From contig CAYGUC010000008.1 of the NCBI GenBank assembly GCA_964353005.1, positions 17,579 to 81,578 on the forward strand: DNA of 64,000 bases. Reading direction: 5' to 3'. Positions 1 through 64,000 of the stretch are shown here, piece by piece. The stretch is from an uncultured Flavobacteriaceae bacterium. Lineage in GTDB: Bacteria > Bacteroidota > Bacteroidia > Flavobacteriales > Flavobacteriaceae. Position numbers and translations under genes: made by a program. The notes below the pieces were generated by a model, which saw nothing but the letters and a program-made list of their open reading frames with translations, had not been told where the DNA came from and did not search any database. How positions within the stretch are numbered: position 1 is the stretch's first letter; every line of letters begins with the position of its first letter.

Positions 1-1
1 A

Positions 2-2014
2 GAGACAGCTAAGTTTTTTGACGGTGTTCTAACAGCTAATGCTAGTGTAATGGCATCTACACAAGAAATTAAAAATAGAGCTATTTCTGGTTTATATTTT
101 AATCCTTTAGTAGGAGTATATAACTTTGATTCTGCAAATGAAAGACTTTCTGATTATGAAAATTTCGAACAATTTGATCCTTCCAGAAATATTATGTCTC
201 AGCGTTGGTTTAGAGGAACGTCTGATATTGAACAAAATCCATACTGGATTTTAGAGCGTAATCCAAGTGAAGATAATAATCAAAAACTATTAGCTTCTTT
301 AAATCTTAATTTTAAAGTTAACGAATGGTTGTCACTTCAAACCAGAGGGACTTATGACAAATCGCAACTAGGTTTTGAACGTAAAATTTATGCTACTACA
401 GAAGCTACATTATCCCCTGCAACAGGAAGGTATATTGTTAATGAGCAAGAAAACACTCAACTATACGGGGATTTAATTGCTAATATTGATTATAATATTT
501 CAGAAAACATATCGTTAACGGCAAACGTTGGTACTAGTACGACTAAAACTAATATAGAAATATTTAATGCAGATTCTGGAACCAACGGAGGTTTACAATT
601 TGCTAATGTTTTTTCTTATCAAAACTTTAATGCTAATCCTTCTGTATCATTTACTCAATCTTCTCTAGAAAGTAGAATAAATTCTGTTTTTGCTAGTACT
701 ACTATTGGGTTTAATGAAAAAATATTTGTGGATTTGACAGCAAGAAATGATTGGACATCAACACTTCCAAAAGAAAACAACTCTTTCTTTTATCCATCAG
801 TTGGTGTAACTGGTATCTTGAGTGAATTATTCGATTTAGGAGACAAAATTAATTTCGCAAAACTTAGAGCTTCTTATGCCGAAGTAGGTAATGGTTTTAA
901 TATTGATGCTATCTCTCCTAATCAAAACATTCTTTTTGGTGGTGGAGTAAATCCTCTTGATCCATTAAGACCTTTTCCAGGAACTGTTCCTGAACCAGAA
1001 AGACAAAGATCTTTTGAAGTAGGTACAGAATGGAGATTTTTGAATAGTCGTTTAGGAATTGAATTAGGATATTATCGTACAAGTACTATTAATCAATACT
1101 TCCCCTTCCCTGTATCAACTACTATCGTATCAAGAGGTACTGCAGGACTAAATTCGGGAGATATTGTTAATACTGGATTTGAAGCTGTTGTATTTGGTGT
1201 ACCAATTCAAAATGAAAACTTTAAGTGGACTACAACGGTTAATTTTGCAGCTAATGATAATGAAGTAAGAAAAATTTACGACGGAACTGTTCTTGAAGGT
1301 CTAATAGAACCAGATTTCTTTACGGTATCTCCTAAGGGAGTAAATACATTTGGTTCTTATTTAGTTGCTGGTGGCTCTTTTGGAGACATCTATACGCAAG
1401 TAGTAAAAAGAGATGCTAATGGAAGACCCGTTGTGGATAACGGTTCTATTGTAATTAATGATCAAAATCCAAATAACGTTATCGATGCTTTAGAAAAAGT
1501 AGGAAATGCAAACCCTGATTTTACTTTAGGATGGAATAACTCGTTTGAATATAAAAACATCACCTTAGATTTTTTAATTGATGGAAAATTTGGAGGAGAA
1601 ACTGTAAGCCTTACCGAAGCTATTGTTGAAGGGATTAGTAATAATACTGACAGAGAAACCTCTAATGGCACCATAGAAGTTGTTGACCTTAATGGAACAC
1701 CTTCTACCATCAGTGCTCAAGAATATTATGGTCTTGCAGGAGGTAGAAATGGTTTTACTGGTGAGTATGTATATAGCGCTACTAATGTTAGACTTGCAGA
1801 GTTAGCAATTGGTTATAGTTTTAAATTAGGAGAAAATTCCTTCTTTAAAAGAATTAAGGCATCATTAGTAGGAAATAATTTATTCTTCTTCTATAAAGAT
1901 GCTCCTCATGACCCAAATGTTACGTTAAGTACAGGAAACGCTTTACAAGGAGTAGACATTCTTGGTCTACCATCGACAAGAAGTACTGGTCTTAATGTTT
2001 TATTAACATTCTAA
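2..2014 (+). CDS. SusC-type TonB-dependent outer-membrane receptor, C-terminal barrel portion (5' end outside window)
   Basis: The frame is open from base 2, with no stop before the Met at 50. The sequence is long and beta-strand-rich and ends ...GLNVLLTF, a terminal aromatic typical of OM barrels. A SusD-like gene follows 13 bp downstream. Confidence 0.85.
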   Translation, partial: ETAKFFDGVLTANASVMASTQEIKNRAISGLYFNPLVGVYNFDSANERLSDYENFEQFDPSRNIMSQRWFRGTSDIEQNPYWILERNPSEDNNQKLLASLNLNFKVNEWLSLQTRGTYDKSQLGFERKIYATTEATLSPATGRYIVNEQENTQLYGDLIANIDYNISENISLTANVGTSTTKTNIEIFNADSGTNGGLQFANVFSYQNFNANPSVSFTQSSLESRINSVFASTTIGFNEKIFVDLTARNDWTSTLPKENNSFFYPSVGVTGILSELFDLGDKINFAKLRASYAEVGNGFNIDAISPNQNILFGGGVNPLDPLRPFPGTVPEPERQRSFEVGTEWRFLNSRLGIELGYYRTSTINQYFPFPVSTTIVSRGTAGLNSGDIVNTGFEAVVFGVPIQNENFKWTTTVNFAANDNEVRKIYDGTVLEGLIEPDFFTVSPKGVNTFGSYLVAGGSFGDIYTQVVKRDANGRPVVDNGSIVINDQNPNNVIDALEKVGNANPDFTLGWNNSFEYKNITLDFLIDGKFGGETVSLTEAIVEGISNNTDRETSNGTIEVVDLNGTPSTISAQEYYGLAGGRNGFTGEYVYSATNVRLAELAIGYSFKLGENSFFKRIKASLVGNNLFFFYKDAPHDPNVTLSTGNALQGVDILGLPSTRSTGLNVLLTF

Positions 2015-2027
2015 AAAAAGAATAAAT

Positions 2028-3638
2028 ATGAAAAAAATTAGTAAACTATTTATATATATAGCAGTAATGAGTTTAATCATTACTTCTTGCGGAGATGACT
2101 TAGAGGATTTAAATCAAAATCCGCGAAACATTACAAATGAACAATTGGAAGGTGATTTTCAAAAGTTAGGATCAAGATTTAAGCCCATTTTTGAAAACAT
2201 ATACCAATATTCGCCTGCTTGGTCATACCAATTACAACAAAATCTTAACGCAGATGTGTATTCTGGTTATTTAACAAACCCAAGACCTTTTGTTGCAGGA
2301 GCTAATAATTCTACTTACAATTTAGTTAGTGGTTGGAATAATTTTATTTGGACAGTACCATATTCTAATGTAATGAATAACACTTCATTTATTGTGAATA
2401 ATGGAGATAACGACCCTACTCTAAAAGCTGTAGCATTAATCCTGCAAGTAGAAGCTATGCATAGAGTTTCTGATGTTTTCGGTCCTATAGTATATTCTAA
2501 TTTTGGAGATCTTACTAATGCTGGTAAATATGACTCTCAAAAAGAAGCATATACTAACTTCTTTACGGATCTGGATACAGCAATAGCTCTATTAGAAGCT
2601 GATTTAGATAACGGAAGCTTTACTGCATTTGATTTATCGTATGAAGGAAACTATACGAACTGGGTAAAGTTTGCCAATTCTTTACGACTACGTTTAGCTA
2701 TTCGTATTTCAAAAGTAGATCCTGCTAAAGCAAAAACAGAAGGAGAAAAAGCCTTAAACCATTCTATAGGAGTTATTGAATCTAATCCAGAAGGTTTCTT
2801 TGTAAATGGAAGTTTAGATCATCCTTTAAGAACAATAAATAATGCTTGGGGAGATATCAGAATGAATGCCTCTATGGAATCCATATTAATCGGTTATGAA
2901 GATCCAAGAGCAGAAGCTTTTTTTAGTGAAATAGTACCAGGTGATAATGAAACTGTATCTGTAGTACCTGGATCTTTAAAAGGTGTTAGAAATGGATTGC
3001 CATTATTATCAGGATATGCAGACGAATTGGCTCAAAAAGCAGCATATGTTAATTTTGGAGTCATAAATAACGATATAACAACTTCTAGAGTACAGTTAAT
3101 GACTGCAGCAGAAGTATATTTCTTAAAGGCTGAAGCTGCATTAAGAGGTTGGGATGGTGCAGGAGATGCACAAGCAAATTATGAAATGGGAATATCTACC
3201 TCATTTGATCAACATGAAATTTCTGGTGCTGCTGCTTATATTGCCAATAACTCATTAACTCCAATGGATTATGTAGATCCTGTTAATTCAGCAAACAGTA
3301 TCGCTGCTTTAAGTAATATAAAAATTGCATGGGACGGTGCTGCTTCTGATGAAGAAAAACTAGAAAGAATAATTACTCAAAAATGGATAGCAATGTTCCC
3401 AGAAGGACAAGAAGCCTGGAGCGAGTATAGAAGAACTGGATACCCTAAAATTTTTCCTGTTGTTAGTAACCAAAGTGGTGGTACAATTGATACTGATATA
3501 CAAATCAGAAGAATCCCATTTGTAGATAGTGAACTATCAACAAATGCTGCTGGTGTTTCTGATGCTGTTACCAAACTTAAAGGTGCAGATAACGGAGGTA
3601 CCCGTCTTTGGTGGGATGTTCCTGGTGGAAATTTTTAA
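2028..3638 (+). CDS. SusD/RagB-family nutrient-binding outer-membrane lipoprotein
   Basis: Lipoprotein signal with lipobox (LIITSCGDD). Size of about 535 aa and position directly after the SusC-like gene. The TPR-like helical composition is typical of SusD homologs. Confidence 0.85.
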   Translation: MKKISKLFIYIAVMSLIITSCGDDLEDLNQNPRNITNEQLEGDFQKLGSRFKPIFENIYQYSPAWSYQLQQNLNADVYSGYLTNPRPFVAGANNSTYNLVSGWNNFIWTVPYSNVMNNTSFIVNNGDNDPTLKAVALILQVEAMHRVSDVFGPIVYSNFGDLTNAGKYDSQKEAYTNFFTDLDTAIALLEADLDNGSFTAFDLSYEGNYTNWVKFANSLRLRLAIRISKVDPAKAKTEGEKALNHSIGVIESNPEGFFVNGSLDHPLRTINNAWGDIRMNASMESILIGYEDPRAEAFFSEIVPGDNETVSVVPGSLKGVRNGLPLLSGYADELAQKAAYVNFGVINNDITTSRVQLMTAAEVYFLKAEAALRGWDGAGDAQANYEMGISTSFDQHEISGAAAYIANNSLTPMDYVDPVNSANSIAALSNIKIAWDGAASDEEKLERIITQKWIAMFPEGQEAWSEYRRTGYPKIFPVVSNQSGGTIDTDIQIRRIPFVDSELSTNAAGVSDAVTKLKGADNGGTRLWWDVPGGNF

Positions 3639-3676
3639 TCCAGAAAATAGAATTGAAGTAGCCAATATATAATTTG

Positions 3677-3718
3677 AAAGAGATGGATAGATTACATAAA
3701 CATCTAATCCATCTCTTT
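3677..3718 (+). terminator. Candidate stem-loop downstream of the susD-like gene
   Basis: aaagagatggat (3677-3688) pairs perfectly with atccatctcttt (3707-3718). The 18-nt loop is long, so this is a weak terminator call. Confidence 0.4.
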
Positions 3719-3774
3719 TCAACCAAAGCCTTGAAATAATAGAAACAATTAAAAACTATCAAACTCTTGAGAAA

Positions 3775-5688
3775 ATGATTCAGGAAATTGAATATAAACA
3801 GGTAGGACAATTTGAAAAATCGAAGTTTGAGAAAATTCATAACGAAATATTCCCTGACTCATCGATTGCCTCAAAACTCGTTGCTAACGAAATAGCAACC
3901 CTAATCAAGCAAAAACAACAAGAAGGTAATCTATGTGTGCTAGGTTTAGCCACAGGATCTTCTCCTATAAAGGTATATGAAGAACTCGTGAGTTTACATA
4001 GATCTGGGGAATTAAGCTTTAATAATGTAGTAACTTTCAATTTAGATGAATATTATCCTATGGATACTGAGCATCAGCAGAGTTATTATCATTTTATGCA
4101 TCAACATTTATTTGATCATGTAGATATTAATCCAGAAAACATAAATATTCCTGATGGTACTGTACCTCTTGAAGAAATGGATCAATATTGTATTGATTAT
4201 GAAATGAAAATCAAGCAATATGGAGGTATCGATTTTCAGCTTTTAGGAATTGGAAGAACAGGACATATTGGTTTTAATGAACCAGGATCTCATCCAAATT
4301 CTGGTACTCGAATCATCACATTAGATCATGTAACAAGATCTGATGCTTCTTCTGATTTTAATGGTTTGGAAAACGTCCCTAAAAAAGCAGTTACCATGGG
4401 GATTAGTACCATTATGAAATCTCGTAGAGTATTGTTACTGGCTTGGGGACATAAAAAAGCTACTGTAGTAAGACAAACGATAGAGGGGCAAATAATGCCT
4501 AGTATACCTGCTTCTTTTTTACAACAACATAAAAATACTACTATCATACTGGATGACGAAGCGGCCTCTGAACTTACTCGTACAAAAACACCTTGGCTGG
4601 TAGATCAGTGTATTTGGAAAGAACAATTGAAATTTAAAGCAGTTACCTGGTTAAGTCAAGAAATAAACAAACCTATTTTAAAACTTACCGATAAAGATTA
4701 TAACGATAACGGTATGTCTAGCTTGCTTGCTGTTGAAGGCTCTTCTTATGATTTAAACATTAAGATTTTTAACAAGCTACAACATACCATTACTGGTTGG
4801 CCAGGTGGTAAACCTAATGCAGACGATACTAATCGACCAGAAAGAGCCGAACCTGCTAAAAAAAGAGTGCTTATTTTTAGTCCACATCCAGATGATGATG
4901 TGATATCTATGGGTGGTACTTTTTTAAGATTGATCGATCAAGGGCATGATGTACACGTAGTTTACCAAACTTCTGGAAATATTGCTGTTACAGATGATGA
5001 AGCTTTAAAATTTGCAGAAGTTGCCAAAGCTTTTAAAGCTAATCAAGATACCTCGTTTGATAAGGCTATTGAATTTCTTAAGTCTAAAAAACAGGGAGAT
5101 ATAGATATCCCAGAAGTACGATCTATCAAAGGATTAATACGCCGAATGGAATCTTTAGGGGCCACTAGATATTTTGGTTTATCAGATAAAAAAGTACATT
5201 TTTTAGACTTGCCTTTTTATGAAACTGGTAAAATAAAGAAAAATCCTCTTGGAAAAGAAGATGTAAAAATTACAGAAGATATTATTAACCAAATAAAACC
5301 TCATCAAATATATGCTGCAGGAGATTTAGCAGATCCTCATGGAACTCATAAAGTTTGCTTAGATGCAATCTTTGCTGCTGTAGAAAATCAAAAAAACAAT
5401 ACCTACATGGAAGATTGTTGGGTATGGCTTTATCGAGGTGCGTGGCAAGAATGGGATGTATCAGAAATCGAAATGGCAGTGCCATTAAGCCCTCTAGAAG
5501 TAAGTAAAAAAACCAATGCTATCTTATACCACCAATCCCAAAAAGACAGAGTTATGTTTCAAGGCGAGGATTCTCGAGAATTCTGGTTAAGAGCTAGAGA
5601 AAGAAATCGAAATACAGCAGAGCTGTACGATAAACTTGGTCTGGCAGATTATGAAGCAATAGAAGCTTTTAAAAGATATATTTTTTAA
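3775..5688 (+). CDS. nagB: Glucosamine-6-phosphate deaminase, long form (NagB domain fused to an LmbE/PIG-L-like domain)
   Basis: The N-terminal half has NagB motifs (GLATGSSP, LLGIGRTGHIGFNEPGS). The C-terminal half has the LmbE/PIG-L signature (IFSPHPDDDVISMGGT). Confidence 0.9.
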   Translation: MIQEIEYKQVGQFEKSKFEKIHNEIFPDSSIASKLVANEIATLIKQKQQEGNLCVLGLATGSSPIKVYEELVSLHRSGELSFNNVVTFNLDEYYPMDTEHQQSYYHFMHQHLFDHVDINPENINIPDGTVPLEEMDQYCIDYEMKIKQYGGIDFQLLGIGRTGHIGFNEPGSHPNSGTRIITLDHVTRSDASSDFNGLENVPKKAVTMGISTIMKSRRVLLLAWGHKKATVVRQTIEGQIMPSIPASFLQQHKNTTIILDDEAASELTRTKTPWLVDQCIWKEQLKFKAVTWLSQEINKPILKLTDKDYNDNGMSSLLAVEGSSYDLNIKIFNKLQHTITGWPGGKPNADDTNRPERAEPAKKRVLIFSPHPDDDVISMGGTFLRLIDQGHDVHVVYQTSGNIAVTDDEALKFAEVAKAFKANQDTSFDKAIEFLKSKKQGDIDIPEVRSIKGLIRRMESLGATRYFGLSDKKVHFLDLPFYETGKIKKNPLGKEDVKITEDIINQIKPHQIYAAGDLADPHGTHKVCLDAIFAAVENQKNNTYMEDCWVWLYRGAWQEWDVSEIEMAVPLSPLEVSKKTNAILYHQSQKDRVMFQGEDSREFWLRARERNRNTAELYDKLGLADYEAIEAFKRYIF

Positions 5689-5726
5689 ACATTTATGTTT
5701 GTTTGTTAGAGAGTTGTACTCACAAA

Positions 5727-5767
5727 ATCCTCCCTCAACACTAAGTGTTGAGGGAAGGATTCTTTTT
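5727..5767 (+). terminator. Rho-independent terminator after nagB
   Basis: GC-containing stem atcctccctcaacac / gtgttgagggaaggat with a 3-nt loop, followed by tcttttt. Confidence 0.7.
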
Positions 5768-5840
5768 AAGAATATTTTTCTTCAAACACGTTACAATAAA
5801 AGTTTCTTACATATATAAAGTAATTAATAAACGATAGTTA

Positions 5841-6713
5841 ATGATATTATTTGCAGATAGTGGTTCTACCAAATGTGATTGGGTTCTGGTTACTGAAAAA
5901 GGACAACCAATTTATAAAACAAAAACAGATGGTATAAACCCTATTTTACTTTCTGATAATGCTATTCAAAGTATTGTGCAAAAAGCAGATTTGATACTAC
6001 AAAAAAAACACCTAATAAACGAAGTACATTTTTATGGTGCAGGATGCGGAGAAGTAGAAACTAAAAAAAGAATACAATTAGTATTACAAACTATATTCAA
6101 CAAAGCAAAATTTATAGCTGTTGAAGAAGATATAATAGGAGCTGTAAAAGCTACAACCGAAAAACCTAGCATTGTTTGTATTTTAGGTACGGGGACAAAT
6201 TGTTGCTATTTCGATGGTAAAAAAGTGGTTCAAAAATTTCCAGCTCTTGGATATCTACTAGCAGATGAAGGAAGTGGGAATTACTTTGGAAAAATATTAC
6301 TTAAAGATTACTTTTTGGGCAGAATGCCTATGGACTTAGCAATATTATTTAAAAGTGATTATAAACAAGAACTGGATCACCTTTTGGATAAATTATATAG
6401 TATTGACAATCCTAGTAAGTATTTAGCCTCTTTTGCTCAATTTCTTTTCAAAAACCGTAGAAATAAATACATAGAAGATATTTTACATGAAGGTATCTTA
6501 AAATTTATAAACACATATATTTTTCAATATAAAGAAGAAGTATCTAAATATCCTATACACTTTGTAGGTTCTGTGGCCTATTATTCTCAGGATATTATAC
6601 AAAAATTATTAAATGACAGAGGATATCAGGTAAAGAGTTTTGTTAAAAAACCAATAGATCATTTAGTAATTCGCAACATCAAACATAGAACTCTTCAAAA
6701 ACTAAGTCAGTAA
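5841..6713 (+). CDS. BadF/BadG/BcrA/BcrD-type ATPase, probable N-acetylglucosamine kinase
   Basis: ASKHA-fold phosphate motifs (LFADSGSTKCDW, ILGTGTNCCYFDG, ADEGSGNYFG). Located in a GlcNAc-utilisation context. Confidence 0.75.
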   Translation: MILFADSGSTKCDWVLVTEKGQPIYKTKTDGINPILLSDNAIQSIVQKADLILQKKHLINEVHFYGAGCGEVETKKRIQLVLQTIFNKAKFIAVEEDIIGAVKATTEKPSIVCILGTGTNCCYFDGKKVVQKFPALGYLLADEGSGNYFGKILLKDYFLGRMPMDLAILFKSDYKQELDHLLDKLYSIDNPSKYLASFAQFLFKNRRNKYIEDILHEGILKFINTYIFQYKEEVSKYPIHFVGSVAYYSQDIIQKLLNDRGYQVKSFVKKPIDHLVIRNIKHRTLQKLSQ

Positions 6714-9016
6714 TGAATTTACGAATTATACCAATATTTTTCTTGATTTTAATAAGCTGTAAAAGTCCAGAAAACACTTCCCCTTTAATAGATAAATCTC
6801 TTCATATTACTCCTAAACCACTTAGGGTAAATAAAAAATTAGGAGGATTTGAAATTAATAAAAACACTTCGTTTACGTATACAGAAGAATCCTCTAAGAC
6901 TATTGTAAGTTTTTTTACAGAAAAAATAAAAGAACTAACTGGCCATTCTTTTTCTATTAACACTAATAAGAATGAAAAAAATAGCATTCAATTTATCAAA
7001 GATAGTACGCTTATCTTAAATAAAGAAGAGTACCACCTATCCATATCTACAGAAGGAGTAAAAATAATTGCAAATACTAATCAAGGATTATTTTATGGAA
7101 TGCAAACCTTCATGCAACTTTTGCCTATCTATTCTGATAACAAATCACAAATGCAATTGCCCTTTCAAATTCAGGCTTTGGATATAGAAGATGCCCCTCG
7201 GTTTGGCTGGAGAGGGATGCATCTGGATGTTTCGAGACATTTTTTTTCTATCGATTTTATAAAAAAACAATTAGATGTTTTATCTCTTTTTAAAATAAAT
7301 AAATTTCACTGGCATTTAACAGATGATCAAGGTTGGCGAATAGAAATAAAAAAATATCCTAAACTTACTACAATTGGATCTATACGAAAAAATGAAGATG
7401 GATCTATACACCAAGGATACTATACTCAAGAAGAAATAAAAGAAGTTGTACAATATGCAAAAGATCGTTTTATAGATGTAGTACCTGAGTTTGATACTCC
7501 TGGTCATGCCGCTGCTATTTTAGCAGCCTATCCAGAACTTTCTTGTAAAGAAGAAAAATATGAAGTACGAAATTTATGGGGTGTAGAATCTAGCATACTA
7601 TGTCCTACAAAAAAAGAAACATACACCTTTATCGAGGATATTATTAAAGAAATGACAGCTCTTTTTCCTTATGAATACTATCATATGGGTGGTGATGAAG
7701 TCCCAAAAGACCAATGGAAAAACTCTACAGAGTGTCAAGAATTGATGAAAAAAGAAGGATTAAAAGATGAAAAAGAGCTTCAAAGCTATTTTATGGCTCG
7801 GGTAGAAAAAATCTTGTCAAAATATCAAAAAAAGATGATTGGTTGGGATGAGATTTTAGAAGGTGGCATCACTCCTACTACAAGTATTATGTCCTGGCAA
7901 GGGGAAGAAGGAGGAATTAATGCTGCCAATAAAGGTCATGATGTTATTATGAATCCCTCACAATACTGCTATTTTAACTTTTATCAAGGGGATTCTAAAG
8001 CAGAACCATTAGCTTTTGGAGGATATATTCCTTTAGAAAAAGTATATACTTATGATCCTATACCTAAAGAAATTGAAGAAGATAAGAAAAAACATATTCT
8101 GGGAGCACAAGGAAATATATGGACAGAATATACTTATGAAGAAGAAACAATAGAATATTTACTATACCCTCGTATCCTGGCTTTAGCCGAGATTACATGG
8201 ACTGCAACAGAGAATAAAAGCTTTGACGATTTTCTAAATAGATTGAACAGTATCTATGAGGTATTAGATCACTATGCAATTAATTATCATATACCACTAC
8301 CCGAAGGTCCTACTTCTAACAAAATGGTATTTATAGATAGTATTGCTGTACCATTTACCACAACACACCCTATAAAAATGGTATATACTACAGATGGTAC
8401 AGATCCTACTATAACTAGTACAGTGTATGAAAAACCATTACATTTTACAGAAACAACCGATTTACGAATAGCTTCTGTATTACAAAATGGTAAGATGAGT
8501 ACTATTAGAAAAATAAAAATAACAAAAGAAAAAGCCATCCCTCCTGCTACTGTAAAAAAACTATCTAAAGGATTGATCTTAAAAGAAACTAAAGGGTATT
8601 TCAAAAGTATGGAAGATGTTCCAAATGATACTAAAGTCAATACTTCTGTCGTTAAAACCATTGAGGATTCGAATATCACATATCACTGGGGACATGAAGT
8701 GAAAAGAGACAACTTTAAAGCGGTCATTCTAAATGGGTATTTAGAAATCCCAGAGGATGGTGTATACTATTTTTCTAGTCGCCAAGATCAGGTATGGATA
8801 GCAGATCAATTAATCATTGATTATAAAGAAGAATTAAAAAAACATCCAAAAGAAAATTCAATAGCCTTACAAAAAGGAAAACATAAACTTAAAATTATAT
8901 ACTTAAACAATATTGCAAAAGGCTGGGCTACCGATTGGAATACTGTGGAATTAAAATATAGAAAAGCATCTGAAGTCGATTATCATACCGTAGATGAAAA
9001 TATGATTTTTCATTAA
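6713..9016 (+). CDS. GH20 beta-N-acetylhexosaminidase with a C-terminal PA14-like domain
   Basis: GH20 catalytic motifs (RGMHLDVSRHF, FHWHLTDDQGWR, HMGGDEV). Lipoprotein-type signal (LILISCKS). The start overlaps the stop of the preceding gene. Confidence 0.9.
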   Translation: MNLRIIPIFFLILISCKSPENTSPLIDKSLHITPKPLRVNKKLGGFEINKNTSFTYTEESSKTIVSFFTEKIKELTGHSFSINTNKNEKNSIQFIKDSTLILNKEEYHLSISTEGVKIIANTNQGLFYGMQTFMQLLPIYSDNKSQMQLPFQIQALDIEDAPRFGWRGMHLDVSRHFFSIDFIKKQLDVLSLFKINKFHWHLTDDQGWRIEIKKYPKLTTIGSIRKNEDGSIHQGYYTQEEIKEVVQYAKDRFIDVVPEFDTPGHAAAILAAYPELSCKEEKYEVRNLWGVESSILCPTKKETYTFIEDIIKEMTALFPYEYYHMGGDEVPKDQWKNSTECQELMKKEGLKDEKELQSYFMARVEKILSKYQKKMIGWDEILEGGITPTTSIMSWQGEEGGINAANKGHDVIMNPSQYCYFNFYQGDSKAEPLAFGGYIPLEKVYTYDPIPKEIEEDKKKHILGAQGNIWTEYTYEEETIEYLLYPRILALAEITWTATENKSFDDFLNRLNSIYEVLDHYAINYHIPLPEGPTSNKMVFIDSIAVPFTTTHPIKMVYTTDGTDPTITSTVYEKPLHFTETTDLRIASVLQNGKMSTIRKIKITKEKAIPPATVKKLSKGLILKETKGYFKSMEDVPNDTKVNTSVVKTIEDSNITYHWGHEVKRDNFKAVILNGYLEIPEDGVYYFSSRQDQVWIADQLIIDYKEELKKHPKENSIALQKGKHKLKIIYLNNIAKGWATDWNTVELKYRKASEVDYHTVDENMIFH

Positions 9017-9068
9017 CGTATCCTAATTACTTCTTATAACTACACACAAACTCTAAAATTATTTAATT

Positions 9069-10901
9069 ATGAACTTGCTTAAAAAAATAACTGCTGTTAT
9101 TCTATTACAGGTCTGTTTTTTTTCCTGTACTACAGAAAATTTTCTCGAAGAGGAGAATTTAAACACACAAAATGTAGAATCTACCTTTACCGATAAAGCT
9201 GCTTTAACAGAACCTATTATTCTAGGATATTTTCCTTCTTGGTCAGAAAGCTATCCAGTAGAGGGAAAAGGTTCTAAATTAAGAGATATCCCTAAACATG
9301 TTACCCATGTATTTTTAGCATTTGCCAAACCAAATCTTAGATATCAAAAAGGTTCTTTAGATATAACCAATACAGGAATCCAAACTCCTTATGGTGGAGA
9401 TATTTTAAAAGAATCTGTAGCTGCTTTAAAATCAAAAGGCACAAAAGTTATTTTGTCTATAGGTGGGGAAACCTATTGGGGCAGTGATGCTGCTTATGAT
9501 ATCAATTACCAGCAAATTAAAGATTTGGTAGATGATATGGGTTTTGAAGGTATTGATTGGGATTTTGAACCTAATGGCACATTTGCAACCATAGGAAATC
9601 CTGTTAATGTACAACGTTTTATTGATTTCTTTAACAACTCCAGAGCGATCATGCCTAAAGGGCAATACTTATTAGCTTGCGCTCCTGCGGGTGTTGGAGC
9701 ATTAGGAGGTTTAAACAACGACGATCCTTCCTCTCCTTTTGCTTATGGTAAAAGAAATGCTGTAACAGGAGAATCGGATACTAATCTATACAATGCAACC
9801 ACTCCAAATCAAGCAATAAGTCTATATGGCTTTGCTACTACAGGACATATGATACCAGTTATGAAAGCCGTTGGAGATAAAATTGATCTTATTGCTTATC
9901 AAGGATATAACACAGGAGCTGCAAGTAACCGAAAAATAATGTATGATGCTTACAAACATTATTCTGATCAATATGGTTTTTCTATTGCTGCTGGAATTCA
10001 TTATCCTAATGAACCTTGGGGGCCTTATTATGAATATACTTACCAAAATGTAGCAGATCTTTCTGGGCATATCGCTACCAATAATACTACGTATGATGGT
10101 ATTATGATTTGGCAGCTTTTACTTGGTAACAATTCCTCTTCTGCATACGGCTATCTCTACGTTGCAAGTGAAATATTAAGTGGCGTTTCTTCATCACAAG
10201 CAATAGCTAATGCAGAAAATTATCCTCGATCTCCTTACACCGGAGGAGGTGGTGGTAATGGTTCTGGATGTAAAGCTGCTACATGGTCTGCCACCAAGAT
10301 TTATAATACAAACCAAGAAGCTGTTTACAACGGTAAATTATACAAGGCGAAATGGTGGACACAAAATGATAATCCTGCAACCAATTCTGGTGACAGTAAA
10401 CCTTGGGAGTTTGTTAAAGATTGTGATGGTACAGGAGGAGAAAATCAATCTCCAACAGTATCTATTACTTCTCCCACTAATGCCCAAAACATAACCCAGG
10501 GACAAGCCATTACTATAACTGCAAATGCAACCGACACAGATGGAACCATCTCTAAAGTAGAATTCTACCAAGGGAATACTAAGTTAGGAGAAGATGTATC
10601 CAGCCCATATAGTTATACTTGGGCTAATGCTGCTGTTGGAAACTATAGCCTAACCGCAATCGCAACAGATAATGCTAATGCTACATCTACATCTGCTGCT
10701 ATATCTATAACCATTACCACTGGTGGTGGCAACGGAGGATCTTGTACTGGTATCCCAAATTGGGAAGCGTATCCAACTGTGTATAATATCGGGGATCAGG
10801 TAGTATATCAAGGCATTTTATACGAAGCTCAATCCGGACCAATTTGGGTAACTCCTGGTAGTGGTGAGCATTGGTGGAAAACCATAAAAAGTTGTAATTA
10901 A
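9069..10901 (+). CDS. GH18 chitinase with two chitin-binding (CBM5/12-like) modules and an Ig-like module
   Basis: GH18 DxxDxDxE motif (FEGIDWDFE). CBM-type motifs (AVYNGKLYKAKWWTQNDNP and VVYQGILYEAQSGPIWVTPG). An Ig-like segment lies between Gly-rich linkers. Confidence 0.85.
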   Translation: MNLLKKITAVILLQVCFFSCTTENFLEEENLNTQNVESTFTDKAALTEPIILGYFPSWSESYPVEGKGSKLRDIPKHVTHVFLAFAKPNLRYQKGSLDITNTGIQTPYGGDILKESVAALKSKGTKVILSIGGETYWGSDAAYDINYQQIKDLVDDMGFEGIDWDFEPNGTFATIGNPVNVQRFIDFFNNSRAIMPKGQYLLACAPAGVGALGGLNNDDPSSPFAYGKRNAVTGESDTNLYNATTPNQAISLYGFATTGHMIPVMKAVGDKIDLIAYQGYNTGAASNRKIMYDAYKHYSDQYGFSIAAGIHYPNEPWGPYYEYTYQNVADLSGHIATNNTTYDGIMIWQLLLGNNSSSAYGYLYVASEILSGVSSSQAIANAENYPRSPYTGGGGGNGSGCKAATWSATKIYNTNQEAVYNGKLYKAKWWTQNDNPATNSGDSKPWEFVKDCDGTGGENQSPTVSITSPTNAQNITQGQAITITANATDTDGTISKVEFYQGNTKLGEDVSSPYSYTWANAAVGNYSLTAIATDNANATSTSAAISITITTGGGNGGSCTGIPNWEAYPTVYNIGDQVVYQGILYEAQSGPIWVTPGSGEHWWKTIKSCN

Positions 10902-10928
10902 CAATAAATAAGATAGTTTTTGATTGTT

Positions 10929-10976
10929 AAAATCCTCCCGCACGAATATAACCACTAAGTGCAGGGGGATTTTTTA
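10929..10976 (+). terminator. Rho-independent terminator after the chitinase gene
   Basis: Imperfect stem aaaatcctcccgcac / gtgcagggggatttt followed by a T-run. Confidence 0.6.
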
Positions 10977-11240
10977 TATTTATAAAGATTGCTTTTGTGA
11001 GTTCTTCCAACATTCTGATAATTTCAACAATCCTCTTTCTATACTTTCTATACTTTCTGTAGGTATCGTTGTAAGTGTAAAACTTTTATATATAGAGTTA
11101 TAACTACATAAGAAATAAAAACGAAGGATTATCTACTACACTATTACAAATAAAAGTTACGCTTAAAAAATTCCTTCTGGTATTTATAAAAGGTTCTTAT
11201 TAGGTATCGAACAAATATATGATGAGTAAAACAATCTGTT

Positions 11241-11966
11241 CTATAAAAGTTTTCCAGAAGATAAACCGTTACTTTTCTTAAATTTTAAAGTTTTAGTACC
11301 CATTATTAAAAGCCATAAACAAATACCTATTTCCCCAATAGATGCAGGCAGACCAACAATGGTTGCTATCGTTGTTTTGTGAAAACCAGGATATAGAAAA
11401 CCTGCAAAAAATGTAATTAAATACCCTATGCATCCTGCCATTAATAACATTCCTAAGATTTTTGGTAAAAACCCTGATTTATATACCAAATATCCAAAAG
11501 GAAATAACCATAACCCCCAAAATATCTGAGAAATCTCTATACCATTGTTATACGAATCCAAATAAAACATTACTTGTAATTGAATTTCTGACGTATCTAT
11601 ACCTTCAAGATATTTTGCTTTGCTTATCCAGGTAAGTACCGCAAACTTGTTAAGCATGTTTACAAACGAAACAGGAATACTTACAACGGCAAAAACCACC
11701 ATTAGCAATGCATGTGTTTTATTTACTTCATTAAGTAATTTATATAATACCAATGGTAAAAGTAAAAATGATAAAAAAGTTATTATCCCACTTACAATAC
11801 CTAATCTAAATAGTAGTTCTGAGTTTATTATATTTTGAAGTGTTTTTGCTGCATCTTCCCAAACTATTAGTTTTGAAGGAATATACATAAGATTAATGAT
11901 TCCACTTATTACAAGAATTAAATATAATAATCCGGCAAGTCTTGCTGTTTTGTCTCTGTTAATCAT
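11241..11966 (-). CDS. DUF4386-like polytopic membrane protein
   Basis: About six predicted TM helices. The N-terminus (KTARLAGLLYLILVISGIINLMYIPSKL) resembles DUF4386 family members as I recall them. Confidence 0.55.
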   Translation of the reverse strand: MINRDKTARLAGLLYLILVISGIINLMYIPSKLIVWEDAAKTLQNIINSELLFRLGIVSGIITFLSFLLLPLVLYKLLNEVNKTHALLMVVFAVVSIPVSFVNMLNKFAVLTWISKAKYLEGIDTSEIQLQVMFYLDSYNNGIEISQIFWGLWLFPFGYLVYKSGFLPKILGMLLMAGCIGYLITFFAGFLYPGFHKTTIATIVGLPASIGEIGICLWLLIMGTKTLKFKKSNGLSSGKLL

Positions 11967-12141
11967 TGTATTTCGTTTTTAAATATGACGAAACATGCCA
12001 TAATTTGTTACAAGTGGATATCTATTTGATCTTTGTACAATGGTTTATCAACTGTTTTGCATTTTTATTTAATTATAGTTTTTATAATTAAGCTCTGCTT
12101 TAGCTTTTTGTGCTATGGTTTCAAAATATGGTTTAGGCTCA

Positions 12142-13233
12142 TTATTTTATTATGAACGTTGGCAAAAATATATCTTTCATTATTGCAAAAGGCAACTTAT
12201 CCTCTTGCGAATTGTAAGCTCCTCCTGTAAAAACAGCTACTGCATCTAACTCTGGAAGGATTATTATGTATTGTCCTCCGTTTCCTGTTGCTACTTTAGT
12301 AACCATCCTTTTTTGATGTACCATAAACGGAATATTCCACCATAAATAACCATAATCTATTCCTGTAATTTTTGTTTTAGGGGTGGTAGATTCTTCTACC
12401 CATTTTTGAGATACCACTTGTTTTTCGTTCCATTTTCCTTTATGGAGTATTAATCTACCAATTTTAGCCATATCCCGTGGGGTCATAAAAAGTCTCTTGC
12501 CAGACGGAATAACTTCTTTATTAGAAGTATGCCCCCAACTTACATTATTTATACCCAGTGGATTGAATAGATATTGTTGGGCAAATTTATCGATGGGCAT
12601 TCCAGAAGCTCTGTTTATTATTTCTGCTATTAAAACTACACCCATAGAGCAATAATTTGAGCCTGTACCAGGTTCATTTACCATTGGTAAATCCAGTGTG
12701 TACTGAATCCAATCTTTTTTTCTATATACTTTATCTTCTTGCCCTTTTGATGTTTTATCCCAATCATTGCAATCCAATCCACTAGACATTGTTAATAAAT
12801 CCTTGATGGTAATTTTTTCTTTTCTTTTATCCAGATTTTTGTTTGGTGTCTGAGGCTTCAAATATTTGAATACAGGATCATTTATATTATCTATAAACCC
12901 TTTATCGATTGCTATTCCCATTAAAATTGATCTTATACTTTTTGTTGCAGAACGAAGATCTTGTTGCTGATCTGTCAGGTACCCATTAAAATATTCTTCT
13001 ATAATAATTTGGCCATTTTGTATCCATAAAACACTATGAATTTTATTTTTTCCGTTCTGTATTTGATTAAACAATTGATATATACGTGCTGTATCTACTT
13101 TTTGCGATTTTAAATGGTTGGTTTTCCAACCATCTGCAAGTGTTTTTGGTTGTGAGTAGGAATATGTGTTTTGCCCGTAGCAAAATGTGCTAATAGCTAC
13201 AAGGATAATTGCTAAAGTTGTGGTGTTTTTCAA
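12142..13233 (-). CDS. Serine hydrolase, beta-lactamase/transpeptidase fold
   Basis: Signal peptide and an SxxK motif (RSATKSI). Size of about 360 aa. Confidence 0.75.
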   Translation of the reverse strand: MKNTTTLAIILVAISTFCYGQNTYSYSQPKTLADGWKTNHLKSQKVDTARIYQLFNQIQNGKNKIHSVLWIQNGQIIIEEYFNGYLTDQQQDLRSATKSIRSILMGIAIDKGFIDNINDPVFKYLKPQTPNKNLDKRKEKITIKDLLTMSSGLDCNDWDKTSKGQEDKVYRKKDWIQYTLDLPMVNEPGTGSNYCSMGVVLIAEIINRASGMPIDKFAQQYLFNPLGINNVSWGHTSNKEVIPSGKRLFMTPRDMAKIGRLILHKGKWNEKQVVSQKWVEESTTPKTKITGIDYGYLWWNIPFMVHQKRMVTKVATGNGGQYIIILPELDAVAVFTGGAYNSQEDKLPFAIMKDIFLPTFIIK

Positions 13234-13317
13234 GGAGTAACAATTTTAATTAATACTTGTGCCACTACCATTTTATTTTGTAGCAATACTACTCTGTATA
13301 GCAGTATTTGTGGCTTT

Positions 13318-13962
13318 TTATTCTAGTTCGTAGTTTCCATTTGCCCATTTTATGGTTGGCTCGATCCATTCTTTTAAAGGTTTGAATAAAAACCCGTGTC
13401 CCAAACCTGTGTGTAGTTCAATTTCTTTAAAATGATCTATTTTACAGGTTGAGTTTATTTTTCGGTCGATTGCAGAAACTCCAAACGGATCTGATTCTTC
13501 ATAAATGGTCAAAATATTTCCACAATAATTAATTTCGGGAATATTTAAAATATCATTATTTGTATAGCTTGCGATAAATACAAAATTAAGGTTGGGATTA
13601 TTAGCTAAAGTCGAAACATATTGTGCTATATATCCTCCTTTTGAAGTTCCTACCACGGTAATTTTTTTTGGATCGATTCCTTTTTTTAATAAGTCATCTA
13701 TTTGATTTACAATTCGAATCGCATATTCTCTGGCATTTACATTTCCGTTTCTTATTTCGCTAATAACTTTGCTCCCTCCTTTTTCGAGTTCGGTTATAAT
13801 TTCGTTGTATTCTGTTCGTCCAAATTCGGGATGAGATTCGTTTACATCATGCGTTTCTAAAAATCGGTTGTGAATAAAAAAAATAAACCTATCGTCGTTT
13901 TTATTTTCACAAGCATAGAGCATCGAGCAAAAAAGAATTCCTATGATAAGGCTTACCTTCAT
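13318..13962 (-). CDS. Secreted/lipoprotein alpha/beta-hydrolase-like protein
   Basis: Signal with Cys (MLYACENK), a GxSxG nucleophile elbow (VVGTSKGGY) and a C-terminal HTGLGHGF. Confidence 0.5.
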   Translation of the reverse strand: MKVSLIIGILFCSMLYACENKNDDRFIFFIHNRFLETHDVNESHPEFGRTEYNEIITELEKGGSKVISEIRNGNVNAREYAIRIVNQIDDLLKKGIDPKKITVVGTSKGGYIAQYVSTLANNPNLNFVFIASYTNNDILNIPEINYCGNILTIYEESDPFGVSAIDRKINSTCKIDHFKEIELHTGLGHGFLFKPLKEWIEPTIKWANGNYELE

Positions 13963-14152
13963 TTATTTACATTTTAAAAAATTACGGATAATAACTATAT
14001 ATCTATTAAACAAGTAACGAAGTTAATAAATATTTCATATTTCTGGACTACATTATAGTAGTTGGGTTCTTGTATTTTGATACTACATAAAACTCTATTA
14101 CTATAATTTAAAGAAAATACAAAAAAATTGTTTTACTGCCCTACTTTTATCT

Positions 14153-14260
14153 TCCCTGGGTAATAAAACATAAATCCCAAGTATATAATAATATTCCCTG
14201 CTCTATTTTTGTTTTCCTTATATAATAAATACTAATCCCCGATATAAAAATAATAATCCC
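14153..14260. repeat. Six degenerate copies of a TCCC(C)-core motif spaced about 20-22 bp (left block of the inverted array)
   Basis: The TCCC/TCCT/TCCCC cores start at 14153, 14175, 14195, 14215, 14236 and 14257. Confidence 0.6.
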
Positions 14261-14276
14261 AGTTACGGGGAACATT

Positions 14277-14481
14277 AAAGATAGTGCAGGGATGAGTATA
14301 TCCGTGCGGGGAGCATCAAAGATAGTACGGGGATAAACATATCTGTACGGGGAGTATCAAAGATAGCGCGGGGATAAGTATATCTATACGGGGATAACCA
14401 AAGATAGTGCGGGGATAAGTATATCTGTACGGGGAGCATCAAAGATAGTGCGGGGATGAGTATATCCATGCGGGGGTCTTT
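14277..14481. repeat. Five tandem copies of a 41-bp unit, each made of two half-units of about 20.5 bp with a CGGGGA core
   Basis: Units start at 14277, 14318, 14359, 14400 and 14441. The consensus is aaagatagtgcggggataagtatatctgtacggggagcatc. GGGGA cores occur at 14267, 14288, 14308, 14329, 14349, 14370, 14390, 14411, 14431, 14452 and 14472. Confidence 0.9.
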
Positions 14482-14754
14482 AAAATCAAGGGATTTACTT
14501 TATACAAAGAAGTGATTTAGTGTATATATGTAATAAAAAACAAATAAAATTTATATAACCATAAGATTTCTTATCCTTTTTTATGCATTACTGTGATATA
14601 GGGTGAAATATTTTTTTACAGCTTTGTTTTCTAACTTTATATAGTAGTCAAAAACAAGATACCAAGACAGTTGCCTTTTTGTTCTTGGATTACCAATAGC
14701 GGAATCTGAAAAGCTAATGTAAACAGAGTAAGAAAAAAACTTAAAACCTAACCA

Positions 14755-16059
14755 ATGGAAGAGACTATTATTTTAGAACAAACAGAAACGTTATATGTGG
14801 GTATCCATACCCACGATGAAGTGGTAGAAAAATTAAAAACAATTTTGAATGACCACCCAGAAATGTGTGTTGCTTTATTAGCTTCTTTAAAAGCTGCTAA
14901 TGACTCTGCAAAAAAGATTTTAAACCCAGACCTTTATCAAGCAATAAATGATGAATTTAAAGGAAATGGTTGGCCAGTAACTATCCCTGCATACTACGAT
15001 TATTTAGATTTATATGTTCGTATAGTACCAAATGAAAGTAATGATCCTAATTATCCTAATGCGTGGAAAAGTAATGGACAACAAAATGGGTATAATCAAA
15101 AAGTATATGACTTGTTATGTCAATTTTATTGGTTAATCGATCAAAAAATACCAGGTACTAATCGCACTATGCAAAGTTTTGAGAGTTTTGCTGCTTGGTT
15201 GGTTGATTTTGCAAAAGCCTGGGGTAGTTTTTTGGATACCGAACCGTCGTTAACCAAAGAGAGTTTACACTCTTTTAAATATGACACTATGTATAATTAT
15301 CCGCTATATGCCGATAATGAAAAAAACTGGCATACTTTTAATAATTTCTTTTACCGCGAGTTTAATAATGCAGATCCAAAAACGGGTATAAGTCCTTTAC
15401 GCCCTATTGCAGAGCCCGATAACAATAAAACTATTGTATCTGCTGCAGATTGTACTTTTAAAGAAAATTATCCTATTGATAAAGATGGTAATGTATTGGA
15501 TGTGGAAGGAGAAAAGACCAAAATCACTTTAAAACACACTCATACTATTGGTACTGTAGATGAGCTTTTGGATAACAGTAGTTATGCAAAAGATTTTTAT
15601 GGCGGAACTTTTATACACTATTTTTTAAGTCCGTTTGATTACCATCGTTTTCATACCTCGGTTAGTGGTAAAGTATTAGAGATAAAGGCTGTACCAGGAA
15701 AAGTATATTTATCGGTTAATGTAACGGATGATGGGCAATGGGATGCTCCTGACAGTGCTACAGATGGATATGAATTTACACAAGCGCGTGGTATTGTAAT
15801 TATGGATGCAGGTGTAGATGTTGGAAAAGTGGCTATTATACCTATCGGGATGTGCCAGGTATCTGGAGTAGATATGTATGAACAACTTAAAGGAAAAACG
15901 GTGCCTAAAGGTCAGGAATTTGGTAAATTTAAGTTTGGAGGTTCAGATATTATCCTGCTTTTTGAGAAAGCTCCTAAGGATTTATATATGTTTAAAGAAG
16001 ATCCGTCTCATAACCCTATTCATTTTCAATATGGGCAAACTGCAGTGTATTGTAAATAA
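14755..16059 (+). CDS. Long-form phosphatidylserine-decarboxylase-family (pyruvoyl-dependent) decarboxylase; substrate unknown
   Basis: The C-terminal proenzyme-cleavage-like motif FKFGGSDIILLFE lies about 40 aa from the C-terminus, which fits a small alpha chain. At 434 aa it is much longer than ordinary bacterial Psd. Confidence 0.65.
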   Translation: MEETIILEQTETLYVGIHTHDEVVEKLKTILNDHPEMCVALLASLKAANDSAKKILNPDLYQAINDEFKGNGWPVTIPAYYDYLDLYVRIVPNESNDPNYPNAWKSNGQQNGYNQKVYDLLCQFYWLIDQKIPGTNRTMQSFESFAAWLVDFAKAWGSFLDTEPSLTKESLHSFKYDTMYNYPLYADNEKNWHTFNNFFYREFNNADPKTGISPLRPIAEPDNNKTIVSAADCTFKENYPIDKDGNVLDVEGEKTKITLKHTHTIGTVDELLDNSSYAKDFYGGTFIHYFLSPFDYHRFHTSVSGKVLEIKAVPGKVYLSVNVTDDGQWDAPDSATDGYEFTQARGIVIMDAGVDVGKVAIIPIGMCQVSGVDMYEQLKGKTVPKGQEFGKFKFGGSDIILLFEKAPKDLYMFKEDPSHNPIHFQYGQTAVYCK

Positions 16060-16080
16060 TAAGTAATACTCTAATAGATA

Positions 16081-16120
16081 AAAAAGCGGTGGATCTGTTA
16101 AAAAGATCTATCGCTTTTTT
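16081..16120 (+). terminator. Rho-independent terminator after the PSD-family gene
   Basis: aaaaagcg..gatct / agatc..cgctttttt imperfect hairpin with a T-run. Confidence 0.6.
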
Positions 16121-16207
16121 ATCTATATTTCTCTTTTATATTTGTTTCTTATCCCCTATTTGAATATCCCAAATTTCCTGAATAGCAATAGGTTTACGGT
16201 TAAACAC

Positions 16208-16690
16208 TTAATTGCCTAATTTACTATATGTAGTGTTATCTTCATTTCTCCAACCAAAAAACTTTATTATTACATGCCAAAAACCATAATATTCTTTTCC
16301 TTTGTTTAACCAGATGTTATATGATTCACCTTCTAAAGTATTTAGTGTTAAAATTTCATATTCGAATTTTCTAATCATTTGGTCTGGCTGAATATGGATA
16401 GCTCTTTCTTTTTCTGAATTCGGAACTGTAAATACTGTTAAAGAATCTATCGATAGAAAGTTTAATTGATCCTTCTTCCAAGCAATCTCTTTAGTTCCAA
16501 TTATTATCCAATTGCCATTAGGGTGCCCATATTTGACAATTGGTAATCCAAAATTTCGATCTACAATAGATTTCTCAAATTCGTTTTTAAAGGATGCTGA
16601 TAATTCATCAAATAATTGAGAATATTTAGATGGAACTCCATAATTCAAAGCTTTTTCAGTAATACTTTTTTTGATTTCTTTGTCAGTCAT
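16208..16690 (-). CDS. Hypothetical protein (160 aa), no recognisable domain
   Basis: Clean ORF in the same orientation as the TssD-lipase island. No motif recognised. Confidence 0.5.
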   Translation of the reverse strand: MTDKEIKKSITEKALNYGVPSKYSQLFDELSASFKNEFEKSIVDRNFGLPIVKYGHPNGNWIIIGTKEIAWKKDQLNFLSIDSLTVFTVPNSEKERAIHIQPDQMIRKFEYEILTLNTLEGESYNIWLNKGKEYYGFWHVIIKFFGWRNEDNTTYSKLGN

Positions 16691-17159
16691 TTAATTGATG
16701 GTAACATTAAATATATAAATTGAAGTGAAACAAGTACCTCAACAAATCGATCTATCTGCACATTTTTATTTCTTGTTAATTTATAAAAGTTTGTACTCCG
16801 CCTTATCAGGTATCCAGCTCTTTTACAAAAAAGGAATTATCTTTTGATTGGTGCTAAATTTTTCTATGATTTTATATATAATGTTAACAAACATATTATT
16901 CACTTTTAATAAGATATTCCAATTATAATTATTCGTTCTATAAAATAATCAGAGTAATCCAAATTTGAATTTAACATTTTGTTTATCATATGTTCAGGCT
17001 GAACAGGTCCTATTGTATTAATTATATCTAAATAATCAACAATAAAATCATTATAGTTACAAGTTTCTTTCAAAGCTACCCAAAATCGTCCGCAACAACT
17101 AACCTTATGACGTGCCAATAGGCCAGGGCTATATGCTTAGTTATTATGCACAATTATTT

Positions 17160-18071
17160 TTAATTCCAAACTTGATAACAAACAAAAGGATAAATATTTA
17201 TATCGGGTTTTATAACTTTTTGAAACTGGACAGAGCCTATGTTTTCCTTATTTAATAATTTGAAATTACCCAAATGCTCTTCTATAGGTCCTGGTAAAAT
17301 TATTCCAACATTTTTGTGTACTGAATAACCCAATTTTAATATAACAAAAAACAAACCTATATGCGAAGGTGAAAGAATTTTATATACACCTTCTTCAAGT
17401 TGGTTCAGATTTTCAGATTTAATTAATGGTTTTAGTTCTTTATGTTTATTAAAAGTCAAATATTCATTAATGTATTTTCCTCCAGGCGAAAAGATATAGG
17501 AATACCCAAAATAATAGAATGCATATAAATAAGCGAATCTTAATAAACCATCATTGATTTTTTCTTCATCTCCAAAATCAAATATGAACTGCACTTGAGA
17601 TTTTTCTTTGCCTTGCATATTTGTTACATTTTTTTTAGCGTAAGGATTTTTAGGATTAGACGTAATATCAATTCGTCTTTTTTCTTTATCTCTCGTTAAC
17701 TTGGTTTTGAATTTATTTGATGAATCGACAGACATTTTGAAATCTAAATCTCCTTCACTCTCTAATGCTGAAAAAGCCTTGAACCATTTGCTCAAATGAC
17801 TATCGTATACTGAACCATTTATATTGTTACATTTTTTACAGGTTAGTAAAATTTGTTTTCCATTTAGTTTTTTAGGGGGAACATCCTCAATTGTAAGAGG
17901 ATTTTCTAGTGTTTGACTTAAGTCTTCTTTGTGAAATGATCTATAACACAAAGGACATATATAAAATTCATTGTCAATTCTTCTCAATTGATTACTATCG
18001 AAGACTGTTGAAAAGTTTTTGGAGAACTCCTCAAATATTTTTAGTCTTTTATTTTCTCCTCTATTTTTCAT
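17160..18071 (-). CDS. Hypothetical protein with an N-terminal CxxC...CxxC zinc-ribbon / degenerate HNH-like motif
   Basis: The segment CPLCYRSF...LTIEDVPPKKLNGKQILLTCKKCNNINGS resembles the CxxC...EHVPP...CxxCN layout of some HNH nucleases, with His replaced by Asp. The C-terminal 200 aa are unassignable. Confidence 0.45.
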   Translation of the reverse strand: MKNRGENKRLKIFEEFSKNFSTVFDSNQLRRIDNEFYICPLCYRSFHKEDLSQTLENPLTIEDVPPKKLNGKQILLTCKKCNNINGSVYDSHLSKWFKAFSALESEGDLDFKMSVDSSNKFKTKLTRDKEKRRIDITSNPKNPYAKKNVTNMQGKEKSQVQFIFDFGDEEKINDGLLRFAYLYAFYYFGYSYIFSPGGKYINEYLTFNKHKELKPLIKSENLNQLEEGVYKILSPSHIGLFFVILKLGYSVHKNVGIILPGPIEEHLGNFKLLNKENIGSVQFQKVIKPDINIYPFVCYQVWN

Positions 18072-18153
18072 TGCTTACAATGCCTGCTATATAATTATGT
18101 AGCCATCCCAATAGGTTAGCTATTAATTATATAGCTTGTTCTAAGTCGTTATT

Positions 18154-18687
18154 TTATTCTTCTATCACTTTTAATATATCCTCTACAGGAATATACATTG
18201 GTTTAGATAAATAAGGTTTAGTTGTATTCATAAAAAACCTATCTTCTATCTTGCATGGGATACATCTTTTTTTAGATAACAATTTTTTAATCTCATTTTT
18301 ACTCAGATACTCATTTTTCTCATTGTAATTTTTACGAAACTTAACCAAAGAGGTATATTTATAAGAACCATTTGGAGTGTTTTTCTCTTTTTTCTCTTTT
18401 AAATATCCCGAAATATTATATTTACTATCAACAACTTCTTTGATTCCGAAATTTTTTTGATCTGTAAATAAACATATAAAATTCGGACTACCACCTTTTT
18501 CTTTTATCAAGCTGTCAATTTGTATGTCTGATGTGAAATGTACTTCGAAAATATCTAAAAAAGGATGTTTTTTGTCAATAGGATTAAATTTTATATAATT
18601 TAAGCTAGCTTGAGGTATATTATGATCTTTTGAACAGGATATTGATGTTAAATAAATAACTGAAAATATTATTAAATATAGTCTCAT
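18154..18687 (-). CDS. Small lipoprotein, candidate immunity protein for the upstream TssD-lipase
   Basis: Lipoprotein signal (YLTSISCSK). Located 13 bp downstream of the effector-like gene on the same strand. Confidence 0.55.
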   Translation of the reverse strand: MRLYLIIFSVIYLTSISCSKDHNIPQASLNYIKFNPIDKKHPFLDIFEVHFTSDIQIDSLIKEKGGSPNFICLFTDQKNFGIKEVVDSKYNISGYLKEKKEKNTPNGSYKYTSLVKFRKNYNEKNEYLSKNEIKKLLSKKRCIPCKIEDRFFMNTTKPYLSKPMYIPVEDILKVIEE

Positions 18688-18700
18688 AAGTGCTAAAGGA

Positions 18701-20107
18701 TTACTTGTTTTCTAAATATTGATTAATAGAAGTCGATAATAAGCTTGAAGGAGAAATAGCTTTTTTAGCAATAATTTCATTGAACATTTCTTTTGCTTGT
18801 CCGTGACTATATTGAGTAGTATGCATTATGTGAGGTTTTTGTTTTCTTGGAAACCATTGCCCTCCAAAATCTGCAATAAAATCATCTTGTTTATAATTTT
18901 TAGGATCGGTATAAATATTGATCCAATAATTTACTTTTGGATTCGGAAAAAGTAAATGAATATCTGAAATTAAAGTAACTCCACTTCCTTCACCAACTGG
19001 ATCAAGGGTAATTAATGTGTCTACAATATAACCTTTTATAGTTAATATCTCGGATAAATGCGCTCCATTCCAACCACCAAGACTATGACCAACAATGTTA
19101 ATTTTAGTTCCATTATTATTGGGTATCACATTTAATACATATTTTTCAATATCATCATTTCCTTTAACCTCATTATACCCTAAATAGTAAGAACTATACT
19201 GCGTATACTGTATTTTGTCTTTAAAGACATCTTCTACATCTTTCATAATTTCCGTTTTCCAATCCGTATAAAACGGTTCTTTATCCCCAGCGCCACCAAT
19301 AAAAAAGGTGACTATTTGTTTGTATGTAGCTTTGGTATTTATATTTGGATTAAGGCTACCTACATGGGCATATATTGTAGCGGTATGTTTTCCTTTGCTT
19401 ACTTGTATAGGTGTTTTTAATATTCCATCATCATACGTACCACCTGTAGTGAGTTTTTGATGTTGCGAGGTATCCTCATCGTCATAATTAACAGACCATT
19501 GTATCTCATTTAGGTCATCTCCTTCTTCATAGTTTTTTAGTGTAGCGTAATAGTAATACTCATGTTTAGGGCTAATATAGTTTATCTTATTCCCTCTTTC
19601 ATCAAATGGACCATTTACATCTGTTACTTTTATTGGGTCATTTTCTTGTTCATTCTCTACAGCTTGATAGGGCATTTGCTCACTAGGAAATACCCAACTC
19701 TCTTGCCAAGGTTTTATCAAAGTTATTCCTTTTACTTCTTGTATAGCTGCAGAGATTGTCATTGTTACTGTCATCGGTTCTTCTCCTATAGCAGTAAATT
19801 TTTCTTTCCAATAGATTAAAGCAGCATCATTAAATTTGTATTCAAAAAGGATGATACCATCAAAATCTCCTTGATAAAATACAATTTTGCCTTCTGTTAA
19901 TGTGCAGAATTCATTTTTTTGACTATGGGTCATCCACCGCAATAGTCTGTCATCATCATAACCAGAAGTAAAGGCCAGGGTAACAAGACCTCCCATTGGT
20001 ATCTCACCACAGCGCCCTGTTTTAGGATTAAAAAATCTATAATATTGTAAATCTGTCCATAATACTTCTCGTTCTGTTCCCAAAACGAATAATTTGGCTT
20101 TGATCAT
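18701..20107 (-). CDS. TssD (Bacteroidetes-type Hcp) N-terminal domain fused to a C-terminal alpha/beta-hydrolase (lipase-like) domain
   Basis: N-terminal residues 1 to about 135 match the Bacteroidetes TssD pattern (KAKLFVLGTEREVL...GEIPMGGLVTLAFTS...LLRWM...GKIVFYQGD...FNDAALI...GEEPMTVTMTISA). The C-terminal part has GGAGD and the nucleophile elbow IVGHSLGGWNGAH. Confidence 0.75.
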   Translation of the reverse strand: MIKAKLFVLGTEREVLWTDLQYYRFFNPKTGRCGEIPMGGLVTLAFTSGYDDDRLLRWMTHSQKNEFCTLTEGKIVFYQGDFDGIILFEYKFNDAALIYWKEKFTAIGEEPMTVTMTISAAIQEVKGITLIKPWQESWVFPSEQMPYQAVENEQENDPIKVTDVNGPFDERGNKINYISPKHEYYYYATLKNYEEGDDLNEIQWSVNYDDEDTSQHQKLTTGGTYDDGILKTPIQVSKGKHTATIYAHVGSLNPNINTKATYKQIVTFFIGGAGDKEPFYTDWKTEIMKDVEDVFKDKIQYTQYSSYYLGYNEVKGNDDIEKYVLNVIPNNNGTKINIVGHSLGGWNGAHLSEILTIKGYIVDTLITLDPVGEGSGVTLISDIHLLFPNPKVNYWINIYTDPKNYKQDDFIADFGGQWFPRKQKPHIMHTTQYSHGQAKEMFNEIIAKKAISPSSLLSTSINQYLENK

Positions 20108-20327
20108 TGGTTAATTTTCAGGTTTTTAAAAGTTAGCATTTGTTATAGTTTAGTTGCTCCAATGGCTTAGAACAACAATACAAAACACACTTACCAACTA
20201 CAATGATTTGTAAATGCATATTACACGTTGACTATTGGTTTTGGTTTAATTTTTATTTAAAAATACTATAATTACTCTAAACGATGATAGTATCTTTTTA
20301 TAAAATAATACGATATATCAAGATTTC

Positions 20328-20615
20328 AATCCATAACCGCAGAGCAAGCTCACGAGGTATGCTTGCGAACGTGAGTTTCTAAAAATTTGGTTTAAAAAAG
20401 CCGTCAAATGGAGTGATTTTTGATAGAAAATTGTATTGCTCTTTCGACAAGCTCAAGATGACAAGGCTTTTGGTTTAAAATTTATTTGTCTTCGATAGTT
20501 CTGCTGAGTTTTGCCGAAGTACAATTTTCTATCAAAAATCACTCTGACTCACGTAAATTTTCTTACACCGAACTCAGGTTCCGAAAATATATTTTGTTTT
20601 TGAGGCAAGTCTCGA
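20328..20615. repeat. Mosaic intergenic repeat element (copy 1) with an internal perfect 25-bp inverted repeat
   Basis: gagtgatttttgatagaaaattgta (20411-20435) is the exact reverse complement of 20520-20544. Modules are shared with 21091-21310, 52171-52240 and 63885-64000. Confidence 0.85.
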
Positions 20616-20654
20616 AGAATTAAACTTCACAATGTGATTAAATATCAGATACAC

Positions 20655-20682
20655 AAAAAGCTACCAAATTAGTAGCTTTTTT
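20655..20682 (-). terminator. Bidirectional-type hairpin terminator downstream of the GlsB-family gene
   Basis: aaaaagctac / gtagcttttt perfect 10-bp stem with a 7-nt loop, flanked by A- and T-runs. Confidence 0.7.
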
Positions 20683-20703
20683 GTATAGTTTGTTATGTTT
20701 TGT

Positions 20704-20952
20704 TTAGCGTTTTTTAAATATCAAATTAATCAAAAACAGGATTAGTATTGCTCCTATAGCACCTGTAAGAATTGCTCCTAGCCAACCAGTACCTAAACTA
20801 ATACCTAATTGCCCTAAAAGCCAGTATCCTACAAAACTACCAACGATTCCAACTATAATATTTCCGATAAGGCCAAGACCTCCACCTTTGTAAATGGTAC
20901 TACCCAGCCAACCGGCTACTGCACCAATAATAATCGTTACAATTATTTCCAT
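20704..20952 (-). CDS. GlsB/YeaQ/YmgE-family small stress membrane protein
   Basis: 82 aa, Gly-rich TM helices (IIGAVAGWLGS..., IVGIVGSFVGYWL). Confidence 0.8.
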   Translation of the reverse strand: MEIIVTIIIGAVAGWLGSTIYKGGGLGLIGNIIVGIVGSFVGYWLLGQLGISLGTGWLGAILTGAIGAILILFLINLIFKKR

Positions 20953-21090
20953 ATTTTTAGTTTTAAATTATTAATAAAGTGTTAATATATTCAAAAATAA
21001 GGACTTATCCTATAAGATTTTTTACTTGCTCAGCTAAATCAACCTTTAAAGCATAAGCTTCTAAAAGTTTTTATTTTCTATTACTGTACT

Positions 21091-21310
21091 AATCCATAAC
21101 CTCGGAGCAAGCTCTATGTCATTAAGTTAAGCTGTATCTTTTTGAGAATTAAATATCTGTAAAAACAAAATACTCCTTTATTTCCATTATGGATTCCAGC
21201 CTACGCTGGAATGACAAAAAAAATATCCTAAACGGAATCGAAAAACTGTAAGCAATGCTGTTTGCAATTACATTTCGATCTCAGCAGAACTATTGAGAAA
21301 CTGCTATGCT
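21091..21310. repeat. Mosaic intergenic repeat element (copy 2)
   Basis: Shares aatccataacc.c.gagcaagctc with 20328. It also carries an inverted copy of the cgatagttctgctgag module (21279-21296 versus 20502-20518) and the hairpin ttccagcctacgctggaa. Confidence 0.75.
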
Positions 21311-21332
21311 ATATAAAAACAGAAGTTATATT

Positions 21333-24300
21333 TTATTGTAATAACTTAAGTCCTTCATTTTTACATAAAAAAAGCGTATATTTTTTATCTTGAATAACAA
21401 TCCTTTCTGCTGCTTTTATTTGTACTCCTTGTAATGCGGCTAATAGTACAGAAAAGCCAGATGTTTCTTTATTTTTGTATAAAAAATATCCTTTATTAGC
21501 GTCATACCGTATGGTTTCTACTTCGGCTTCGTATAAGGAACCTATACCTAATATATCTTCTGTACCATCTTGATTAAAATCTGAGATAACAAAATCTGTA
21601 GTTGGCCCAAATTGTGCTTCTTTAGGCAATGGTTTGATAGTAAAATCTCCTTTGCCATTATTTATTAATAGTAGGGTGCTAAAATTGGTTGCTGTGTAAT
21701 GGGTAGCTTCTCGCAAATCCTGATCTCCATAAATATCTGACAAGGATGCGTTTGCAAATTCTCCGTATGTTTTAAATTTATTTTTTAATAATGGTACTTG
21801 TTCAGAAGAGCACTCTTTTCCTCGTACGGGTAGCAACAATCCTGTTTTAGATTCTTTGCTTAGTATGATATCCAGACTATTGCTATTATCAAAGTCTTTA
21901 GCATAAATATGTAGCGGTTTCTCTTTTTTGGGGTGGTACTTGGTATTTTCTCCTATGTTGCCTAATACATAGTCGGTATCACCATCTTTATCTATATCTG
22001 TAGCTTTTATGGTAAAATACCATCCGGAAGTATGTTGTAATACTTCGCTTTCTTTTTTGGTGAATTTACCATTATTGTTATCCAAAATAGTAATCGGCAT
22101 CCACTCTCCTACTATTAAAAGATCTTCGTCCCCATCCTTATCATAATCTGAAAAAATTGCATCGTTTACCATTTGTAACTCTTCTGTCCCACTAGAAATT
22201 TCTTTAGTTACTTCTATAAACTTTCCAGATTCATTTTTTAAGAAATAAGAAGGATAGGACAATGGGTATTTACCTGGTTGTACGCCACTCCCAACAAAAA
22301 GATCGAGATCCCCATCCTTATCAAAATCGTATACGGTAACGGTTGTAGAAACAGATTTGATATCTGGTAATACTTTACTTTTTGTAAAGTTTCCTTTTCC
22401 GTCATTTTCATAAATCCTGTCTAAAAGCCAGTTGGTATTTTCTTTATCTTCGTAACTACCGCTGGCTACATACAAATCCTGATCTCCATCCTGATCCATA
22501 TCAAAAAATAAAGCCTGATTATCTTCAAACTCTTTATCTTGTTGAAAAACCAGGGTGCTCGAAGCTCTAAAACTTCCATCGTTATTTTGAATATATAAAG
22601 CAGAAGGTGCTCCTTTTGCATTTCCTACAAAAAAATCATCTTTTCCATCGTTATTTACATCTCCTACAACAAGAGCTTTTCCTTTTTCACTTTGTTTTTG
22701 TGGTAGTAATAATTGTAAATTATAATCTTCAAACTCCTGCTCGTTGTTTTTATAATCTATACCAAACTTTGCTGCATCTATAAGCAATGCTGTTCCACTT
22801 TCTTTTTTATCTGTTTTTACGTTTAAATTACTTTCTTTTTCGTGTATCGTGAGTAATTGGTTACTTTCTATATCTTTAAGAGTAGTGGATTTTCCCTGTG
22901 GCCATTCTACCAAAATACTATCTATCGTGGTTATGTTTCCTAATCCAAAATGCAATCGTTGGGTAACCGAGGATTGAAATCCTCTTACCATATACAGATC
23001 TCTGGATTGCTGTGTATCTTTGGTATATACTTTTACATTTGCTCCTATGGCATCAGGGTTTTTATCTCCCCCTAAAAGTTTGATGGATATATAATTGGTA
23101 TCTTCTTGATTATTTTTATAGATACTAGCAGTATCCATTTGGTTGTTCAAAACCAAATCTAAGTCTCCGTCATTATCAAAATCTGCGTAGGCTACTCCAT
23201 TAGAGTTTACTTTTTGCTCTAGTCCCCATTGCTCTGTGACCGAGGCAAAGGTTAGGTCTTTGTTATTCACAAACATCTTATTGTTTAGCTTTGCAGAAGG
23301 CATCATGTGTATAGCTTCTTCTAAAGTTACTTTTTTACGGTTTACGATGTTTGTTTTCATTCTATTTCTAAAATCTTGATTCGAAAGGTCATGTAAAATA
23401 CCATTCGTAACAAAAAGATCGTTATACCCGTCGTTATTAAAGTCTGCCAATACGGGTGCCCAGCTCCAGTCTGTTTTTGCTATTTCTGCCAATTGCCCAA
23501 TTTCGCTATACACTCCATTACCCAGATTAAGTTGCAACATATTAGACATATATTGATGGTGATACCCGGCATCTACCAAAAGATTAAAGTTTTCTGTACT
23601 CATGGTTGCCATATTTTCTTTACTCCTTTTATGATCTTCGGCTGCCATATCCAAAACAATCAAATCTGGCTTTAAATCATTATTTATATCTGCATAGTCG
23701 GATCCCATACTATTAGCTGAAATATGATCTAAAGTATTAAGAATAGTATTCGTAAATGTGCCATCTTGATTATTGATGTATAGAAAATCTGGCTCTAGAA
23801 AATCATTTGCTACGTATATATCTGGCCAATTATCATTATTAAAATCCCCTATAGAGGCACTTAGTCCCCAGGCTTTATTTAAAACCCCTGCTTTTTGAGT
23901 AATATCTATATATTTTCCGTCTTTGTTTTCAAAAAGTTGGTCTGTACTGTTGGGGTGATAATCTGTTTGGATTTTAGGGTCTATCGCAACATTGTTATTA
24001 AAATCTGGTCTGTGGTTCACCAGATAAATATCTATATCTCCATCTTTATCAAAATCTAAATAGTATGCTTGTGTCGAAAACGCAGTAGAAGCCAGCCCAT
24101 ATTGGCTTGCTTGTTCTAAAAAAGTGCCATCCTTTTGATTGATGTATAATTTGTTTTTTCTTTTGGTATCATCCTGTAAAGACCCTGATTTACAAACATA
24201 TATATCTAGCCAACCATCGGCATTGATATCTATAACAGAGACTCCTGTAGACCAGCCATCTGTATCTGTTACTCCTGCTTTTGCAGTAATATCTTCAAAA

Positions 24301-24614
24301 ATAAAATCTCCTTTATTAAGGTATAAGGCATTAGTACCTTGATTAGAACTAAAATATATATCCTCTAATCCATCGTTATTAATATCTCCAACTGCTACTC
24401 CTCCACCATTATAAATGTAAGAGTAGTTGAGAAAATTAAAATACAGAGTTTCTTCGACTGTATTTTTAAAATGTACTGTGCTGTATGTTTCAGGAACTAA
24501 TTCGAATACTGGTGTTTTTTTGGTTTCCTGTACCAATACCTGATTTTTACTTATATCTTTTTTACAGCCTACGGCGATAACCATGATTAGTGTGAAGTAA
24601 ACTATATTGCGCAT
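21333..24614 (-). CDS. Large FG-GAP/VCBS-repeat lipoprotein (CRTAC1/ASPIC-UnbV-like)
   Basis: Lipobox (IAVGCKKD) and many repeats of the D.N.DG..D(I/L)(Y/F)V type (DINNDGLEDIYF, DINADGWLDIYV, DFDKDGDIDIYL, DFDNDGDLDLVL and others). Confidence 0.85.
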   Translation of the reverse strand: MRNIVYFTLIMVIAVGCKKDISKNQVLVQETKKTPVFELVPETYSTVHFKNTVEETLYFNFLNYSYIYNGGGVAVGDINNDGLEDIYFSSNQGTNALYLNKGDFIFEDITAKAGVTDTDGWSTGVSVIDINADGWLDIYVCKSGSLQDDTKRKNKLYINQKDGTFLEQASQYGLASTAFSTQAYYLDFDKDGDIDIYLVNHRPDFNNNVAIDPKIQTDYHPNSTDQLFENKDGKYIDITQKAGVLNKAWGLSASIGDFNNDNWPDIYVANDFLEPDFLYINNQDGTFTNTILNTLDHISANSMGSDYADINNDLKPDLIVLDMAAEDHKRSKENMATMSTENFNLLVDAGYHHQYMSNMLQLNLGNGVYSEIGQLAEIAKTDWSWAPVLADFNNDGYNDLFVTNGILHDLSNQDFRNRMKTNIVNRKKVTLEEAIHMMPSAKLNNKMFVNNKDLTFASVTEQWGLEQKVNSNGVAYADFDNDGDLDLVLNNQMDTASIYKNNQEDTNYISIKLLGGDKNPDAIGANVKVYTKDTQQSRDLYMVRGFQSSVTQRLHFGLGNITTIDSILVEWPQGKSTTLKDIESNQLLTIHEKESNLNVKTDKKESGTALLIDAAKFGIDYKNNEQEFEDYNLQLLLPQKQSEKGKALVVGDVNNDGKDDFFVGNAKGAPSALYIQNNDGSFRASSTLVFQQDKEFEDNQALFFDMDQDGDQDLYVASGSYEDKENTNWLLDRIYENDGKGNFTKSKVLPDIKSVSTTVTVYDFDKDGDLDLFVGSGVQPGKYPLSYPSYFLKNESGKFIEVTKEISSGTEELQMVNDAIFSDYDKDGDEDLLIVGEWMPITILDNNNGKFTKKESEVLQHTSGWYFTIKATDIDKDGDTDYVLGNIGENTKYHPKKEKPLHIYAKDFDNSNSLDIILSKESKTGLLLPVRGKECSSEQVPLLKNKFKTYGEFANASLSDIYGDQDLREATHYTATNFSTLLLINNGKGDFTIKPLPKEAQFGPTTDFVISDFNQDGTEDILGIGSLYEAEVETIRYDANKGYFLYKNKETSGFSVLLAALQGVQIKAAERIVIQDKKYTLFLCKNEGLKLLQ

Positions 24615-24840
24615 ATTTTTCTTAAAAATTTAGTATTTATTTTAGAAATTTCTGAAAATAAGAAACATTTTTTATGAATATAAACTTATCTCCCAAACTA
24701 CACAATTTACCCCATAAACAACACCAATACGTCTACAAAAATTAATAAACCTCTACAATCTGTATTGTTATTTTAATCTGTAAGCATAAAATATTGTACG
24801 TTAAATAAATGATAAAACAATGTGCTGCATTGTTATTTTT

Positions 24841-24855
24841 TGCAACTTTGGTGCA
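24841..24855. promoter_or_regulatory. Palindrome TGCAACTTTGGTGCA, 5 bp upstream of the ATG at 24861 (site 1 of 3)
   Basis: Near-perfect inverted repeat (one mismatch). Nearly identical to the sites at 31060 and 37040. Confidence 0.5.
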
Positions 24856-24860
24856 ATAAG

Positions 24861-25208
24861 ATGAAAAATATAAAGACTTTCTCTTCCATTATTAGATTGC
24901 CTTTATTGGCATGGGTACTCTTATTGGTGTTTTTAACCAACCCGATAATTGAAGGGGTTCATCATCTTACAATTCTACATTCTGATACTAGTCCAATCTC
25001 TAATGATCTGGAACTACACTCTTCTAATCCAGATTGTATACTATGCGATTTTCTAATAGATAGAAAGGTTCCTTATTTATTATCCAATTTTACCATAATA
25101 GAGGATATTCCAAAAGATGTTATGCATTTCGCACCAAACTTATTGGAAGATTTATACGTATTTGATATTCTTCTATTTCCTTTGGCAAACAGCCCTCCTT
25201 TATCCTAA
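24861..25208 (+). CDS. Small membrane-anchored His/Cys-motif protein (115 aa from the ATG at 24861)
   Basis: N-terminal TM (LPLLAWVLLLVFL), then GVHHLTILHSD...CILCD and a C-terminal SPPLS. Paralogous to 52543-52851. The track start at 24822 is a GTG, and the internal ATG is preferred. Confidence 0.6.
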   Translation: MKNIKTFSSIIRLPLLAWVLLLVFLTNPIIEGVHHLTILHSDTSPISNDLELHSSNPDCILCDFLIDRKVPYLLSNFTIIEDIPKDVMHFAPNLLEDLYVFDILLFPLANSPPLS

Positions 25209-25372
25209 AAAGTTTCGATTAGCAAGAAGCTAAAAAACTTATTTCTACTTATAAAATAATATAACTACTCTTTTTTAATAAAAGTAAGATAGTATGTACT
25301 ACTAAGTATTGTATATCTAAATATTAGAATACTCAAACATTTTACAGGCTTAACCAATAACTCTATAAACCC

Positions 25373-26071
25373 GTGCTACAAGCTATTAATTTAACAAAAA
25401 AATATCATAACCACACTGCTTTAGATAATTTAAACTTAACTGTAAATCGAGGAGATATTTTTTGTCTTCTTGGTCAAAACGGAGCAGGTAAAACAACTAC
25501 TATTAATCTTTTTTTGGGCTTTATTTCTCCTTCTAAAGGTAAAGCCCTTATAAATGGGGTTTTAGTTCAACAAAATGATAATGCTACCAAAAAATTCTTA
25601 GCCTATATCCCAGAAGTAGTTATGTTGTATAGCAATTTGACTAGTATAGAAAATCTGGATTTTTTTAGCAGGCTTGCTGGTTTTACATATTCTAAAGAGG
25701 AACTGGAGAAATTTCTGTGGTCTGTAGGATTACCTAACGATGCTTTTTATAAACGTTTAGGGCAATACTCTAAAGGGATGCGCCAAAAAGTAGGTATTGC
25801 TATTGCTATTGCCAAAAATGCAGATGTTTTATTAATGGATGAGCCTACATCTGGATTAGATCCTATGGCGATAAATGAATTTACAGAATTAGTAAAAAAT
25901 TTGAGCAACCAAGGTAAAGTAGTTCTAATCGCTACTCATGATCTTTTAAACGCAGTAGCTATAGGAACCAGAATAGGTATTATGCGTCGGGGTTGTTTGG
26001 TACATGAATTATCTAATGATAATATTAATGCAAACGAGCTTCAAGAAGTGTACTTAGAAACTATTTTATAA
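25373..26071 (+). CDS. ABC transporter ATP-binding protein
   Basis: Walker A (GQNGAGKTT), signature (YSKGMRQK), Walker B (LLMDEPTSGLD). GTG start. Confidence 0.9.
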   Translation: MLQAINLTKKYHNHTALDNLNLTVNRGDIFCLLGQNGAGKTTTINLFLGFISPSKGKALINGVLVQQNDNATKKFLAYIPEVVMLYSNLTSIENLDFFSRLAGFTYSKEELEKFLWSVGLPNDAFYKRLGQYSKGMRQKVGIAIAIAKNADVLLMDEPTSGLDPMAINEFTELVKNLSNQGKVVLIATHDLLNAVAIGTRIGIMRRGCLVHELSNDNINANELQEVYLETIL

Positions 26072-26078
26072 AAATAAT

Positions 26079-27473
26079 ATGTGGCTTATTATAGCAAGTA
26101 AAGAGATCAGACAAGCTTTTGGCAACCAAGTTTTTATTTTGTTGTGCATAATTACCTGGAGTATCCTAAGTATTTCTATTATTAACGGGTTTAAAAATTA
26201 CCAAAACATAAAACAACAACAACAAGACGCTGTAAGTTTATTTCATAATGAACTGTCCAAAAAAGATAGAGATCCGCACTCTGCTGCTCACTTCGGAACG
26301 TATATATTTAAACCTTTTACCCCTTTAAGTTTATATGACCCAGGAGTAACTAATTACAGTGGTTCTACCTATAGAGTAGAAGCACATAAACAATCAGAGA
26401 TGAACTTTGCAAGCCCTCCTGATACTACTACAATCCTTCGTTTTGGAGAGCTTTCTGCAAGTACTGTTTTACAGTTATTGATACCGCTGTTAATTATTAT
26501 TATTTCTTTTTCTTCGATCTCTAAAGAAAAAGAGGCAGGAACTCTTAAAATTATTTTTGCGCAAGGAGTACAACATCGCACTTTGTTATGGGGGAAAATT
26601 TTTGGTAATTATTTTATTATTATCCTAATTATTTTACCTGTTTTTATCTGTACTTTAATAACTGGTATATTTAGTACCGATATGTTCTTAAAAGCTATAT
26701 TATTTATAGTGGCTTATAGTTTCTATTTTTTTATAATTACCAGTATTTGTGTACTAATTTCGTATAGAAGTAAGACTTCTAAAGACTCTTTATTATTTCT
26801 TCTTTGCATCTGGATACTCTCTTGTATTGTTTTTCCTAAACTTATTGCTGGCATTGCTACAACAAAGTACCCTCTTATCTCTTATCATGAGTTTCAAGAA
26901 CAAATAGATCATGATTTTTCTTTTGGAATCCATAATGATGGTACTTATAAGGAGCGTAAAGAAAAAACGGAAGCCAAATTACTTGCTCAATATCAGATAG
27001 ACAGTATTTCTCTTTTACCGATAAATATAGATGGAGCATTACTGCAAGCTTCAGAAGACTATAACAGTAAAGTTTATCAATATAGATCTAAACCTGTTAC
27101 GCAACAAATGGAACGACAAAAACATGTATATAAATTAGCATCCTTTTTTACCCCATATATTTCTATTCAACAAGCTTCTATGGCTTTTGCAGGGACCGAT
27201 TTATATCACCATCACAATTTTCATAAAAAAGCCAGAATATATCGGGATGGTTTCGTAAAAACATTAAATACAGAGCTTACCAAAATTCCAAAAGATCAAG
27301 AACATATTGTAAACACTACTTTTTTAAAAAACATGAAACAGTTTAGCTATAATTTACCTTCTGTACGATTTGTATTCGAAAAGCAATACTTGGTATTTCT
27401 ATCTTTTTTTTACTGGTTGGTAGCACTAATACTAGCAATAGAAATAAGTATTAAAAAGAAAAGCATTTTATAA
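26079..27473 (+). CDS. Large ABC-2-type permease (DUF3526-like as recalled)
   Basis: N-terminal TM, a central cluster of about five TM helices, a soluble segment of about 150 aa and a C-terminal TM. Follows the ATPase with an 8-bp gap. Confidence 0.7.
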   Translation: MWLIIASKEIRQAFGNQVFILLCIITWSILSISIINGFKNYQNIKQQQQDAVSLFHNELSKKDRDPHSAAHFGTYIFKPFTPLSLYDPGVTNYSGSTYRVEAHKQSEMNFASPPDTTTILRFGELSASTVLQLLIPLLIIIISFSSISKEKEAGTLKIIFAQGVQHRTLLWGKIFGNYFIIILIILPVFICTLITGIFSTDMFLKAILFIVAYSFYFFIITSICVLISYRSKTSKDSLLFLLCIWILSCIVFPKLIAGIATTKYPLISYHEFQEQIDHDFSFGIHNDGTYKERKEKTEAKLLAQYQIDSISLLPINIDGALLQASEDYNSKVYQYRSKPVTQQMERQKHVYKLASFFTPYISIQQASMAFAGTDLYHHHNFHKKARIYRDGFVKTLNTELTKIPKDQEHIVNTTFLKNMKQFSYNLPSVRFVFEKQYLVFLSFFYWLVALILAIEISIKKKSIL

Positions 27474-27476
27474 AAT

Positions 27477-28913
27477 ATGAAGACTATTTTTTTATTTGAA
27501 TGGAAAAAGTTAGTTCGAAGTTCGTTAAATATATATCTTCTGGTATTCTTTATCTGTTTGGGAGGCTATAGCATTTATTATGGTTACAGTGTTACAAAAA
27601 AACAAGTCTTGGTTATTCATGATTTAGAAAATCTGTACAAAAAACAAGTACAAACTACCATTAGTTATTTTGATGCAGACACTACTACTAACAAGGGAAA
27701 AGCTTTATATAATAAAGCGACTCAACCAGATTGGATAGAGCATTTAATCACCCCAATTGCTACATTTTATCCCAATTCTTTTTCATCTATGGCTATTGGT
27801 CATCGAGATGTATATCCTTTTTACAAGGAGATTTCTACAAAGGATAATTCTTTATATGTTTTTGATGCTAATATTTCAAATCCAGAAATATTAGCTTCTG
27901 GTAATTTTGATTTATCCTTTGTAATCATCTATTTGATTCCTTTACTTATGATCGTTTTGTGTCATAATGTTATCTCTGAAGAAAAAGAACAAGGAACATT
28001 TATACTAATTAAATCGCAAAGTAATCACTTTCAAAAATTTATATTCTATAAATTACTTTTTAGAGCATTACTCCTTTTAATTCTTACTTCGATACTCAGT
28101 ATAGTTGCTGCATATTGGTCTCCTATAAGTTCTCCTTTATCTATTTTGGATTTATTGTGCTGGCAATTTGTAATGATTTGTTATTTGTTTTTTTGGTTTG
28201 CTGTTTGCTATTTATTTATCTCTTTTCAGAAAAATGCTATTGTTACATCTCTGTATATGATTGGCATATGGTTATTACTAAGCTTTGTTATTCCTTCTCT
28301 TTTTAATTTCTATATAGATATTTCTCACCCTACAGGAATAAAAGCAGATATGGCCTCTGAAAAACGAAAAATAGAAGAAAGTGTTTGGGATCTTGAACCT
28401 AAAGTGCTACTCCAAAAATTTTATAGCCATTATCCTGAATATGATACAGAAAACCCTAACGATACTATAAAATACAATCCTAAACATTTTGTTGCTTATT
28501 ATGATGCTCTCGAAAAACAACTAATACCCATAGCCAAAATACATAAGGATAGAGAAAATGAAAGAAAGGAACTAATGTCTAAACTATCTGATTTCATCCC
28601 CACTTTGAAAATACAAAAAACACTAAATCAAATTGGCAATACGGATTTTAATAGCTACAAATACTTTGAAGAATCTACATTGTCGTTTCAGATAAAATGG
28701 AAAAAATTTATTTATCACTTCATCTTTAAAGATAAAAACCTACAAATAAATGATTACTTAACAATGCCAAAATACCCCAAAGTTGGGTTACAAAAACAGT
28801 ATAAAAAAATTTTAGGAAGTGCAATAACCTTTATTTTACTGGCCTTTATCATAATCTTATTACAAACATACGTAACATACAATTCGAATACATATTTAAC
28901 AATCAAACAATGA
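27477..28913 (+). CDS. Large ABC-2-type permease (DUF3526-like as recalled), paralog of the preceding gene
   Basis: Same architecture as 26079-27473. There is a 3-bp gap upstream and a 4-bp overlap with the downstream receptor gene. Confidence 0.7.
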   Translation: MKTIFLFEWKKLVRSSLNIYLLVFFICLGGYSIYYGYSVTKKQVLVIHDLENLYKKQVQTTISYFDADTTTNKGKALYNKATQPDWIEHLITPIATFYPNSFSSMAIGHRDVYPFYKEISTKDNSLYVFDANISNPEILASGNFDLSFVIIYLIPLLMIVLCHNVISEEKEQGTFILIKSQSNHFQKFIFYKLLFRALLLLILTSILSIVAAYWSPISSPLSILDLLCWQFVMICYLFFWFAVCYLFISFQKNAIVTSLYMIGIWLLLSFVIPSLFNFYIDISHPTGIKADMASEKRKIEESVWDLEPKVLLQKFYSHYPEYDTENPNDTIKYNPKHFVAYYDALEKQLIPIAKIHKDRENERKELMSKLSDFIPTLKIQKTLNQIGNTDFNSYKYFEESTLSFQIKWKKFIYHFIFKDKNLQINDYLTMPKYPKVGLQKQYKKILGSAITFILLAFIIILLQTYVTYNSNTYLTIKQ

Positions 28914-31039
28914 ACAAGCACCTTTTAATAGTCGTATTGACTATAGCAATCCCTTTACAAATTTGGGGTCAAACTCCTAAACAAGATAAAGACGATCCCA
29001 AAAAACCAGTTGAATTATCAGAGGTATTGGTTACTCAAAATAAACGAAAAATAAAAAATGACACCATTTCTAGTACTCTAAAAATAGACACTCCATTGAT
29101 TGAGATCCCTCAAAATATCGTTAGTGTATCCTCTTCGCTTTTAAAAGAGCAAGGAGTATTTGTTCTTCGAGATGCTGCTCGTAATGCAAGTGGTGTATAC
29201 TTTGGATTAAACAACGATGTTTTTGACGGCGCAGGAAATTTATATTTAAGAGGTTTTACTCTTAATGGAATTTTTAGAAATGGGCTCCCCAGTGGTGATT
29301 TTAGAGGATCCCAGGATGATGAAGCAATAATAGATCAAATAGAATTTATTAAAGGGCCCGCAGGTTTTTTAGGATCTACTGGTGAGGCTGGAGGAAAGAT
29401 TAATATCGTTACAAAAACCCCTGGTAATTCTAAAATTTTAAATGCTACACTTACAGGAGGTAGCTACAATTTTTATAGAGCTTCTATCGATATGGGTTCT
29501 AGTATAAAAGAAAAAGGGTTCTCATATCGTTTTAATACAGCCTATAATTATCAACAATATTTTGTAGATATTATGGAGAGTCGTAAATATATTATTGCAC
29601 CTGTTGTACAATATAACTTTACCAAACATACTTCTATCTTAGCAGAATATATTTTAAATAATCAAACTGCTATTTCAGGATCTACTTTTACCAAATTTTT
29701 TCCTGTAGACAAAATTTTAACTGATGACAGAAGAGCTAATTATCTTGCAGACCCTGGATTGCCTAATTCTACTTCTAAATCACAAAACGCCAGAGTTGTT
29801 TTTAAACATGAGTTTAATGACAATTGGAGGATAACTCACCAATCGTCTTATTCTAAAACCCCTGCCGAAACATGGTCTTTTTTATCTGAAGAAACATACA
29901 ATGCTGTAGGATTTGATGAGAACGGAAAAACAAACAGACTCGCATGGAGATCTGTTACAGACAATAAAACTCTATCTACCCAGTTTTTTGTAAATGGAAA
30001 GTTTAATACTGGAGAAAAAATAAAACACAAGATATTAATAGGAACGGAATACGCCATATCTAAGGAATCTGTTTATCAAACTTTTGGACTAAAATCATTT
30101 CCTTTTGATATAAATAATTTACAATATGGATTAGATAGAAATGAACTTTTAGATCAAGAAGCTTTTTTAGATTATAGAGCTAACAACCACTTTTTATCTA
30201 TATATTTTTATAACAATATAAAAATAGGCAAAAAATTAAGTATAGATCTTGGAGGACGATATACCGATAATCAAAATGAAACTATTTTTGATCCTAATGC
30301 TACTACATTTGATCAAGATGCTTTTACCCCCAGAGCAGGTATAACATATTTGATCGACAAAAATACTGCGGTATTTGCACTTTATGACGAAAGTTTTGTG
30401 CCCAGAAGCGGTCAAGACAAACAAGGAAACCTTTTTAAGCCAATACGTGGTCAGGATAAAGAACTGGGAATCAAAAAAAACTGGTTTGATGGGTTATTAT
30501 CTACCTCGGTTACTGCTTTTCATATCTCGAGAAATAATATGGTTACGCAAGATCCTGCTGATCCATTATTTAACAGACAACTAGGGCAGATTGTTAGTAA
30601 AGGTGTTGAAATAGATATCCTAGGTAATATAACCAAAAACATAGCTGTATCTGCTAACTATGCGTATACAAAAGCTACCATAACCAAAGATACAGATCCT
30701 GCTATTGTTGGACAGCTTTCTTCTTTTTCTCCAAAAGAACTAATTAATAGTTGGATACGTTATTCTTTTCCTGCCAATACAATTCGTGGTCTTAGTATAA
30801 GTTTAGGACATACTTCTATTATAAAAAGAGCAACCAATACAGTAGGTGCTTTTTTACCAGACTATACCAAATTTGATGGATCTATTGCTTATACAAAAGG
30901 AAAAATAACTACTCGATTATTACTCGATAATCTTACTGATAAACGATATATCTTAACTGGTGATATTTATGAAGGTAATGCATACTATACAGAAGGAACT
31001 CCTTTTAATTTCAAAATCTCGCTAAGTGTTAAGTTGTAG
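28910..31039 (+). CDS. TonB-dependent siderophore-type outer-membrane receptor
   Basis: Signal peptide, plug-domain motifs (IEFIKGPAGFLGSTGEAGGKINIVTK), size of about 700 aa and a terminal barrel strand ending ...ISLSVKL. Confidence 0.85.
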   Translation: MNKHLLIVVLTIAIPLQIWGQTPKQDKDDPKKPVELSEVLVTQNKRKIKNDTISSTLKIDTPLIEIPQNIVSVSSSLLKEQGVFVLRDAARNASGVYFGLNNDVFDGAGNLYLRGFTLNGIFRNGLPSGDFRGSQDDEAIIDQIEFIKGPAGFLGSTGEAGGKINIVTKTPGNSKILNATLTGGSYNFYRASIDMGSSIKEKGFSYRFNTAYNYQQYFVDIMESRKYIIAPVVQYNFTKHTSILAEYILNNQTAISGSTFTKFFPVDKILTDDRRANYLADPGLPNSTSKSQNARVVFKHEFNDNWRITHQSSYSKTPAETWSFLSEETYNAVGFDENGKTNRLAWRSVTDNKTLSTQFFVNGKFNTGEKIKHKILIGTEYAISKESVYQTFGLKSFPFDINNLQYGLDRNELLDQEAFLDYRANNHFLSIYFYNNIKIGKKLSIDLGGRYTDNQNETIFDPNATTFDQDAFTPRAGITYLIDKNTAVFALYDESFVPRSGQDKQGNLFKPIRGQDKELGIKKNWFDGLLSTSVTAFHISRNNMVTQDPADPLFNRQLGQIVSKGVEIDILGNITKNIAVSANYAYTKATITKDTDPAIVGQLSSFSPKELINSWIRYSFPANTIRGLSISLGHTSIIKRATNTVGAFLPDYTKFDGSIAYTKGKITTRLLLDNLTDKRYILTGDIYEGNAYYTEGTPFNFKISLSVKL

Positions 31040-31059
31040 AAAAATCATGTTAATTAAAA

Positions 31060-31074
31060 TGCAACTTAGTTGCA
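31060..31074. promoter_or_regulatory. Palindrome TGCAACTTAGTTGCA (site 2 of 3); could also serve as the receptor-gene terminator stem
   Basis: Perfect inverted repeat, extendable to aaaatgcaac tta gttgcatttt (31056-31078). Lies between the receptor stop (31039) and the precursor start (31167). Confidence 0.5.
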
Positions 31075-31166
31075 TTTTAATTATTTCTTGCTTATTTTTA
31101 ATCGTTGCAACAAAATGGGATAAGCCGACCCCATTTTTATAAGGCATAATTTAAAAATTATCAAAC

Positions 31167-31364
31167 ATGAAAAATTCAAAGAATAAATTAACATTAGATG
31201 AATTACAAGTAGAAAGTTTTGTAACTAGCATCAGTTCTGAAGTATCACAACATATCGCTGGTGGTATGGGTATAGCTAAGCACCCAACTCATACTGGCAG
31301 AACAGATCGTCATGCAGGATGCACATGCGCAAATCAGCTTCAAGGGCCTGCCTTTGATTTATAA
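31167..31364 (+). CDS. Lanthipeptide-type RiPP precursor peptide (33-aa leader ending GG, 32-aa core)
   Basis: MKNSKNKLTLDELQVESFVTSISSEVSQHIAGG | MGIAKHPTHTGRTDRHAGCTCANQLQGPAFDL. Convergent with the LanC-like gene and adjacent to it. Confidence 0.7.
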   Translation: MKNSKNKLTLDELQVESFVTSISSEVSQHIAGGMGIAKHPTHTGRTDRHAGCTCANQLQGPAFDL

Positions 31365-31371
31365 AAATTAT

Positions 31372-31396
31372 ATGCGGGCTATATTATAGCCCGCAT
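31372..31396. terminator. Bidirectional hairpin terminator between the precursor and the LanC-like gene
   Basis: atgcgggctat / atagcccgcat perfect 11-bp stem with a 3-nt loop, followed by T-rich sequence. Confidence 0.8.
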
Positions 31397-31399
31397 TCT

Positions 31400-33346
31400 T
31401 TATTTAGTCTCTATAAAATTTTGTTCCATAAAATATAATAACTGTTGTATCAGTCTATTCTGTATAGTTTCTTCATCATGCGTTCCTAATTTCTTTTTTA
31501 ACAACTCTATTAAATCATACAAAGTTCTTGGTCTTTTTAAGATATCCAGTAGTAAAGTACTAGATAGATTAAGAGGAAATTCTTCTATATCTTGAAGCCC
31601 TAATCTTAATAAAACAGGGTGTATATCTCTATCGATATACTGATTTTTTATACACATATTTTTATCAAATTTTGGCCATTGCCATTCGCAGTTTATTATT
31701 TTGATATTTTTACTTGTCTGAAATGTATATTTATAAAACAAACTTGGGTCTAGGTTTTTAAATTTAGATAGTTGTTTTATAAAAAAATCATTTTTATGTT
31801 CTCGATAAATGTTATAATTAGAATTCACAAGCATTTCTATAGCAGCACTTTCTAACTTAAAGACATCCTTTGCTATTTTGCTTTTTTCTGCATCTAGTGT
31901 TTTTATAAGGGTTGAAATCTTTCTACCAAAACCACGACTATTAAACCCATACTGTCCATTTTTGTAAATTATATCTACACAAATATTATTACTCTCTAAA
32001 AACCAAACGGTTCGTTTTACATATTTTTCGTAAATATTTTTTTTAAAACACTCCAAAGTCACTTTACTCTCTACAGGAAATTGCTTTTTAGATTTAATTC
32101 TTGGTAGAAGTATCGAGTCTATGTTTTTATCTAATATTTGTAAAAATAAATGTCCTATACCCGAAACACCAACTAACAACGCAGGATCTTGTTTATTTGT
32201 ATACCATCCTGATCCATAAAAACCTGTATCCTTCCTATCCTCTATTACTTTATTTACTAAGTTTTGCACTTCATTTGTTAAGGATTTTTCTCTTAAACCT
32301 CTAGAAGCAGTAAGTAGTAACTCTATCCATGACCCAATACCAGTACTTAAAGTATAATTTGGCTCCTTTATCTCTCTTTTAATATCCGAAATAGTTTTAG
32401 TAATTGCTCTTGTTGCAAAATTTTTATATCTCTTTTTTTTAAGAAACCTGTACGCATTAAGTCTTGATAATCCTATACCAGAATTGCCATGTGCCCAAGT
32501 ATTAACATCTTCTTCATTTTCTAAATAATAAGATAAACCTTGCTCTAAGGATATGCTTTTTATTTTTGGGTTATCAGAAACTTGCATATTAATCCAAGAG
32601 CCCAACGAAGTACTATAATATTCGTCCTCATAAGCAAATGCTTTTTCTGCAATCCATTTTAATTCTGGATAATCCAGAGCCTCTCCTATTTCTAATAAAA
32701 CATGTGCAATACCGCATGCCCCATGCGACATACCAATTAGACTATCTATAGTCTCACTAACATACCCCCATTTTAATCCATATTTTGAAATGCGTGCATT
32801 CTTCAATATTTTTTCTATAAGTATTTTAATTGTTTTTTCTTGGTCGGTATCTTTTGTATAGGTATATAATAATGTTATTACAAATAAATTTCCTGCATTT
32901 CCACTTAATAAATCATCTAATTCTACTTCATTTACAATTCCACTTTTAAGTTCTAAAAACAATGCATTTGCTTTATCTAAATTTAATGAGTTTTCTGTAG
33001 CTTCATATAATTTTACTAAAGCATAGATAACCCCAACTGTTCCTGTATAAAAAGTATAGTACTTAGTAGCGAGTGTTTTTATATGATGAATTGACCAGGA
33101 AATACTTTTTTCTGCGATATGTAAATATTTATCCTCTTTAGTATATTTATATAAGGAAATAAAGAATAAAGAAATTCCGGATACTCCATTATAAATTTCT
33201 TCATTTACTTGACTATAAAGCTCTCCATAAGGTTGCTTATGTAATGTTTCCCAATACAACCCATTTGCATCCTCTTTTGAATTCTTAATTAACTCTTCTG
33301 CTATCCACAATACTTCCTTATATACTATATTTTTTATTTTACGCAT
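31400..33346 (-). CDS. LanC-like (lanthionine synthetase C family) protein with an uncharacterised C-terminal extension of about 230 aa
   Basis: Seven GxxG-type toroid repeats (NGVSGISLF, TGTVGVIYAL, SGNAGNLFV, MSHGACGIAHVL, AHGNSGIGLS, STGIGSWIEL, VGVSGIGHLF). The LanC portion ends near aa 415 of 648. Confidence 0.75.
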   Translation of the reverse strand: MRKIKNIVYKEVLWIAEELIKNSKEDANGLYWETLHKQPYGELYSQVNEEIYNGVSGISLFFISLYKYTKEDKYLHIAEKSISWSIHHIKTLATKYYTFYTGTVGVIYALVKLYEATENSLNLDKANALFLELKSGIVNEVELDDLLSGNAGNLFVITLLYTYTKDTDQEKTIKILIEKILKNARISKYGLKWGYVSETIDSLIGMSHGACGIAHVLLEIGEALDYPELKWIAEKAFAYEDEYYSTSLGSWINMQVSDNPKIKSISLEQGLSYYLENEEDVNTWAHGNSGIGLSRLNAYRFLKKKRYKNFATRAITKTISDIKREIKEPNYTLSTGIGSWIELLLTASRGLREKSLTNEVQNLVNKVIEDRKDTGFYGSGWYTNKQDPALLVGVSGIGHLFLQILDKNIDSILLPRIKSKKQFPVESKVTLECFKKNIYEKYVKRTVWFLESNNICVDIIYKNGQYGFNSRGFGRKISTLIKTLDAEKSKIAKDVFKLESAAIEMLVNSNYNIYREHKNDFFIKQLSKFKNLDPSLFYKYTFQTSKNIKIINCEWQWPKFDKNMCIKNQYIDRDIHPVLLRLGLQDIEEFPLNLSSTLLLDILKRPRTLYDLIELLKKKLGTHDEETIQNRLIQQLLYFMEQNFIETK

Positions 33347-34238
33347 CTAGACTTCTATTTTCTAAACATTTATACAATAAATAAACAAGATAAGCCTCGT
33401 CTGCATTTATGATACCTATACGATTATGTGTTATATGCATAAAACTAGTAGTGATACTCAATTCTACCTTTAAGCTGATTTTTTTTTCTTTGTATCCCTT
33501 ATTTACATTCGCATTTTTTAAAAAATATGTGTTTAACCAAGTATCTTTTTGAAGATTTATTTCAATATCTTTTAAGAATGTAGAGATTACTGGTATCATT
33601 TGTTCTTTGTATACATCAAATTTTTTAGCAAATTCTGAAAGAAAAAATTGCTGCTGCTCTTTTTCTGGTTTAGATACATCATATAAAACAGGAAGCCACT
33701 CTTGTACAAAAAGCTTGCAAGCATTCTTCATTTCCTCAGTACTAAATCTTATACTAACAAAAAAAAGCAAATGCATTTTTATTGCTAATAGAAAGGCTGT
33801 ATTGTCTTTCCAGTTTTTAGAATAGTATGCCAAATTATACAATACAACTTCAGAACTGGATTCAAATTGTTTCTCTGCTTCCTCCATTACATGCACACCA
33901 CCATATCTATTTATCTCAGGAATATAATCCACAAATTGAATAGGATTACATAGATTTTTTTTGTCTTTTATTGTATTTTTTTCTGTAATAGACCAATATA
34001 TTTCGCTTTCTTTTTTCAGTCTTTCTTTCCATTTGTTTTCCTTATCTTTTTCGACTAACAATCTTAGCCTTATATGCGGCCCTCCTTCATTATATCGAAT
34101 AAAAAAGTATTTCGACAAACCTTTTTCTTTTTGCATTTTTTCTATAAAAAGATGAACAAAATCTATAAGAAATTTATTTGCGGATCCTTTATAAAATAAA
34201 TACGCTGAAATCCATATTTGATTACTTGTGTCTATCAT
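33339..34238 (-). CDS. Stand-alone LanB C-terminal (SpaB_C / thiopeptide-type glutamate-elimination) domain protein
   Basis: Signature WISAYLFY...KYFFIRYNEGGPHIRLRL. Size of about 300 aa, with an 8-bp overlap onto the LanC-like gene. Confidence 0.75.
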   Translation of the reverse strand: MIDTSNQIWISAYLFYKGSANKFLIDFVHLFIEKMQKEKGLSKYFFIRYNEGGPHIRLRLLVEKDKENKWKERLKKESEIYWSITEKNTIKDKKNLCNPIQFVDYIPEINRYGGVHVMEEAEKQFESSSEVVLYNLAYYSKNWKDNTAFLLAIKMHLLFFVSIRFSTEEMKNACKLFVQEWLPVLYDVSKPEKEQQQFFLSEFAKKFDVYKEQMIPVISTFLKDIEINLQKDTWLNTYFLKNANVNKGYKEKKISLKVELSITTSFMHITHNRIGIINADEAYLVYLLYKCLENRSLDA

Positions 34239-34240
34239 AA

Positions 34241-36958
34241 TTATTTAAAATACCATTGTACCAAGAGTTCATTAACTGGTTGTTCTTTTAGTGTTTCTGT
34301 ATCTGGAGACATCTCTTCAAAATAGATATACTCCTTGGCTTTTTTAAGTAATTTATTCCATAAAATCATAAGTAATGGGCTATCAAATCGAATATATTGT
34401 GGTTTATAATCGTCTGCCTGACCTTGCTCTTTTGTAGTTGAATTAGCTCGTAGATATAAAAAAATCTGATCAGGAAAATTGTGTTTTTGTTTCCATTGGT
34501 TAATGGATAAAAAATAGTCGGCATCACTTTGTTGCTCTCCTTTTTTTGGGATGGATTCTGTAAGCACAGACCATCGTTTTCTTTTTAAAATAATTTGTTT
34601 ATTATATATCAGTCTAGGGAAATAATAAATTTCCTGTTTTGTAGATGTTTTCTTAGTGTCAAATAGTAATTCTTGTACCGCTTTTTGTATTGGTCTAAAA
34701 CTTATTGTCTGGTCTGGAGAAAAATAGGATAACAGTTGGTATAGTTTTGACCGATGATCTAAAGACTCGAGGCAGAGATCAAATGGCAAAATTCGTTTAC
34801 CTGTAACAGAATGTTTTAAGCATACTTCTTGAATATCTTCATCAAAATATACCCGAATATCTTTTACTGCAATTTGTGATTCTATGGGCAAACTGGTATG
34901 CCCATCAGGAATTTTAATTTCGTGATCTAATAATGGAGGGTGAGAGTTCGCATTAAAATAAGATCCATCACTTAACTCCATAAATAAGGATTCTTTAGAA
35001 TTTTGCACATTATGTGTTTTCAAATCCTTTGTTATATTAGGATTAAAAAGATGCAAAAATCGACCACTTGCTCTTCCCATACCTTGAGAAATGCTATTTA
35101 CAACAACTTGAAAATTATTTTCAACATAAAATACTTGCATAAACATTCCTCGAGAAATCAATGGTGTTTTTCTATTGTTTTTCCATTGTTCCTGCATTGT
35201 TTTTAGAATATTAGTATCTATATGTATTTCATCTTTATTTTTATCAATTATTGGTTTTAAAATACATTTAAAATCTTCGATCCATTTACGATAGGTTTGA
35301 TTATAATTTTCTTGATGTTCATCTATATATCTATCTGTATTATCATTCTTAAGATCTTGTTGGGATTTTTTTATATGTAGATAATATAGATTATAAAAAT
35401 CCAAAAGGCTTATTTCTGCTTTTTTACCGTAATAATCTATATAAAAAGATTGTATTCTGTTTCTTTCTTCTTGAAAACTATCTAATGGCTGTAATAGATC
35501 TATAAGACTATTTATATCTTTGATAGCAGTAGTAAGCAGTGTTTTACTAACCTCTCCTCTCTCCTTTATAAAACTATCTTCATATATTAATTTTTCTGTA
35601 GTAAGTGATGGAAGTACATATAGATGTTTTTTTAATTTTTCTGAAGCAAATAAACTTTTATAGTTTTCTTTATATGCTTTATAATCTTTTTTAAAAATGT
35701 TCATGTTTTCTAGAAAATGCTCAAATAGCATACTAAAATCTTTAAACATTTCTTCCAAAATTGTACTTCTCTCTTTTGTATTAGAGGTAGCATAAATTTC
35801 ACAACATACGTGTTGTTTTTCCAAAACTAAAATCGTTTGTTTTAAAGACTGTGAAGATGATTTTATTTGCCTAAGAAAATTCAGTAATTTCGAACTCCAA
35901 TCTGGATCTATCCCCGAAGTTTTAAAATCAAATTCTAAAAGACCTATTTCTACTAATTTTAATAAATACTCTTTTATTTCTTTAGGATTTCCTGCTATAG
36001 ATTCTTGTAACTTTTCAATGAACTCATACATCCTTAAAGAATCTTTTTGCTTTACTATTTCCAAAAGCAATTGTATTACACCAGTATGAGGTATGTTTTG
36101 AAAAGATTCTAAATTATGAAAATTAATAAGAAAAGATACTTTATCCTCTGTTGTTTGGATTGTTGGGTTAAGCTTTAGATATAAATATTCATTAATTTCG
36201 GGATGTAGAATAAGTAGTGTTTTTAAATAATCAAATATCCCGTTATTTAACCTTATTTTACTCTGTATTTCGCCTTTTGCAAGTGTATAGGCATCTTCTT
36301 TTTCAATTAAATTACACACTCCCAGATTAGTAAAAGTGCTAAAAGGAGAAGTCTTAAAGTACATTCGGGTAAGATATCGTAACAAACTATACTCTAATCG
36401 GATTTCTTTTTTACCAAAAGAGGATACTGCTTTTTTTGAAAATGTATCTAACTGATTGTAAAAAACTTTACTCGATAATCTAACTCCTTTTTGAAAAAGT
36501 TCATTTTTTGATAATTCTTGTACTATACAACGATGCTCTCTAATGGTATCTATATATCTACTATCCCAGTTTATAAGTAGCTGCTCTTTCTTTTCTTTTA
36601 AAACAATATAAAGCTCAAATAAATCCTTATTTTCCTTATTTAATTTTTCTAAAAGTTTAATCCTATGTGTAGGAGTAATATTTCTAGAATTATAAACATC
36701 TCTTTTTATATTAATGAAAAATTGCTTGTCTGAAGGTGAGGAAGCCTCCCCTACTAAAGTGTGTAAATAATTACAAAGCTTATCTTTTAGAGTATCTATT
36801 TCTAATCCTAAAGTATTCAATTCTTTTATAAAACCCTTTACCGAATCATCCCTAAGCCTCTCAAAATCTAAATGATTACCAGAAGCATATCGAAGAAACG
36901 AGTATGGAAAAATTTCAAATTTCTCTAGACAATTAGCAGTATTTTTTTTCATTATCAA
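34241..36958 (-). CDS. Lantibiotic dehydratase N-terminal (glutamylation) domain protein (split LanB)
   Basis: 905 aa. The N-terminal F..FPYSFLRYASG and the internal GMGRASGRFLHLF are typical of Lant_dehydr_N as I recall it. A 2-bp gap separates it from the elimination-domain gene. Confidence 0.7.
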   Translation of the reverse strand: MIMKKNTANCLEKFEIFPYSFLRYASGNHLDFERLRDDSVKGFIKELNTLGLEIDTLKDKLCNYLHTLVGEASSPSDKQFFINIKRDVYNSRNITPTHRIKLLEKLNKENKDLFELYIVLKEKKEQLLINWDSRYIDTIREHRCIVQELSKNELFQKGVRLSSKVFYNQLDTFSKKAVSSFGKKEIRLEYSLLRYLTRMYFKTSPFSTFTNLGVCNLIEKEDAYTLAKGEIQSKIRLNNGIFDYLKTLLILHPEINEYLYLKLNPTIQTTEDKVSFLINFHNLESFQNIPHTGVIQLLLEIVKQKDSLRMYEFIEKLQESIAGNPKEIKEYLLKLVEIGLLEFDFKTSGIDPDWSSKLLNFLRQIKSSSQSLKQTILVLEKQHVCCEIYATSNTKERSTILEEMFKDFSMLFEHFLENMNIFKKDYKAYKENYKSLFASEKLKKHLYVLPSLTTEKLIYEDSFIKERGEVSKTLLTTAIKDINSLIDLLQPLDSFQEERNRIQSFYIDYYGKKAEISLLDFYNLYYLHIKKSQQDLKNDNTDRYIDEHQENYNQTYRKWIEDFKCILKPIIDKNKDEIHIDTNILKTMQEQWKNNRKTPLISRGMFMQVFYVENNFQVVVNSISQGMGRASGRFLHLFNPNITKDLKTHNVQNSKESLFMELSDGSYFNANSHPPLLDHEIKIPDGHTSLPIESQIAVKDIRVYFDEDIQEVCLKHSVTGKRILPFDLCLESLDHRSKLYQLLSYFSPDQTISFRPIQKAVQELLFDTKKTSTKQEIYYFPRLIYNKQIILKRKRWSVLTESIPKKGEQQSDADYFLSINQWKQKHNFPDQIFLYLRANSTTKEQGQADDYKPQYIRFDSPLLMILWNKLLKKAKEYIYFEEMSPDTETLKEQPVNELLVQWYFK

Positions 36959-37039
36959 TATAGTATCCTGAGGATGATATCTGTTATATATTCTGTTTTT
37001 GGCTCCAAAATTTTATAAAAAAACAAGCCTGGTAATTTT

Positions 37040-37054
37040 ATGCAACTTTGTTGC
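37040..37054. promoter_or_regulatory. Palindrome TGCAACTTTGTTGCA (site 3 of 3) in the divergent lanB / fur-like intergenic region
   Basis: Perfect inverted repeat. It lies 82 bp upstream of the lanB-N start (minus strand) and 145 bp upstream of the Fur-family gene (plus strand). Confidence 0.55.
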
Positions 37055-37198
37055 AATATATGAATTGTTTTTTAAAATAAATTATCTCTTTTATTGAAAT
37101 GGCATTTATATTATTTATATGTGTAGCCATTAATTATCCATATATTTATCGCACCATAACTTTTATATGCCAATAAATGATTAAATTTACTTTCTGAT

Positions 37199-37654
37199 AT
37201 GAATAAGGAATTTACTAGCTTATTAGAAAAACATCAACTAAGAAAAACGACTCCTCGTTTATCTGTACTTTCTATATTAAAATCCAGAAATACAGCGACT
37301 TCTCAACCAGAACTTGAAGCAATGATCGGAAAAGATGTGGATCGAGTAACTTTATACAGGATTCTTAAAACTTTTGAAGAAAAAGGAATCATTCATAAAA
37401 TACTGGATCTTAACGGAACCGCTAATTATGCAATTTGCCAATCTTCCTGCAAGGAACATGATCATAATGACAATCATGTACATTTTAATTGTACTGTATG
37501 CTTAAATATTTATTGTTTAGAAAACATACAAATTCCAAATATTAAAATGCCATCTGGTTTTGTATCCCATACCACAAATTTTGTATCGTATGGTATCTGT
37601 AAAAAATGTTCTGAAAAAGCAGATCAATATATAGGTTCAAATGATAAAGAATAG
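37199..37654 (+). CDS. Fur-family metalloregulator (Fur/Zur/PerR class not resolvable)
   Basis: Winged-helix region (TTPRLSVLSIL...VTLYRILKTFEEKGIIHK), a His cluster plus CxxC (HDHNDNHVHFNCTVC) and a second CxxC (GICKKC). Confidence 0.85.
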   Translation: MNKEFTSLLEKHQLRKTTPRLSVLSILKSRNTATSQPELEAMIGKDVDRVTLYRILKTFEEKGIIHKILDLNGTANYAICQSSCKEHDHNDNHVHFNCTVCLNIYCLENIQIPNIKMPSGFVSHTTNFVSYGICKKCSEKADQYIGSNDKE

Positions 37655-37780
37655 TTTTTTTTAGTTACCACATCTTACCATTTTTCTATAATCATCTTAA
37701 CCATTTTTTATTATATACTTATTCTACAATATTAAAAACAAAATACATGGTCGATCTTTATTTAATAACAAGAACAAATA

Positions 37781-40036
37781 ATGTATAAAAAAATAGTTTT
37801 TGGGATTATAGCAATAGGAATATCCATATTTTTTATCTACCAATTTTTTAAAATAGAAAATACAGAAGTAACAGAAACATTAGAAAATATAACAATTGCA
37901 AAAGAAACCGTTCAAGATAATACATCCTTTGAAAAAGAAATAGAAACACAAACTGATTCTATGGAGGTGTATACAGTTTCTAATCTACGAGATTTTTTAA
38001 ACTCCTTAGGAAATAATCGAATTATAAGAATTAACCAGACTATTAATCTGAGTGAAGAAATACAATATTTTGATTTTAATAAAGAAAATATCTCCTTGAT
38101 AAAAAACGGAAATCATGGTCTTTTAAAATTCGGAAATGAGCACTATAGCATATCAGACGGCGCTTATTCTACCAATTCTCTAGACTCTAATATCGATTTA
38201 TTAGAAAAATATATAGAAACTATATATCAAACCCACCTTCTTGAAATACATAATTGCACTAATCTTATAATTGAAGGAAATAAAAATAATTCTGTTGCTT
38301 TTATAACTAATCAAAATGAAGGTGCAGTAATTTCGTTTCATAAAAATGCTAATCTTACTATAAAAGATCTACAATTTTATCACCATCCTACAGCTAATGG
38401 CGGTTGTGGAGAATATGCCCCAGTAGTAAGCTTTTATGAAGGTAACAACTTGATTATAGATAACTGCTCATTTAATGGCAGTGGTACCGATGGTATTATA
38501 GCTGATAATATTACCAATTTTTTGGTAAATAACAGTAGAATATTTAATTGTAGTAGCACAGGATTTTTTTTGAATACCGTTAAAAATTTTAGATTACAGA
38601 ATAGCAGCATAGATAACAACAATCTGACTAACAGTGTTATTAGCATAAAAAATAGTGATGTTCTGGCTGAAAACACAAATATATTTTCTAATCTAGGATC
38701 AAAAAGTAAGTTCTTATATGTAGATGAAAACTCTACAATTAAATTTAAAAATTGCAAAATCAAAAATAACAAAAGGCTCTATTTAGATCCTGAACATGAA
38801 TTGTTTTTTGAAGAAGATTGCACACTTGAAATATCTGATTTTAAAGACTATGAAGATGATTCCAATAAAAATGAACTTCAAGTAATTAAGGATAAAGAAC
38901 AATTTACTGATAAGAGTTTATCTCTGGCACATATTCCTGGCGTTGTGTTTCATAAAAATAACGATATAAAACAGAATACACTTAAAAAATACGAATCAAA
39001 ACTTGCAAATCTTTACGCAATATTACCTGAGTTCTCTACTATAAATTTTTTTCGCTTAAATACTTCTGATCCGCTAAATTTTGTAGCGCAGGATAGCACT
39101 TATCATGTACCAGGAAATAGGGTTAATGAAGATTATGAAGTAATTTTTTGGGATGGGATAAATAAACCTTTACATATTCGTTTATCTGAAAAAAGAGAAC
39201 CTCTACTAGAGTTTAAAAAGTATTTCGGAGTAGAAACAAAAGAAGAAGTATTAGCATTACTAGAAGGAAATAAAAAAAATATTAGACAAAAAATAAGCAA
39301 CGAACTAATATTTAAAGATATATCCCCAAATTATTACCTGCAACCAGAATCCGTATTTCATATTCCAAAGTATGTAAAATACATTAAAACTGATATTCAT
39401 ATAGAAGGAAAATTAGTTGAATATTATGAATATTTTTTTACAAAGAACAAAAGGTTAGACTCTCTTTTTTCAAGCCAATCATCCTGTACATACAAGATTA
39501 ATTATAATAAAAACGGGATGATAAATTATATAGAAAAGATACATCTAAAATCTAAAAAGAAAACATACTTTTTCTACATTATGTCTAGTGATAGTACTAT
39601 AAGTAAATATGAAACTGATAATTTTGATTATCAAATAACTAAAGACAATCTGGAAAAGGTTTTCACCATTAATGATAAATATGAAATAACTCAAACCAAT
39701 TACCCTCAAACATGGAATAAAAATTATATTCAATATTATAAATTCGAGAATGATAAAGTTGAAATTATTAAGGCAAAAGCAGGCGATTATACTTTTATTT
39801 TGGGGTACGGTTTTGATAACAATAATAAGATTTCTAAGTTCTTTTTTACAAATGAAAATTTAGAACTAAAAGAGGAATATGATTTACTAACTCCAAAATT
39901 CGCCAAAAACCATGTTATTTATAATAAAGATAACGAAGTAGCTTTTTTTTATGATAAAAACAGTAATTGTTCTAAAGTTATAACAAAAATAAATGGGCAG
40001 ATAAGTAAAGTAATAACTCATACTTATAAATTCTAA
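37781..40036 (+). CDS. Membrane-anchored protein with a right-handed parallel beta-helix region and an uncharacterised C-terminal half
   Basis: N-terminal TM (IVFGIIAIGISIFFIY). Repeated N-x-x-I/L-x-N-C/S motifs of about 22 aa (NNLIIDNCSFNGSGTDGIIA, TNFLVNNSRIFNCSSTGFFL, KNFRLQNSSIDNN). Confidence 0.6.
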   Translation: MYKKIVFGIIAIGISIFFIYQFFKIENTEVTETLENITIAKETVQDNTSFEKEIETQTDSMEVYTVSNLRDFLNSLGNNRIIRINQTINLSEEIQYFDFNKENISLIKNGNHGLLKFGNEHYSISDGAYSTNSLDSNIDLLEKYIETIYQTHLLEIHNCTNLIIEGNKNNSVAFITNQNEGAVISFHKNANLTIKDLQFYHHPTANGGCGEYAPVVSFYEGNNLIIDNCSFNGSGTDGIIADNITNFLVNNSRIFNCSSTGFFLNTVKNFRLQNSSIDNNNLTNSVISIKNSDVLAENTNIFSNLGSKSKFLYVDENSTIKFKNCKIKNNKRLYLDPEHELFFEEDCTLEISDFKDYEDDSNKNELQVIKDKEQFTDKSLSLAHIPGVVFHKNNDIKQNTLKKYESKLANLYAILPEFSTINFFRLNTSDPLNFVAQDSTYHVPGNRVNEDYEVIFWDGINKPLHIRLSEKREPLLEFKKYFGVETKEEVLALLEGNKKNIRQKISNELIFKDISPNYYLQPESVFHIPKYVKYIKTDIHIEGKLVEYYEYFFTKNKRLDSLFSSQSSCTYKINYNKNGMINYIEKIHLKSKKKTYFFYIMSSDSTISKYETDNFDYQITKDNLEKVFTINDKYEITQTNYPQTWNKNYIQYYKFENDKVEIIKAKAGDYTFILGYGFDNNNKISKFFFTNENLELKEEYDLLTPKFAKNHVIYNKDNEVAFFYDKNSNCSKVITKINGQISKVITHTYKF

Positions 40037-40079
40037 AATAATTTATAGTAAAAAAGTTGATCATCAATAAAACTATTTC

Positions 40080-40310
40080 TTAGATTATTTTGGTAGTGAT
40101 AATTTTAACAGGACACGCTTTTGTAGCTTGTTCACAAGCATCTAAAATAGTATTATCTGCCGATTTTATAGTAAAAAAACCTTTCTTTTCAGTAGCATGT
40201 AATAAGACTGTTTTTCCGTCTTTTTTAGACATCTGGAACTGCTCTGGAGCCAGTTCTACACAATAATTACACCCTATACATTTATTCCGCTGCAATGTTA
40301 CTACTACCAT
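40080..40310 (-). CDS. Small single-cluster ferredoxin
   Basis: CIGCNYCVELAP ... ACPVKII; 76 aa. Confidence 0.8.
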   Translation of the reverse strand: MVVVTLQRNKCIGCNYCVELAPEQFQMSKKDGKTVLLHATEKKGFFTIKSADNTILDACEQATKACPVKIITTKII

Positions 40311-40313
40311 GTA

Positions 40314-41558
40314 TTACTGATTCTTTACGATTTTGTATAATTTATCTGATGACCGAATTCTAAAATCTAATGGTATAGTACAACAATCTCCTTTTTGGGC
40401 TTTTTTCTGTGGTTCATCATTTACGAACATTTCTGTAAGTTCAAACTCTTTAGAGCCAGTCGTTGGACCTGTAATTAGTATAGTATCTCCAATAGATACG
40501 TCATAAGCTTCGATTTTAAATTCTCCTATTTTATTTTTAGGAAAATAATGCTGCCCTTTCCCTATATATACTTTTTTTTGAGTGGCTTTAGAACCATCAA
40601 CATCACTCCACTCCCCAAGTTTTTGCCCTAAATAATACCCACTCCAGAAACCTCGATTGTATACCTTCTTTAACTGATCCATCCAGTCAAGAACTTTTTC
40701 TTTTGTAAATGCCTTTTCATAATAAGCATCAATAGCCTCTCTATATGTTTTGATTACAGTAGCGACATACTCAGGGGCTCTGCCCCTACCTTCAATTTTT
40801 AATACTTTAACACCTGTATCTATTACCTGATCTAGAAAATCTAATGTACATAGATCTTTTGGAGACATTAGATATTCATTATCTACCTCTATTTCAAAAC
40901 CAGAGTCTTGATCGATTACAGTATATTTTTTTCTACAGTTTTGTTTGCAAGCTCCTCTGTTGGCCGATGAGTTATGAGAATGAAGACTTAAATAACATTT
41001 TCCAGATACTGCCATACACAATGCACCATGACCAAAAATCTCGATCTCTACCAAATTACCAGAAGGGCCTTTGATTTGATCTTTTTCAATTTGCTCTGTT
41101 ATCTTTTTTACTTGGCGCAAACTAAGTTCTCTACTCATCACCATAGTATCTGCAAACATGGCATAAAAACGAACCGTTTCAATGTTAGTAATGTTAATTT
41201 GTGTTGAAATATGAATCTCTATACCAATCTGTCGGGCATACGATATAACTGCTTGATCCATAGCAATCACTGCAGTTACATTAGCTTCTTTTGCTGCATT
41301 GAGTACTGTTTTTATAATAGATAGATCATGATCGTAGATAATCGTATTAAGAGTAAGATAGGTACGAATACTTTTTTTTGCACACCTTTTAGTAATTTCG
41401 GCTAGATCATCAATAGTAAAATTAATACTAGCACGAGCACGCATGTTTAGTTGCTCTACTCCAAAATACACAGAATCTGCTCCATTATCTATTGCTGCTT
41501 GTAGGGATTCAAAATTACCTGCAGGAGCCATTAACTCTATTTTTCCTGATGTTGTCAT
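40314..41558 (-). CDS. Peptidase U32-family protein (probable O2-independent Fe-S hydroxylase of the RlhA/TrhP/UbiU class)
   Basis: ELMAPAGNFESLQAAIDNGADSVYFG and EIFGHGALCMAVSGKCYLS motifs. The Cys cluster is C..C....C (GACKQNCRKKY). Confidence 0.85.
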   Translation of the reverse strand: MTTSGKIELMAPAGNFESLQAAIDNGADSVYFGVEQLNMRARASINFTIDDLAEITKRCAKKSIRTYLTLNTIIYDHDLSIIKTVLNAAKEANVTAVIAMDQAVISYARQIGIEIHISTQINITNIETVRFYAMFADTMVMSRELSLRQVKKITEQIEKDQIKGPSGNLVEIEIFGHGALCMAVSGKCYLSLHSHNSSANRGACKQNCRKKYTVIDQDSGFEIEVDNEYLMSPKDLCTLDFLDQVIDTGVKVLKIEGRGRAPEYVATVIKTYREAIDAYYEKAFTKEKVLDWMDQLKKVYNRGFWSGYYLGQKLGEWSDVDGSKATQKKVYIGKGQHYFPKNKIGEFKIEAYDVSIGDTILITGPTTGSKEFELTEMFVNDEPQKKAQKGDCCTIPLDFRIRSSDKLYKIVKNQ

Positions 41559-41579
41559 AAAGTAATCAATCTAGAGGTT

Positions 41580-43637
41580 TTAATTTTCAATTTTGATACG
41601 TACATCTACAGCAGTAATGGCATCTTTGGTTGCTATTAATGGATTGATATCCATTTCTGTAATTTCTGGAGCTGTTTCTACCAAAGCAGACAGGCGTTGT
41701 ATAATTTCTATAAATTGAAGTTCATTAATCCCATCTTTTCCACGACTGCCTTGTAATAACTCATATCCTCTTAAAGATCGAATCATTTTTTGAGCTTCTA
41801 TATCAGATATAGGACTTAATGCAGCGGCTACATCATTTAGAATTTCAATAAAAATACCACCTAAGCCACATAAAATAGTAGGATTAAACCCAGGTTCTTT
41901 TTTAACTCCTACAAATAATTCTAAGCCCGATAACATTGGTTGCACCATTACTGCTGTAGCATCTTCGATATTCATTAATAGATCAAAATTCTTAGTAACC
42001 TCTTCTATCGTATTCACATTAAGAATAACCCCTTGTGTATCCGATTTATGCAAAGGTCCTACGACTTTCATTGCTATAGGAAAAGGTATTTCTGTGATTT
42101 TAGAAAGAAGGTTTTCTTTAGAGTTTTCAATAATTTCTATAGATCGAGGAATTCCCGAAGCATCTATCATCAAAGCAGTATCTTCTGGAGTTAAATATCC
42201 ATCGGTAGCTTGATCGATTATAGATCGTATTTTTGTTGTATTTATTTTAGGTAGCTTTATATTTTGTAATGACGGAGATGAAGTTTTATAAACTTCGCAT
42301 AAAGCTTTTCCTAGTACAACTTCATCTGGAAAATTAATATTTCCTTTAGACAAAAACGTTTTTATTTCTTTATGAGCATTGATTACAGAAGGAAGTACAG
42401 GAAATATAGGTTTAGAGCAAACATCTAGTTTAACACTTAGTACATTATATACATTTTCCACATCAAACAAGCCAGGACTTCCAAAAACAACTACCATGGC
42501 GTCGATAAAATCAAATTTATGTTCGCAATAATCAATAATAATTCCTAATTGTTCTGCAGTTCCTGTAGCAAGAAAATCAATAGGATTACTAACAGATGAA
42601 CCTGGATATAGGTATGTTTCGAGTTTTTTAGCATCTTCTCCTTCTATAGTAGGGATTTGCAAACCTCCTTTAGACAGTACGTCTGCAAGCATAACCGCTG
42701 ACCCTCCTGCGTGCGTAATAATCGCTATATTTTTTCCAGTAAGTTTTTTATACTTAAAGATGGAAGCTACACTTAATAATTCTTCTCTACTACTGCAATA
42801 TACAATTCCTGCTTTTTTAAAAAGTGCTCTAACAGTCATATCCGAACTGGCAATAGCACCTGTATGAGAAGAAGCTGCCCTACTTCCCTCGGCTGTACTT
42901 CCTGCTTTAATAGCTGCTATTTTAGCTCCTTTATTAATTAATGAAGAAGCATGTTTAAGTAATTTTTGAGGATCTTTAATAGTTTCTAAATACAATAATT
43001 TTATTGCTGGATCAGTATCAGGATTATAATGAATATCCATATACTCTAGTATGTCTTCTACACCAGTTTGCGCTCCATTACCTACCGAGTATACATTGGC
43101 AAAAGGTACTCCCAGTAACATCCCTGCTTCCATTATAAATACAGCAGTTGCTCCAGATCCAGAAATTAAGTCACATCCTGTAGAATTGTACTCTGGGATT
43201 GGTGTTGTAAAAACACCTTTATAATTTTTATTAAGTACTCCTATACAATTAGGACCAATTAAACATCCGTTTACACTATTAATGATATCGACAATTTCTT
43301 TTTCAATTTGGCTTCCTGTTTTATTGGTTTCTCCAAAACCAGCAGAAATAATAATAAAAGCTTTAGTCTGTTTTTGTTTTGCTAAAACTGTAATAGCTTC
43401 CAAACAATACTTCGCAGGAATAGCTAGTATTGCCAAATCTGTATTAGGAATATCGTTTACGCTGGTATAAGAAATAATTCCTTGTACTTGTTTCTCTTTG
43501 GGGTTAACAATTCGTAATTCTCCCGAATAGCCACCATCAATACAGTTTTTTACAATTTTACCTCCAGGCTTTCTAATTGTATTAGATCCTCCTATAATAA
43601 CGATGCTTTTGGGGTCTATTAATTGCTCGTTTATCAT
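41580..43637 (-). CDS. ADP-forming acyl/acetyl-CoA synthetase (CoA-binding, succinyl-CoA-synthetase-like and ATP-grasp domains)
   Basis: 685 aa with an N-terminal CoA-binding Rossmann (PKSIVIIGGSN...), the phosphohistidine-region-like SSHTGAIAS and a C-terminal ATP-grasp. Confidence 0.8.
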   Translation of the reverse strand: MINEQLIDPKSIVIIGGSNTIRKPGGKIVKNCIDGGYSGELRIVNPKEKQVQGIISYTSVNDIPNTDLAILAIPAKYCLEAITVLAKQKQTKAFIIISAGFGETNKTGSQIEKEIVDIINSVNGCLIGPNCIGVLNKNYKGVFTTPIPEYNSTGCDLISGSGATAVFIMEAGMLLGVPFANVYSVGNGAQTGVEDILEYMDIHYNPDTDPAIKLLYLETIKDPQKLLKHASSLINKGAKIAAIKAGSTAEGSRAASSHTGAIASSDMTVRALFKKAGIVYCSSREELLSVASIFKYKKLTGKNIAIITHAGGSAVMLADVLSKGGLQIPTIEGEDAKKLETYLYPGSSVSNPIDFLATGTAEQLGIIIDYCEHKFDFIDAMVVVFGSPGLFDVENVYNVLSVKLDVCSKPIFPVLPSVINAHKEIKTFLSKGNINFPDEVVLGKALCEVYKTSSPSLQNIKLPKINTTKIRSIIDQATDGYLTPEDTALMIDASGIPRSIEIIENSKENLLSKITEIPFPIAMKVVGPLHKSDTQGVILNVNTIEEVTKNFDLLMNIEDATAVMVQPMLSGLELFVGVKKEPGFNPTILCGLGGIFIEILNDVAAALSPISDIEAQKMIRSLRGYELLQGSRGKDGINELQFIEIIQRLSALVETAPEITEMDINPLIATKDAITAVDVRIKIEN

Positions 43638-43770
43638 CCTACTATTTTTATAAGTGGGTAAAAGTAGAATAGCCCAATAATTTATTTAATGATATAAGTC
43701 ATACTTGCGCAAGAAGATTAATTATTATGCGTATAAAATACTTAAAAAGCAAAAAAAGTGGGTGTAGAAA

Positions 43771-44226
43771 CTAGGAGTCCAGGCTATCAAAATCTTTTAA
43801 AGAAATAACAGTTCCTTTTCTCTTTATATCTTCTACAAGATTTTCAATAGTTTTATCTCTAAAATCTCGTAATAATTTTTGCTTAAAAGGAGAGACCGTA
43901 GCATGCACAGGACAAGGGTTATTATCATCACATTTAGACAACCCTAAAAAACATTGATTAAATTTATCTATCCCATCTATACTCTTTATAATATCCCAGA
44001 CTGATTTTTTTCTGTTTTTTGTATCTAAAAAAAAACCACCATTAGGTCCCTTGGTAGAAGATACAAGTTTAGCTGTAGCAAGTTGTCGCAATAATTTGGA
44101 TAAAAAAGGTTGAGGGGTTTCTAATTCCTCTGCAATTTTTTTCGCCCCTATTTTTTTGGATTCATCACTGTGTATCGCTAAATAAAGTAGAGATCGTATT
44201 GCGTACTTGCAAGCATTGGATAACAT
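43771..44226 (-). CDS. Rrf2-family transcriptional regulator
   Basis: The N-terminus MLSNACKYAIRSLLYLA is typical of Rrf2. Cys residues (CFLGLSKCDDNNPC) are compatible with Fe-S ligation. Confidence 0.85.
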   Translation of the reverse strand: MLSNACKYAIRSLLYLAIHSDESKKIGAKKIAEELETPQPFLSKLLRQLATAKLVSSTKGPNGGFFLDTKNRKKSVWDIIKSIDGIDKFNQCFLGLSKCDDNNPCPVHATVSPFKQKLLRDFRDKTIENLVEDIKRKGTVISLKDFDSLDS

Positions 44227-44426
44227 AAAACATCTTTTATAAGAACCAAATATAACGAAAAGATGTTTTTATCCTTAATCAGAATTAGATTCTATGTAAA
44301 AACCTTACAGTCAATCGGTTTTAATTCTTTTATTATGATTTAAGTCATATTTATTAATTCTTCATTCGTATGTGTTCATTAGAAAAATAAAATAAGTAAA
44401 CTCTTAGTAAGGAAAATATAAAAAAG

Positions 44427-44453
44427 AAAACCCCTTTAATTAAAAGGGGTTTT
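44427..44453 (-). terminator. Hairpin terminator just downstream of tRNA-Pro(GGG)
   Basis: aaaacccctt / aaggggtttt palindromic stem flanked by A/T runs. Confidence 0.75.
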
Positions 44454-44460
44454 AGAAATG

Positions 44461-44535
44461 TCGGGATGACAGGATTTGAACCTGCGACCACACGGCCCCC
44501 AGCCGTGTACGCTAACCGGACTGCGCCACATCCCG
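44461..44535 (-). tRNA. tRNA-Pro (anticodon GGG)
   Basis: Hand-folded 75-nt cloverleaf: acceptor CGGGATG/CATCCCG, anticodon stem CACGG/CCGTG, loop CTGGGGG, T-arm GCAGG TTCAAAT CCTGT. Confidence 0.9.
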
Positions 44536-44568
44536 AAAAATCAGAATGCAAATATAATAATCTTATGA

Positions 44569-45606
44569 TTAAATGGAAGGATTATTATTCTGTTCCAAAA
44601 TTTTTATCATTTTAAATGATTTTAATAGATGAAATAGCCCTGGTAAAATTACAGACCCTCCAATTATAAGAGATATTCCTAATGCTTTTATAACACTATC
44701 TGGTGCAATTTTTTCTATCAAACTCACACTACTGTTAGTTGTTATTATAATATCTGGAAAATGAGCTACCAAAGCTGCCAATAGGATTAAGAAAACTTGT
44801 ATCCCAGCTAGAGATCTACTCCATACTGTGTTCCCTTTTTTAATCATTCTTTTTAATGGGTACAGTAATACTCCAGAAAGTACAACAGCTATAAGTGCAA
44901 GAGGGCTTCTTATAAAATCCTTTATAAATACGTTTCCTGAAATATACCCATATCCAAAAGTTACCAATCCAAGAAGTACTACAATTATAGTAGCAATAAT
45001 AGATTTTCTTACATAAATTCTTGCATTTCTTTCTGTAGATTCTCCTATTAGTAAAACAGAAGATAAAAATGCACAAAGTGCAGCAAAAAATAGCCCTACC
45101 AATATACTAAACAGGTTACACCAAGGCATAATAAAAGCTTCATAAAAAGTTAAATTGCTTATGTCCTCTTCAAGATTAATTTTACCACTAATTAATGCAC
45201 CAAATACAATCCCTAAAAATATAGGTGTAATTAAACTAGAAACCATAAACATACCATCATACAATTTTTGAGAATTATCTATAACTGCATCGTAATGTCT
45301 AAAAACAAAAGCTACTCCCCTTAATGTTACTCCAAGTAAAACGATGGTTAACGGAATATGTAAATGTACTACCATAATATTATAATACACGGGAAATGCA
45401 ATCCATAAGATTACTATTAAAATGATAATCCAAATATGATTTGCTTCCCATACTGGTCCCATTACTCGATAAATTGTTTTTTTTGTAATTTTTTGGTTTT
45501 CTTTTGAGGAAAAAAGTTCTACGATACCAGCTCCATAATCAGCGCCTCCTAAAACTACATACAGATACAAAGAGAACATCAAAAAGAATAATACTACATA
45601 TAACAT
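44569..45606 (-). CDS. cydB: Cytochrome bd ubiquinol/menaquinol oxidase subunit II
   Basis: 345-aa polytopic membrane protein immediately after cydA (3-bp gap). The N-terminal GGADYGAGI motif is typical of short CydB. Confidence 0.85.
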   Translation of the reverse strand: MLYVVLFFLMFSLYLYVVLGGADYGAGIVELFSSKENQKITKKTIYRVMGPVWEANHIWIIILIVILWIAFPVYYNIMVVHLHIPLTIVLLGVTLRGVAFVFRHYDAVIDNSQKLYDGMFMVSSLITPIFLGIVFGALISGKINLEEDISNLTFYEAFIMPWCNLFSILVGLFFAALCAFLSSVLLIGESTERNARIYVRKSIIATIIVVLLGLVTFGYGYISGNVFIKDFIRSPLALIAVVLSGVLLYPLKRMIKKGNTVWSRSLAGIQVFLILLAALVAHFPDIIITTNSSVSLIEKIAPDSVIKALGISLIIGGSVILPGLFHLLKSFKMIKILEQNNNPSI

Positions 45607-45609
45607 ATT

Positions 45610-46911
45610 CTAAGAATTTGAATTATTTAAAACCTTTATTTGTCTAATCATTAACCAGGTAACAGCCACAGATAAAGTTAGATATACTACTATATACATA
45701 TAAAAACTAAACACAATACCAGGCATAGGTGTCACTGCATCTTTAGTTTTCATTATTTTATGAATAATCCAAGGTTGTCTTCCAACCTCAGTAACGATCC
45801 ATCCTGCTTCTAAAGCTACAAATCCCAAAGGGGCCAATAAAACGAATAATAACCAATACTTTTTATTACCAAACCATTTTTTCTTTTTTAATGAAACAAA
45901 ATATAATAATCCTGCAAGAAGTAATAAAGCTCCTATCCCTACCATTATTTGAAACGCATAATGTACAATTGGTACATTTGGTCGTTCATCCTCAGGAAAA
46001 TCATTTAATCCTTTTACTTCTGCATTAAAATCTGCAAATGCTAAAAAAGATAACATTCCTGGGATAGCAATTTTATAATTTACTTCTTGTGTTTCTGCAT
46101 TTACAATTCCACCAATATAAAGAGGCGCTCCTTTTTCGGTATTATAATGTGCCTCCATAGCTGCTAATTTTACAGGCTGCCTTTTTGCTATATCCTTAGC
46201 AGATATATCTCCGCTAATCGGTTGCAAAATAGCTGCTATAGCTCCAAATGTAACAGCTATTTTGAATGCTTTTTTATGTAATTCTACTTTTCTTTTTTTA
46301 TAAACTTGAAAAGCATGAATACCCGCTACTGCAAACCCTGTCGCTGTAAAAGCTGCTAATGTCATATGTAAAGCCTGTGTAAACCATGCAGGATTGAGCA
46401 TTGCTTTAACGGGATCTATGTTTAAGAATTTCCCGTCTATATAATCAAAACCTGTAGGAGAATTCATCCAGCCATTTGCTGCCACGACTAAAATTCCTGA
46501 TGCTACACCAGAAACCCCAATTATAACTCCTGTGATCCAATGAAATTTTTCTGGCAACTTATTCCAACCATATAAATAGAACCCCAAAGCTATTGCTTCT
46601 ACAAAAAAGGCTGCTCCTTCTAATGAAAATGGCATCCCTATTATTGGACCTGCATGTTTCATAAACTCTGGCCATAATAATCCTAATTCAAAAGACAATG
46701 CTGTACCAGAAACTGCACCTGTTACAAAAAAAATAGCTACCCCTTTTTGCCAGGATTTCGTTAGAGTTAAATACATCTGGTCACGAGTTTTTAACCATTT
46801 ATAATGAGACACTACCATAAAAAAAGGCATGACCATACCAATACAAGCAAAAACAATATGAAATATTAATGTAAATGCCATTTGGAGTCTTGCCGCATCA
46901 AGATTTTCCAT
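45610..46911 (-). CDS. cydA: Cytochrome bd oxidase subunit I
   Basis: N-terminal LDAARLQMAFTLIFHIVFA and GWIVTEVGRQPW motifs. Confidence 0.9.
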   Translation of the reverse strand: MENLDAARLQMAFTLIFHIVFACIGMVMPFFMVVSHYKWLKTRDQMYLTLTKSWQKGVAIFFVTGAVSGTALSFELGLLWPEFMKHAGPIIGMPFSLEGAAFFVEAIALGFYLYGWNKLPEKFHWITGVIIGVSGVASGILVVAANGWMNSPTGFDYIDGKFLNIDPVKAMLNPAWFTQALHMTLAAFTATGFAVAGIHAFQVYKKRKVELHKKAFKIAVTFGAIAAILQPISGDISAKDIAKRQPVKLAAMEAHYNTEKGAPLYIGGIVNAETQEVNYKIAIPGMLSFLAFADFNAEVKGLNDFPEDERPNVPIVHYAFQIMVGIGALLLLAGLLYFVSLKKKKWFGNKKYWLLFVLLAPLGFVALEAGWIVTEVGRQPWIIHKIMKTKDAVTPMPGIVFSFYMYIVVYLTLSVAVTWLMIRQIKVLNNSNS

Positions 46912-47212
46912 AGATAAGATTTAGAGAAGAAGTTGGATTCTAATATTGAACTATAAAGATACGGCGCAAAGCTGGTTTTTTGAAGAAATAATAAAACTTT
47001 TGGTATAATTTTTAGAAAAAAATAACAACTAGATAATAATTTACCTTTTTATGTTATTTTGTCCTTTTATGAGCAAAAATATAATGCTAAAAATTCTATC
47101 TTTTGAGATATAAAAGCTAGTGAAAATTATAAAATATATTTTTTTTTAATTTTATTACCGTTGAAATGAAATCATTTGTATATATTTGCACTCGCAAAAT
47201 GATAACCATTTT

Positions 47213-47287
47213 CGGGGTGTAGCGTAGCCCGGTTATCGCGCCGCGTTTGGGACGCGGAGGTCGCAGGTTCGAATCCTGCCACCCCGA
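47213..47287 (+). tRNA. tRNA-Pro (anticodon TGG)
   Basis: Hand-folded 75-nt cloverleaf: acceptor CGGGGTG/CACCCCG, anticodon stem CCGCG/CGCGG, loop TTTGGGA, T-arm GCAGG TTCGAAT CCTGC. Confidence 0.9.
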
Positions 47288-47294
47288 CTAAGTT

Positions 47295-47331
47295 AAACCG
47301 TTCATTTTCAGTAGATAATGAACGGTTTTTT
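47295..47331 (+). terminator. Rho-independent terminator after tRNA-Pro(TGG)
   Basis: aaaccgttcatt / aatgaacggttt 12-bp stem followed by ttt. Confidence 0.8.
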
Positions 47332-47420
47332 AGTTATACATGTCAGGAATCAAGACCAATTGTTGTGTTTACACAAATATTCTGGTTAACATAAAGAGAA
47401 AAAATGGATTTAGAACATAA

Positions 47421-47927
47421 TTAAGCTGCTAGCTTAGGAGTGTTTGTATGTATAAAACTATTGATTATAGAAACCCACTTCTTTGCTCTTTTCAATTCTA
47501 AATCCTCTTTAGAAACTAAATTAATATCAAAAAAATTGAGAACTTCATGTTCTTTAGTGCTATTAATTATGGATATTTTTAAATCCATCTTTAATAGTAA
47601 CGATTCTTGTTTACCACTCCTTTTTATGTCTTTCATATTTTGCATAACTTCACATTTTATTACATTATCAAGATGTACTACTATTGTGTGGGTCTCTGTC
47701 TCCAAAAATTTCATAAAAAGTAATTTCCGTTTTTCGGTATCCAGACCTATAAAGTTATTTGCCCAATGTTCTTGTTGGGCTATTGTTAAATCATTATTTT
47801 TTGCTTCCTTATCAATTTTTTGAGTCATCGAAGAAACAAAATCTACTCCTGCTTTGTTAAACAATAAAAAAGGTATAAAAATTGCCAAAATTAGTAGTGC
47901 AGAAATAATAATAAAAAAAATATCCAT
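47421..47927 (-). CDS. Hypothetical membrane-anchored protein (168 aa)
   Basis: N-terminal TM (IFFIIISALLILAIFIPFLLF). No recognisable domain. Confidence 0.5.
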   Translation of the reverse strand: MDIFFIIISALLILAIFIPFLLFNKAGVDFVSSMTQKIDKEAKNNDLTIAQQEHWANNFIGLDTEKRKLLFMKFLETETHTIVVHLDNVIKCEVMQNMKDIKRSGKQESLLLKMDLKISIINSTKEHEVLNFFDINLVSKEDLELKRAKKWVSIINSFIHTNTPKLAA

Positions 47928-48439
47928 AGATTTATTTATAATTAAATTGTTAATGTTTTATAGCGACTTAAACTACGCTATTAATTTTTGTTTTGTTTAT
48001 TTTGTGTAATTAGAATAAATAGTTAAAACGAAGATTTTAACTGTAAAAAGCTTGACTAATAGAGTGCCATACCATATAGTTATCGAAGGTTTGAATTAAA
48101 ATATACTACAACTTTAATCTCTTCAAAACCACACTAAATGTACGATGAATTTTAGTTAAAAAAACGCTAAATTTATTTAGGGTGAGTATTATTTTTAAGC
48201 ATATATCTTTGAGTGTTTTTTTAAGTAAAAAACCTTATAGTAATCTCGATAAACATTCTTTTAAAATATAATTTTATTCAAAGTTCAATCTCAAAAACTT
48301 AATCTTTAATGAAGTGATTTTTTTTTGATCTTATACTGTCGTTAATTAATTGATAGAAAAATAACTTCTCCTTAAAATATTTTAAACATAAGACAATCTT
48401 GTTTTTTGTTTTTAAGGATAGACTATAATAGATTATTTT

Positions 48440-48880
48440 TTATTTATCAATTAATTGCCCTTTACATCCTTCAAGAATATAATTAAAATGCTCTATGTCA
48501 TCGGCATTCAACTTTAAAACTCCTGTTATAGAAACTATAGCATCTGTTTTAAAGGTTGGTTTATAAGCAAATTTTAATTCTATGGCAGTTTCTGGACCAC
48601 CAACTCCACAAAAAAAACAAGAAGACATGGGTCCTTTAGATAATATATATAATTTCTCCTTAGGGTCTACATTTAAAAAATAACCCGTAATCGTTACTTT
48701 CTTTCCTTCCAAATCCTTTACTGAAGGCAAAAATTCTGGATACAAAAAAGATTCTCCATAAGCAGGAAAAAACTTCTCTGTAAATTTTACCTGTGTTAGA
48801 TCTTTCCAAGTTATCTTCTGTTGGCTAAGACATATATAATACGATAAAAGGAAAGCTATAATTAAAATTTTATTTTTCAT
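48440..48880 (-). CDS. Secreted DUF3299-like protein (CFFCG motif)
   Basis: Signal peptide. The layout W.DL..V.F....P.F...V..L.GK.V.I.GY resembles DUF3299 as I recall it. Overlaps the permease gene by 11 bp. Confidence 0.55.
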   Translation of the reverse strand: MKNKILIIAFLLSYYICLSQQKITWKDLTQVKFTEKFFPAYGESFLYPEFLPSVKDLEGKKVTITGYFLNVDPKEKLYILSKGPMSSCFFCGVGGPETAIELKFAYKPTFKTDAIVSITGVLKLNADDIEHFNYILEGCKGQLIDK

Positions 48881-50072
48881 TGCTCAAAATAGTTGATATA
48901 TTCATTTTTATAATGGGGTATATGGCTAATAAAATAGAAAGTATTATCATAACAAACACCATTGCTCCTATTTGTAAGAATTCGTATAATGGCAGCTCTT
49001 GAAGTATATTTTGTTTATACTCTCTTTCTATAATTTCAAACATAAAGTATAGTCCTGCTTTCAATATAACAAACCCAAATATAAAAGCTAAAAGTATAAT
49101 TACCCCCCCTTGATAAGCCACCATCCGTATCAATTGAAAGTTACTCGCCCCATAAGTTCGTAACAGTGCCAAATCAAAAGCGCGTTCCTTTACCATTTTA
49201 TAAAAACCAATAAAAATGATGATACAAGAAATAACAAGAATTATATAAGCAATCCAAGAGATTGTTTTAAATCCAATACCTGTATATTGATATAATCTAT
49301 CCAACTCATATTTTGGTAATACTGCTTGCATATTTGTATGCGCATTGATTCTTCTGGGAAATGTTAAAAAAGCAGAAGGATTTCTAAAAGAAATCAACAG
49401 TGAGGTTATCTCTTTTTCTTCATGATGTTTGGTGTGATTTTCCTCTTTTTGATGTGCATGGTGATGAGTATCCCAAATGCTTTCTAGCTTAGTAATAATC
49501 AAACGATCTATTACTTTTTGAGTTGGCTTTAATATACCCACTACCGTTAGGTGCTCAGAATGCACATCTGTATCATTTTCAACTAACCCATGAGAACTTA
49601 AAAAAGTATCTCCTATTTTTAGATGTAGTTGTACTGCGACTGTATGCCCTATCACAACTTCCATAGATTTTTTTACTCCACGTCCTTTTTCTAATTTAGC
49701 ATTGTAAATAGCTGTAAAATTATCATTCGTTCCTATTATCCTATACCCTTTATAATTATCTCCATAAGAAATAGGAACCGCAGTTTTTATTAACGGGCTT
49801 TTACTTATTTTCTTTGCTTCTTCATATAAAATATTTCCTGTGGGATTATCTAAATGCAGTACAGAAGCCAAAACCAACTGTAACGGGCTTCCTTTGGCTC
49901 CAATAATCAAATCAATAGCTCCTAAATTATTTTCCTTTTGGTATTTAAATGAAGTTTTTAATTGTTGGATTCCTAAAAGAAGAGCTATACTTAAGGATAA
50001 CGTAAAGACACTTAAAAAAGCATCTAATGCCTTAGCTTTTATATTTTGCAGGCTGATCTTCCAAATCATCAT
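48870..50072 (-). CDS. FtsX/MacB-type ABC permease with a His-rich loop
   Basis: Four-TM FtsX-like topology. The loop is WDTHHHAHQKEENHTKHHEEKE. Overlaps the ATPase gene by 4 bp. Confidence 0.8.
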   Translation of the reverse strand: MMIWKISLQNIKAKALDAFLSVFTLSLSIALLLGIQQLKTSFKYQKENNLGAIDLIIGAKGSPLQLVLASVLHLDNPTGNILYEEAKKISKSPLIKTAVPISYGDNYKGYRIIGTNDNFTAIYNAKLEKGRGVKKSMEVVIGHTVAVQLHLKIGDTFLSSHGLVENDTDVHSEHLTVVGILKPTQKVIDRLIITKLESIWDTHHHAHQKEENHTKHHEEKEITSLLISFRNPSAFLTFPRRINAHTNMQAVLPKYELDRLYQYTGIGFKTISWIAYIILVISCIIIFIGFYKMVKERAFDLALLRTYGASNFQLIRMVAYQGGVIILLAFIFGFVILKAGLYFMFEIIEREYKQNILQELPLYEFLQIGAMVFVMIILSILLAIYPIIKMNISTILSNEK

Positions 50073-50698
50073 AATAGGATTGAATTTGAAAATAATGATT
50101 TAATCCTATGGTCATGTGTTATAACTATTAGATTAGCGTTAGTTCGCTTTGCTTGATCAATAAGCAGTTTAATAACCGTTTTACAGTTATAATCATCTAA
50201 ACTCGATGTAGGTTCATCTGCTAGAATAATCTGCGGACTATGTATTACTGATAATGCTATCCCCAATCGTTGTAATTGACCTTCACTAAGCTCATTAACT
50301 TTATTTTTTTTACAATCGCTCAAATCTAATTGTTTTAATAAAGCATCTATCGCTGCATCATTAATAGATCTTTTACTAAAAAAAAGACGAGCTCTTAAAT
50401 TATCAACAATGCTTAAAGACTGTACCGCATGTTTTTTTTGAAATACAAGCCCAATATTCTGTCCTCTAAACTTATCTAATCGACAGTTAGACAACGAATT
50501 GATATCTACAGCATCAATCACTACTTTTCCTTTAACAGGTATTAATAAACCAGACAGAAGATGCAAAAAAGTTGTTTTTCCTACTCCTGATTCACCTAAA
50601 ATAAGTAAGTTTTCTTGCTGCTTTAAATCTATGTTTGGGAATCTAAAAGTTCTCTCCTTTTTTTTATAATAAAATGTAAGATTATCTGTTTGTATCAT
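50069..50698 (-). CDS. ABC transporter ATP-binding protein (MacB/LolD-like)
   Basis: Walker A (GESGVGKTT), signature (LSEGQLQR), Walker B (ILADEPTSSLD). Confidence 0.9.
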   Translation of the reverse strand: MIQTDNLTFYYKKKERTFRFPNIDLKQQENLLILGESGVGKTTFLHLLSGLLIPVKGKVVIDAVDINSLSNCRLDKFRGQNIGLVFQKKHAVQSLSIVDNLRARLFFSKRSINDAAIDALLKQLDLSDCKKNKVNELSEGQLQRLGIALSVIHSPQIILADEPTSSLDDYNCKTVIKLLIDQAKRTNANLIVITHDHRIKSLFSNSILL

Positions 50699-50723
50699 AT
50701 TAAATTTTGTAAAATCCCATGTC

Positions 50724-51923
50724 TTATCTTGCTATAGGCCAGTAGTCTTCTTTTGGGAATAATTGTTTGTTCCAAAGTTGAACTTCCAAATCTGTAAGCA
50801 GACAATCCTGTAATTGATTTATGATTTTTTCTTTTTGAAGATATTGCCCAATAAATACCAATTCTATTTTTCTGTCTCCGTATAAAGTATGCCATTCTGA
50901 TTCTATTTGATTTCTATTTTCATTAAAAGCAGCATAACTAACTCGCTCTACAAAAGGCATAGATGCCCACCAAACCCCTGCACTATCGGCTTTAAAAGAT
51001 CCTCCTGCGGTACTCCAAATTAAAGCTTGATCAGACCTTGAAGCTAACCAAAATAACCCTTTGCTTCTAATAATGTTTTGAGGAAAATTTTCATTCAAAT
51101 ACTTTAAAAAACGATCGGGATGAAATGGTTTTTTACTCTTAAATACAAAAGAACCAATACCGTATTCTTCGGTCTCAGGAGTATGTTCGTTTTCAAGTTC
51201 TTTTATCCATCCGGCAGAAGCCTCTGCTTTTTCATAATCAAACAGACCTGTATTGATAATATTTTTAAGCTCAACCTTTGATTCGCTGGCAGGAATGATT
51301 AGAGCCTCGGGATTTAATTTTTGGAGGATAGCATAAAGCTCTTTAAGTTGTTCTTTGGTTATAAGATCAATTTTATTAATAATAATAACATTAGCAAATT
51401 CAATTTGATCGGTAAGCAAATTAACTATGGTTCTTTCATCTCCATCAATATTGGTAAGTGATCTTGTTGTAAGATAATCAGAACTAGAAAAATCTTTTAA
51501 GAAATTAAAAGCATCCACTACTGTTACCATAGTATCTACATAACTAAAACGACTTAAATCTATAGTACCATCTTCACTTTCAAACGTAAAGGTTTGAGCA
51601 ACAGGAACAGGCTCACTTATCCCAGTACTTTCTATCAGTAGGTAATCAAATTTATTTTGTTTCGCTAGCCTTTCAACTTCTACCATAAGATCTTCTCGCA
51701 GTGTGCAACAAATGCAACCGTTAGACATTTCCACTAATTTCTCTTCGGTTCTAGAGAGTGTATTTTCATTTTCAATAAATTGAGCATCAATATTGACTTC
51801 GCTCATATCATTTACAATAACAGCTACTTTTAAGCCTTCTTTATTGTGTAGTATATGATTTAATAATGTAGTTTTTCCAGCCCCCAGAAAACCACTCAAT
51901 ACGGTTACAGGTAGTTTTTTCAT
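50724..51923 (-). CDS. COG0523-family (CobW/ZigA/YeiR-like) metallochaperone GTPase
   Basis: P-loop [12 protein letters not shown], CxCC motif ([11 protein letters not shown]) and a C-terminal CobW_C-like domain. Confidence 0.85.
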
Positions 51924-51967
51924 GTATTCAGTTTATGATTTATAAAGCAAACTATTATGTTTGTGAT

Positions 51968-52144
51968 TTAACCCAGATTATGCAGTAGAACTTCGTTATG
52001 AAGCTTTGAGATACTAATGAACACTGTTGTTTTCTTACTTTTAGCATAGCAGCGCTATGGTTAAAGTGAAAAACAAAGCAAGGCGACAGTGTTTGCAGTA
52101 GATCACAGATGAAATAGATTTTCTATTGCATAATCTGAGTTTAA
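51968..52144. repeat. Long imperfect palindromic element of about 175 bp (MITE-like or structured RNA)
   Basis: Termini ttaacccagattatgcagtagaa (51968-51990) and ttctattgcataatctgagtttaa (52121-52144) are inverted repeats. Internal arms also pair (aacactgt/acagtgtt, tagcatagc/gctatggtta). Confidence 0.7.
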
Positions 52145-52170
52145 CTTTGGTAATATGTATTTTATAATCA

Positions 52171-52240
52171 ACAGCCTCGGAAAAATCTCACGAGGTATGC
52201 TTTTCAAAATATATTTTGTTTTCGAGACAAGTCTCGTCTC
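52171..52240. repeat. Mosaic intergenic repeat element (copy 3, partial)
   Basis: Shares ctcacgaggtatgctt and aaaatatattttgtttt.gag.caagtctcg modules with 20349-20365 and 20584-20615. Confidence 0.75.
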
Positions 52241-52542
52241 CCAATAAGGAGTTAAAAGCAAGAAGTAAAGGGATAGAAGTCATTTCGAAGTACAAAAGCC
52301 TTTCTAGGATTATTCATACAAAAAACCTAAAAAGGAAACTATTTTAGAGAATTTAAAATAGTAATTAAATTTTATATTTATAATAGCACAATAATGAACC
52401 CCCAATTATTAAAACCTGATATTACTATAAATTTTCAACTTTTATTTTTGAACAGATTAAATTGCTCCTTAAAAGCTAATGTGAAAATAAATAATATAAA
52501 ATTTTAACTCTCTCTACTACTCATTGAAATTGTAAAGAAAAT

Positions 52543-52851
52543 TTATAGTAAAGAAGGAGGTGGCCGAGAAAAGAGCTGATCTGAAGCAATAGCGCCAGAG
52601 ATAATAAAACTATAATTTTTAGTTATCTCTATCTGTGAAATAGTCTTAATATTATTAATCGTAAGACCATTTAAATCAGGAGTAAGTGCAGGGATTAAAT
52701 TGTGCGTAATAGCATGGTCGCAAACAGTACAATGTATCACATTATCCTTATCATCTGAATGTAATAATACATGAAGCCCTGCAATTTTCATGGAAAGAAA
52801 AAGTACAAGTAACAGATAGGTAATGCTATTTTTTAACCGACCATTTTTCAT
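52543..52851 (-). CDS. Small membrane-anchored His/Cys-motif protein (102 aa from the ATG at 52851), paralog of 24861-25208
   Basis: TM (ITYLLLVLFLSM), then GLHVLLHSD...CTVCDH and a C-terminal RPPPSLL. Confidence 0.55.
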   Translation of the reverse strand: MKNGRLKNSITYLLLVLFLSMKIAGLHVLLHSDDKDNVIHCTVCDHAITHNLIPALTPDLNGLTINNIKTISQIEITKNYSFIISGAIASDQLFSRPPPSLL

Positions 52852-53115
52852 TAAACACAAACTTAATAAAATTAACGAAACCTTTTAGCAACAAACGTAT
52901 AATAAAAACTTTTTGTGCTTGATTTTCATCTCGCTGTTTTCTACTTTAAAGTAAAGTCATAAAGGTGATTTTTATCATTTTAATTGCTCTATTACACCTC
53001 TATTTTTATCTGGTAATTTCAAAAAACACTCTCCAATTTAGTTACTGTGTAACAAAAGTTACTGTATTCTATATACATACATAGTAATTTTAGGATAGAA
53101 TTAAACACACACACA

Positions 53116-54537
53116 ATGAAAATAGAACAAATTTACACAGGTTGTTTAGCACAAGGTGCTTATTACATAGAAAGTAATGGGGAAGCAGCAATAATTGACC
53201 CTTTAAGAGAAGTTGATCCTTATATTAAAATGGCAGAAGATCGAAATGCCACCATAAAATACATTTTTGAAACACATTTTCACGCAGACTTTGTTTCTGG
53301 ACATATTGATTTGGCAAAGAAAACAGGAGCAGATATTGTATATGGACCAACTACTATGGAGACAGGGTTTAGTAAAATTACAGCCAAAGATGGAGAGGAA
53401 TTTAAGTTAGGTAACATTACCATTAAACTAATACATACTCCCGGACATACTATGGAAAGTAGTTGTTACCTTTTGATTGATGAAAACGGTAAAGAAACCT
53501 CTCTTTTTACAGGAGACACTTTATTTATAGGCGACGTTGGTCGTCCCGATCTTGCTCAGAAAGTAATATCTGAGCTTACGCAAGAAAAATTAGCAGCACA
53601 TTTATTTGACTCTTTGCGAAATAAAATAATGCCATTAAGTGATGATCTTATTGTATATCCTGGGCACGGAGCAGGAAGTGCTTGTGGAAAAATGATGAGC
53701 GATGCAACTACAGATACTTTAGGAAACCAAAAACAAACAAATTATGCACTAAGAGCAGATATGACCAAGGATGCATTTATAGATGCTGTTTTGACAGGAT
53801 TAACACCTCCTCCTGGTTATTTTCCTCAAAATGTTTTAATGAATATACAAGGGTATCAAAATATTGATGACGTTGTTAAAAAAGGAACATTACCATTAAA
53901 TCCAAATGATTTTGAAACTACCGCAAAAAAGACTCAAGCAATACTTATAGATACCAGAGATGCGCAAGATTTTGCAAAAGCATTTATTGCCGGATCTTAT
54001 AACATAGGAATAGACGGAAGCTTTGCTAATTGGGTAGGTACTACCATTATTAATACAAAGCAACCTTTACTTATCATTGCAGAACAAGGTCGCGAAGAAG
54101 AAGTTGCTACTCGTTTAGCCAGAATTGGTTTTGACAATACCTTGGGCTATCTAAAAGGTGGAATCGACGCTTGGATAAATGCAGGAAAACAAATAGAAAC
54201 GATTATCTCTATTACTGCTGAAAACTTAGCTGATAAAAGACAGGAAGAGGATATACAAATATTAGATGTACGCCGAGCAAGTGAATATAATAGTGAGCAT
54301 ATAGAAAATGCAGTAAATACTCCTTTGGATTATCTGGAAAACAGCATTAAAAAAATTGATAAAAATAAAACATATTATGTACACTGCCGTAGCGGATATC
54401 GCTCTATGGTTTTTGTATCTATCCTAAAATCTAAAGGATATCACAATCTAATAGATGTAAAAGGTGGAATCCAGGCAATCAAAGACACTAAAAAGTTTAA
54501 ATTTTCAGAATATACTTCTCCAACTACAATGCTATAA
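53116..54537 (+). CDS. Persulfide-dioxygenase-type MBL-fold hydrolase fused to two rhodanese domains
   Basis: MBL motif (ETHFHADFVSGH), with the later HTPGHT and PGHGAGS. Rhodanese active-site loop HCRSGYRS. Confidence 0.85.
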   Translation: MKIEQIYTGCLAQGAYYIESNGEAAIIDPLREVDPYIKMAEDRNATIKYIFETHFHADFVSGHIDLAKKTGADIVYGPTTMETGFSKITAKDGEEFKLGNITIKLIHTPGHTMESSCYLLIDENGKETSLFTGDTLFIGDVGRPDLAQKVISELTQEKLAAHLFDSLRNKIMPLSDDLIVYPGHGAGSACGKMMSDATTDTLGNQKQTNYALRADMTKDAFIDAVLTGLTPPPGYFPQNVLMNIQGYQNIDDVVKKGTLPLNPNDFETTAKKTQAILIDTRDAQDFAKAFIAGSYNIGIDGSFANWVGTTIINTKQPLLIIAEQGREEEVATRLARIGFDNTLGYLKGGIDAWINAGKQIETIISITAENLADKRQEEDIQILDVRRASEYNSEHIENAVNTPLDYLENSIKKIDKNKTYYVHCRSGYRSMVFVSILKSKGYHNLIDVKGGIQAIKDTKKFKFSEYTSPTTML

Positions 54538-54559
54538 CAAATCATTAAAAAATAAAATC

Positions 54560-55225
54560 ATGGAAACTACACCAATAGAAACAAACAGATTACCAGGAAT
54601 AGGAGATGATGCTCCAGATTTTGAAGCAATTACAACACATGGCAAATTAAAACTATCTGAATTTGCAGAAAAAAAATGGGTTGTTTTATTCTCACACCCT
54701 GCAGATTTCACCCCCGTATGCACTACAGAATTAAGTGGCTTTGCAGAAAAAAAACCAGACTTTACCTCTTTAAACACAAAACTTATAGGTCTTAGTATCG
54801 ATAGTATTCACTCACATTTGGCTTGGGTAAATAATGTACATGAAAAAACGAATGTATACTTTGATTTTCCAATAATAGCAGACATCGATATGAAAGTTGC
54901 TAAATTATATGGTATGCTACAACCTAATGAAAGTGAAACCGCTGCAGTAAGAGCTGTATTCTTTATAGATCCAAATATGAAAATAAGACTTATCATGTAC
55001 TACCCTCTTACTGTTGGCAGAAACATGAATGAAATCTTAAGAGTATTAGAGGCCTTACAAGTATCTGACGAACATAAAGTAGCTTTACCTCTAAATTGGA
55101 AAAAAGGAGATAAAGTAATTATTCCTCCCCCAAAAACTTTAGCAGAAATGAAAAATAGAATTGAAGATACCTCGTGCGAAAAAGTAGATTTTTATCTGGC
55201 AAAAAAAGATTTAAAACTAGACTAA
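54560..55225 (+). CDS. Peroxiredoxin (Prx6-like 1-Cys type)
   Basis: Motif FSHPADFTPVCTTEL. The ATG at 54560 (METTPIE...) is preferred over the track start at 54464, which would overlap the previous gene. Confidence 0.85.
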   Translation: METTPIETNRLPGIGDDAPDFEAITTHGKLKLSEFAEKKWVVLFSHPADFTPVCTTELSGFAEKKPDFTSLNTKLIGLSIDSIHSHLAWVNNVHEKTNVYFDFPIIADIDMKVAKLYGMLQPNESETAAVRAVFFIDPNMKIRLIMYYPLTVGRNMNEILRVLEALQVSDEHKVALPLNWKKGDKVIIPPPKTLAEMKNRIEDTSCEKVDFYLAKKDLKLD

Positions 55226-56472
55226 TGAATATGCATTATCAAATACTTGTTATTGGAGGAGGAACTGCAGGGATCATGACCGCAAGTAGTCTTCTTAAAA
55301 AGAACTCAAAACTTAGCATAGGGATTATAGAACCCTCAGAAACACATTGGTATCAGCCAGCATGGACACTTGTTGGCGGAGGTACTTATAGCTATGAAAA
55401 AACTCAACGACCAATGCAATCTGTAGTTCCTAAAAATGCAATATGGATAAAAGACAGGGTGATTTCTATAGACCCTAATCAAAATAGTGTAGATACAAAC
55501 CTTAACAAAAAGTATACGTATGACTTTCTAATAGTTGCTCCCGGATTAAAATTAGACACCTCTTTGGTAGAAGGATTACCAGAAAGTATCGATAAAGGAG
55601 TAGTTTGTAGTAACTATACCAATCCTAATCACACTTGGGATGTTATAAAAAACTTTAAAGGAGGCGTTGCTTTGTTTACACAACCTCCAAAACCATATAA
55701 ATGCGGTGGCGCTCCACAAAAAATAATGTATCTGGCGGATGATTATTTTGCAAAAAATGGTGTTAAAAATAATACTAAGGTAGTATACGCAAGCGCTTCA
55801 GATAGTATTTTTGCTGTACCAGAAATAGCAAAAACTTTAATAAAGGTTATCGACAGAAAAGGGATTGGTATTAAATTTAACCATGAACTTAAAAAAATAG
55901 AAAGTGATAAACAAATCGCTTGGTTTAAAGTAAGTCCTGATTATAAAGAACATAATCCTATAGAATTAGATATTCTTCAAGAAAAAGAATTAATAGGAAT
56001 CCGATATGATATGTTACACTTGGTTCCCCCCAATACACCTCCAGACTTTATTAAAGACTCTGTATTAAGTGATTCTACTGGTTGGATGGATGTAGACCAA
56101 TATACGTTACAACATAAAGAATATCCTAACATATTTGGCCTAGGGGATGTTACTAATGTACCTACATCCAAAACAGGAGCAGCAATACGAAAACAAGCCC
56201 CTGTTGTTGTTCACAATATTCTCGAATTAATTACATCTCAAAAACTAGACACTATAAAATACGATGGGTATTCTTCTTGTCCTTTTATTACGGGATATGG
56301 CAAAATGGTATTGGCAGAATTTGACTATACCAAAAAGTTTACTCCAGATCCAAAATTAAAAAAAATGTGGATCAAAGATTCTTCAAAAGAACATTGGAGA
56401 CTTTGGATTTTAAAAAAATATATACTACCATATTTATATTGGAATAAGATGTTAAAAGGAAAAGAAGTATAA
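55225..56472 (+). CDS. sqr: Type II sulfide:quinone oxidoreductase
   Basis: FAD motif (ILVIGGGTAGI) and redox-Cys motifs (YKCGGAPQKIMYL and SSCPFITGYGK). The ATG overlaps the prx stop (taATG). Confidence 0.8.
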   Translation: MNMHYQILVIGGGTAGIMTASSLLKKNSKLSIGIIEPSETHWYQPAWTLVGGGTYSYEKTQRPMQSVVPKNAIWIKDRVISIDPNQNSVDTNLNKKYTYDFLIVAPGLKLDTSLVEGLPESIDKGVVCSNYTNPNHTWDVIKNFKGGVALFTQPPKPYKCGGAPQKIMYLADDYFAKNGVKNNTKVVYASASDSIFAVPEIAKTLIKVIDRKGIGIKFNHELKKIESDKQIAWFKVSPDYKEHNPIELDILQEKELIGIRYDMLHLVPPNTPPDFIKDSVLSDSTGWMDVDQYTLQHKEYPNIFGLGDVTNVPTSKTGAAIRKQAPVVVHNILELITSQKLDTIKYDGYSSCPFITGYGKMVLAEFDYTKKFTPDPKLKKMWIKDSSKEHWRLWILKKYILPYLYWNKMLKGKEV

Positions 56473-56620
56473 AATAGATTTCTAATTTTAATTAAAAAAG
56501 TTTCTTACTTTGCATTAAAGAGGTAAACATATCTTTTAGAGCTTGTTTAAAAACAAGCTCTAAATGCTAAGTAATATTTTGAGTAGTACCAAAAAGAATT
56601 GTCTTAAATAAAATTATGTA

Positions 56621-57496
56621 ATGGAAAAATATAGTACTGTATTTATAGATGCTTTTACAGGAAATATAGATTGGACTATAAAATCTATAGTTTTTGACGT
56701 TCCTTGGTTTACTAATTATTTTTGGGGATTAACTATTATATCTTTGTTAGTTTGGGGACTAGAAATTGCTTTTCCCTGGAGAAAAAACCAGTCTGTTTTC
56801 AGAAAAGATTTTTGGTTAGATGGGTTTTATATGTATTTCAATTTCTTCGTCTTTGCTATTGTTATTGGTGGGTTTTACAAACTCTTAGAAATTTTTCTTA
56901 ACGATATAGGAATCTCTACAAAAAGCTTGACCGTTATCGATATTTCTACATTACCAATGTGGGCACAACTCCTGTTATTTTTTATTATCCTAGATTTTGT
57001 ACAATGGTTTACGCATGTTTTGCTTCATAAATACCCATTTTTATGGAGGTTTCATAAAATACACCATTCTGTTAAAGAAATGGGATTTGCAGCACATTTA
57101 CGGTATCATTGGATGGAAAACATTTTTTATAAGCCCTTAAAAACTATTGGAGTAATGATTTTGGGAGGCTTCGAACCAGAGCAAGCTTATATTGTACACT
57201 TTTTTGCAATTATGATTGGGCATTTTAATCATGCAAATATTAAAATTACCTGGGGGCCATTAAAATACCTCCTAAACAACCCGGTAATGCACCTTTATCA
57301 TCATTCGTATAGTATCCCCAAAAACTCTTATGGAGTAAATTTCGGCATTAGTCTAAGCATTTGGGATTATATCTTTAAAACCAATTATATCCCAGAAGAT
57401 AGCGGTACTATCGAAATTGGTTTTCCTGGAGATGAACAAGTTCCTAAACACTTTTGGAAACAAATTATGTATGGATTTGGAAAGACAAAAACATAA
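56621..57496 (+). CDS. Fatty-acid hydroxylase / sterol desaturase-family membrane protein
   Basis: His boxes (HVLLHK, HKIHHS, HLYHH) and multiple TM helices. Confidence 0.8.
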   Translation: MEKYSTVFIDAFTGNIDWTIKSIVFDVPWFTNYFWGLTIISLLVWGLEIAFPWRKNQSVFRKDFWLDGFYMYFNFFVFAIVIGGFYKLLEIFLNDIGISTKSLTVIDISTLPMWAQLLLFFIILDFVQWFTHVLLHKYPFLWRFHKIHHSVKEMGFAAHLRYHWMENIFYKPLKTIGVMILGGFEPEQAYIVHFFAIMIGHFNHANIKITWGPLKYLLNNPVMHLYHHSYSIPKNSYGVNFGISLSIWDYIFKTNYIPEDSGTIEIGFPGDEQVPKHFWKQIMYGFGKTKT

Positions 57497-57663
57497 AACA
57501 CTATACCATATCGCATTTTAATATACACTCCTACAAACAACAAATGTACAATACAAAATCATACATATAGCAGCTTTAAAACAATCAAACCATATATTAC
57601 TACGTTAGAATTACTTTGTTATATTGTAATTTAATAAAAGTTTTCGCTAACCGAACAACATAT

Positions 57664-58413
57664 ATGAAACTCTTGGCTCTCGGTATTATATTTCTAATCC
57701 TGTGTAAAGGGAACGCTCAACAGCAAAAAGATTTTAATCCTAACACGTATCGGTTTAGTTATAAATCTGAGGTTTATAAAGGCACCAGAGTAGAGATAAC
57801 CTCAAAATTAAGAGCATTAAAAAACAATTCCTGGTTTGTAAACATTCCTGAAGAAAAAAAAACGGTACTCAATATCCTGTTTAAAAAAGTAAAAGAGCAA
57901 CCCATACCAAAATTATACAAAAAACAAGCTATCACATTTTTAGATGCTCTATACGCTTATGAAGAGTTTTTAAAGATATATGATAACGCACTTTATGAGG
58001 TGATTCTTAACCTTAAACAAGATATGCGCCGTCTTGATTTTAAATTCGAAAGACAATTTACAAAAGCTAAGATAGCCCTAGAACGTGCTAATAAAGAAGA
58101 TAAAAATAATACTCAAAAGATAGATCTTATTAGCAAAGAGCTTCTGGATAGCCAGATAAAATTAATATGCCACCGATGGATGAAAAAGAAAATAGAAAAA
58201 TATAAAGGTATGGATGCAATTAAAAACCCCGATATCCTGATTGCAGAATTTAAAAAGGAAGAAGCTATGCATGTTTTTACTATGATCGAAAAAAAAAGGA
58301 TAGAACAAATTAGTGCATATCTTGAAAACCAGATCATTGATTTCTTTTATAATAAATCTCTACCCGAAATAGATATTGAAGATCTTCAACTAGACTATAT
58401 AGATAAATTATAA
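57664..58413 (+). CDS. Secreted hypothetical protein (249 aa from the ATG at 57664)
   Basis: Signal peptide MKLLALGIIFLILCKGNAQQ, Lys/Glu-rich helical sequence, no known motif. Confidence 0.5.
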   Translation: MKLLALGIIFLILCKGNAQQQKDFNPNTYRFSYKSEVYKGTRVEITSKLRALKNNSWFVNIPEEKKTVLNILFKKVKEQPIPKLYKKQAITFLDALYAYEEFLKIYDNALYEVILNLKQDMRRLDFKFERQFTKAKIALERANKEDKNNTQKIDLISKELLDSQIKLICHRWMKKKIEKYKGMDAIKNPDILIAEFKKEEAMHVFTMIEKKRIEQISAYLENQIIDFFYNKSLPEIDIEDLQLDYIDKL

Positions 58414-58466
58414 ACTATTCTAATACTAATAATTTATAAGTATCTTTCTTTCCTTAATAACCATTC

Positions 58467-59738
58467 ATGACAGAATCTAATAAAAATAAAAATGCCTGGG
58501 CTTGGGTACCATCCTTATATTTTACAGAAGGCTTACCTTATATCATTATCATCACAGTTTCTGTAATAATGTATAAAAAATTAGGAATAAGCAATGCCGA
58601 TATTGGGCTATACACCAGCTGGCTTTATTTACCTTGGGTTGTAAAACCCTTATGGAGTCCTTTTGTAGATCTTAAAAGCACTAAACGTAATTGGTTTTTG
58701 GCAATGCAACTCATTATTGCAATTGCATTTTTAATAGTTGGTCTAACCATACCAACCAATAACTTTTTTATATTAAGTCTTTCCTTTTTTTGGATTGCAG
58801 CTTTTGCATCTGCCACAAATGATATCGCATCTGATGGATATTATCTAATTAGCCTTTCTGAAAAAAAACAATCTTTTTTTCTTGGAGTTCGAAGCACTTT
58901 TTATCGTTTAGCAATGATAACGGGGCAAGGATTAATTGTTATACTTGCCGGCTTTTTAGAAGAGCATTATGGCAACAATCAAAAAGCATGGTCTTATACC
59001 ATGATCATTACGGCTGTTTTTATGATTACACTAACCTTGCTAAACCTGTTTACCACTCCAAAAGTAGAAACATTAGCTAAAGCTACAGAAGAAAAACCTT
59101 TAGGCTTTTTTGATGTATTTAAAACATTTTTTCAAAAAAAACAAATTGGTATTGCTCTTGCCTTTATACTGGTATATCGCTTGGGAGAATCGCAATTACT
59201 AAAAATGGCATCCCCGTTTTTATTAGATCAAACAGATACTGGTGGATTAGCTTTATCTACTACTGAAGTAGGTGTTATTTATGGCACTTTCGGGATTATT
59301 GCATTGGTAATCGGAGGTATTCTGGGAGGTATTGCAATTTCTATAAACGGATTAAAAAAATGGATGCTCCCAATGGCTCTGGCAATGAACCTTCCTAATA
59401 TATTATATGTCTTATTATCCTTTTGGAAACCATCTTCTACCCTATTTGTTACCGTAACCGTTATTGTAGAGCAATTTGGGTATGGATTTGGGTTTGCCGC
59501 CTATCTTATGTTTTTAATTTATGTGGCAGAAGGAGTTTCTAAAACCTCTCATTATGCTATTGCAACAGGATTTATGGCATTGGGCGTGATGCTACCTGGT
59601 ATGATTAGTGGTTTTATACAAGAAGCTATAGGATATACAGGATTTTTTATTTGGGTTGCTATTGCAGCAATACCCGGGATTATCCTTACCAGATATATTA
59701 AATACCCTGCAACCTATGGAAAGAAAGATAAAGATTAA
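58467..59738 (+). CDS. ampG: AmpG-family muropeptide MFS permease
   Basis: 12-TM MFS. N-terminal WVPSLYFTEGLPY and LPWVVKPLWSPFVD motifs. Sits beside nagZ-like and anmK. Confidence 0.75.
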   Translation: MTESNKNKNAWAWVPSLYFTEGLPYIIIITVSVIMYKKLGISNADIGLYTSWLYLPWVVKPLWSPFVDLKSTKRNWFLAMQLIIAIAFLIVGLTIPTNNFFILSLSFFWIAAFASATNDIASDGYYLISLSEKKQSFFLGVRSTFYRLAMITGQGLIVILAGFLEEHYGNNQKAWSYTMIITAVFMITLTLLNLFTTPKVETLAKATEEKPLGFFDVFKTFFQKKQIGIALAFILVYRLGESQLLKMASPFLLDQTDTGGLALSTTEVGVIYGTFGIIALVIGGILGGIAISINGLKKWMLPMALAMNLPNILYVLLSFWKPSSTLFVTVTVIVEQFGYGFGFAAYLMFLIYVAEGVSKTSHYAIATGFMALGVMLPGMISGFIQEAIGYTGFFIWVAIAAIPGIILTRYIKYPATYGKKDKD

Positions 59739-59762
59739 CCACCAAAAAGTTACACACAAACA

Positions 59763-61322
59763 ATGAATATACCCAGCCTTTCTATAACCGAAAAAATTGG
59801 TCAATTTTTCTTTCCAGCAGCATTTATAAACGATACAGATCAAGAAGTAAAACAAATAGAGCAACTTATACAAAACTATAAAATTGGCGGTCTTACTTTT
59901 TTTCATAGCAGAGCTAGTGCTGCAACAAATTTTGAAGGAAAGAAAACCGTAATTAGAAATGAAAATAGTGCGCAGCGACTATCAGAGCTTATCACCCATT
60001 ACCAAAGTATCTCCTCCTCTCCTCTATTAATTAGTATAGATGCAGAATGGGGTTTGGCTATGCGGGTAGAAAACACCCCACAATATCCGTATGCAATTAC
60101 CCTGGGGGCTATTCCAAAAAATCAAATACAATGGATTTATGAAGTAGGAAAACAAGTAGGGATAGATCTAAAAAACATGGGAATCCATCTTAACTTAGCT
60201 CCTGTGGCAGATGTAAATACCAATCCTAATAACCCGGTAATTGGGTATAGATCTTTTGGCGAAAACAAAGAGCTGGTTACCAATACCTCTATTGCTTTTT
60301 ATAATGGTCTAAAAGCTTCAGGAATATTAGGGTGTTTCAAACACTTTCCCGGGCATGGAGATACCGAAGTAGATTCGCATCTGGGGCTTCCTGTAATACA
60401 TTCATCCAAACAAGATGTATATAATCAAGAGCTGTACCCTTTTATAAAAGCAATCGAATCTAAAATAGACAGTATCCTGATCGGACATTTGGCAGTCCCT
60501 TCTTTATCCCAAGGAAAAAATGTTTCTGCAACCCTTTCCAAAGATATTATAAAAGGAATACTTCGTAAAGAATTAGGTTTTGAAGGCGTAGTAATCTCGG
60601 ATGCACTTAATATGCATAGCGTTTCTAAATTATACCCTAAAAAAGGAATCCTGGAGTGGAAAGCTTTTGATGCAGGAAACGATATATTATGTTTTGCCGA
60701 ACATGTAGAAGAAGGTATTCTTGCTATAGAAAAAAATGGAACTAATGCGCAAATTGAAGAAAGTTTTAGCAGAATACAAAAGCTAAAAGAAAATGCTTTT
60801 AAAGAAACCACCTCTACTGCTGTTTTTGATTTTGAAAAAGCAACCAGTTTAAATCATGCTATTGCAAAGCAATCCATCACCTACCATAAATCAGATATAA
60901 AAAGTTTCGAAAAATTTAATACCGAAAAATTTGAAATCCTTGTTTTGGGTACATCCATAGATTGTGTGTTTTGTAAAAAAATTAAAAAATCGAAGTACTG
61001 TACCTCTATAAAGGATATCCATAGCCCAGTATTCGAATACACTACCAATAATATAGGGATAGCCTTGTTTCCTCCCTCTGTAAAACCGATACAGGAATTT
61101 GGTATGAATGCCGAAATAAAAGACAGGATTCTGGAGTTAAGTAAAACAAAAAACGTAGTACTCTATCTATTTGGTAACCCTTATGCTTTACGGGTATTAC
61201 CAACTAAAAATATTACAAATATAATACTTGCTTATCAGGATTTTGAAACCTTTCAGCAAGTAGCTGCACAGCATTTTATTGGACAACACAAGGCTGTAGG
61301 AAAATCTCCTGTACGACTTTAA
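59763..61322 (+). CDS. nagZ: GH3 beta-N-acetylglucosaminidase (NagZ-like) with a C-terminal extension
   Basis: GH3 motifs (DAEWGLAMR, KHFPGHGDTEVDSH, VISDALNM). Confidence 0.8.
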   Translation: MNIPSLSITEKIGQFFFPAAFINDTDQEVKQIEQLIQNYKIGGLTFFHSRASAATNFEGKKTVIRNENSAQRLSELITHYQSISSSPLLISIDAEWGLAMRVENTPQYPYAITLGAIPKNQIQWIYEVGKQVGIDLKNMGIHLNLAPVADVNTNPNNPVIGYRSFGENKELVTNTSIAFYNGLKASGILGCFKHFPGHGDTEVDSHLGLPVIHSSKQDVYNQELYPFIKAIESKIDSILIGHLAVPSLSQGKNVSATLSKDIIKGILRKELGFEGVVISDALNMHSVSKLYPKKGILEWKAFDAGNDILCFAEHVEEGILAIEKNGTNAQIEESFSRIQKLKENAFKETTSTAVFDFEKATSLNHAIAKQSITYHKSDIKSFEKFNTEKFEILVLGTSIDCVFCKKIKKSKYCTSIKDIHSPVFEYTTNNIGIALFPPSVKPIQEFGMNAEIKDRILELSKTKNVVLYLFGNPYALRVLPTKNITNIILAYQDFETFQQVAAQHFIGQHKAVGKSPVRL

Positions 61323-61333
61323 ACAGAATCTCT

Positions 61334-62410
61334 ATGAAAAAACCATATACTGTAATCGGTTTAATGTCTGGAACCTCGCTGGATGGTTTGGACATTACTT
61401 GTTGCAAATTCGAAAACAAAGAAGGGCTTTGGTCCTTCTCTATTCTTTATACAAACGCTATAGAGTATACCGATTATTTAAAAAATAAGCTAAAAAATGC
61501 AATACACTTAAATACTGTAGATTTATTAGCGTTTCATAATGAGTATGGAAATTGGCTTGGCAAACAGGTTAAAAAATTTATAGCTCAAAATAATCTTACG
61601 GTAGATTTTGTTGCCAGTCATGGACATACCGTTTTTCATCAACCAGAAATCGGTGTAACTTATCAAATAGGATCCGGGCAACATCTGGCTAATGCATCTG
61701 GTCAAAAAGTTATCTGTGATTTTAGAACCAACGATGTAAATTTGGGAGGTCAGGGCGCGCCTCTGGTACCTATAGGAGATCAATTACTGTTTGGTACCTA
61801 TGATTTTTGTCTCAATCTGGGCGGGATTAGCAATATTTCTTTTACTATGGAAGGAAAAAGAATTGCCTACGATATTTCTCCTGCCAATATGTTACTAAAT
61901 TATATTTGTGCTACTATAGGCAAAACATACGATAAAGGCGGAGAAATTGCCAGAACAGGCACCCTAAACAAATATGTATTAGACACTCTAAATAATTTAG
62001 ACTACTATAAACTACCTTTTCCTAAATCTTTGGGATACGAATGGTTTATCAAAAAGATAGTCCCCATTATAGATGCTACTCCAGATACTGCTCAAAATCT
62101 TTTACATACAGCGGTACACCATATTGCTACTCAAATTACTTTTGCTATTACAGATACCAAAAGTAAAAATGCTTCTTTACTCGTTACGGGTGGCGGTGCA
62201 AAAAATGATTTCCTTATCAAAGTATTACAACAAAAACTAGAGTATTCTACTACGGTTATAGTCCCTTCAGAAGAGATTATAGATTTTAAAGAAGCCTTAA
62301 TTTTTGCATTTATGGGCGTATTACGAGACAAAAACGAAATAAATTGTTTAAAATCTGTTACCGGCGCTCGTATAGATTCCTCTTCTGGAGTAATTTTTGA
62401 GCCTTGGTAA
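61334..62410 (+). CDS. anmK: Anhydro-N-acetylmuramic acid kinase
   Basis: N-terminal GLMSGTSLDGLD and internal NLGGISN and GGGAKN motifs. Confidence 0.9.
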   Translation: MKKPYTVIGLMSGTSLDGLDITCCKFENKEGLWSFSILYTNAIEYTDYLKNKLKNAIHLNTVDLLAFHNEYGNWLGKQVKKFIAQNNLTVDFVASHGHTVFHQPEIGVTYQIGSGQHLANASGQKVICDFRTNDVNLGGQGAPLVPIGDQLLFGTYDFCLNLGGISNISFTMEGKRIAYDISPANMLLNYICATIGKTYDKGGEIARTGTLNKYVLDTLNNLDYYKLPFPKSLGYEWFIKKIVPIIDATPDTAQNLLHTAVHHIATQITFAITDTKSKNASLLVTGGGAKNDFLIKVLQQKLEYSTTVIVPSEEIIDFKEALIFAFMGVLRDKNEINCLKSVTGARIDSSSGVIFEPW

Positions 62411-62570
62411 AAATTTAAAATAACAACCTAAATCTGATTTAACTAAAATATTAAAGAAAGTGTCAATTCTACTAATGATTTTCTACTTTCGCATTACGAA
62501 TAGCTATACGTTAACTAGATTATTACACCTCTTGAAATAGGCATAAAAAAATAATATTTTTATCTTTTTA

Positions 62571-63641
62571 ATGCTACAGATTTTATACAGAGAAAATATG
62601 GTTGATAAAGAAAATTTGCTACAAGCTGTTTTAGATAAAACAGTAGATAAAAAGAAAATATTCGGAACTTCGTTCGCTATAAAAAAAGCCGATTTAATAT
62701 GGCATGGTGCTTCAGGAAATTTATCTAATGAACAGCCTTACTTCATTGCCAGCACAACAAAATTATTTACCACGGCAATTATTTTACGATTAAAATCAGA
62801 AGGAAAACTAAACCTTGAAGATAAGATTAGTACCTATTTAAATGAATCGGTTATGAGTGCTTTGCACGTTTTCAAGGGAAAAGATTATTCAGACAGATTA
62901 ACTATCCAACATTTACTTGCCCATACATCGGGGCTTCCCGACTATTTTCAGGGGAAAGGTAAAAACGGAAAAAGTTTGGAGGATGAAATTAAAAGTGGTA
63001 ATGACCAATCCTGGACTTTTAAACAAGCCATAGAAAGGACTAAAGCAATGAAACCACTTTTTATTCCTGGTACAAAGAAAAAAGCAAATTATTCGGATGC
63101 TAATTTTCAATTACTTGGCAAAATCATTGAAATAATCACTAATACCCCTTTTTCTGAAAATTGTACCAATTTAATCATAAAACCACTGGGCTTATCAAAA
63201 ACATACCTTTATCAAGATTTTACCGACACTACACCAAAAACACTTTATTACAAGGACAGAGAACTAAACATTCCCAAAGCAATGACTTCATTTGGCCCAG
63301 ATGGTGGCATTGTTTCAACATCAGCCGAAATGCTCATATTTATAGAAGCATTTTTTACAGGCAAGCTTTTCCCTGTCGAATACATTAATGAATTGCAAAA
63401 ATGGAATAAGATATTTTTCCCAATGCGTTCAGGTATAGGCATACACTTATTTAAACTCCCTTGGTTTTTTAATCCGACTGGTGCTGTACCTATATTTTTA
63501 GGGCATTCAGGACTTTCTGGGGCATTAGCTTATTACAGCCCAAAGGAAAAGGTATACATTGTTGGAACAGTAAATCAAGTTGCCTATCCAGATATTTCCT
63601 TCAAAACAATGATTAAATTGACACAAGCACTAAAAAAATAA
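62571..63641 (+). CDS. Serine hydrolase, beta-lactamase fold (start may be the Met at 62598)
   Basis: SxxK motif (IASTTKLF), YSD(A)N motif and HSG near the C-terminus. Confidence 0.75.
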   Translation: MLQILYRENMVDKENLLQAVLDKTVDKKKIFGTSFAIKKADLIWHGASGNLSNEQPYFIASTTKLFTTAIILRLKSEGKLNLEDKISTYLNESVMSALHVFKGKDYSDRLTIQHLLAHTSGLPDYFQGKGKNGKSLEDEIKSGNDQSWTFKQAIERTKAMKPLFIPGTKKKANYSDANFQLLGKIIEIITNTPFSENCTNLIIKPLGLSKTYLYQDFTDTTPKTLYYKDRELNIPKAMTSFGPDGGIVSTSAEMLIFIEAFFTGKLFPVEYINELQKWNKIFFPMRSGIGIHLFKLPWFFNPTGAVPIFLGHSGLSGALAYYSPKEKVYIVGTVNQVAYPDISFKTMIKLTQALKK

Positions 63642-63884
63642 AGATGAGTATTAGTCGTAATAATTCTTAAGAATAATAGTAAGATTCCTAATTAAAAACA
63701 CTTTACTCTAAAAATTCTTTTTTACATACACTCTGATGGTCTTTAGGTGAGGTTAGATACTCTATTTTTAAACTCCAACGCTATTTGGATGAGGTTGGAC
63801 AACATCAAAATGCATTTTGCAGGATTCGAAGATCCTAAGATGCCCTCTGTATGTATATAGATCTCGATATAGAAAATTTAATAA

Positions 63885-64000
63885 CGTGAGTTCGACGTAA
63901 GGACTTGGCTTTAAAAAGCCGTCAAATTGAGTGATTTTTCATAGTGAAACGGAGAAAAATTGTATCGAAATTAGGCTTTTGCTTAAAAATTTACTTGTCT
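63885..64000. repeat. Mosaic intergenic repeat element (copy 4, truncated by the window end)
   Basis: ggctttaaaaagccgtcaaattgagtgattttt...aaaattgta...ggcttttgcttaaaaatttacttgtct is clearly homologous to 20388-20490. Confidence 0.8.

Follow-up and report, generated by a model that had tools for sequence, protein, structure and literature searches.

Coyne et al. (2016; PMC4714493) listed evolved Hcp proteins, in which a type VI secretion system (T6SS) tube protein is fused to a C-terminal toxin, for gut Bacteroidales. The GA2 members of this group resemble the locus described here in being of the T6SS-iii type, in carrying an N-terminal PF17642 domain with a C-terminal toxin, and in being followed by a small immunity gene (PMC4714493). 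The GA2 toxins are DYW deaminase, Ntox43 and unknown domains encoded inside T6SS loci, whereas the toxin described here is an unnamed alpha/beta-hydrolase encoded by an orphan gene far from a T6SS locus, in a marine, Aquimarina-like Flavobacteriaceae host. E. coli Hcp-ET2, an Hcp fused to a DUF2235/Tle1 phospholipase (Ma et al., 2017, summarized in PMC6099711), is the closest functional analogue, being a tube protein fused to a periplasm-acting GxSxG serine hydrolase with a downstream immunity gene. It differs in its proteobacterial Hcp (PF05638 type, ~160 aa), its DUF2235 toxin and its unrelated immunity family. The DUF2235 domain of Hcp-ET2 was not detected by Pfam search in the 468-aa effector.

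The Tle1 to Tle4 toxins and their Tli partners have the alpha/beta-hydrolase fold, GxSxG motif, Ser-Asp-His triad and adjacent periplasmic immunity protein, often a lipoprotein, that are predicted for this locus; the Tle genes are linked to vgrG or PAAR genes. The catalytic domain of our effector is much smaller (~200 aa) and has no significant match to the DUF2235, DUF3274 or PLD families. PAAR-hydrolase-lipoprotein triads of Pseudomonas and vgrG islands of Acinetobacter (PMC6833914) encode the same toxin and immunity families (~40% and 23 to 33% identity). There the toxin stands alone, with a length of 242 to 329 aa, and is carried non-covalently on the spike; the present version is joined covalently to the tube protein and includes a beta-sandwich that the others do not have. 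The existence of PAAR- and VgrG-linked copies indicates that the cassette is portable T6SS cargo.

Domain architecture of the effector

The window (the whole 64-kb stretch of DNA analyzed) contains the effector gene at 18701..20107 (minus strand, 468 aa) and, after a 13-bp spacer (18688-18700), a candidate immunity lipoprotein gene at 18154..18687 (minus strand, 177 aa) recognized from its ORF and synteny. Both ORFs are present exactly as given in the original prediction. From the ORF, Pfam and AlphaFold results, the effector is composed of a TssD domain, a linker, a beta-sandwich and an alpha/beta-hydrolase; the model of the whole protein has a pLDDT of 82.6. The extension beyond the TssD domain is 333 aa, and evolved Hcp proteins are defined by a C-terminal toxin extension of >60 aa. 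Relatives along the full effector length are found in Aquimarina, Tenacibaculum and Bacteroidales. Two Bacteroidales proteins (P0072 and P0079) have this very architecture with 30 to 33% identity over the full length. Relatives of this architecture in public genomes carry the annotation TssD, and one of them is located on a Bacteroidales mobilizable element. Neither the effector nor P0001, its nearest relative, had a match in exact-sequence look-ups.

The TssD/Hcp tube-protein domain (aa 1-135, 19703..20107, minus strand) is the predicted delivery module. The PF17642 match covers aa 2-135 and profile positions 3-128 of 128 (E = 4e-19, 69.2 bits against a cut-off of 25.8), which at the sequence level is far beyond chance. 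The AlphaFold model has the Hcp beta-barrel fold, and Foldseek aligned it to the Bacteroidota Hcp structures 8gra, 7yw0 (Hcp5 of B. fragilis) and 6bdc (Hcp1 of F. johnsoniae) with E values of 1e-11 to 1e-9 and target TM scores of 0.84 to 0.87. Bacteroidota Hcp proteins also matched this domain in a sequence search of the PDB. Tube proteins of extracellular contractile injection systems (eCIS) gave weaker Foldseek matches (TM ~0.46 to 0.57). The proposed TssD identity of the N-terminus thus agrees with both the family search and the fold. Most of the motif blocks quoted for the protein are found in it, i.e., WM (58-59), GKIVFY (73-78), FNDA (92-95), GEEPMTVTMTISA (108-120) and GHSLGG (340-345), but the register of the first block was wrong: the sequence G-E-I-P-M-G-G-L-V-T-L gives G..P.GG...L and not G.P..GG..L. 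In A. muelleri, a TssD module sharing 82% identity with this one is joined to other toxins with unrelated C-termini. Among the close relatives of this TssD domain, each complete one is an extended protein.

A flexible linker follows (aa 136-155, 19643..19702, minus strand) with pLDDT <50 at residues 136-154. Similarity of the relative P0013 to the effector stops at aa 153, and that of P0011, a relative in which the toxin part (58% identity) is fused to DUF4280, begins at ~aa 150-160. Judging from these alignments, the linker is the recombination joint between the delivery module and the toxin module. The beta-sandwich (aa 156-263, 19319..19642, minus strand) is all-beta and modeled with pLDDT >88; it has no Pfam match. 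It accompanies the hydrolase in Bacteroidota, including unfused proteins of ~350 aa, and is missing from the 242-aa Pseudomonas versions.

The predicted toxin domain (aa 264-468, 18704..19318, minus strand), defined by conservation and the model, folds with confidence as an alpha/beta protein (pLDDT 95, pTM 0.92). The order of elements in the model is strand 334-341, Ser342, helix 343-357, strand 361-368, Asp369, strand 427-431 and His435, with a strand-Ser-helix elbow at the nucleophile. Alignments identify a GGAGD loop (aa 271-275), the nucleophile Ser342 (codon 19082-19084), Asp369 (codon 19001-19003) and His435 (codon 18803-18805). GGAGD, GHSxGGWN, LDP and His435 are invariant or >90% conserved in alignments of 18 and 77 sequences, and the intact ORF in the window retains every invariant catalytic residue. 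The model and the alignments together indicate an alpha/beta-hydrolase fold with a predicted Ser-Asp-His triad, as had been proposed for the C-terminal domain from its GHSLGG elbow. The domain is ~40% identical to stand-alone Pseudomonas proteins encoded beside PAAR genes.

The predicted lipoprotein and the proposed toxin-immunity cassette

The 177-aa protein found 13 bp downstream is indeed a predicted lipoprotein: a signal peptide opens the sequence and the lipobox Cys is at position 18 (codon 18634-18636). This Cys is present in all homologs. Past the signal peptide the family conserves the motif C-[AS]-K-D-H-x-x-P-x-A-x-L, and Cys72 and Cys145 are invariant across the homologs. This conservation suggests a periplasmic disulfide between Cys72 and Cys145, and the lipobox Cys together with the two invariant Cys residues fits an oxidizing periplasm. 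The lipoprotein is accordingly predicted to sit in the compartment in which the toxin would act. The homologs diverge quickly (20 to 47% identity).

Comparison of 80 loci from Bacteroidota and Proteobacteria, ranging from Aquimarina to Pseudomonas, showed a lipoprotein homolog immediately 3' of the hydrolase gene in 75 to 76 of them; at 10 of the 80 loci the lipoprotein gene occurs in two to three tandem copies. This adjacency of effector and immunity genes is kept whatever the delivery module. In 57 proteobacterial loci the gene immediately 5' of the cassette encodes a PAAR protein (PF05488, E = 1e-16), and in Acinetobacter the hydrolase gene begins within a complete VgrG gene. The PAAR-like DUF4280 is fused to the cassette in two Bacteroidota relatives (P0011 and P0081) and found nearby in a third locus (L006). 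Coupling to TssD, PAAR, DUF4280 or VgrG marks the cassette as a modular T6SS toxin. Large ORFs upstream of unfused hydrolase genes at three loci (L007, L015 and L018) had no Pfam match; they were considered as divergent VgrG, for which Pfam and PDB sequence searches yielded nothing usable. A search of a plasmid collection with the Acinetobacter hydrolase protein found no relative. The toxin-immunity family has no name. A. baumannii also has small GxSxG effectors, Tle1^AB and Tle30^AB.

The synteny at ~95% of 80 loci, in two phyla and with several delivery partners, supports the overall effector-immunity reading of the original prediction and gives strong comparative backing to the assignment of the lipoprotein as the immunity partner.

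T6SS genes, gene surroundings and strain variation

The pair had been described as an orphan, and this was borne out. Pfam scans of all ORFs of at least 120 aa found no T6SS structural genes in the window. A tblastn search of the window with ClpV, TssB, TssC, TssN, VgrG and neighboring proteins of a genuine T6SS-iii locus had the TssD domain as its sole match. For seven relatives of the TssD-fused or TssD-short type, the surrounding 10 kb is likewise free of T6SS core genes. Three genomes that carry orphan relatives, those of Aquimarina sp. MAR_2010_214, A. sediminis and Aquimarina sp. RZ0, do encode TssC; in MAR_2010_214 TssC and the orphan TssD-hydrolase are on one 5.98-Mb contig. Among the five metagenomes holding the exact locus, the depth of one tssC contig tracks that of the locus over a 50-fold range (r = 0.97 on logs, n = 5), the tssC contigs having been recruited through one conserved 53-nt segment alone. 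Biofilm metagenomes carry the window at 26 to 309x depth, and a 32.5-kb tssC contig is the candidate to belong with it. In a metagenome scan for tssC, no match exceeded 83% identity at the protein level to TssC of Aquimarina. From the relatives and the depth covariation in five metagenomes, the source genome likely carries a T6SS-iii. ClpV-like gene matches in the metagenomes were rejected as T6SS evidence because they reflect a generic AAA+ motif, and a genuine T6SS-iii locus (L095) was rejected as Aquimarina-like on account of its GC content (~40%). A literature search on T6SS in Aquimarina or Tenacibaculum gave nothing informative.

The promoter of the effector-lipoprotein pair must lie within the upstream intergenic region (20108..20703), which was examined for repeats, hairpins and read depth. 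A multi-copy mosaic repeat occupies ~20273-20640, with a perfect 25-nt inverted repeat (20411-20435/20520-20544) and also direct repeats. In three metagenomes it is covered 6 to 12 times as deeply as the flanks, and there are also shorter variants of it; the bordering repeat predicted at 20328-20615 is therefore real and multi-copy. A hairpin search located a terminator-like hairpin of the upstream GlsB-like gene at 20655-20681. The sigma-70 promoter scan was at chance level (18 sites against 16.8 expected), Rfam gave no match in 15900-21400, and the locus was not found in the RNA runs searched.

The effector allele is intact and identical in sequencing runs X1 to X5; in X6 it is intact with four synonymous and two missense changes. 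The sister lineage in X7 has a nonsense allele, Y307*, upstream of Ser342, with six missense and two synonymous changes, and its lipoprotein gene stays nearly identical. This allele indicates that the effector gene is dispensable and can decay. No tssC was recruited from run X7. Between strains the island diverges by ~1% as compared to 3 to 4% in the flanks. An adjacent variable segment outside the pair (16789..18069, minus strand) contains a 303-aa ORF and a 70-aa ORF and is absent from the sister strain, in which a contig fuses 16788 to 18070. The 303-aa ORF has a weak HNH_5 match (E = 8e-4, below the cut-off); it was rejected as part of the module, being an indel missing in X7.

Predicted activity and alternative readings

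The original prediction called the toxin domain a lipase resembling the Tle phospholipases. The GxSxG hydrolase part of this claim stands; the labels "lipase" and "Tle-like" are not established. The Lipase_3 match (PF01764) scores 17.6 bits (E = 0.0038), short of the cut-off of 22, and its alignment is restricted to profile positions 17-74 of 140, around the nucleophile elbow. Pfam searches with E values up to 1 gave no match in the effector to the Tle1 (DUF2235), Tle3 (DUF3274) or Tle5 (PLD) families. P. aeruginosa TseL was considered as a counterpart and rejected, as it is a different, larger Tle2 enzyme. Foldseek reported a probability of 1.0 to several alpha/beta-hydrolases, yet TM scores of just 0.35 to 0.5; the top neighbors are thioesterases (TesA 6fvj and PKS thioesterase domains) and assorted esterases rather than lipases, and the top 50 fold matches include no Tle structure. 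A profile search against the PDB matched the nucleophile elbow alone, with LIP1 family-3 lipases at E ~0.9. Database labels of the relatives read "alpha/beta hydrolase" or "pimeloyl-ACP methyl ester carboxylesterase". The missing Tle matches, the fold neighbors, the PDB profile search and the database labels speak for a reading that we hold to be possible, if doubtful, in which the architecture is the same and the hydrolase is neither a lipase nor a phospholipase, cutting instead another ester, thioester or amide accessible from the periplasm, such as lipoprotein or lipid A acyl chains, or peptidoglycan O-acetyl or stem-peptide-linked groups. It would mean a new activity class among T6SS toxins. 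Against it, the characterized T6SS alpha/beta-hydrolase toxins with periplasmic lipoprotein immunity (Tle1 to Tle4) are all phospholipases (e.g., PMC9860674, PMC13133936), and such weak sequence matches as the domain has are to lipase families (Lipase_3, PGAP1, DUF676 and Burkholderia lipases). An unlikely wider version holds that the cassette is an unrecognized cross-phylum family of non-phospholipase T6SS toxins and that its TssD is one of a clade of T6SS-iii tube proteins dedicated to a "carrier" role. The enzyme could then attack some component of the envelope, for example as a deacylase or thioesterase, and the carrier TssDs could be proteins that never form the bulk tube and enter it as single subunits in mixed rings beneath the spike. 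Such a clade would contrast with Proteobacteria, in which specialized and core Hcps are not phylogenetically separated (PMC8262886).

Other readings concern deployment and the role of the partner gene. The pair may be a stranded remnant, its toxin undeployed because no compatible T6SS is available or the gene is decaying, and the locus kept mainly for immunity against the same toxin fired by a neighbor. All the TssD-fused relatives are orphans, several genomes hold extra immunity copies, and in X7 an effector allele with an early stop codon, whose changes are mostly non-synonymous, adjoins a nearly unchanged immunity gene. We nevertheless consider this improbable: the ORF in the window is intact with all invariant catalytic residues, the effector does not differ among five samples, synonymous changes outnumber missense ones in X6, the depth of a tssC contig follows that of the locus, and related genomes with orphan copies encode TssC. 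Flavobacteriia export many hydrolases via the T9SS and Hcp-like folds also occur in eCIS tubes, so that a lipase secreted by Sec/T9SS or an eCIS tube protein was considered as well. Such a route is extremely unlikely, since the effector has no N-terminal signal peptide in its sequence and no Por_Secre_tail or other T9SS C-terminal domain in the Pfam scan, its best sequence and structure matches are to T6SS-iii TssD and not to the lower-scoring eCIS tubes, and in other genomes the toxin cassette is tied to PAAR and VgrG. It is very unlikely, finally, that the lipoprotein is not an immunity protein but an accessory factor (a chaperone, an activator or a target-cell receptor mimic), or that the effector is aimed at eukaryotic cells. 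An Enterobacter immunity protein that also activates its Tle is outlined in a preprint (bioRxiv 10.1101/2023.03.28.534661), and some Tle toxins also attack eukaryotic membranes. A protein exported through Sec and a lipobox, however, would be unable to chaperone a cytoplasmic T6SS substrate, and the strict one-to-one synteny, tandem amplification and fast divergence of the lipoprotein family are the signature of immunity genes.

Proposed mechanism and significance

With its architecture, predicted folds, conserved catalytic residues, hydrolase-lipoprotein pairing and alternative delivery partners, the locus is very probably an orphan effector-immunity module of a Bacteroidota T6SS-iii, in which an evolved TssD carries a hydrolase toxin. 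We infer the following course for secretion, cargo accommodation, toxicity, substrate and neutralization. The TssD domain would join the TssD tube, in it or at its tip, with the T6SS encoded elsewhere in the genome. Presumably one or a few subunits are incorporated in a mixed ring near the spike, because the ~35 kDa cargo is too large for the Hcp lumen. Sheath contraction would drive the tethered beta-sandwich and hydrolase (Ser342-Asp369-His435) into a neighboring Gram-negative cell, where the hydrolase would work in the periplasm, most probably as an esterase/phospholipase on membrane lipids. The 177-aa lipoprotein, facing the periplasm, would bind and block the toxin, sparing the producer and its kin.

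It had been suggested that TssD-lipase fusions of Flavobacteriia were uncharacterized. The toxin-immunity family is indeed unnamed, but evolved Hcp proteins are known from Bacteroidales and Enterobacteria. With the 2016 catalogue and relatives of the same architecture already in public genomes, the locus is less novel than had been implied. It changes no concept in the field; its architecture, modularity and immunity logic were each established before.

Marine Flavobacteriia are dominant on the surfaces of algae and particles, and T6SS clusters are expressed in Kordia, a related genus. The system is suited to asking how a tube subunit carries a ~35 kDa cargo and how orphan effector-immunity islands are gained, exchanged and lost. 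If confirmed, it would provide the first worked example, for marine Flavobacteriia, of a hydrolase toxin fused to the tube protein of the Bacteroidota-type T6SS, and a widespread family now labeled "alpha/beta hydrolase" or "hypothetical protein" would gain both a name and a function.

Effector gene and TssD domain

The 468-aa effector gene (18701..20107, minus strand) and the 177-aa lipoprotein gene (18154..18687, minus strand) lie exactly where the original prediction had placed them, 13 bp apart. Effector residues 2 to 135 match the whole profile of Pfam PF17642 (TssD, the Hcp of T6SS-iii) with 69 bits (cut-off 25.8). A PDB sequence search with the effector matched F. johnsoniae Hcp1 and two Bacteroidales TssD entries; an NCBIfam search gave no match for either the effector or the 177-aa lipoprotein. 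The AlphaFold model of the whole effector (mean pLDDT 82.6) has three folded parts and a disordered linker at 136–154. Its closest PDB folds are the Hcp chains of 8gra (an Hcp-VgrG-PAAR cargo delivery complex), B. fragilis Hcp5 and F. johnsoniae Hcp1 (TM 0.84 to 0.87). HMM and fold both bear out the predicted TssD N-terminus, and the effector belongs to the TssD family and to the evolved-Hcp class. The motif blocks WM, GKIVFY, FNDA and GEEPMTVTMTISA are present as predicted, likewise GHSLGG; the first TssD block had been slightly mis-registered.

In an exhaustive HMMER search (query 19703–20107), every complete TssD-domain relative at E of 1e-10 or better is C-terminally extended (155 to 697 aa), and tube-sized TssDs (126–136 aa) were reached only at 34% identity or less. 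Because of this distribution the window TssD domain seems to belong to a carrier clade. In Proteobacteria, by contrast, specialised and core Hcps were reported not to cluster apart (PMC8262886).

Hydrolase domain

In the C-terminal part of the effector the Pfam hydrolase matches lie around the nucleophile elbow and all fall below threshold (Lipase_3 reaches 17.6 bits; cut-off 22). Residues 156–468, modelled on their own with 77 homologues (pLDDT 95, pTM 0.92), form an eight-stranded beta-sandwich (156–263) packed against a compact alpha/beta-hydrolase (264–468), with a canonical strand-Ser342-helix elbow followed by strand-Asp369 and later His435. The homologue alignments show no variation at Ser342, Asp369 or the GGAGD loop, and conservation above 90% at His435. 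Fold neighbours are generic alpha/beta-hydrolases only (TesA, PKS thioesterases, esterases and hydroxynitrile lyases; TM 0.35 to 0.5), and the family profile found no match among PDB sequences outside the nucleophile elbow. As modelled, the alpha/beta-hydrolase fold class is secure, but the label "lipase" is not, since the fold neighbours are generic and the profile search stops at the elbow. The hydrolase and GHSLGG elbow of the predicted Tle-like lipase stand; its lipase label is not established. By Pfam, the effector falls outside Tle1, Tle3 and Tle5 and below the Lipase_3 (Tle2) threshold.

Relatives and the lipoprotein partner

The same full-length architecture is found in several Aquimarina species (51–73% identity), Tenacibaculum ovolyticum (36–37%), and Porphyromonas gulae and gut Bacteroidales (30–33%). 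The best matches, together with a GC content of 31%, point to an Aquimarina-like flavobacterium as the likely origin of the window. Dozens of Pseudomonas genomes encode stand-alone proteins of 242–247 aa that share about 40% identity with the hydrolase domain by itself, and the domain is also present in Janthinobacterium, Jeongeupia and Acinetobacter. In public records the relatives are named only "TssD", "alpha/beta hydrolase", "hypothetical protein" or "Lipoprotein".

A homologue of the 177-aa lipoprotein lies directly 3' of the hydrolase gene in 75–76 of 80 loci (tblastn, then local HMM), with two or three copies in tandem in 10 of them; downstream of the Bacteroidales effector the homologue is weak. 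An N-terminal signal peptide and lipobox cysteine are shared by all family members, and the motif C-[AS]-K-D-H-x-x-P-x-A-x-L is conserved after them. Two more cysteines are invariant, a pair as expected for what would be a disulfide-bonded periplasmic lipoprotein. The family is fast-diverging (20–47% identity). Strict cross-phylum synteny, tandem amplification and fast divergence together give the gene the apparent signature of a cognate immunity gene, and the lipoprotein is upheld as the predicted immunity partner. Three consecutive immunity-lipoprotein paralogues follow the effector gene in Aquimarina sp. MAR_2010_214 (L086, 11395–13694) and A. sediminis (L090, 11377–13095). In L086 the second and third copies each have a 77-aa ORF in front of them, and just beyond lie genes for an IS1595 transposase and a reverse transcriptase.

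Availability of a secretion system

No T6SS core gene was detected when all ORFs of at least 120 aa in the window were scanned with Pfam, and tblastn queries from an authentic T6SS-iii locus (L095; ClpV, TssB, TssC, TssN, VgrG) hit the TssD domain only; both agree with the predicted absence of structural genes there. Every TssD-fused relative examined is an orphan as well. In gut metagenome contigs (L082–L084, 3441–11900) a small integrative mobilizable element, which encodes a tyrosine integrase, HTH_17, AAA_25, primase and Mob_Pre relaxase, carries the Bacteroidales TssD-hydrolase and its 169-aa partner as cargo. With index entries in 92 blocks of the assembly collection, this version is widespread.

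Many Aquimarina genomes have a gene for TssC (PF17541), among them three with an orphan TssD-hydrolase: MAR_2010_214 (same 5.98-Mb contig), A. sediminis and strain RZ0. For the source strain, contigs of the public metagenome runs, of which X1–X4 have contigs identical to the window, were aligned to a marine tssC reference. One long contig was recruited (32.5 kb in X1 and X4), whose flanking sequence translates to TssC (YSTLMSQVVA, KSEISELEK). The depths of the effector locus and the tssC contig are 26.2 and 30 in X1, 10.9 and 6.3 in X2, 309 and 298 in X3, 49.2 and 50.1 in X4, and about 21 and 28.7 in X6 (Pearson 0.97 on logs over five runs and a 50-fold range). This differential-coverage signature is good circumstantial evidence, not proof, that the two share one genome.

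Population variation and flanking DNA

The effector is identical in X1–X5 and intact in X6 (4 synonymous and 2 missense changes). In X7, a sister lineage, it carries 2 synonymous and 6 missense changes and a nonsense mutation (P0003; Tyr307 TAC to TAA, window 19187) before Ser342; the immunity gene is almost unchanged. No tssC was recruited by the marine reference in X7, where depth is low. The effector-lipoprotein island of the X7 strain differs from the window by about 1% and the flanking core genes by 3–4%, which suggests, on divergence values, that the island was recently exchanged.

The source-strain metagenome assemblies break within the TssD-coding part (window 19692–20272), where depth is 2–3x that of the flanks. 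A second contig (268 bp, about 10% divergent, equal, genome-like depth) maps to this part. Breaks, depth and second contig indicate that another gene with the same TssD module and a different C-terminus is probably present in the same strain or community. A 1649-bp contig of genome-like depth matches 19692–19819 only.

The mosaic repeat predicted upstream of the pair (20328–20615) was recovered as a multi-copy interspersed repeat on either side of the GlsB-like gene (20273–20774 and 21026–21276); in three metagenomes its depth is 6–12x that of the adjacent single-copy DNA. Within the repeat are a perfect 25-nt inverted repeat (20411–20435/20520–20544) and a 24-nt motif at both 20328–20351 and 21091–21114; shorter variants skip 216, 93 or 133 nt. 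Rfam gave no match, and the repeat looks like a MITE- or REP-like mosaic element. On the other side, a 1281-bp segment (16789–18069) encoding a 303-aa ORF (weak HNH_5 and zinc-ribbon matches) and a 70-aa ORF is missing from the sister strain, where 18070 directly follows 16788 on the contig. This independent indel adjoins the immunity gene and may represent a homing or defence gene. The window has a further antagonism locus, a lanthipeptide biosynthesis cluster (31400–36958, minus strand) with a LanC-like cyclase (648 aa), Lant_dehydr_C (299 aa) and Lant_dehydr_N (905 aa). A chitin/N-acetylglucosamine utilisation locus (50–10901, plus strand) encodes a SusC/SusD pair, a NagB-like/PIG-L fusion, a BadF-type kinase, a GH20 hexosaminidase and an EndoS-like TIM-barrel enzyme with CBM5/12 domains.

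Modular exchange and proposed mechanism

In 57 proteobacterial loci a PAAR gene (PF05488, E=1e-16) is directly upstream of the hydrolase gene, and in Acinetobacter chengduensis a complete VgrG gene overlaps its start. The Bacteroidota protein P0011 has a PAAR-like DUF4280 fused to the beta-sandwich and hydrolase (58% identity from residue ~150 to the end); at locus L006 this module lies two genes downstream of a DUF4280 protein. Conversely, the window TssD and linker (residues 1–153) share 82% identity with a tandem pair of TssD fusions in A. muelleri, which have unrelated C-termini beyond the shared part and their own small ORF after each. Because the toxin module is coupled to DUF4280, PAAR or VgrG elsewhere and the TssD-linker carries other C-termini, the joint between delivery and toxin modules lies in the disordered linker. 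Large ORFs directly upstream of unfused beta-sandwich and hydrolase genes in Aureispira (L007, 2429–4963, 844 aa), Chitinophaga (L015, 5332–7050, 572 aa) and A. agarilytica (L018, 6728–8602, 624 aa) have no match in Pfam or PDB and may be unrecognised adaptors or spike proteins.

We propose that a T6SS-iii with its genes elsewhere would take up the TssD domain into its tube, at the tip or close to it. At ~35 kDa the C-terminal cargo exceeds what an Hcp lumen can hold, so the fusion would probably contribute one or a few subunits to a mixed ring. Contraction would carry the cargo into the neighbour's periplasm, where the Ser-Asp-His hydrolase would exert toxicity by attacking an envelope ester, most likely in phospholipids; the periplasmic lipoprotein would protect kin cells by neutralising it. 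For Bacteroides, mixed-ring entry of minor and evolved Hcps has been discussed (PMC13213661).

Evolved Hcp effectors of the same class, with different toxins, were catalogued without experiments in Bacteroidales GA2 loci (PMC4714493). Antibacterial activity was demonstrated for Enterobacteriaceae Hcp-ET proteins; one of these, Hcp-ET2, joins an Hcp to a Tle1 (DUF2235) phospholipase (PMC6099711), unlike the window effector, which lacks Tle1 membership. The pair, with its unnamed toxin-immunity family, is a well-supported system of an ordinary kind, and its swapping of effector modules is the modular logic of polymorphic toxins.

What the first reader, a model, noticed from the sequence alone, without database searches (positions are those of the whole stretch)
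24840..37654. RiPP precursor is the terminal gene of an ABC/DUF3526-like/TonB-receptor array, bounded by a Fur-family regulator: a possible metal-responsive peptide production-and-uptake unit
On the plus strand the gene order is:
- small His/Cys membrane protein;
- ABC ATPase;
- two unusually large ABC-2 permeases (464 and 478 aa);
- TonB-dependent siderophore-type receptor;
- the RiPP precursor, 127 bp further on.

The gene junctions from the ATPase to the receptor are 8 bp, 3 bp and a 4-bp overlap. The modification operon converges from the other side. A Fur-family regulator is transcribed divergently from it.

Physical coupling of a lanthipeptide precursor to a TonB-dependent receptor operon is not a described architecture, to my knowledge.

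There are alternatives. The ABC system could be a LanFEG-like self-immunity or export pump. The juxtaposition could also be coincidental, because ATPase, DUF3526-like permeases and a receptor may occur together without RiPP genes in other genomes.
Basis: inference. Interest (0 to 1): 0.75.

Follow-up and report, generated by a model that had tools for sequence, protein, structure and literature searches.

The report
Pinensin-type lanthipeptide cluster with metal-uptake operon
This is a marine flavobacterial copy of the known pinensin lanthipeptide gene cluster, and its conserved receptor/ABC operon, shared operator and Fur-type regulator suggest that these zinc-binding peptides are secreted and re-imported as metal scavengers rather than acting only as antifungals.

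Summary
Gene order, junctions and families are as described (7-nt, not 8-bp, first gap; the small ORF starts at 24861).

The architecture is not new. The precursor carries the pinensin-family leader. Contigs encoding the exact pinensin precursor have the same gene order. [quoted passage not shown]

The linkage is not coincidence:
- All 9 sampled receptor relatives at 39% identity or more sit beside split-LanB/LanC genes, in several gene orders.
- Relatives at 30-32% sit in ordinary siderophore loci.
- Two clusters with a pinensin-type leader but another core lack the module.

Three points appear undescribed in the literature I could search:
- A palindrome, TGCAAC-N3-GTTGCA, lies ahead of all three transcription units and is conserved from Aquimarina to Chitinophaga.
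- The small His/Cys protein has the motif layout of CruR (DUF2946) metal-sensing leader ORFs.
- The Fur-family regulator aligns with E. coli Zur's sensing site.

A 2026 paper reports that pinensins bind Zn(II) at about 4 nM. My best reading is a metal-repressed peptide metallophore (probably zinc) production-and-uptake unit. This is inferred, not shown.

The locus is a new member of a known kind.

The parts
24841..24855 (.). Operator-like palindrome 1 (TGCAACTTTGGTGCA), 5 nt upstream of the small ORF's ATG
   Evidence: only three sites in the 64-kb window, against 0.64 expected. The orthologous position is conserved in L001, L002, L003, L007, L009, L013, L014 and L018.
24861..25208 (+). Small membrane-anchored His/Cys protein (115 aa) with a CruR/DUF2946-like motif layout; candidate metal-sensing leader ORF
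   Evidence: Features seen: an N-terminal TM segment, HH directly after the TM segment, CxxC at residue 59, a 47-residue spacer, and NSPP two residues from the C-terminus. The same layout occurs in 8 pinensin-type loci and in Eleftheria (annotated DUF2946) and Comamonas cassette leaders. There is no Pfam hit and hhalign is not significant.
25209..25372 (+). 164-nt intergenic region between the leader ORF and the ABC ATPase gene
   Evidence: Sequence. The length compares with the 162-bp region after B. pertussis cruR, where Rho-dependent termination is regulated (PMC9426467). A regulatory role here is inferred.
25373..26071 (+). ABC-2/DrrA-type ATPase (232 aa)
   Evidence: Pfam ABC_tran and AAA_21. 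Best NCBIfam matches are drrA, GldA and lantibiotic-protection ATPases, all below their cutoffs.
26079..27473 (+). ABC-2 permease with DUF3526 domain (464 aa)
   Evidence: Pfam ABC2_membrane_2 and DUF3526. The only PDB sequence match is NosY. Homologues at 26-33% identity occur in receptor-linked cassettes on plasmids.
27477..28913 (+). Second ABC-2 permease with DUF3526 domain (478 aa)
   Evidence: Pfam ABC2_membrane_2 and DUF3526.
28910..31039 (+). TonB-dependent metallophore-type receptor (709 aa), with no N-terminal signalling domain
   Evidence: TIGR01783 is above cutoff. Plug lies at residues 63-162 and no STN domain was found. Closest solved structures are FetA, FhuA, CntO and FoxA. Clade members at 39% identity or more are all Lan-linked.
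31051..31083 (.). 33-nt perfect palindrome containing operator-like site 2 (core 31060-31074, TGCAACTTAGTTGCA); may also act as a terminator for the receptor operon
   Evidence: The position between receptor and precursor is conserved in L001, L002, L003, L005, L006 and L015.
31104..31147 (+). Conserved element upstream of the precursor (GTTGCAAC, a GGG..AAGCCGA..CCC hairpin, then AGGCAT)
   Evidence: Alignments. It is present ahead of all pinensin-leader precursors, including two that lack the transport module. It is not in Rfam. Support for an RNA structure is weak.
31167..31364 (+). Pinensin-family class I lanthipeptide precursor (65 aa); the leader ends in GG and the core contains HPTHTGRTDRHAGCTC
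   Evidence: NF038180 scores 46.3 bits against a cutoff of 24. The family alignment gives invariant H-P-T-H-T, D, C-T and C.
31372..31396 (.). GC-rich hairpin with T-runs on both strands; a bidirectional terminator between the precursor and LanC
   Evidence: 11-bp stem, 6 GC pairs.
31400..33346 (-). LanC cyclase (648 aa) with a C-terminal extension of about 230 aa
   Evidence: Pfam LANC_like covers residues 47-411. The best NCBIfam match is the LanM cyclase domain. The C-terminus has a weak PqqD-like hit, E 0.067.
33339..34238 (-). Split LanB, elimination domain (299 aa)
   Evidence: Pfam Lant_dehydr_C and TIGR03891.
34241..36958 (-). Split LanB, glutamylation domain (905 aa)
   Evidence: Pfam Lant_dehydr_N.
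37041..37055 (.). Operator-like palindrome 3 (TGCAACTTTGTTGCA) in the divergent LanB/Fur promoter region
   Evidence: The orthologous position is conserved.
37199..37654 (+). Fur-family metalloregulator (151 aa) with two CxxC pairs and a Cys/His-rich candidate sensing site
   Evidence: Pfam FUR scores 35.2 bits. Invariant residues are H66, D70, C80, C84, E86, H89, D91, H93, H95, C98, C101, C134 and C137. In the profile alignment to E. coli Zur 4mtd, H66, C80 and H89 fall on Zur H77, C88 and H96.

Best explanation
The region is an orthologue of the pinensin biosynthetic gene cluster, and I read it as a metal-repressed peptide-metallophore unit.

What it encodes: a class I lanthipeptide with a conserved His-rich core (HPTHT..D..H..C-T-C). 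A split LanB and a LanC modify it.

Proposed mechanism:
1. When the metal is sufficient (most likely zinc, possibly copper), the Fur-family protein binds the 6-3-6 palindrome TGCAAC-N3-GTTGCA. That palindrome lies ahead of the import operon, the precursor and the LanB/LanC operon, so all three are silenced.
2. The small CxxC..PP leader ORF adds a second control on the downstream transport genes, in the manner of CruR.
3. Under metal limitation the peptide is made and exported. The exporter is not encoded in this window.
4. Outside the cell the peptide binds the metal. The dedicated TonB-dependent receptor brings it back across the outer membrane.
5. The ABC-2/DUF3526 transporter then carries out the periplasmic or inner-membrane step. 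That could be import of the complex, or stripping and recycling of the peptide.

Shown: gene content, family membership, conserved linkage, and conserved palindromes. Inferred: who binds the palindrome, which metal is involved, the direction of ABC transport, and that the peptide is re-imported.
For: 1. The precursor matches the pinensin leader model above cutoff. Contigs encoding the exact pinensin precursor have the identical order: leader ORF, ABC, two DUF3526 permeases, receptor, precursor, then convergent LanC, LanB_C, LanB_N and LanT.
2. Linkage is conserved and specific.
   - 9 of 9 sampled receptor homologues at 39-80% identity are beside Lan genes, in at least three gene orders. A. 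muelleri and a Pedobacter MAG add two more.
   - Bit scores fall from 524 to 362 at the clade edge.
   - Homologues at 30-32% sit in PepSY/IucA siderophore loci.
   - Clusters with a pinensin-type leader but a different Cys-rich core (L020, L021) have LanB/C/T but no receptor, no DUF3526 and no palindrome.
3. The palindrome occurs exactly three times in the 64-kb window, all at promoter-side intergenic sites, against 0.64 expected. It sits at the orthologous sites in Pedobacter, Olivibacter and Chitinophaga. It gives no hits at 1 mismatch or fewer in about 107 kb of control loci.
4. The Fur-family gene stays in the cluster even when it moves. In L005 it lies beside the ABC gene.
5. Its invariant His/Cys residues align with the E. 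coli Zur sensing-site positions (the Zur site residues are from memory).
6. The receptor is closest to the metallophore receptors FetA, FhuA, CntO and FoxA.
7. Pinensin A and B bind Zn(II) with KD of 3.5 and 6.3 nM, and Cu(II) 20- to 120-fold more weakly (KD 129-420 nM) (PMC13532221).
8. The transport module belongs to a widespread cassette: leader ORF, receptor, ABC-2 ATPase and two DUF3526 permeases. In C. crescentus, a receptor (ZnuK) next to an ABC-2 ATPase and two ABC-2 permeases (ZnuGHI) is Zur-repressed, and ZnuK is needed under zinc starvation (PMC4176598).
Against: - No experiment links this peptide, or any pinensin, to uptake or to growth under metal limitation.
- Zn binding was measured for C. 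pinensis pinensins, not for this core.
- ABC-2 folds are usually exporters, so an import role for the DUF3526 system is unorthodox.
- Most Chitinophaga, Olivibacter and Sinomicrobium clusters have no Fur gene within 10 kb, so the palindrome's binding protein is unidentified there.
- The regulator scores far below the Zur, Fur and PerR equivalog cutoffs.
- The small ORF is not detected by the DUF2946 HMM or by hhalign.
- CruR senses copper, not zinc.
- This window has no C39 LanT exporter/peptidase, although the leader ends in GG.
- Whether ZnuH and ZnuI carry DUF3526 was not verified.
Confidence: 0.6

Rival explanations
1. The peptide is primarily an antagonistic (antifungal) lanthipeptide. 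The receptor/ABC operon serves 'perception and import' of the peptide as a signal or for turnover, as originally suggested for pinensin. Metal binding is incidental, or is only the killing mechanism through zinc starvation of competitors.
For: Pinensins were isolated as antifungals, and Cpin5321-5324 were suggested to act in perception and import (PMC10112250; PMC13532221). The family conserves rings and a hydrophobic C-terminus as well as the His residues.
Against: The receptor has no N-terminal STN signalling domain, and no conserved sigma/anti-sigma pair accompanies it. This argues against FecA-type perception. Fur-family control, a CxxC leader ORF and a metallophore-type receptor are what uptake systems look like. 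Zinc sequestration as a weapon and private re-uptake are compatible rather than exclusive.
Confidence: 0.2
2. The ABC-2/DUF3526 system is a LanFEG-like self-immunity or export pump. In Aquimarina, where no LanT is present, it is the exporter, and the receptor is a passenger of that operon.
For: The ATPase resembles DrrA and lantibiotic-protection ATPases (TIGR03740, 156 bits). ABC-2 transporters are typically exporters. The Aquimarina clusters lack a C39 LanT.
Against: - TIGR03740 is far below its cutoff of 309.75.
- LanE and LanG are about 250-aa permeases without DUF3526.
- The permeases are translationally coupled to the receptor by a 4-nt overlap.
- The same cassette occurs with a receptor and no Lan genes in Hymenobacter, Aureibacter, Comamonas and Eleftheria.
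- Clusters that do have LanT keep the DUF3526 system.
- Pinensins are not reported to be antibacterial, so immunity is not obviously needed.
Confidence: 0.12
3. The juxtaposition is coincidental: an ordinary siderophore receptor operon happens to lie next to a lanthipeptide cluster.
For: Cassettes of receptor, ABC and DUF3526 permeases exist without RiPP genes.
Against: Linkage holds in every sampled member of the receptor clade, across three classes, with unrelated flanks and rearranged order. The units share a palindrome. The module is absent from sister Lan clusters with other cores.
Confidence: 0.02

Closest known systems
Pinensin biosynthetic gene cluster of Chitinophaga pinensis DSM 2588 (MIBiG BGC0001392; Mohr et al. 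2015)
   Same: - Pinensin-family leader.
- HPTHT..D..H..C core.
- Split LanB and a LanM-like LanC with a C-terminal extension.
- Identical order: leader ORF, ABC, two DUF3526 permeases, receptor, precursor, then convergent LanC/LanB genes.
- The palindrome lies ahead of the import operon and of the biosynthetic operon.
   Different: - The window has no C39 LanT and no OEP/MFS export genes.
- It encodes a Fur-family regulator that the Chitinophaga loci lack.
- It has an extra palindrome ahead of the precursor.
- Its core is CTC-type with a longer C-terminal tail, rather than C-TTIIC.
- Protein identities are only 25-55%.
Methanobactin operons (RiPP chalkophore with the TonB-dependent receptor MbnT)
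   Same: A ribosomal peptide that binds a metal with high affinity is encoded next to a dedicated TonB-dependent receptor, under metal-dependent control. This analogy rests on established knowledge and was not tested here.
   Different: The chemistry differs: oxazolone/thioamide and copper, against lanthionine rings and His ligands. So do the enzymes (MbnBC against LanB/LanC), the periplasmic partners (MbnE against ABC-2/DUF3526), and probably the metal.
Caulobacter crescentus ZnuK / ZnuGHI (Zur regulon; PMC4176598)
   Same: A TonB-dependent receptor is adjacent to an ABC-2 ATPase and two ABC-2 permeases. They are repressed by a Fur-family protein through a 6-3-6 inverted repeat that overlaps the promoter.
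   Different: No peptide biosynthesis genes are reported there. The operator sequence differs (TGTTAT-N3-ATAACA). Orthology was not tested here, nor whether ZnuH and ZnuI carry DUF3526.
CruR (DUF2946) copper-responsive upstream ORF of Bordetella pertussis bp2923-bfrG-bp2921 (PMC9426467)
   Same: A small exported or membrane-anchored first gene of a receptor operon, with a CxxC motif, a spacer of about 45 residues, an xxPP arrest-like motif near the C-terminus, and a downstream intergenic region of about 160 nt.
   Different: - It is not recognised by the DUF2946 HMM or by hhalign.
- The motif is NSPP, RGPP or KGPP rather than RAPP in most members.
- The host is Bacteroidota.
- The metal and the mechanism are untested.
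Pyoverdine uptake and recycling (FpvA with PvdRT-OpmQ) and the pseudopaline CntO system
   Same: A large metallophore is imported by a TonB-dependent receptor, the metal is released in the periplasm, and an ABC pump recycles the ligand. The receptor here resembles CntO and FhuA in sequence. The recycling analogy is inference.
   Different: The pump family differs (MacB-type against ABC-2/DUF3526). There is no evidence on transport direction here.

Membership tests
Pinensin-family class I lanthipeptide BGC | Precursor leader matches NF038180 (pinensin family lanthipeptide) | tested here: met
   46.3 bits against a cutoff of 24, residues 7-33.
Pinensin-family class I lanthipeptide BGC | Core peptide with the family motif (H/E)PTHT..(T/S)D..H..C | tested here: met
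   The window core is HPTHTGRTDRHAGCTC. H, P, T, H, T, D, C, T and C are invariant across 9 aligned precursors. The motif is present in the further family members whose sequences were retrieved (34 of the 71 hits), with a truncated exception.
Pinensin-family class I lanthipeptide BGC | Split LanB (separate glutamylation and elimination proteins) plus LanC | tested here: met
   Lant_dehydr_N (905 aa), Lant_dehydr_C (299 aa) and LANC_like (648 aa).
Pinensin-family class I lanthipeptide BGC | C39-peptidase ABC exporter (pinT) in the cluster | tested here: not met
   tblastn with the Pedobacter LanT finds nothing in the 64-kb window. It is also absent from the two other Aquimarina loci and present in all other genera.
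Pinensin-family class I lanthipeptide BGC | Homologues of the 'import' genes Cpin5321-5324 next to the precursor | tested here: met
   The ABC, two DUF3526 permeases and receptor are in the same order as on contigs encoding the exact PinA sequence. Equating these with Cpin5321-5324 is inferred from PMC10112250.
Pinensin-family class I lanthipeptide BGC | Product is a lanthionine-bridged peptide | not testable with these tools
   Needs isolation or heterologous expression and MS/NMR.
TonB-dependent siderophore/metallophore receptor (TIGR01783) | Plug plus 22-strand barrel, with a score above the curated cutoff | tested here: met
   235.5 bits against a cutoff of 223.5. Pfam Plug and TonB_dep_Rec_b-barrel. 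PDB matches FetA, FhuA, CntO and FoxA.
TonB-dependent transducer (FecA-type signalling receptor) | N-terminal STN signalling domain and a partner anti-sigma/ECF sigma pair | tested here: not met
   No STN hit. Plug starts at residue 63, after the signal peptide. No conserved sigma/anti-sigma genes lie in the clusters.
Fur family metalloregulator | FUR domain above the Pfam cutoff, with structural CxxC pairs | tested here: met
   35.2 bits against a cutoff of 23.1. C98-x2-C101 and C134-x2-C137 are invariant.
Zur (zinc uptake regulator) subfamily | Equivalog-level match, and a His/Cys/His(/Glu) zinc-sensing site | tested here: inconclusive
   NF008646 Zur scores 28.5 bits against a cutoff of 167; PerR scores 30.6 and Fur 25.1. 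In the profile alignment to 4mtd, H66, C80 and H89 fall on the Zur residues I recall as site B. The profile scores Zur 4mtd at 36.0 bits and the best Fur at 36.7 bits.
DUF2946 / CruR upstream regulatory ORF | Match to the PF11162 profile | tested here: not met
   No hit at E up to 10 for 8 family members. hhalign against two cassette leader ORFs (one annotated DUF2946, the other recognised by motif) gives probability 1.4%.
DUF2946 / CruR upstream regulatory ORF | Export signal, CxxC, a conserved spacer of about 45 residues, an xxPP arrest motif near the C-terminus, and first position in a receptor operon | tested here: met
   The spacer is 44-47 residues in all 8 pinensin-type leader ORFs and in the Eleftheria and Comamonas examples. 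PP lies 2-6 residues from the end, apart from one longer call. The published spacing is 45 +/- 2.
DUF2946 / CruR upstream regulatory ORF | Metal-dependent ribosome arrest that controls downstream transcription | not testable with these tools
   Needs reporter fusions and CxxC/PP mutants.
LanFEG lantibiotic immunity ABC transporter | LanF-type ATPase above cutoff and two LanE/G permeases of about 250 aa | tested here: not met
   TIGR03740 scores 156.2 bits against a cutoff of 309.75. The permeases are 464 and 478 aa with DUF3526.
RiPP metallophore production-uptake system (methanobactin-like logic) | High-affinity metal binding by the mature peptide | not testable with these tools
   Reported for C. 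pinensis pinensins A and B only (KD 3.5-6.3 nM for Zn; PMC13532221).
RiPP metallophore production-uptake system (methanobactin-like logic) | A dedicated receptor genetically coupled to the biosynthesis genes | tested here: met
   The receptor clade is exclusive to HPTHT-core clusters.
RiPP metallophore production-uptake system (methanobactin-like logic) | Metal-responsive expression and receptor-dependent uptake | not tested
   Only inferred, from the shared palindrome and the Fur-family gene.
ZnuK/ZnuGHI-type zinc uptake cassette | Receptor plus an ABC-2 ATPase plus two ABC-2 permeases under Zur control | tested here: inconclusive
   The composition matches.

The most novel reading that the evidence does not exclude
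Pinensin-family lanthipeptides are ribosomal zincophores, which would be the first lanthipeptide metallophores. On this reading their clusters are self-contained acquisition units with three elements:
- A dedicated TonB-dependent receptor and a DUF3526 ABC partner.
- A cluster-wide Fur/Zur-type operator (TGCAAC-N3-GTTGCA).
- A CruR-like arrest-peptide leader ORF, which would extend that mechanism to Bacteroidota.

The antifungal and metallo-beta-lactamase-inhibiting activities would then be by-products of zinc sequestration.
Probability: 0.5. Interest if true: 0.8.

Novelty: new member of a known kind. Interest (0 to 1): 0.6.

Why it matters
If the reading is right, lanthipeptides join methanobactins as ribosomal metallophores. 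It would also give pinensins a physiological role. Their mode of action has been unknown since 2015, and their zinc affinity was reported only in 2026.

The reading would explain four things:
- Why a 'lantibiotic' cluster in Gram-negative bacteria carries an uptake operon.
- It points to a receptor that could be used for Trojan-horse delivery.
- It assigns a working context to the uncharacterised DUF3526 ABC family, which partners TonB-dependent receptors in Proteobacteria and Bacteroidota.
- It supplies a candidate Fur-family operator for Bacteroidota.

Each step can be tested directly with reporter fusions, EMSA and growth under chelation.

Tried and rejected
1. RNA reading of the palindromes and of the precursor-upstream element.
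   - No Rfam family matches.
   - RNAalifold support is weak: energies of -5.5 and -2.7 kcal/mol with little covariation.
   - The palindrome arms are conserved in sequence while the central 3 nt vary. That fits a protein operator, not an RNA hairpin.
2. A metal-binding His cluster in DUF3526. The HHHNFH motif in perm1 is not conserved across cassette homologues, so I dropped it.
3. Homology of the small ORF to DUF2946 by HMM or hhalign. It is not significant. Only the motif layout is retained.
4. Sigma-54, ECF or Bacteroidota -33/-7 promoter readings of the palindrome. The spacing and key bases do not fit, by inspection. Only the import-operon sites resemble a -7 box (CAACTTTG).
5. Broad locus retrieval. 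The genome scan with LanC returned only 3 loci and the metagenome scan with the precursor profile only 8. Co-occurrence statistics therefore rest on about 15 distinct loci plus the receptor-side sampling.
6. Scanning whole genomes for further palindrome sites, to learn the regulon and hence the metal.
7. Structure prediction of the permease. I did not run it, because only single-sequence input was allowed for it and that would give a poor model.

Full report
**Observation.**
- Small ORF 24861..25208 +. The mechanical ORF starts at GTG 24822, but all orthologues begin MKN at the ATG.
- ABC ATPase 25373..26071 +.
- Two permeases of 464 and 478 aa, at 26079..27473 and 27477..28913.
- TonB-dependent receptor 28910..31039.
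- 65-aa precursor 31167..31364.
- Convergent LanC, Lant_dehydr_C and Lant_dehydr_N, together spanning 31400..36958 on the minus strand.
- Divergent Fur-family gene 37199..37654.

The gaps are 7 nt, 3 nt, a 4-nt overlap, and 127 nt.

Pfam and NCBIfam confirm every family.
- Both permeases are ABC2_membrane_2 plus DUF3526.
- The receptor passes the TIGR01783 siderophore-receptor cutoff.
- The precursor passes the curated 'pinensin family lanthipeptide' leader model (46.3 bits against 24).

**It is a pinensin cluster.**
- A profile of related precursors retrieved 71 family members. One is the exact C. pinensis / Chitinophaga sp. YR627 precursor, with core SHPTHTVATDDEGHLCTTIICA.
- Contigs encoding that exact sequence carry the same order. 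On one strand: small ORF, ABC ATPase, two DUF3526 permeases, receptor, precursor. Convergent to these: LanC, LanB_C, LanB_N and a C39 LanT.
- A 2023 genome announcement describes BGC0001392. [quoted passage not shown]
- So the physical coupling of a lanthipeptide precursor to a receptor/ABC operon was already noted in 2015.
- Walker et al. 2020 had already grouped these LanCs with LanM-type cyclase domains and noted GG leaders (PMC7268733). The NCBIfam hits here are consistent with that.

**The linkage is functional, not accidental.**
- Close and distant relatives of the precursor and of LanC all keep the full set, with unrelated flanks. These are A. muelleri, Aquimarina sp. MAR_2010_214, Pedobacter sp. 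CG_S7 and a Pedobacter MAG.
- I also searched from the receptor side. Its homologues form a clade at 39% identity or more and 524 bits or more, followed by a sharp drop to 362 bits.
- All nine sampled clade members sit beside split LanB/LanC genes together with two DUF3526 permeases. Besides the genera above they include Olivibacter, Chitinophaga flava, Sinomicrobium, Pedobacter HDW13 and two metagenomic contigs.
- These occur in at least three gene orders. One is LanT divergent from DUF3526-DUF3526-receptor.
- The next relatives, at 30-32% identity, lie in ordinary siderophore loci with PepSY_TM and IucA/IucC, and have no DUF3526.
- The reverse control also holds. Two metagenomic clusters have pinensin-type leaders but unrelated Cys-rich cores. 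They keep LanB/C/T but have no receptor and no DUF3526 permease within 10 kb.
- The transport module therefore tracks the His-rich HPTHT core, not the leader or the enzymes.

**A shared operator.**
- Reading the intergenic regions showed the same palindrome three times: 24841 (5 nt before the small ORF), 31060 (between receptor and precursor) and 37041 (the LanB/Fur divergent region).
- These are the only three matches in 64 kb, against 0.64 expected; no shuffle reached the observed count.
- TGCAAC-N3-GTTGCA recurs at the orthologous positions in Pedobacter, Aquimarina, Olivibacter, Chitinophaga and Pedobacter HDW13. In Sinomicrobium it appears as a 2-mismatch pair at the divergent promoter.
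- It is absent at 1 mismatch or fewer from about 107 kb of control loci: the siderophore outgroups and the non-HPTHT Lan clusters.
- The arms are conserved in sequence while the central three bases vary. That points to a dimeric DNA-binding protein rather than an RNA hairpin.
- The 6-3-6 (7-1-7) layout is that of Fur-family boxes. One example is the C. crescentus Zur box TGTTAT-N3-ATAACA (PMC4176598).

**The regulator.**
- The obvious candidate is the cluster's Fur-family protein. It stays in the cluster even when relocated (L005).
- It has two invariant CxxC pairs and an invariant Cys/His-rich segment.
- In a profile alignment, its H66, C80 and H89 fall on E. coli Zur H77, C88 and H96. From memory, those form Zur's sensing site, and Fur and PerR have Glu or Asp where Zur has Cys.
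- The subtype cannot be settled by score.
- Chitinophaga, Olivibacter and Sinomicrobium clusters have the palindrome but no nearby Fur gene. There the binder must be encoded elsewhere.

**The 'import' operon is a specialised copy of a widespread cassette.**
- tblastn of the first permease against plasmids found DUF3526 pairs at 26-33% identity.
- In Hymenobacter, Aureibacter, Comamonas and Eleftheria, the annotated neighbourhoods show a TonB-dependent receptor, an ABC ATPase and two DUF3526 proteins in one operon, with no RiPP genes.
- In Eleftheria the operon is headed by an annotated DUF2946 protein. In Comamonas it is headed by a small ORF with the same motifs.
- The small ORFs of all pinensin-type clusters share that layout:
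  - an N-terminal membrane anchor;
  - a His pair or (L/F)HxH just after the anchor;
  - CxxC, then a spacer of 44-47 residues;
  - (R/N/K)(A/G/S)PP near the C-terminus.
- This matches the published signature of CruR. CruR is the DUF2946 upstream ORF of B. pertussis. Its nascent CxxC senses copper and relieves ribosome arrest at RAPP, which triggers Rho termination in a 162-bp spacer before the receptor gene. The reported CXXC-RAPP spacing is 45 +/- 2 in more than 2000 proteins (PMC9426467).
- The window's spacer to the ABC gene is 164 nt.
- Statistical homology is not shown, however. There is no PF11162 hit and hhalign gives 1.4%. I claim 'works like', not membership.
- Separately, the C. crescentus Zur regulon contains a receptor (ZnuK) next to an ABC-2 ATPase and two ABC-2 permeases (ZnuGHI). 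These are derepressed 11- to 41-fold in a zur mutant, and ZnuK is needed under zinc starvation. I could not check whether ZnuH and ZnuI carry DUF3526.

**Metal.**
- A 2026 study measured by ITC that pinensin A and B bind Zn(II) with KD of 3.5 and 6.3 nM, and Cu(II) 20- to 120-fold more weakly (KD 129-420 nM). It attributes binding to histidines (PMC13532221).
- It does not discuss the cluster, receptors or a physiological role. It notes that pinensin-specific outer-membrane transport is unknown.
- The conserved core positions across the family are the His, Asp and Cys/Thr residues.
- The receptor's closest solved relatives are metallophore receptors, including the pseudopaline receptor CntO.
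- Full-text searches found no paper describing a lanthipeptide metallophore or zincophore, or linking pinensin to TonB uptake.

**Proposed mechanism, with status.**
- Shown: the gene families, the conserved and specific linkage, and the conserved palindromes at all promoters.
- Inferred:
  1. The Fur-family protein represses all three units when its metal, probably zinc, is plentiful.
  2. The leader ORF adds post-transcriptional control.
  3. The modified peptide is secreted, binds the metal, and returns through the receptor.
  4. The ABC-2/DUF3526 system handles the periplasmic or inner-membrane step.
- The direction of ABC transport is the weakest point. ABC-2 folds are usually exporters, and the only solved relative by sequence is NosY, part of a machine that does periplasmic copper work. 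Either import or peptide recycling, as with pyoverdine, is possible.
- The precursor probably has its own promoter. A 33-nt palindrome with a T-tail follows the receptor gene. A conserved 45-nt element precedes every pinensin-leader precursor, including those without the transport module.

**Unexplained.**
- The three Aquimarina clusters lack the C39 LanT that every other genus has, although the leader ends in GG.
- The identity of the palindrome-binding protein where no Fur gene is nearby.
- The function of the LanC C-terminal extension, which has a weak PqqD-like hit.

**Verdict.** The locus is a new member of the known pinensin BGC family, in a LanT-less variant that carries a Fur-family regulator.

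Its interest lies in the evidence assembled here that the family is a metal-regulated production-and-uptake system. I did not find that reading in the literature. It has not been tested experimentally, and each step can be.

Noticed in passing
window 31104-31147 (and the equivalent positions in L001-L007, L013-L018, L020): A conserved element of about 45 nt lies 20-60 nt upstream of every pinensin-leader precursor gene, including two precursors with unrelated cores. It consists of a short palindrome (GTTGCAAC, ATTGCGCAAT or GATTGCAATC), a GGG(G)..AAGCCGA..CCC(C) hairpin, and then AGGCAT. It is not in Rfam. It could be a promoter/activator site or a leader RNA.
   Followed up: partly
window 31400-32104 (C-terminal ~234 aa of LanC): The LanC proteins of this family carry a C-terminal extension of about 230 residues. 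Its last ~55 residues give a weak PqqD hit (E 0.067), so it may be a fused RiPP recognition element.
   Followed up: partly
whole window; L002, L003: All three Aquimarina clusters lack the C39-peptidase ABC exporter (LanT). It is present in the Pedobacter, Olivibacter, Chitinophaga and Sinomicrobium clusters. The Aquimarina leader still ends in GG.
   Followed up: partly
L005 1601-4235 and 20728-20994; L001 1577-3520: In a Pedobacter MAG, two extra copies of the palindrome precede an 801-aa OMP_b-brl_3 outer-membrane protein that heads the LanT-LanB-LanC operon. Further copies precede a 65-aa ORF. Pedobacter CG_S7 also has an OMP_b-brl_3 gene next to the cluster. This may be a further regulon member.
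   Followed up: partly
L005 598-1359 and 18598-20598; L001 19453-19818: The Pedobacter clusters lie beside mobile-element genes: a TraG/VirD4-like 666-aa protein (recognised by eye from its sequence, not checked against any library), excisionase-like ORFs, and an integrase fragment. This suggests horizontal transfer of the whole unit.
   Followed up: no
L024 (Aureibacter tunicatorum plasmid pAT2) 1-11660: A cassette of receptor, ABC and two DUF3526 permeases lies directly after CobN-like, MotA/ExbB and DUF2149 genes and a DUF4374 gene. From memory, that neighbourhood resembles zinc-starvation clusters in Pseudomonas.
   Followed up: no
window 31372-31396: A strong GC-rich hairpin with T-runs on both strands lies between the convergent precursor and LanC genes. 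It looks like a bidirectional terminator.
   Followed up: no
window 14696-14734 (+): Rfam DUF805b RNA motif above the gathering score (37.7 bits against 35.6), upstream of the ORF at 14755..16059.
   Followed up: no
window 21333-24614 (-) and 37781-40036 (+): The flanking genes are a 1093-aa FG-GAP/UnbV_ASPIC repeat protein and a 751-aa beta-helix protein. Both are syntenic with A. muelleri DSM 19832 (92% and 74% identity) but are absent from the other clusters' flanks, so they are not part of the unit.
   Followed up: yes
window 26079-27473, residues ~375-385 of perm1: A HHHNFH cluster lies in the DUF3526 domain of the first permease. It is not conserved in other cassette homologues, so it is probably not a general metal site.
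   Followed up: yes

What the first reader, a model, noticed from the sequence alone, without database searches (positions are those of the whole stretch)
31167..36958. Split-LanB lanthipeptide-type RiPP cluster (precursor, LanB-N, LanB-C, LanC-like) with no protease or exporter
A tightly packed minus-strand operon (2-bp gap, 8-bp overlap) encodes three proteins:
- a 905-aa lantibiotic-dehydratase N-terminal-type protein;
- a separate 299-aa SpaB_C/thiopeptide-type elimination-domain protein (WISAYLFY...FFIRYNEGGPHIRLRL);
- a 648-aa LanC-like protein.

A 65-aa ORF converges on this operon and shares a perfect hairpin terminator with it. The ORF has a leader-like N-terminus (KLTLDELQVESFVTS...IAGG) and a Thr/Cys-containing core.

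Split LanB is established for thiopeptide clusters and, as I recall, for Bacteroidetes pinensin-type clusters. Few Flavobacteriia products have been characterised, so the product is probably undescribed. A GG-type leader normally implies a C39-peptidase ABC exporter. Neither that exporter nor a LanP protease is present in the window.
Basis: partly seen in the sequence, partly recalled or inferred. Interest (0 to 1): 0.8.

Follow-up and report, generated by a model that had tools for sequence, protein, structure and literature searches.

The report
Zinc-regulated pinensin-type lanthipeptide cluster
This is an Aquimarina version of the known pinensin lanthipeptide gene cluster; its conserved neighbours and operator sites indicate that the whole family is switched on by zinc starvation and probably works as a peptide zinc scavenger rather than as a conventional antibiotic.

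Summary
The ORFs, their spacing, the hairpin and the domain hits are all real. The 65-aa ORF matches NCBIfam's pinensin-family leader model (46 bits, cutoff 24), so this is a new Aquimarina member of a known family.

The finding's borders are too narrow. A small membrane protein, an ABC ATPase, two ABC-2/DUF3526 permeases and a TonB-dependent metallophore-type receptor lie directly upstream of the precursor. A Fur-family regulator is divergent from lanB. The transporter/receptor module accompanies all 14 pinensin-type loci recovered from Aquimarina, Pedobacter and Chitinophaga, and none of 66 other LanC loci.

A palindrome, TGCAAC-N3-GTTGCA, precedes the precursor, the lanB operon and the transporter operon. 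It is conserved in all three classes. A blind metagenome scan finds it beside Zur-like regulators, COG0523, ZrgA, ZnuA and DUF4198 genes, so it is a Zur-type box.

All 15 pinensin-type LanC proteins lack the canonical Cys/Cys/His zinc site. A 2026 paper shows that pinensins bind Zn(II) at nanomolar Kd.

Best reading: a Zur-controlled lanthipeptide zincophore system. Zinc binding, transport direction and regulation are untested for this peptide. The Aquimarina clusters lack the C39 exporter (pinT) found in relatives.

The parts
24841..24855 (.). Zur-type box 3 (TGCAACTTTGGTGCA, one mismatch). It ends 6 bp before the start codon of the first gene of the transporter operon.
   Evidence: The same site with the same mismatch is in A. 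muelleri (L001:18501).
24861..25208 (+). Small 115-aa protein with an N-terminal membrane anchor and His/Cys motifs (HHLTILHSD...DCILCD). First gene of the operon, function unknown.
   Evidence: Conserved in A. muelleri at 197 bits. No Pfam hit.
25373..26071 (+). ABC transporter ATPase
   Evidence: PF00005, E 5e-28. Homologues sit in pinensin-type loci and beside tandem boxes in metagenomes at 248-291 bits.
26079..27473 (+). ABC-2 permease with DUF3526, copy 1
   Evidence: PF12679 and PF12040. Conserved in 13 of the 14 pinensin-type loci; in L004 only copy 2 is seen, at the locus edge.
27477..28913 (+). ABC-2 permease with DUF3526, copy 2
   Evidence: PF12679 and PF12040. Conserved in all 14 pinensin-type loci.
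28910..31039 (+). TonB-dependent metallophore-type receptor (Plug plus barrel, no STN signalling domain)
   Evidence: TIGR01783 at 235.5 bits, cutoff 223.5. Pfam Plug and barrel. Closest solved structures are FetA, FhuA, CntO and FoxA. Present in 14 of 14 pinensin-type loci and 1 of 66 others, the latter a weak 25-bit hit.
31060..31074 (.). Zur-type box 1 (TGCAACTTAGTTGCA, exact), 93 bp upstream of the precursor ATG, over the putative -33 region
   Evidence: 0.07 expected by chance. Conserved position in Aquimarina, Pedobacter, Chitinophaga and L041.
31104..31111 (.). GTTGCAAC, two back-to-back half-sites next to a candidate -7 box (TATTTTTA, 31093-31100), probably at the transcription start
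   Evidence: Conserved in the upstream alignments. The promoter assignment is inference.
31115..31134 (+). Conserved 5'-UTR stem-loop (AUGGG-AUAAGCCGAC-CCCAU), followed by the conserved GGCAU motif at 31143-31147
   Evidence: Three of five stem pairs show compensatory changes. 91% of cells are paired against 82% in shuffles (0 of 500 reach it), and slid controls give 23-51%. No Rfam hit.
31167..31364 (+). Precursor peptide. It has a pinensin-type leader ending in AGG and the core MGIAK-HPTHTGRTDRHAGCTCANQLQGPAFDL (3 His, 4 Thr, 2 Cys from HPTHT onward).
   Evidence: NF038180 at 46.3 bits. It is the only such ORF in the window. Core alignment.
31372..31396 (.). Bidirectional terminator hairpin shared by the precursor and the lanC operon
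31400..33346 (-). LanC-like cyclase without the Cys/Cys/His zinc site (A285, S334, T335; His208 kept), with a C-terminal RRE-like domain (residues ~418-648)
   Evidence: Models have pLDDT 92.6 and 88.4. Fold hits are LanCL2, LicM2, MadC and NisC, and TglI, PqqD and TbiB1 for the C-terminal domain.
33339..34238 (-). Split LanB, glutamate-elimination domain (PinB2-like)
   Evidence: PF14028, E 3e-36. TIGR03891 at 108.7 bits, cutoff 48.45.
34241..36958 (-). Split LanB, glutamylation domain (PinB1-like)
   Evidence: PF04738, E 8e-36, covering residues 152-834.
37041..37055 (.). Zur-type box 2 (TGCAACTTTGTTGCA, exact) in the divergent lanB/zur intergenic region
   Evidence: Conserved in L001:6221 and L085:9768.
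37199..37654 (+). Fur-family metalloregulator, inferred to be Zur
   Evidence: PF01475. More than 600 homologues at 57-74% identity. Homologues lie next to the tandem box in 19-23 metagenome loci. The His-rich sensing motif and both CxxC pairs are conserved.

Best explanation
The region is a pinensin-family class I lanthipeptide system. Its real extent is about 24841-37654, and it belongs to a zinc-starvation (Zur) regulon.

Proposed mechanism:
1. When zinc is plentiful, the Fur-family regulator (37199..37654) binds three TGCAAC-N3-GTTGCA boxes. This represses the precursor gene, the lanB1-lanB2-lanC operon (and itself), and the small-protein/ABC/TonB-receptor operon.
2. Under zinc starvation these are derepressed. 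The split LanB glutamylates and eliminates Thr residues in the His-rich core. The LanC-like protein has lost its own zinc site, so it does not need the scarce metal. It carries a fused RRE-like leader-binding domain and forms up to two methyllanthionine rings.
3. The peptide leaves the cell, most plausibly through the ABC-2/DUF3526 transporter, because this genus has no pinT.
4. Outside the cell the peptide binds Zn(II) through the conserved HPTHT...TD...H motif.
5. The zinc-peptide complex is taken back up through the TonB-dependent receptor.

Shown here: domain identities, family membership, synteny, conservation of the operator and its regulon, and loss of the LanC zinc ligands. Taken from the literature: nanomolar Zn(II) binding by pinensin A and B. 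Inferred: regulation by zinc, zinc binding by this particular peptide, the transport directions, zinc-independent cyclisation, and how the leader is removed.
For: Family membership:
- NF038180 at 46.3 bits against a cutoff of 24, plus the split LanB and LanC domains.

Synteny:
- All 14 loci with a pinensin-type precursor carry the TonB receptor and at least one DUF3526 permease. These loci come from Aquimarina, Pedobacter and Chitinophaga, and include Chitinophaga sp. YR627, whose core equals published pinensin per PMC9248904. The specific ATPase homologue is seen in six of them.
- Among 66 other LanC loci there is only one weak (25-bit) receptor hit and no DUF3526.
- L085 shows the same layout in a third Aquimarina species.

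Operator:
- The window has 2 exact sites and 1 one-mismatch site against 0.07 expected.
- Pinensin-type loci hold 16 exact and 38 one-mismatch sites in 323 kb. Other LanC loci hold 1 and 3 in 1.11 Mb. The single exact outlier sits 57 bp upstream of a pinensin-like precursor.
- Sites lie upstream of the precursor and in the divergent intergenic regions in all three classes.

Regulon:
- A blind metagenome scan for tandem boxes gave 98 non-periodic loci (585 kb).
- Flanking genes by Pfam: FUR 17, cobW/COG0523 9, MerC 6, ZrgA 5, His-rich P-type ATPases 3, TonB receptors 2, ZnuA 1, DUF4198 1.
- 29 Zur homologues and 18 COG0523 genes occur in these loci, most within 1.7 kb of the box. Zur-box-COG0523 divergent pairs occur in low-GC contigs.

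LanC:
- All 15 pinensin-type LanC proteins have Cys to Ala at ligand 1 and His to Ser/Thr at ligand 3. All 14 comparison LanC proteins keep Cys/Cys/His.

Core peptide:
- (H/E)(P/E)THT..(T/S)(D/E), at least 3 His and at least 2 Cys in all 16 precursors.

Receptor:
- It passes the TonB-siderophore cutoff. Solved relatives include the pseudopaline (zincophore) receptor CntO.

Literature:
- Pinensin A and B bind Zn(II) with Kd 3.5 and 6.3 nM, about 20- to 120-fold tighter than Cu(II) (PMC13532221).
Against: - Nothing has been measured for this peptide. Its C-terminal half (GCTCANQLQGPAFDL) differs from pinensin (LCTTIICA), so ring topology and metal affinity may differ.
- The regulator is called Zur only from regulon inference. 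Its sequence does not discriminate between Fur-family types: the best PDB hit is a 'ferric uptake regulation protein' (6dk4, E 2.5e-6), and E. coli Zur scores only E 1.6e-3. No NCBIfam equivalog cutoff is reached.
- The window's own COG0523 gene (50724..51923) has no box at 3 mismatches or fewer in 1.2 kb upstream.
- ABC-2 transporters with one ATPase and two permeases are also the architecture of LanFEG immunity pumps (own knowledge). The direction of transport is unknown, and no inner-membrane importer is in the cluster.
- No leader protease or C39 exporter lies within 64 kb.
- Whether PinB1/B2/C make pinensin has 'not yet been confirmed' experimentally (PMC9680876).
- Pinensins are antifungal, so zinc binding could serve as a weapon rather than for nutrition.
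Confidence: 0.6

Rival explanations
1. It is a conventional antagonistic lanthipeptide, antifungal or antibacterial like the pinensins. The ATPase and two ABC-2 permeases act as a LanFEG-like self-immunity or export pump. Zinc limitation is only the environmental cue for making a weapon, possibly one that kills by starving competitors of zinc. The receptor is not needed for nutrition.
For: - Pinensins were isolated as antifungals and are moderately cytotoxic (PMC13532221; PMC10125368).
- One ATPase with two ABC-2 permeases is the LanFEG subunit pattern (own knowledge; domains).
- The 2026 paper attributes beta-lactam synergy to extracellular zinc depletion.
Against: - A TonB-dependent receptor of the metallophore-importer class is strictly linked to the cluster in three classes. 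That is hard to explain for a pure weapon.
- The receptor/DUF3526/ATPase module also occurs directly behind a Zur homologue and box without lan genes in view (L148).
- The DUF3526 permeases are about 470 aa, roughly twice the size of LanE/LanG (own knowledge).
- This rival overlaps with the best explanation, since zinc withholding and zinc acquisition can coexist.
Confidence: 0.22
2. The peptide is a signal. The receptor and ABC proteins 'perceive and import' it for autoinduction, as originally suggested for Cpin5321-5324, and metal binding is incidental.
For: The published annotation of BGC0001392 calls these genes 'perception and import' (PMC10112250). Many class I lantibiotics autoinduce (own knowledge).
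Against: - The receptor has no N-terminal STN signalling domain (only Plug and barrel).
- No ECF sigma/anti-sigma pair or two-component system is in the cluster.
- All three promoters carry the same box, which elsewhere fronts COG0523, ZrgA and ZnuA genes.
Confidence: 0.05
3. The system scavenges, or responds to, a metal other than zinc (copper, iron, nickel, cobalt or manganese). The regulator is then a Fur, Nur or Mur rather than a Zur.
For: - Sequence comparison cannot assign the regulator. Weak hits to PerR, Zur and Fur models are all far below their cutoffs.
- Pinensins also bind Cu(II) at 0.1-0.4 uM.
- The receptor is of the general siderophore type.
Against: - The genes next to the box are the hallmark zinc set: COG0523, ZrgA, ZnuA, DUF4198 and His-rich ATPases. 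No recognisable iron-uptake or heme genes are among the top families.
- Pinensin prefers Zn(II) about 20- to 120-fold over Cu(II).
Confidence: 0.08
4. The Aquimarina cluster is a decaying or cryptic remnant. Without pinT and with a LanC lacking its catalytic zinc, no mature product is made.
For: There is no C39 exporter or protease in 64 kb, and the LanC zinc ligands are lost.
Against: - All ORFs are intact and conserved at 69-98% identity in at least four Aquimarina-type sequences, with operators and terminator preserved.
- The same ligand loss occurs in the Chitinophaga cluster associated with isolated pinensin.
- Class III cyclase domains work without zinc ligands (PMC7268733).
Confidence: 0.05

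Closest known systems
Pinensin biosynthetic gene cluster of Chitinophaga pinensis DSM 2588 (MIBiG BGC0001392: pinA, pinB1, pinB2, pinC, pinT, Cpin5321-5324)
   Same: - Leader family NF038180.
- Split LanB.
- A long LanC that lacks a complete zinc site.
- The HPTHT..TD..H..C core.
- An adjacent ATPase, two DUF3526 permeases and a TonB receptor.
- The same palindromic operator.
   Different: - No pinT (C39 ABC exporter) and no export genes like Cpin5330-5332 in the window.
- The Fur-family regulator is inside the cluster.
- The residue before HPTHT is Lys, not Ser, so no N-terminal pyruvyl group is expected.
- The Cys pattern is C-T-C with an 11-residue tail, instead of C-T-T-x-x-C.
- The second zinc-ligand Cys is Ser here but retained in Chitinophaga.
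Opine-type zincophore systems (pseudopaline cntOLMI in Pseudomonas aeruginosa; staphylopine)
   Same: The logic matches: a Zur-box-controlled operon that combines biosynthesis, an exporter and a TonB-dependent receptor. CntO is among the closest solved relatives of this receptor (system knowledge from PMC11481552 and PMC10393844 as listed, and own knowledge).
   Different: The chelator here is a ribosomal, thioether-bridged peptide of about 2-3 kDa, not a small opine. The biosynthetic enzymes are unrelated, and the exporter is of the ABC-2 type.
Methanobactin (RiPP chalkophore with the TonB receptor MbnT)
   Same: It is a ribosomally made, modified peptide metallophore that is re-imported through a dedicated TonB-dependent receptor encoded in the cluster (own knowledge).
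   Different: Methanobactin binds copper, not zinc. It uses oxazolone/thioamide chemistry made by MbnBC, not lanthionine. Its regulation is different.
Class III lanthipeptide synthetase (LanKC) cyclase domains
   Same: They have the LanC fold without the Cys/Cys/His zinc ligands, yet are cyclisation-competent (PMC7268733). They appear among the fold hits.
   Different: Here the cyclase is a stand-alone class I-type protein that works with a tRNA-dependent split LanB. By sequence it is closer to LanM cyclase domains (PMC7268733).
Thiopeptide-type split LanB (TIGR03891 elimination protein)
   Same: The glutamylation and elimination domains are separate polypeptides.
   Different: There is no azole-forming or [4+2] cycloaddition machinery, and a LanC-like cyclase and a Cys-containing lanthipeptide core are present.

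Membership tests
Class I lanthipeptide cluster | LanB dehydratase with both the glutamylation domain (PF04738) and the elimination domain (PF14028) | tested here: met
   Both are present, on two polypeptides, at E 8e-36 and 3e-36.
Class I lanthipeptide cluster | Stand-alone LanC cyclase (PF05147, alpha/alpha-barrel fold) | tested here: met
   PF05147, E 2e-49. The model (pLDDT 92.6) matches LanCL2, MadC and NisC.
Class I lanthipeptide cluster | LanC catalytic zinc site (Cys-Cys-His) | tested here: not met
   The residues are A285, S334 and T335, against WCHG and LCHG in LicM2 and in 14 canonical relatives. The general-acid His208 is kept.
Class I lanthipeptide cluster | Precursor with a leader and a Ser/Thr- and Cys-containing core | tested here: met
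   The core has 4 Thr and 2 Cys.
Class I lanthipeptide cluster | Dehydration and thioether rings in the product | not testable with these tools
   This needs mass spectrometry. Literature reports two methyllanthionine rings for pinensin (PMC10125368).
Pinensin family | Leader matching NCBIfam NF038180 | tested here: met
   46.3 bits against a cutoff of 24.
Pinensin family | Split dehydratase (pinB1/pinB2) plus pinC | tested here: met
   The homologues in the authentic-core locus L017 score 457, 160 and 211 bits.
Pinensin family | Conserved core motif HPTHT..TD..H..C | tested here: met
   It is present in all 16 family precursors, with minor substitutions (E for the first H in Pedobacter; HETHT and S-E in L041).
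Pinensin family | pinT (C39-peptidase ABC exporter) in the cluster | tested here: not met
   It is absent from the window, L001 and L085. It is present in L002, L017 and L024.
Pinensin family | Cpin5321-5324-like transporter and receptor genes next to the cluster | tested here: met
   The equivalence to the Cpin locus tags is inferred from the description in PMC10112250, not from sequence.
Zur regulon | A shared palindromic operator in the promoters, also found at hallmark zinc-starvation genes and at the regulator's own gene | tested here: met
Zur regulon | The regulator is a Zur by a curated sequence model | tested here: inconclusive
   It is in the Pfam FUR family only. The Zur, PerR and Fur equivalogs all score far below their cutoffs.
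Zur regulon | Zinc-dependent DNA binding and derepression under zinc starvation | not testable with these tools
   This needs EMSA or footprinting and expression assays.
Zincophore system | The secreted product binds Zn(II) with high affinity | not tested
   This is shown only for pinensin A and B (Kd 3.5 and 6.3 nM; PMC13532221). The His-rich motif is conserved here.
Zincophore system | A dedicated outer-membrane receptor imports the metal complex and supports growth in low zinc | not testable with these tools
   A receptor of the right class is present and strictly linked, but its function is untested.
LanFEG-type immunity transporter | One ATPase plus two ABC-2 permeases that confer producer self-protection | tested here: inconclusive
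   The subunit pattern matches. However, the permeases carry DUF3526, are about 470 aa, and the module also occurs without lan genes behind a Zur box (L148).

The most novel reading that the evidence does not exclude
Pinensin-family lanthipeptides are the first ribosomal-peptide zincophores. The system is a Zur-repressed unit in which a His-rich thioether peptide is made by enzymes that have themselves dispensed with zinc (a LanC without its zinc site, analogous to the zinc-free paralogues typical of Zur regulons). The peptide is exported, captures Zn(II) at nanomolar affinity, and is recovered through a dedicated TonB-dependent receptor. The reported antifungal and beta-lactam-potentiating activities would then be side effects of zinc withholding. 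The previously undescribed TGCAAC-N3-GTTGCA box would be the Zur operator of Bacteroidota and of some other lineages.
Probability: 0.5. Interest if true: 0.8.

Novelty: new member of a known kind. Interest (0 to 1): 0.6.

Why it matters
As a gene cluster this is one more pinensin-type locus. The comparative evidence gathered around it, however, turns an open question into concrete experiments. That question is what pinensins, and the many silent Bacteroidota class I lanthipeptides, are for.

- It predicts the inducing condition (zinc starvation), the regulator, and three operator sites with exact coordinates.
- It predicts an uptake receptor to knock out.
- It identifies a cyclase that should work without zinc.

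If the model is confirmed:
- it would add ribosomal peptides to the known zincophores;
- it would explain the antifungal and metallo-beta-lactamase-countering activities as zinc withholding;
- it would give a simple way to wake up these clusters in culture;
- it would define a Zur box for a phylum in which I found none described.

Tried and rejected
- **Leader regex.** My first regex for more precursor genes was too strict and found nothing. The corrected scan finds only the one precursor.
- **Rfam.** A search of the precursor's upstream region and terminator gave only sub-threshold chance hits.
- **Assigning the regulator's metal by sequence.** NCBIfam and PDB comparisons are inconclusive.
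- **Regulator neighbourhoods.** In Mucilaginibacter and Arcticibacter the neighbouring genes are housekeeping genes and gave no metal clue. The only signal was a one-mismatch box 100 bp upstream in Mucilaginibacter.
- **LanC C-terminal domain.** A profile search against PDB sequences found nothing. Only fold comparison worked.
- **Precursor homologue search.** It returned just six close relatives.
- **Literature.** Nothing was found for DUF3526, for LanC zinc-ligand loss in Bacteroidetes, for a TGCAAC-type Zur box, or for any functional link between zincophores and lanthipeptides or between TonB and pinensin. The original pinensin paper and the Pedobacter lusitanus structure paper are not held.
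- **A box upstream of the window's COG0523 gene.** I expected one and found none.
- **Periodic metagenome hits.** I first labelled 22 of them CRISPR-like. They are 41-bp tandem arrays.
- **Small-protein resemblance.** The similarity between the two small membrane proteins is weak (E 0.008) and is not used as evidence.
- **ECF-sigma -35 element.** I considered this reading of TGCAAC and rejected it. Both half-sites are conserved as a palindrome, and the site sits beside Fur-family genes.

Full report

Yes. The minus-strand operon holds ORFs of 905 aa (34241..36958), 299 aa (33339..34238) and 648 aa (31400..33346), with a 2-bp gap and an 8-bp overlap. A 65-aa ORF (31167..31364, +) converges on it. 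Pfam gives Lant_dehydr_N (E 8e-36), Lant_dehydr_C (3e-36) and LANC_like (2e-49). NCBIfam gives TIGR03891 for the 299-aa protein. The palindrome at 31372-31396 folds at about -19 kcal/mol on both strands, with z-scores of -4.1 and -5.8, so a shared bidirectional terminator is plausible. The LanB-N start may be ATG 36952 rather than TTG 36958.

**2. What family is it?**

The 65-aa ORF matches NCBIfam NF038180, 'pinensin family lanthipeptide', at 46.3 bits against a cutoff of 24. It is the only such ORF in the window. The closest LanC relatives are from Aquimarina: 98% identity to an unnamed assembly, 83% to A. muelleri and 69% to strain MAR_2010_214. UniRef already names the MAR_2010_214 precursor a pinensin-family lanthipeptide.

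**3. The unit is larger than the finding.**

Upstream of the precursor, on the same strand, lie five genes:
- a 115-aa membrane-anchored protein (24861..25208);
- an ABC ATPase (25373..26071);
- two ABC-2/DUF3526 permeases (26079..27473 and 27477..28913);
- a TonB-dependent receptor (28910..31039), which passes the TIGR01783 siderophore-receptor cutoff.

A Fur-family regulator (37199..37654) is divergent from lanB.

I fetched 80 genomic loci encoding LanC relatives and probed them with the window's proteins.
- All 14 loci with a pinensin-type precursor carry homologues of the receptor and of at least one DUF3526 permease. The specific ATPase homologue is visible in six of them; the Pedobacter loci are cut at the locus edge on that side. 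These loci are A. muelleri, nine Pedobacter and four Chitinophaga.
- Among the 66 other loci there is only one weak (25-bit) receptor hit and no DUF3526 hit.
- One of the 14 is Chitinophaga sp. YR627, whose core is identical to published pinensin (PMC9248904).
- A third Aquimarina species repeats the window's layout exactly (L085).

This linkage is not new. [quoted passage not shown]

**4. The missing exporter is a real difference.**

Pedobacter and Chitinophaga clusters carry a ~730-aa gene directly upstream of lanB1. In L002 it has Peptidase_C39, ABC_membrane and ABC_tran domains. In the window, that protein matches only two unrelated ATPase domains. No C39 or S8 domain occurs in any window ORF of 120 aa or more. 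How the Aquimarina leader is removed is unknown.

**5. A conserved operator.**

TGCAAC-N3-GTTGCA occurs exactly at two sites and with one mismatch at a third, against 0.07 expected by chance:
- 31060, 93 bp upstream of the precursor ATG;
- 37041, in the lanB/regulator intergenic region;
- 24841 (one mismatch), ending 6 bp before the first gene of the transporter operon.

The same sites recur in all three classes of Bacteroidota, often in tandem. Pinensin-type loci hold 16 exact and 38 one-mismatch sites in 323 kb. Other LanC loci hold 1 and 3 in 1.11 Mb. The single exact outlier lies 57 bp upstream of a precursor with a pinensin-like SHETHT core.

**6. Which regulator and which metal?**

The window's regulator has more than 600 relatives at 57-74% identity. 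In Mucilaginibacter and Arcticibacter the orthologue stands alone, so it is a general regulator and not a cluster-specific one. Its sequence does not reveal the metal it senses.

I therefore scanned metagenomes for tandem boxes. Twenty-two hits are 41-bp tandem arrays and were set aside. In the other 98 loci I took the first gene on each side of the box, 107 proteins in all. Pfam assigned them as follows:

| Family | Members |
|---|---|
| FUR | 17 |
| cobW / COG0523 | 9 |
| ABC_tran | 8 |
| MerC | 6 |
| ZrgA | 5 |
| His-rich P-type ATPases (E1-E2_ATPase) | 3 |
| TonB receptors | 2 |
| ZnuA | 1 |
| DUF4198 | 1 |

Probing the same loci with the window's proteins gave 29 regulator homologues and 18 COG0523 genes in 585 kb, most within 1.7 kb of the box. 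Regulator-box-COG0523 divergent pairs occur in low-GC contigs. The regulators share an invariant His-rich motif, and all full-length members share two CxxC pairs.

This is the signature of a Zur regulon. The link between COG0523 and zinc is established knowledge; ZrgA, ZnuA and DUF4198 are zinc-uptake families by their Pfam descriptions and the papers listed. I found no published description of this box.

One point does not fit. The window's own COG0523 gene (50724..51923) has no box upstream.

**7. A cyclase without zinc.**

Aligned to LicM2, the window's LanC has WAHG where the canonical motif is WCHG, and LSTG where it is LCHG. Across the family:
- all 15 pinensin-type LanC proteins have Ala at ligand 1 and Ser or Thr at ligand 3;
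- ligand 2 is Ser in the two Aquimarina sequences and L002, Val in the eight other Pedobacter and retained in Chitinophaga;
- all 14 comparison proteins keep Cys/Cys/His;
- the SHG histidine is kept throughout.

The fold is a confident LanC barrel (pLDDT 92.6). Class III cyclase domains also lack these ligands (PMC7268733). In a Zur regulon, a zinc-free version of a zinc enzyme is the expected pattern. That interpretation is inference.

The extra C-terminal ~230 residues fold confidently (pLDDT 88.4). They best match TglI (E 8.5e-5, TM 0.52), then PqqD, TbiB1 bound to its leader peptide, and the RRE region of MadB. This suggests a fused leader-recognition element.

**8. The peptide.**

All 16 family precursors share (H/E)(P/E)THT..(T/S)(D/E), at least three His, and two Cys (three in L041).

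Pinensin has two methyllanthionine rings and an N-terminal pyruvyl group (PMC10125368). It binds Zn(II) with Kd of 3.5-6.3 nM, against 129-420 nM for Cu(II) (PMC13532221). That paper suggests a metal-scavenging role but does not mention TonB, Zur or the gene cluster.

The Aquimarina core is HPTHTGRTDRHAGCTCANQLQGPAFDL. It keeps the His motif but has Lys rather than Ser before it, and a C-T-C arrangement with a long tail. Its rings may therefore differ.

**9. The receptor.**

Its closest solved relatives are FetA, FhuA, the pseudopaline receptor CntO and FoxA. It has no STN signalling domain, which argues against a 'perception' role.

**10. Synthesis.**

The best-supported model is a Zur-repressed lanthipeptide zincophore system, with confidence about 0.6.

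Rivals:
- a weapon with LanFEG-like immunity (0.22);
- a metal other than zinc (0.08);
- a signalling system (0.05);
- a decaying remnant (0.05).

The first rival overlaps with the main model.

As a locus this is a new member of a known kind. The Zur control, the box and the family-wide loss of the LanC zinc site appear to be undescribed in the literature I could search, and they make the function directly testable.

Noticed in passing
window 31093-31147; also L001, L002, L003, L007, L015-L024, L041 and L085 upstream of their precursors: The precursor's 5' region is conserved across three classes: a candidate -7 box, GTTGCAAC, a 5-bp stem with the loop AUAAGCCGA(A), and an invariant GGCAU motif. 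Three stem pairs show compensatory changes. The loop GCC could pair with the downstream GGC to form a pseudoknot, but this is unproven. There is no Rfam family and the function is unknown; it could be an mRNA stabiliser or a riboregulator.
   Followed up: partly
window 31400-32095 (LanC residues ~418-648): The C-terminal extension of LanC has no Pfam or PDB sequence match, yet it folds confidently and resembles TglI, PqqD and TbiB1-type RiPP recognition elements. The same extension is present in the ~650-700-aa canonical (WCHG) LanC relatives.
   Followed up: yes
window 48440-51923 (-) and 52543-53063: A COG0523 GTPase, an ABC ATPase, a MacB/FtsX permease and a 146-aa ORF form a second putative metal-related operon. 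No TGCAAC-type box lies upstream of it. A different palindrome, AGTAAC-TTTT-GTTACA, sits at 53048-53063. A 102-aa ORF (52543..52851) weakly resembles the small protein at 24861..25208 (E 0.008).
   Followed up: partly
L096, L138 and 20 other metagenome loci: These loci hold tandem arrays of a 41-bp unit (12-18 copies in the two examined), and each unit contains a perfect TGCAAC-ACT-GTTGCA box. They are not CRISPR arrays. Their meaning is unknown.
   Followed up: partly
L148:2854-10000; also L115, L095, L125 and L139: In L148, a Zur homologue and a tandem box are followed by a TonB receptor, a DUF3526 permease and an ABC ATPase, with no lanthipeptide genes in the stretch held. In the other loci a close ATPase homologue follows the box. 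The module may therefore act on its own, for example to pirate a neighbour's peptide.
   Followed up: partly
L002:18598-20598 and L002:1830-4235: The Pedobacter MAG cluster lies next to a TraG/YWFCY conjugative coupling protein, so it may sit on an integrative element. It also has a second outer-membrane barrel gene (OMP_b-brl_3), preceded by two boxes, upstream of pinT.
   Followed up: no
L041:9616-9924: A Bacteroidota MAG has an exact box 57 bp upstream of a precursor with a pinensin-like core (SHETHTVKSEDKLHDCC). Its LanC keeps the canonical zinc ligands and no receptor was seen in the flank. It may be an intermediate form.
   Followed up: partly
window 37781-40036 (+): A 751-aa right-handed beta-helix protein lies just downstream of the regulator. 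It is conserved there in A. muelleri but not in strain MAR_2010_214, Pedobacter or Chitinophaga. ABC-2 permeases paired with a periplasmic beta-helix protein recall NosDFY (own knowledge). The link was not tested.
   Followed up: no
window 17160-20107 (-): A 468-aa protein with an N-terminal Hcp/TssD domain is followed by a 177-aa ORF and an ORF with a weak, below-cutoff HNH_5 match. This looks like a type VI secretion effector-type module.
   Followed up: no
window 50-10901 (+): This is a chitin/GlcNAc utilisation locus: a SusC-like barrel, SusD, a glucosamine-6-phosphate isomerase/deacetylase fusion, a GH20 hexosaminidase and a CBM5/12 protein.
   Followed up: no
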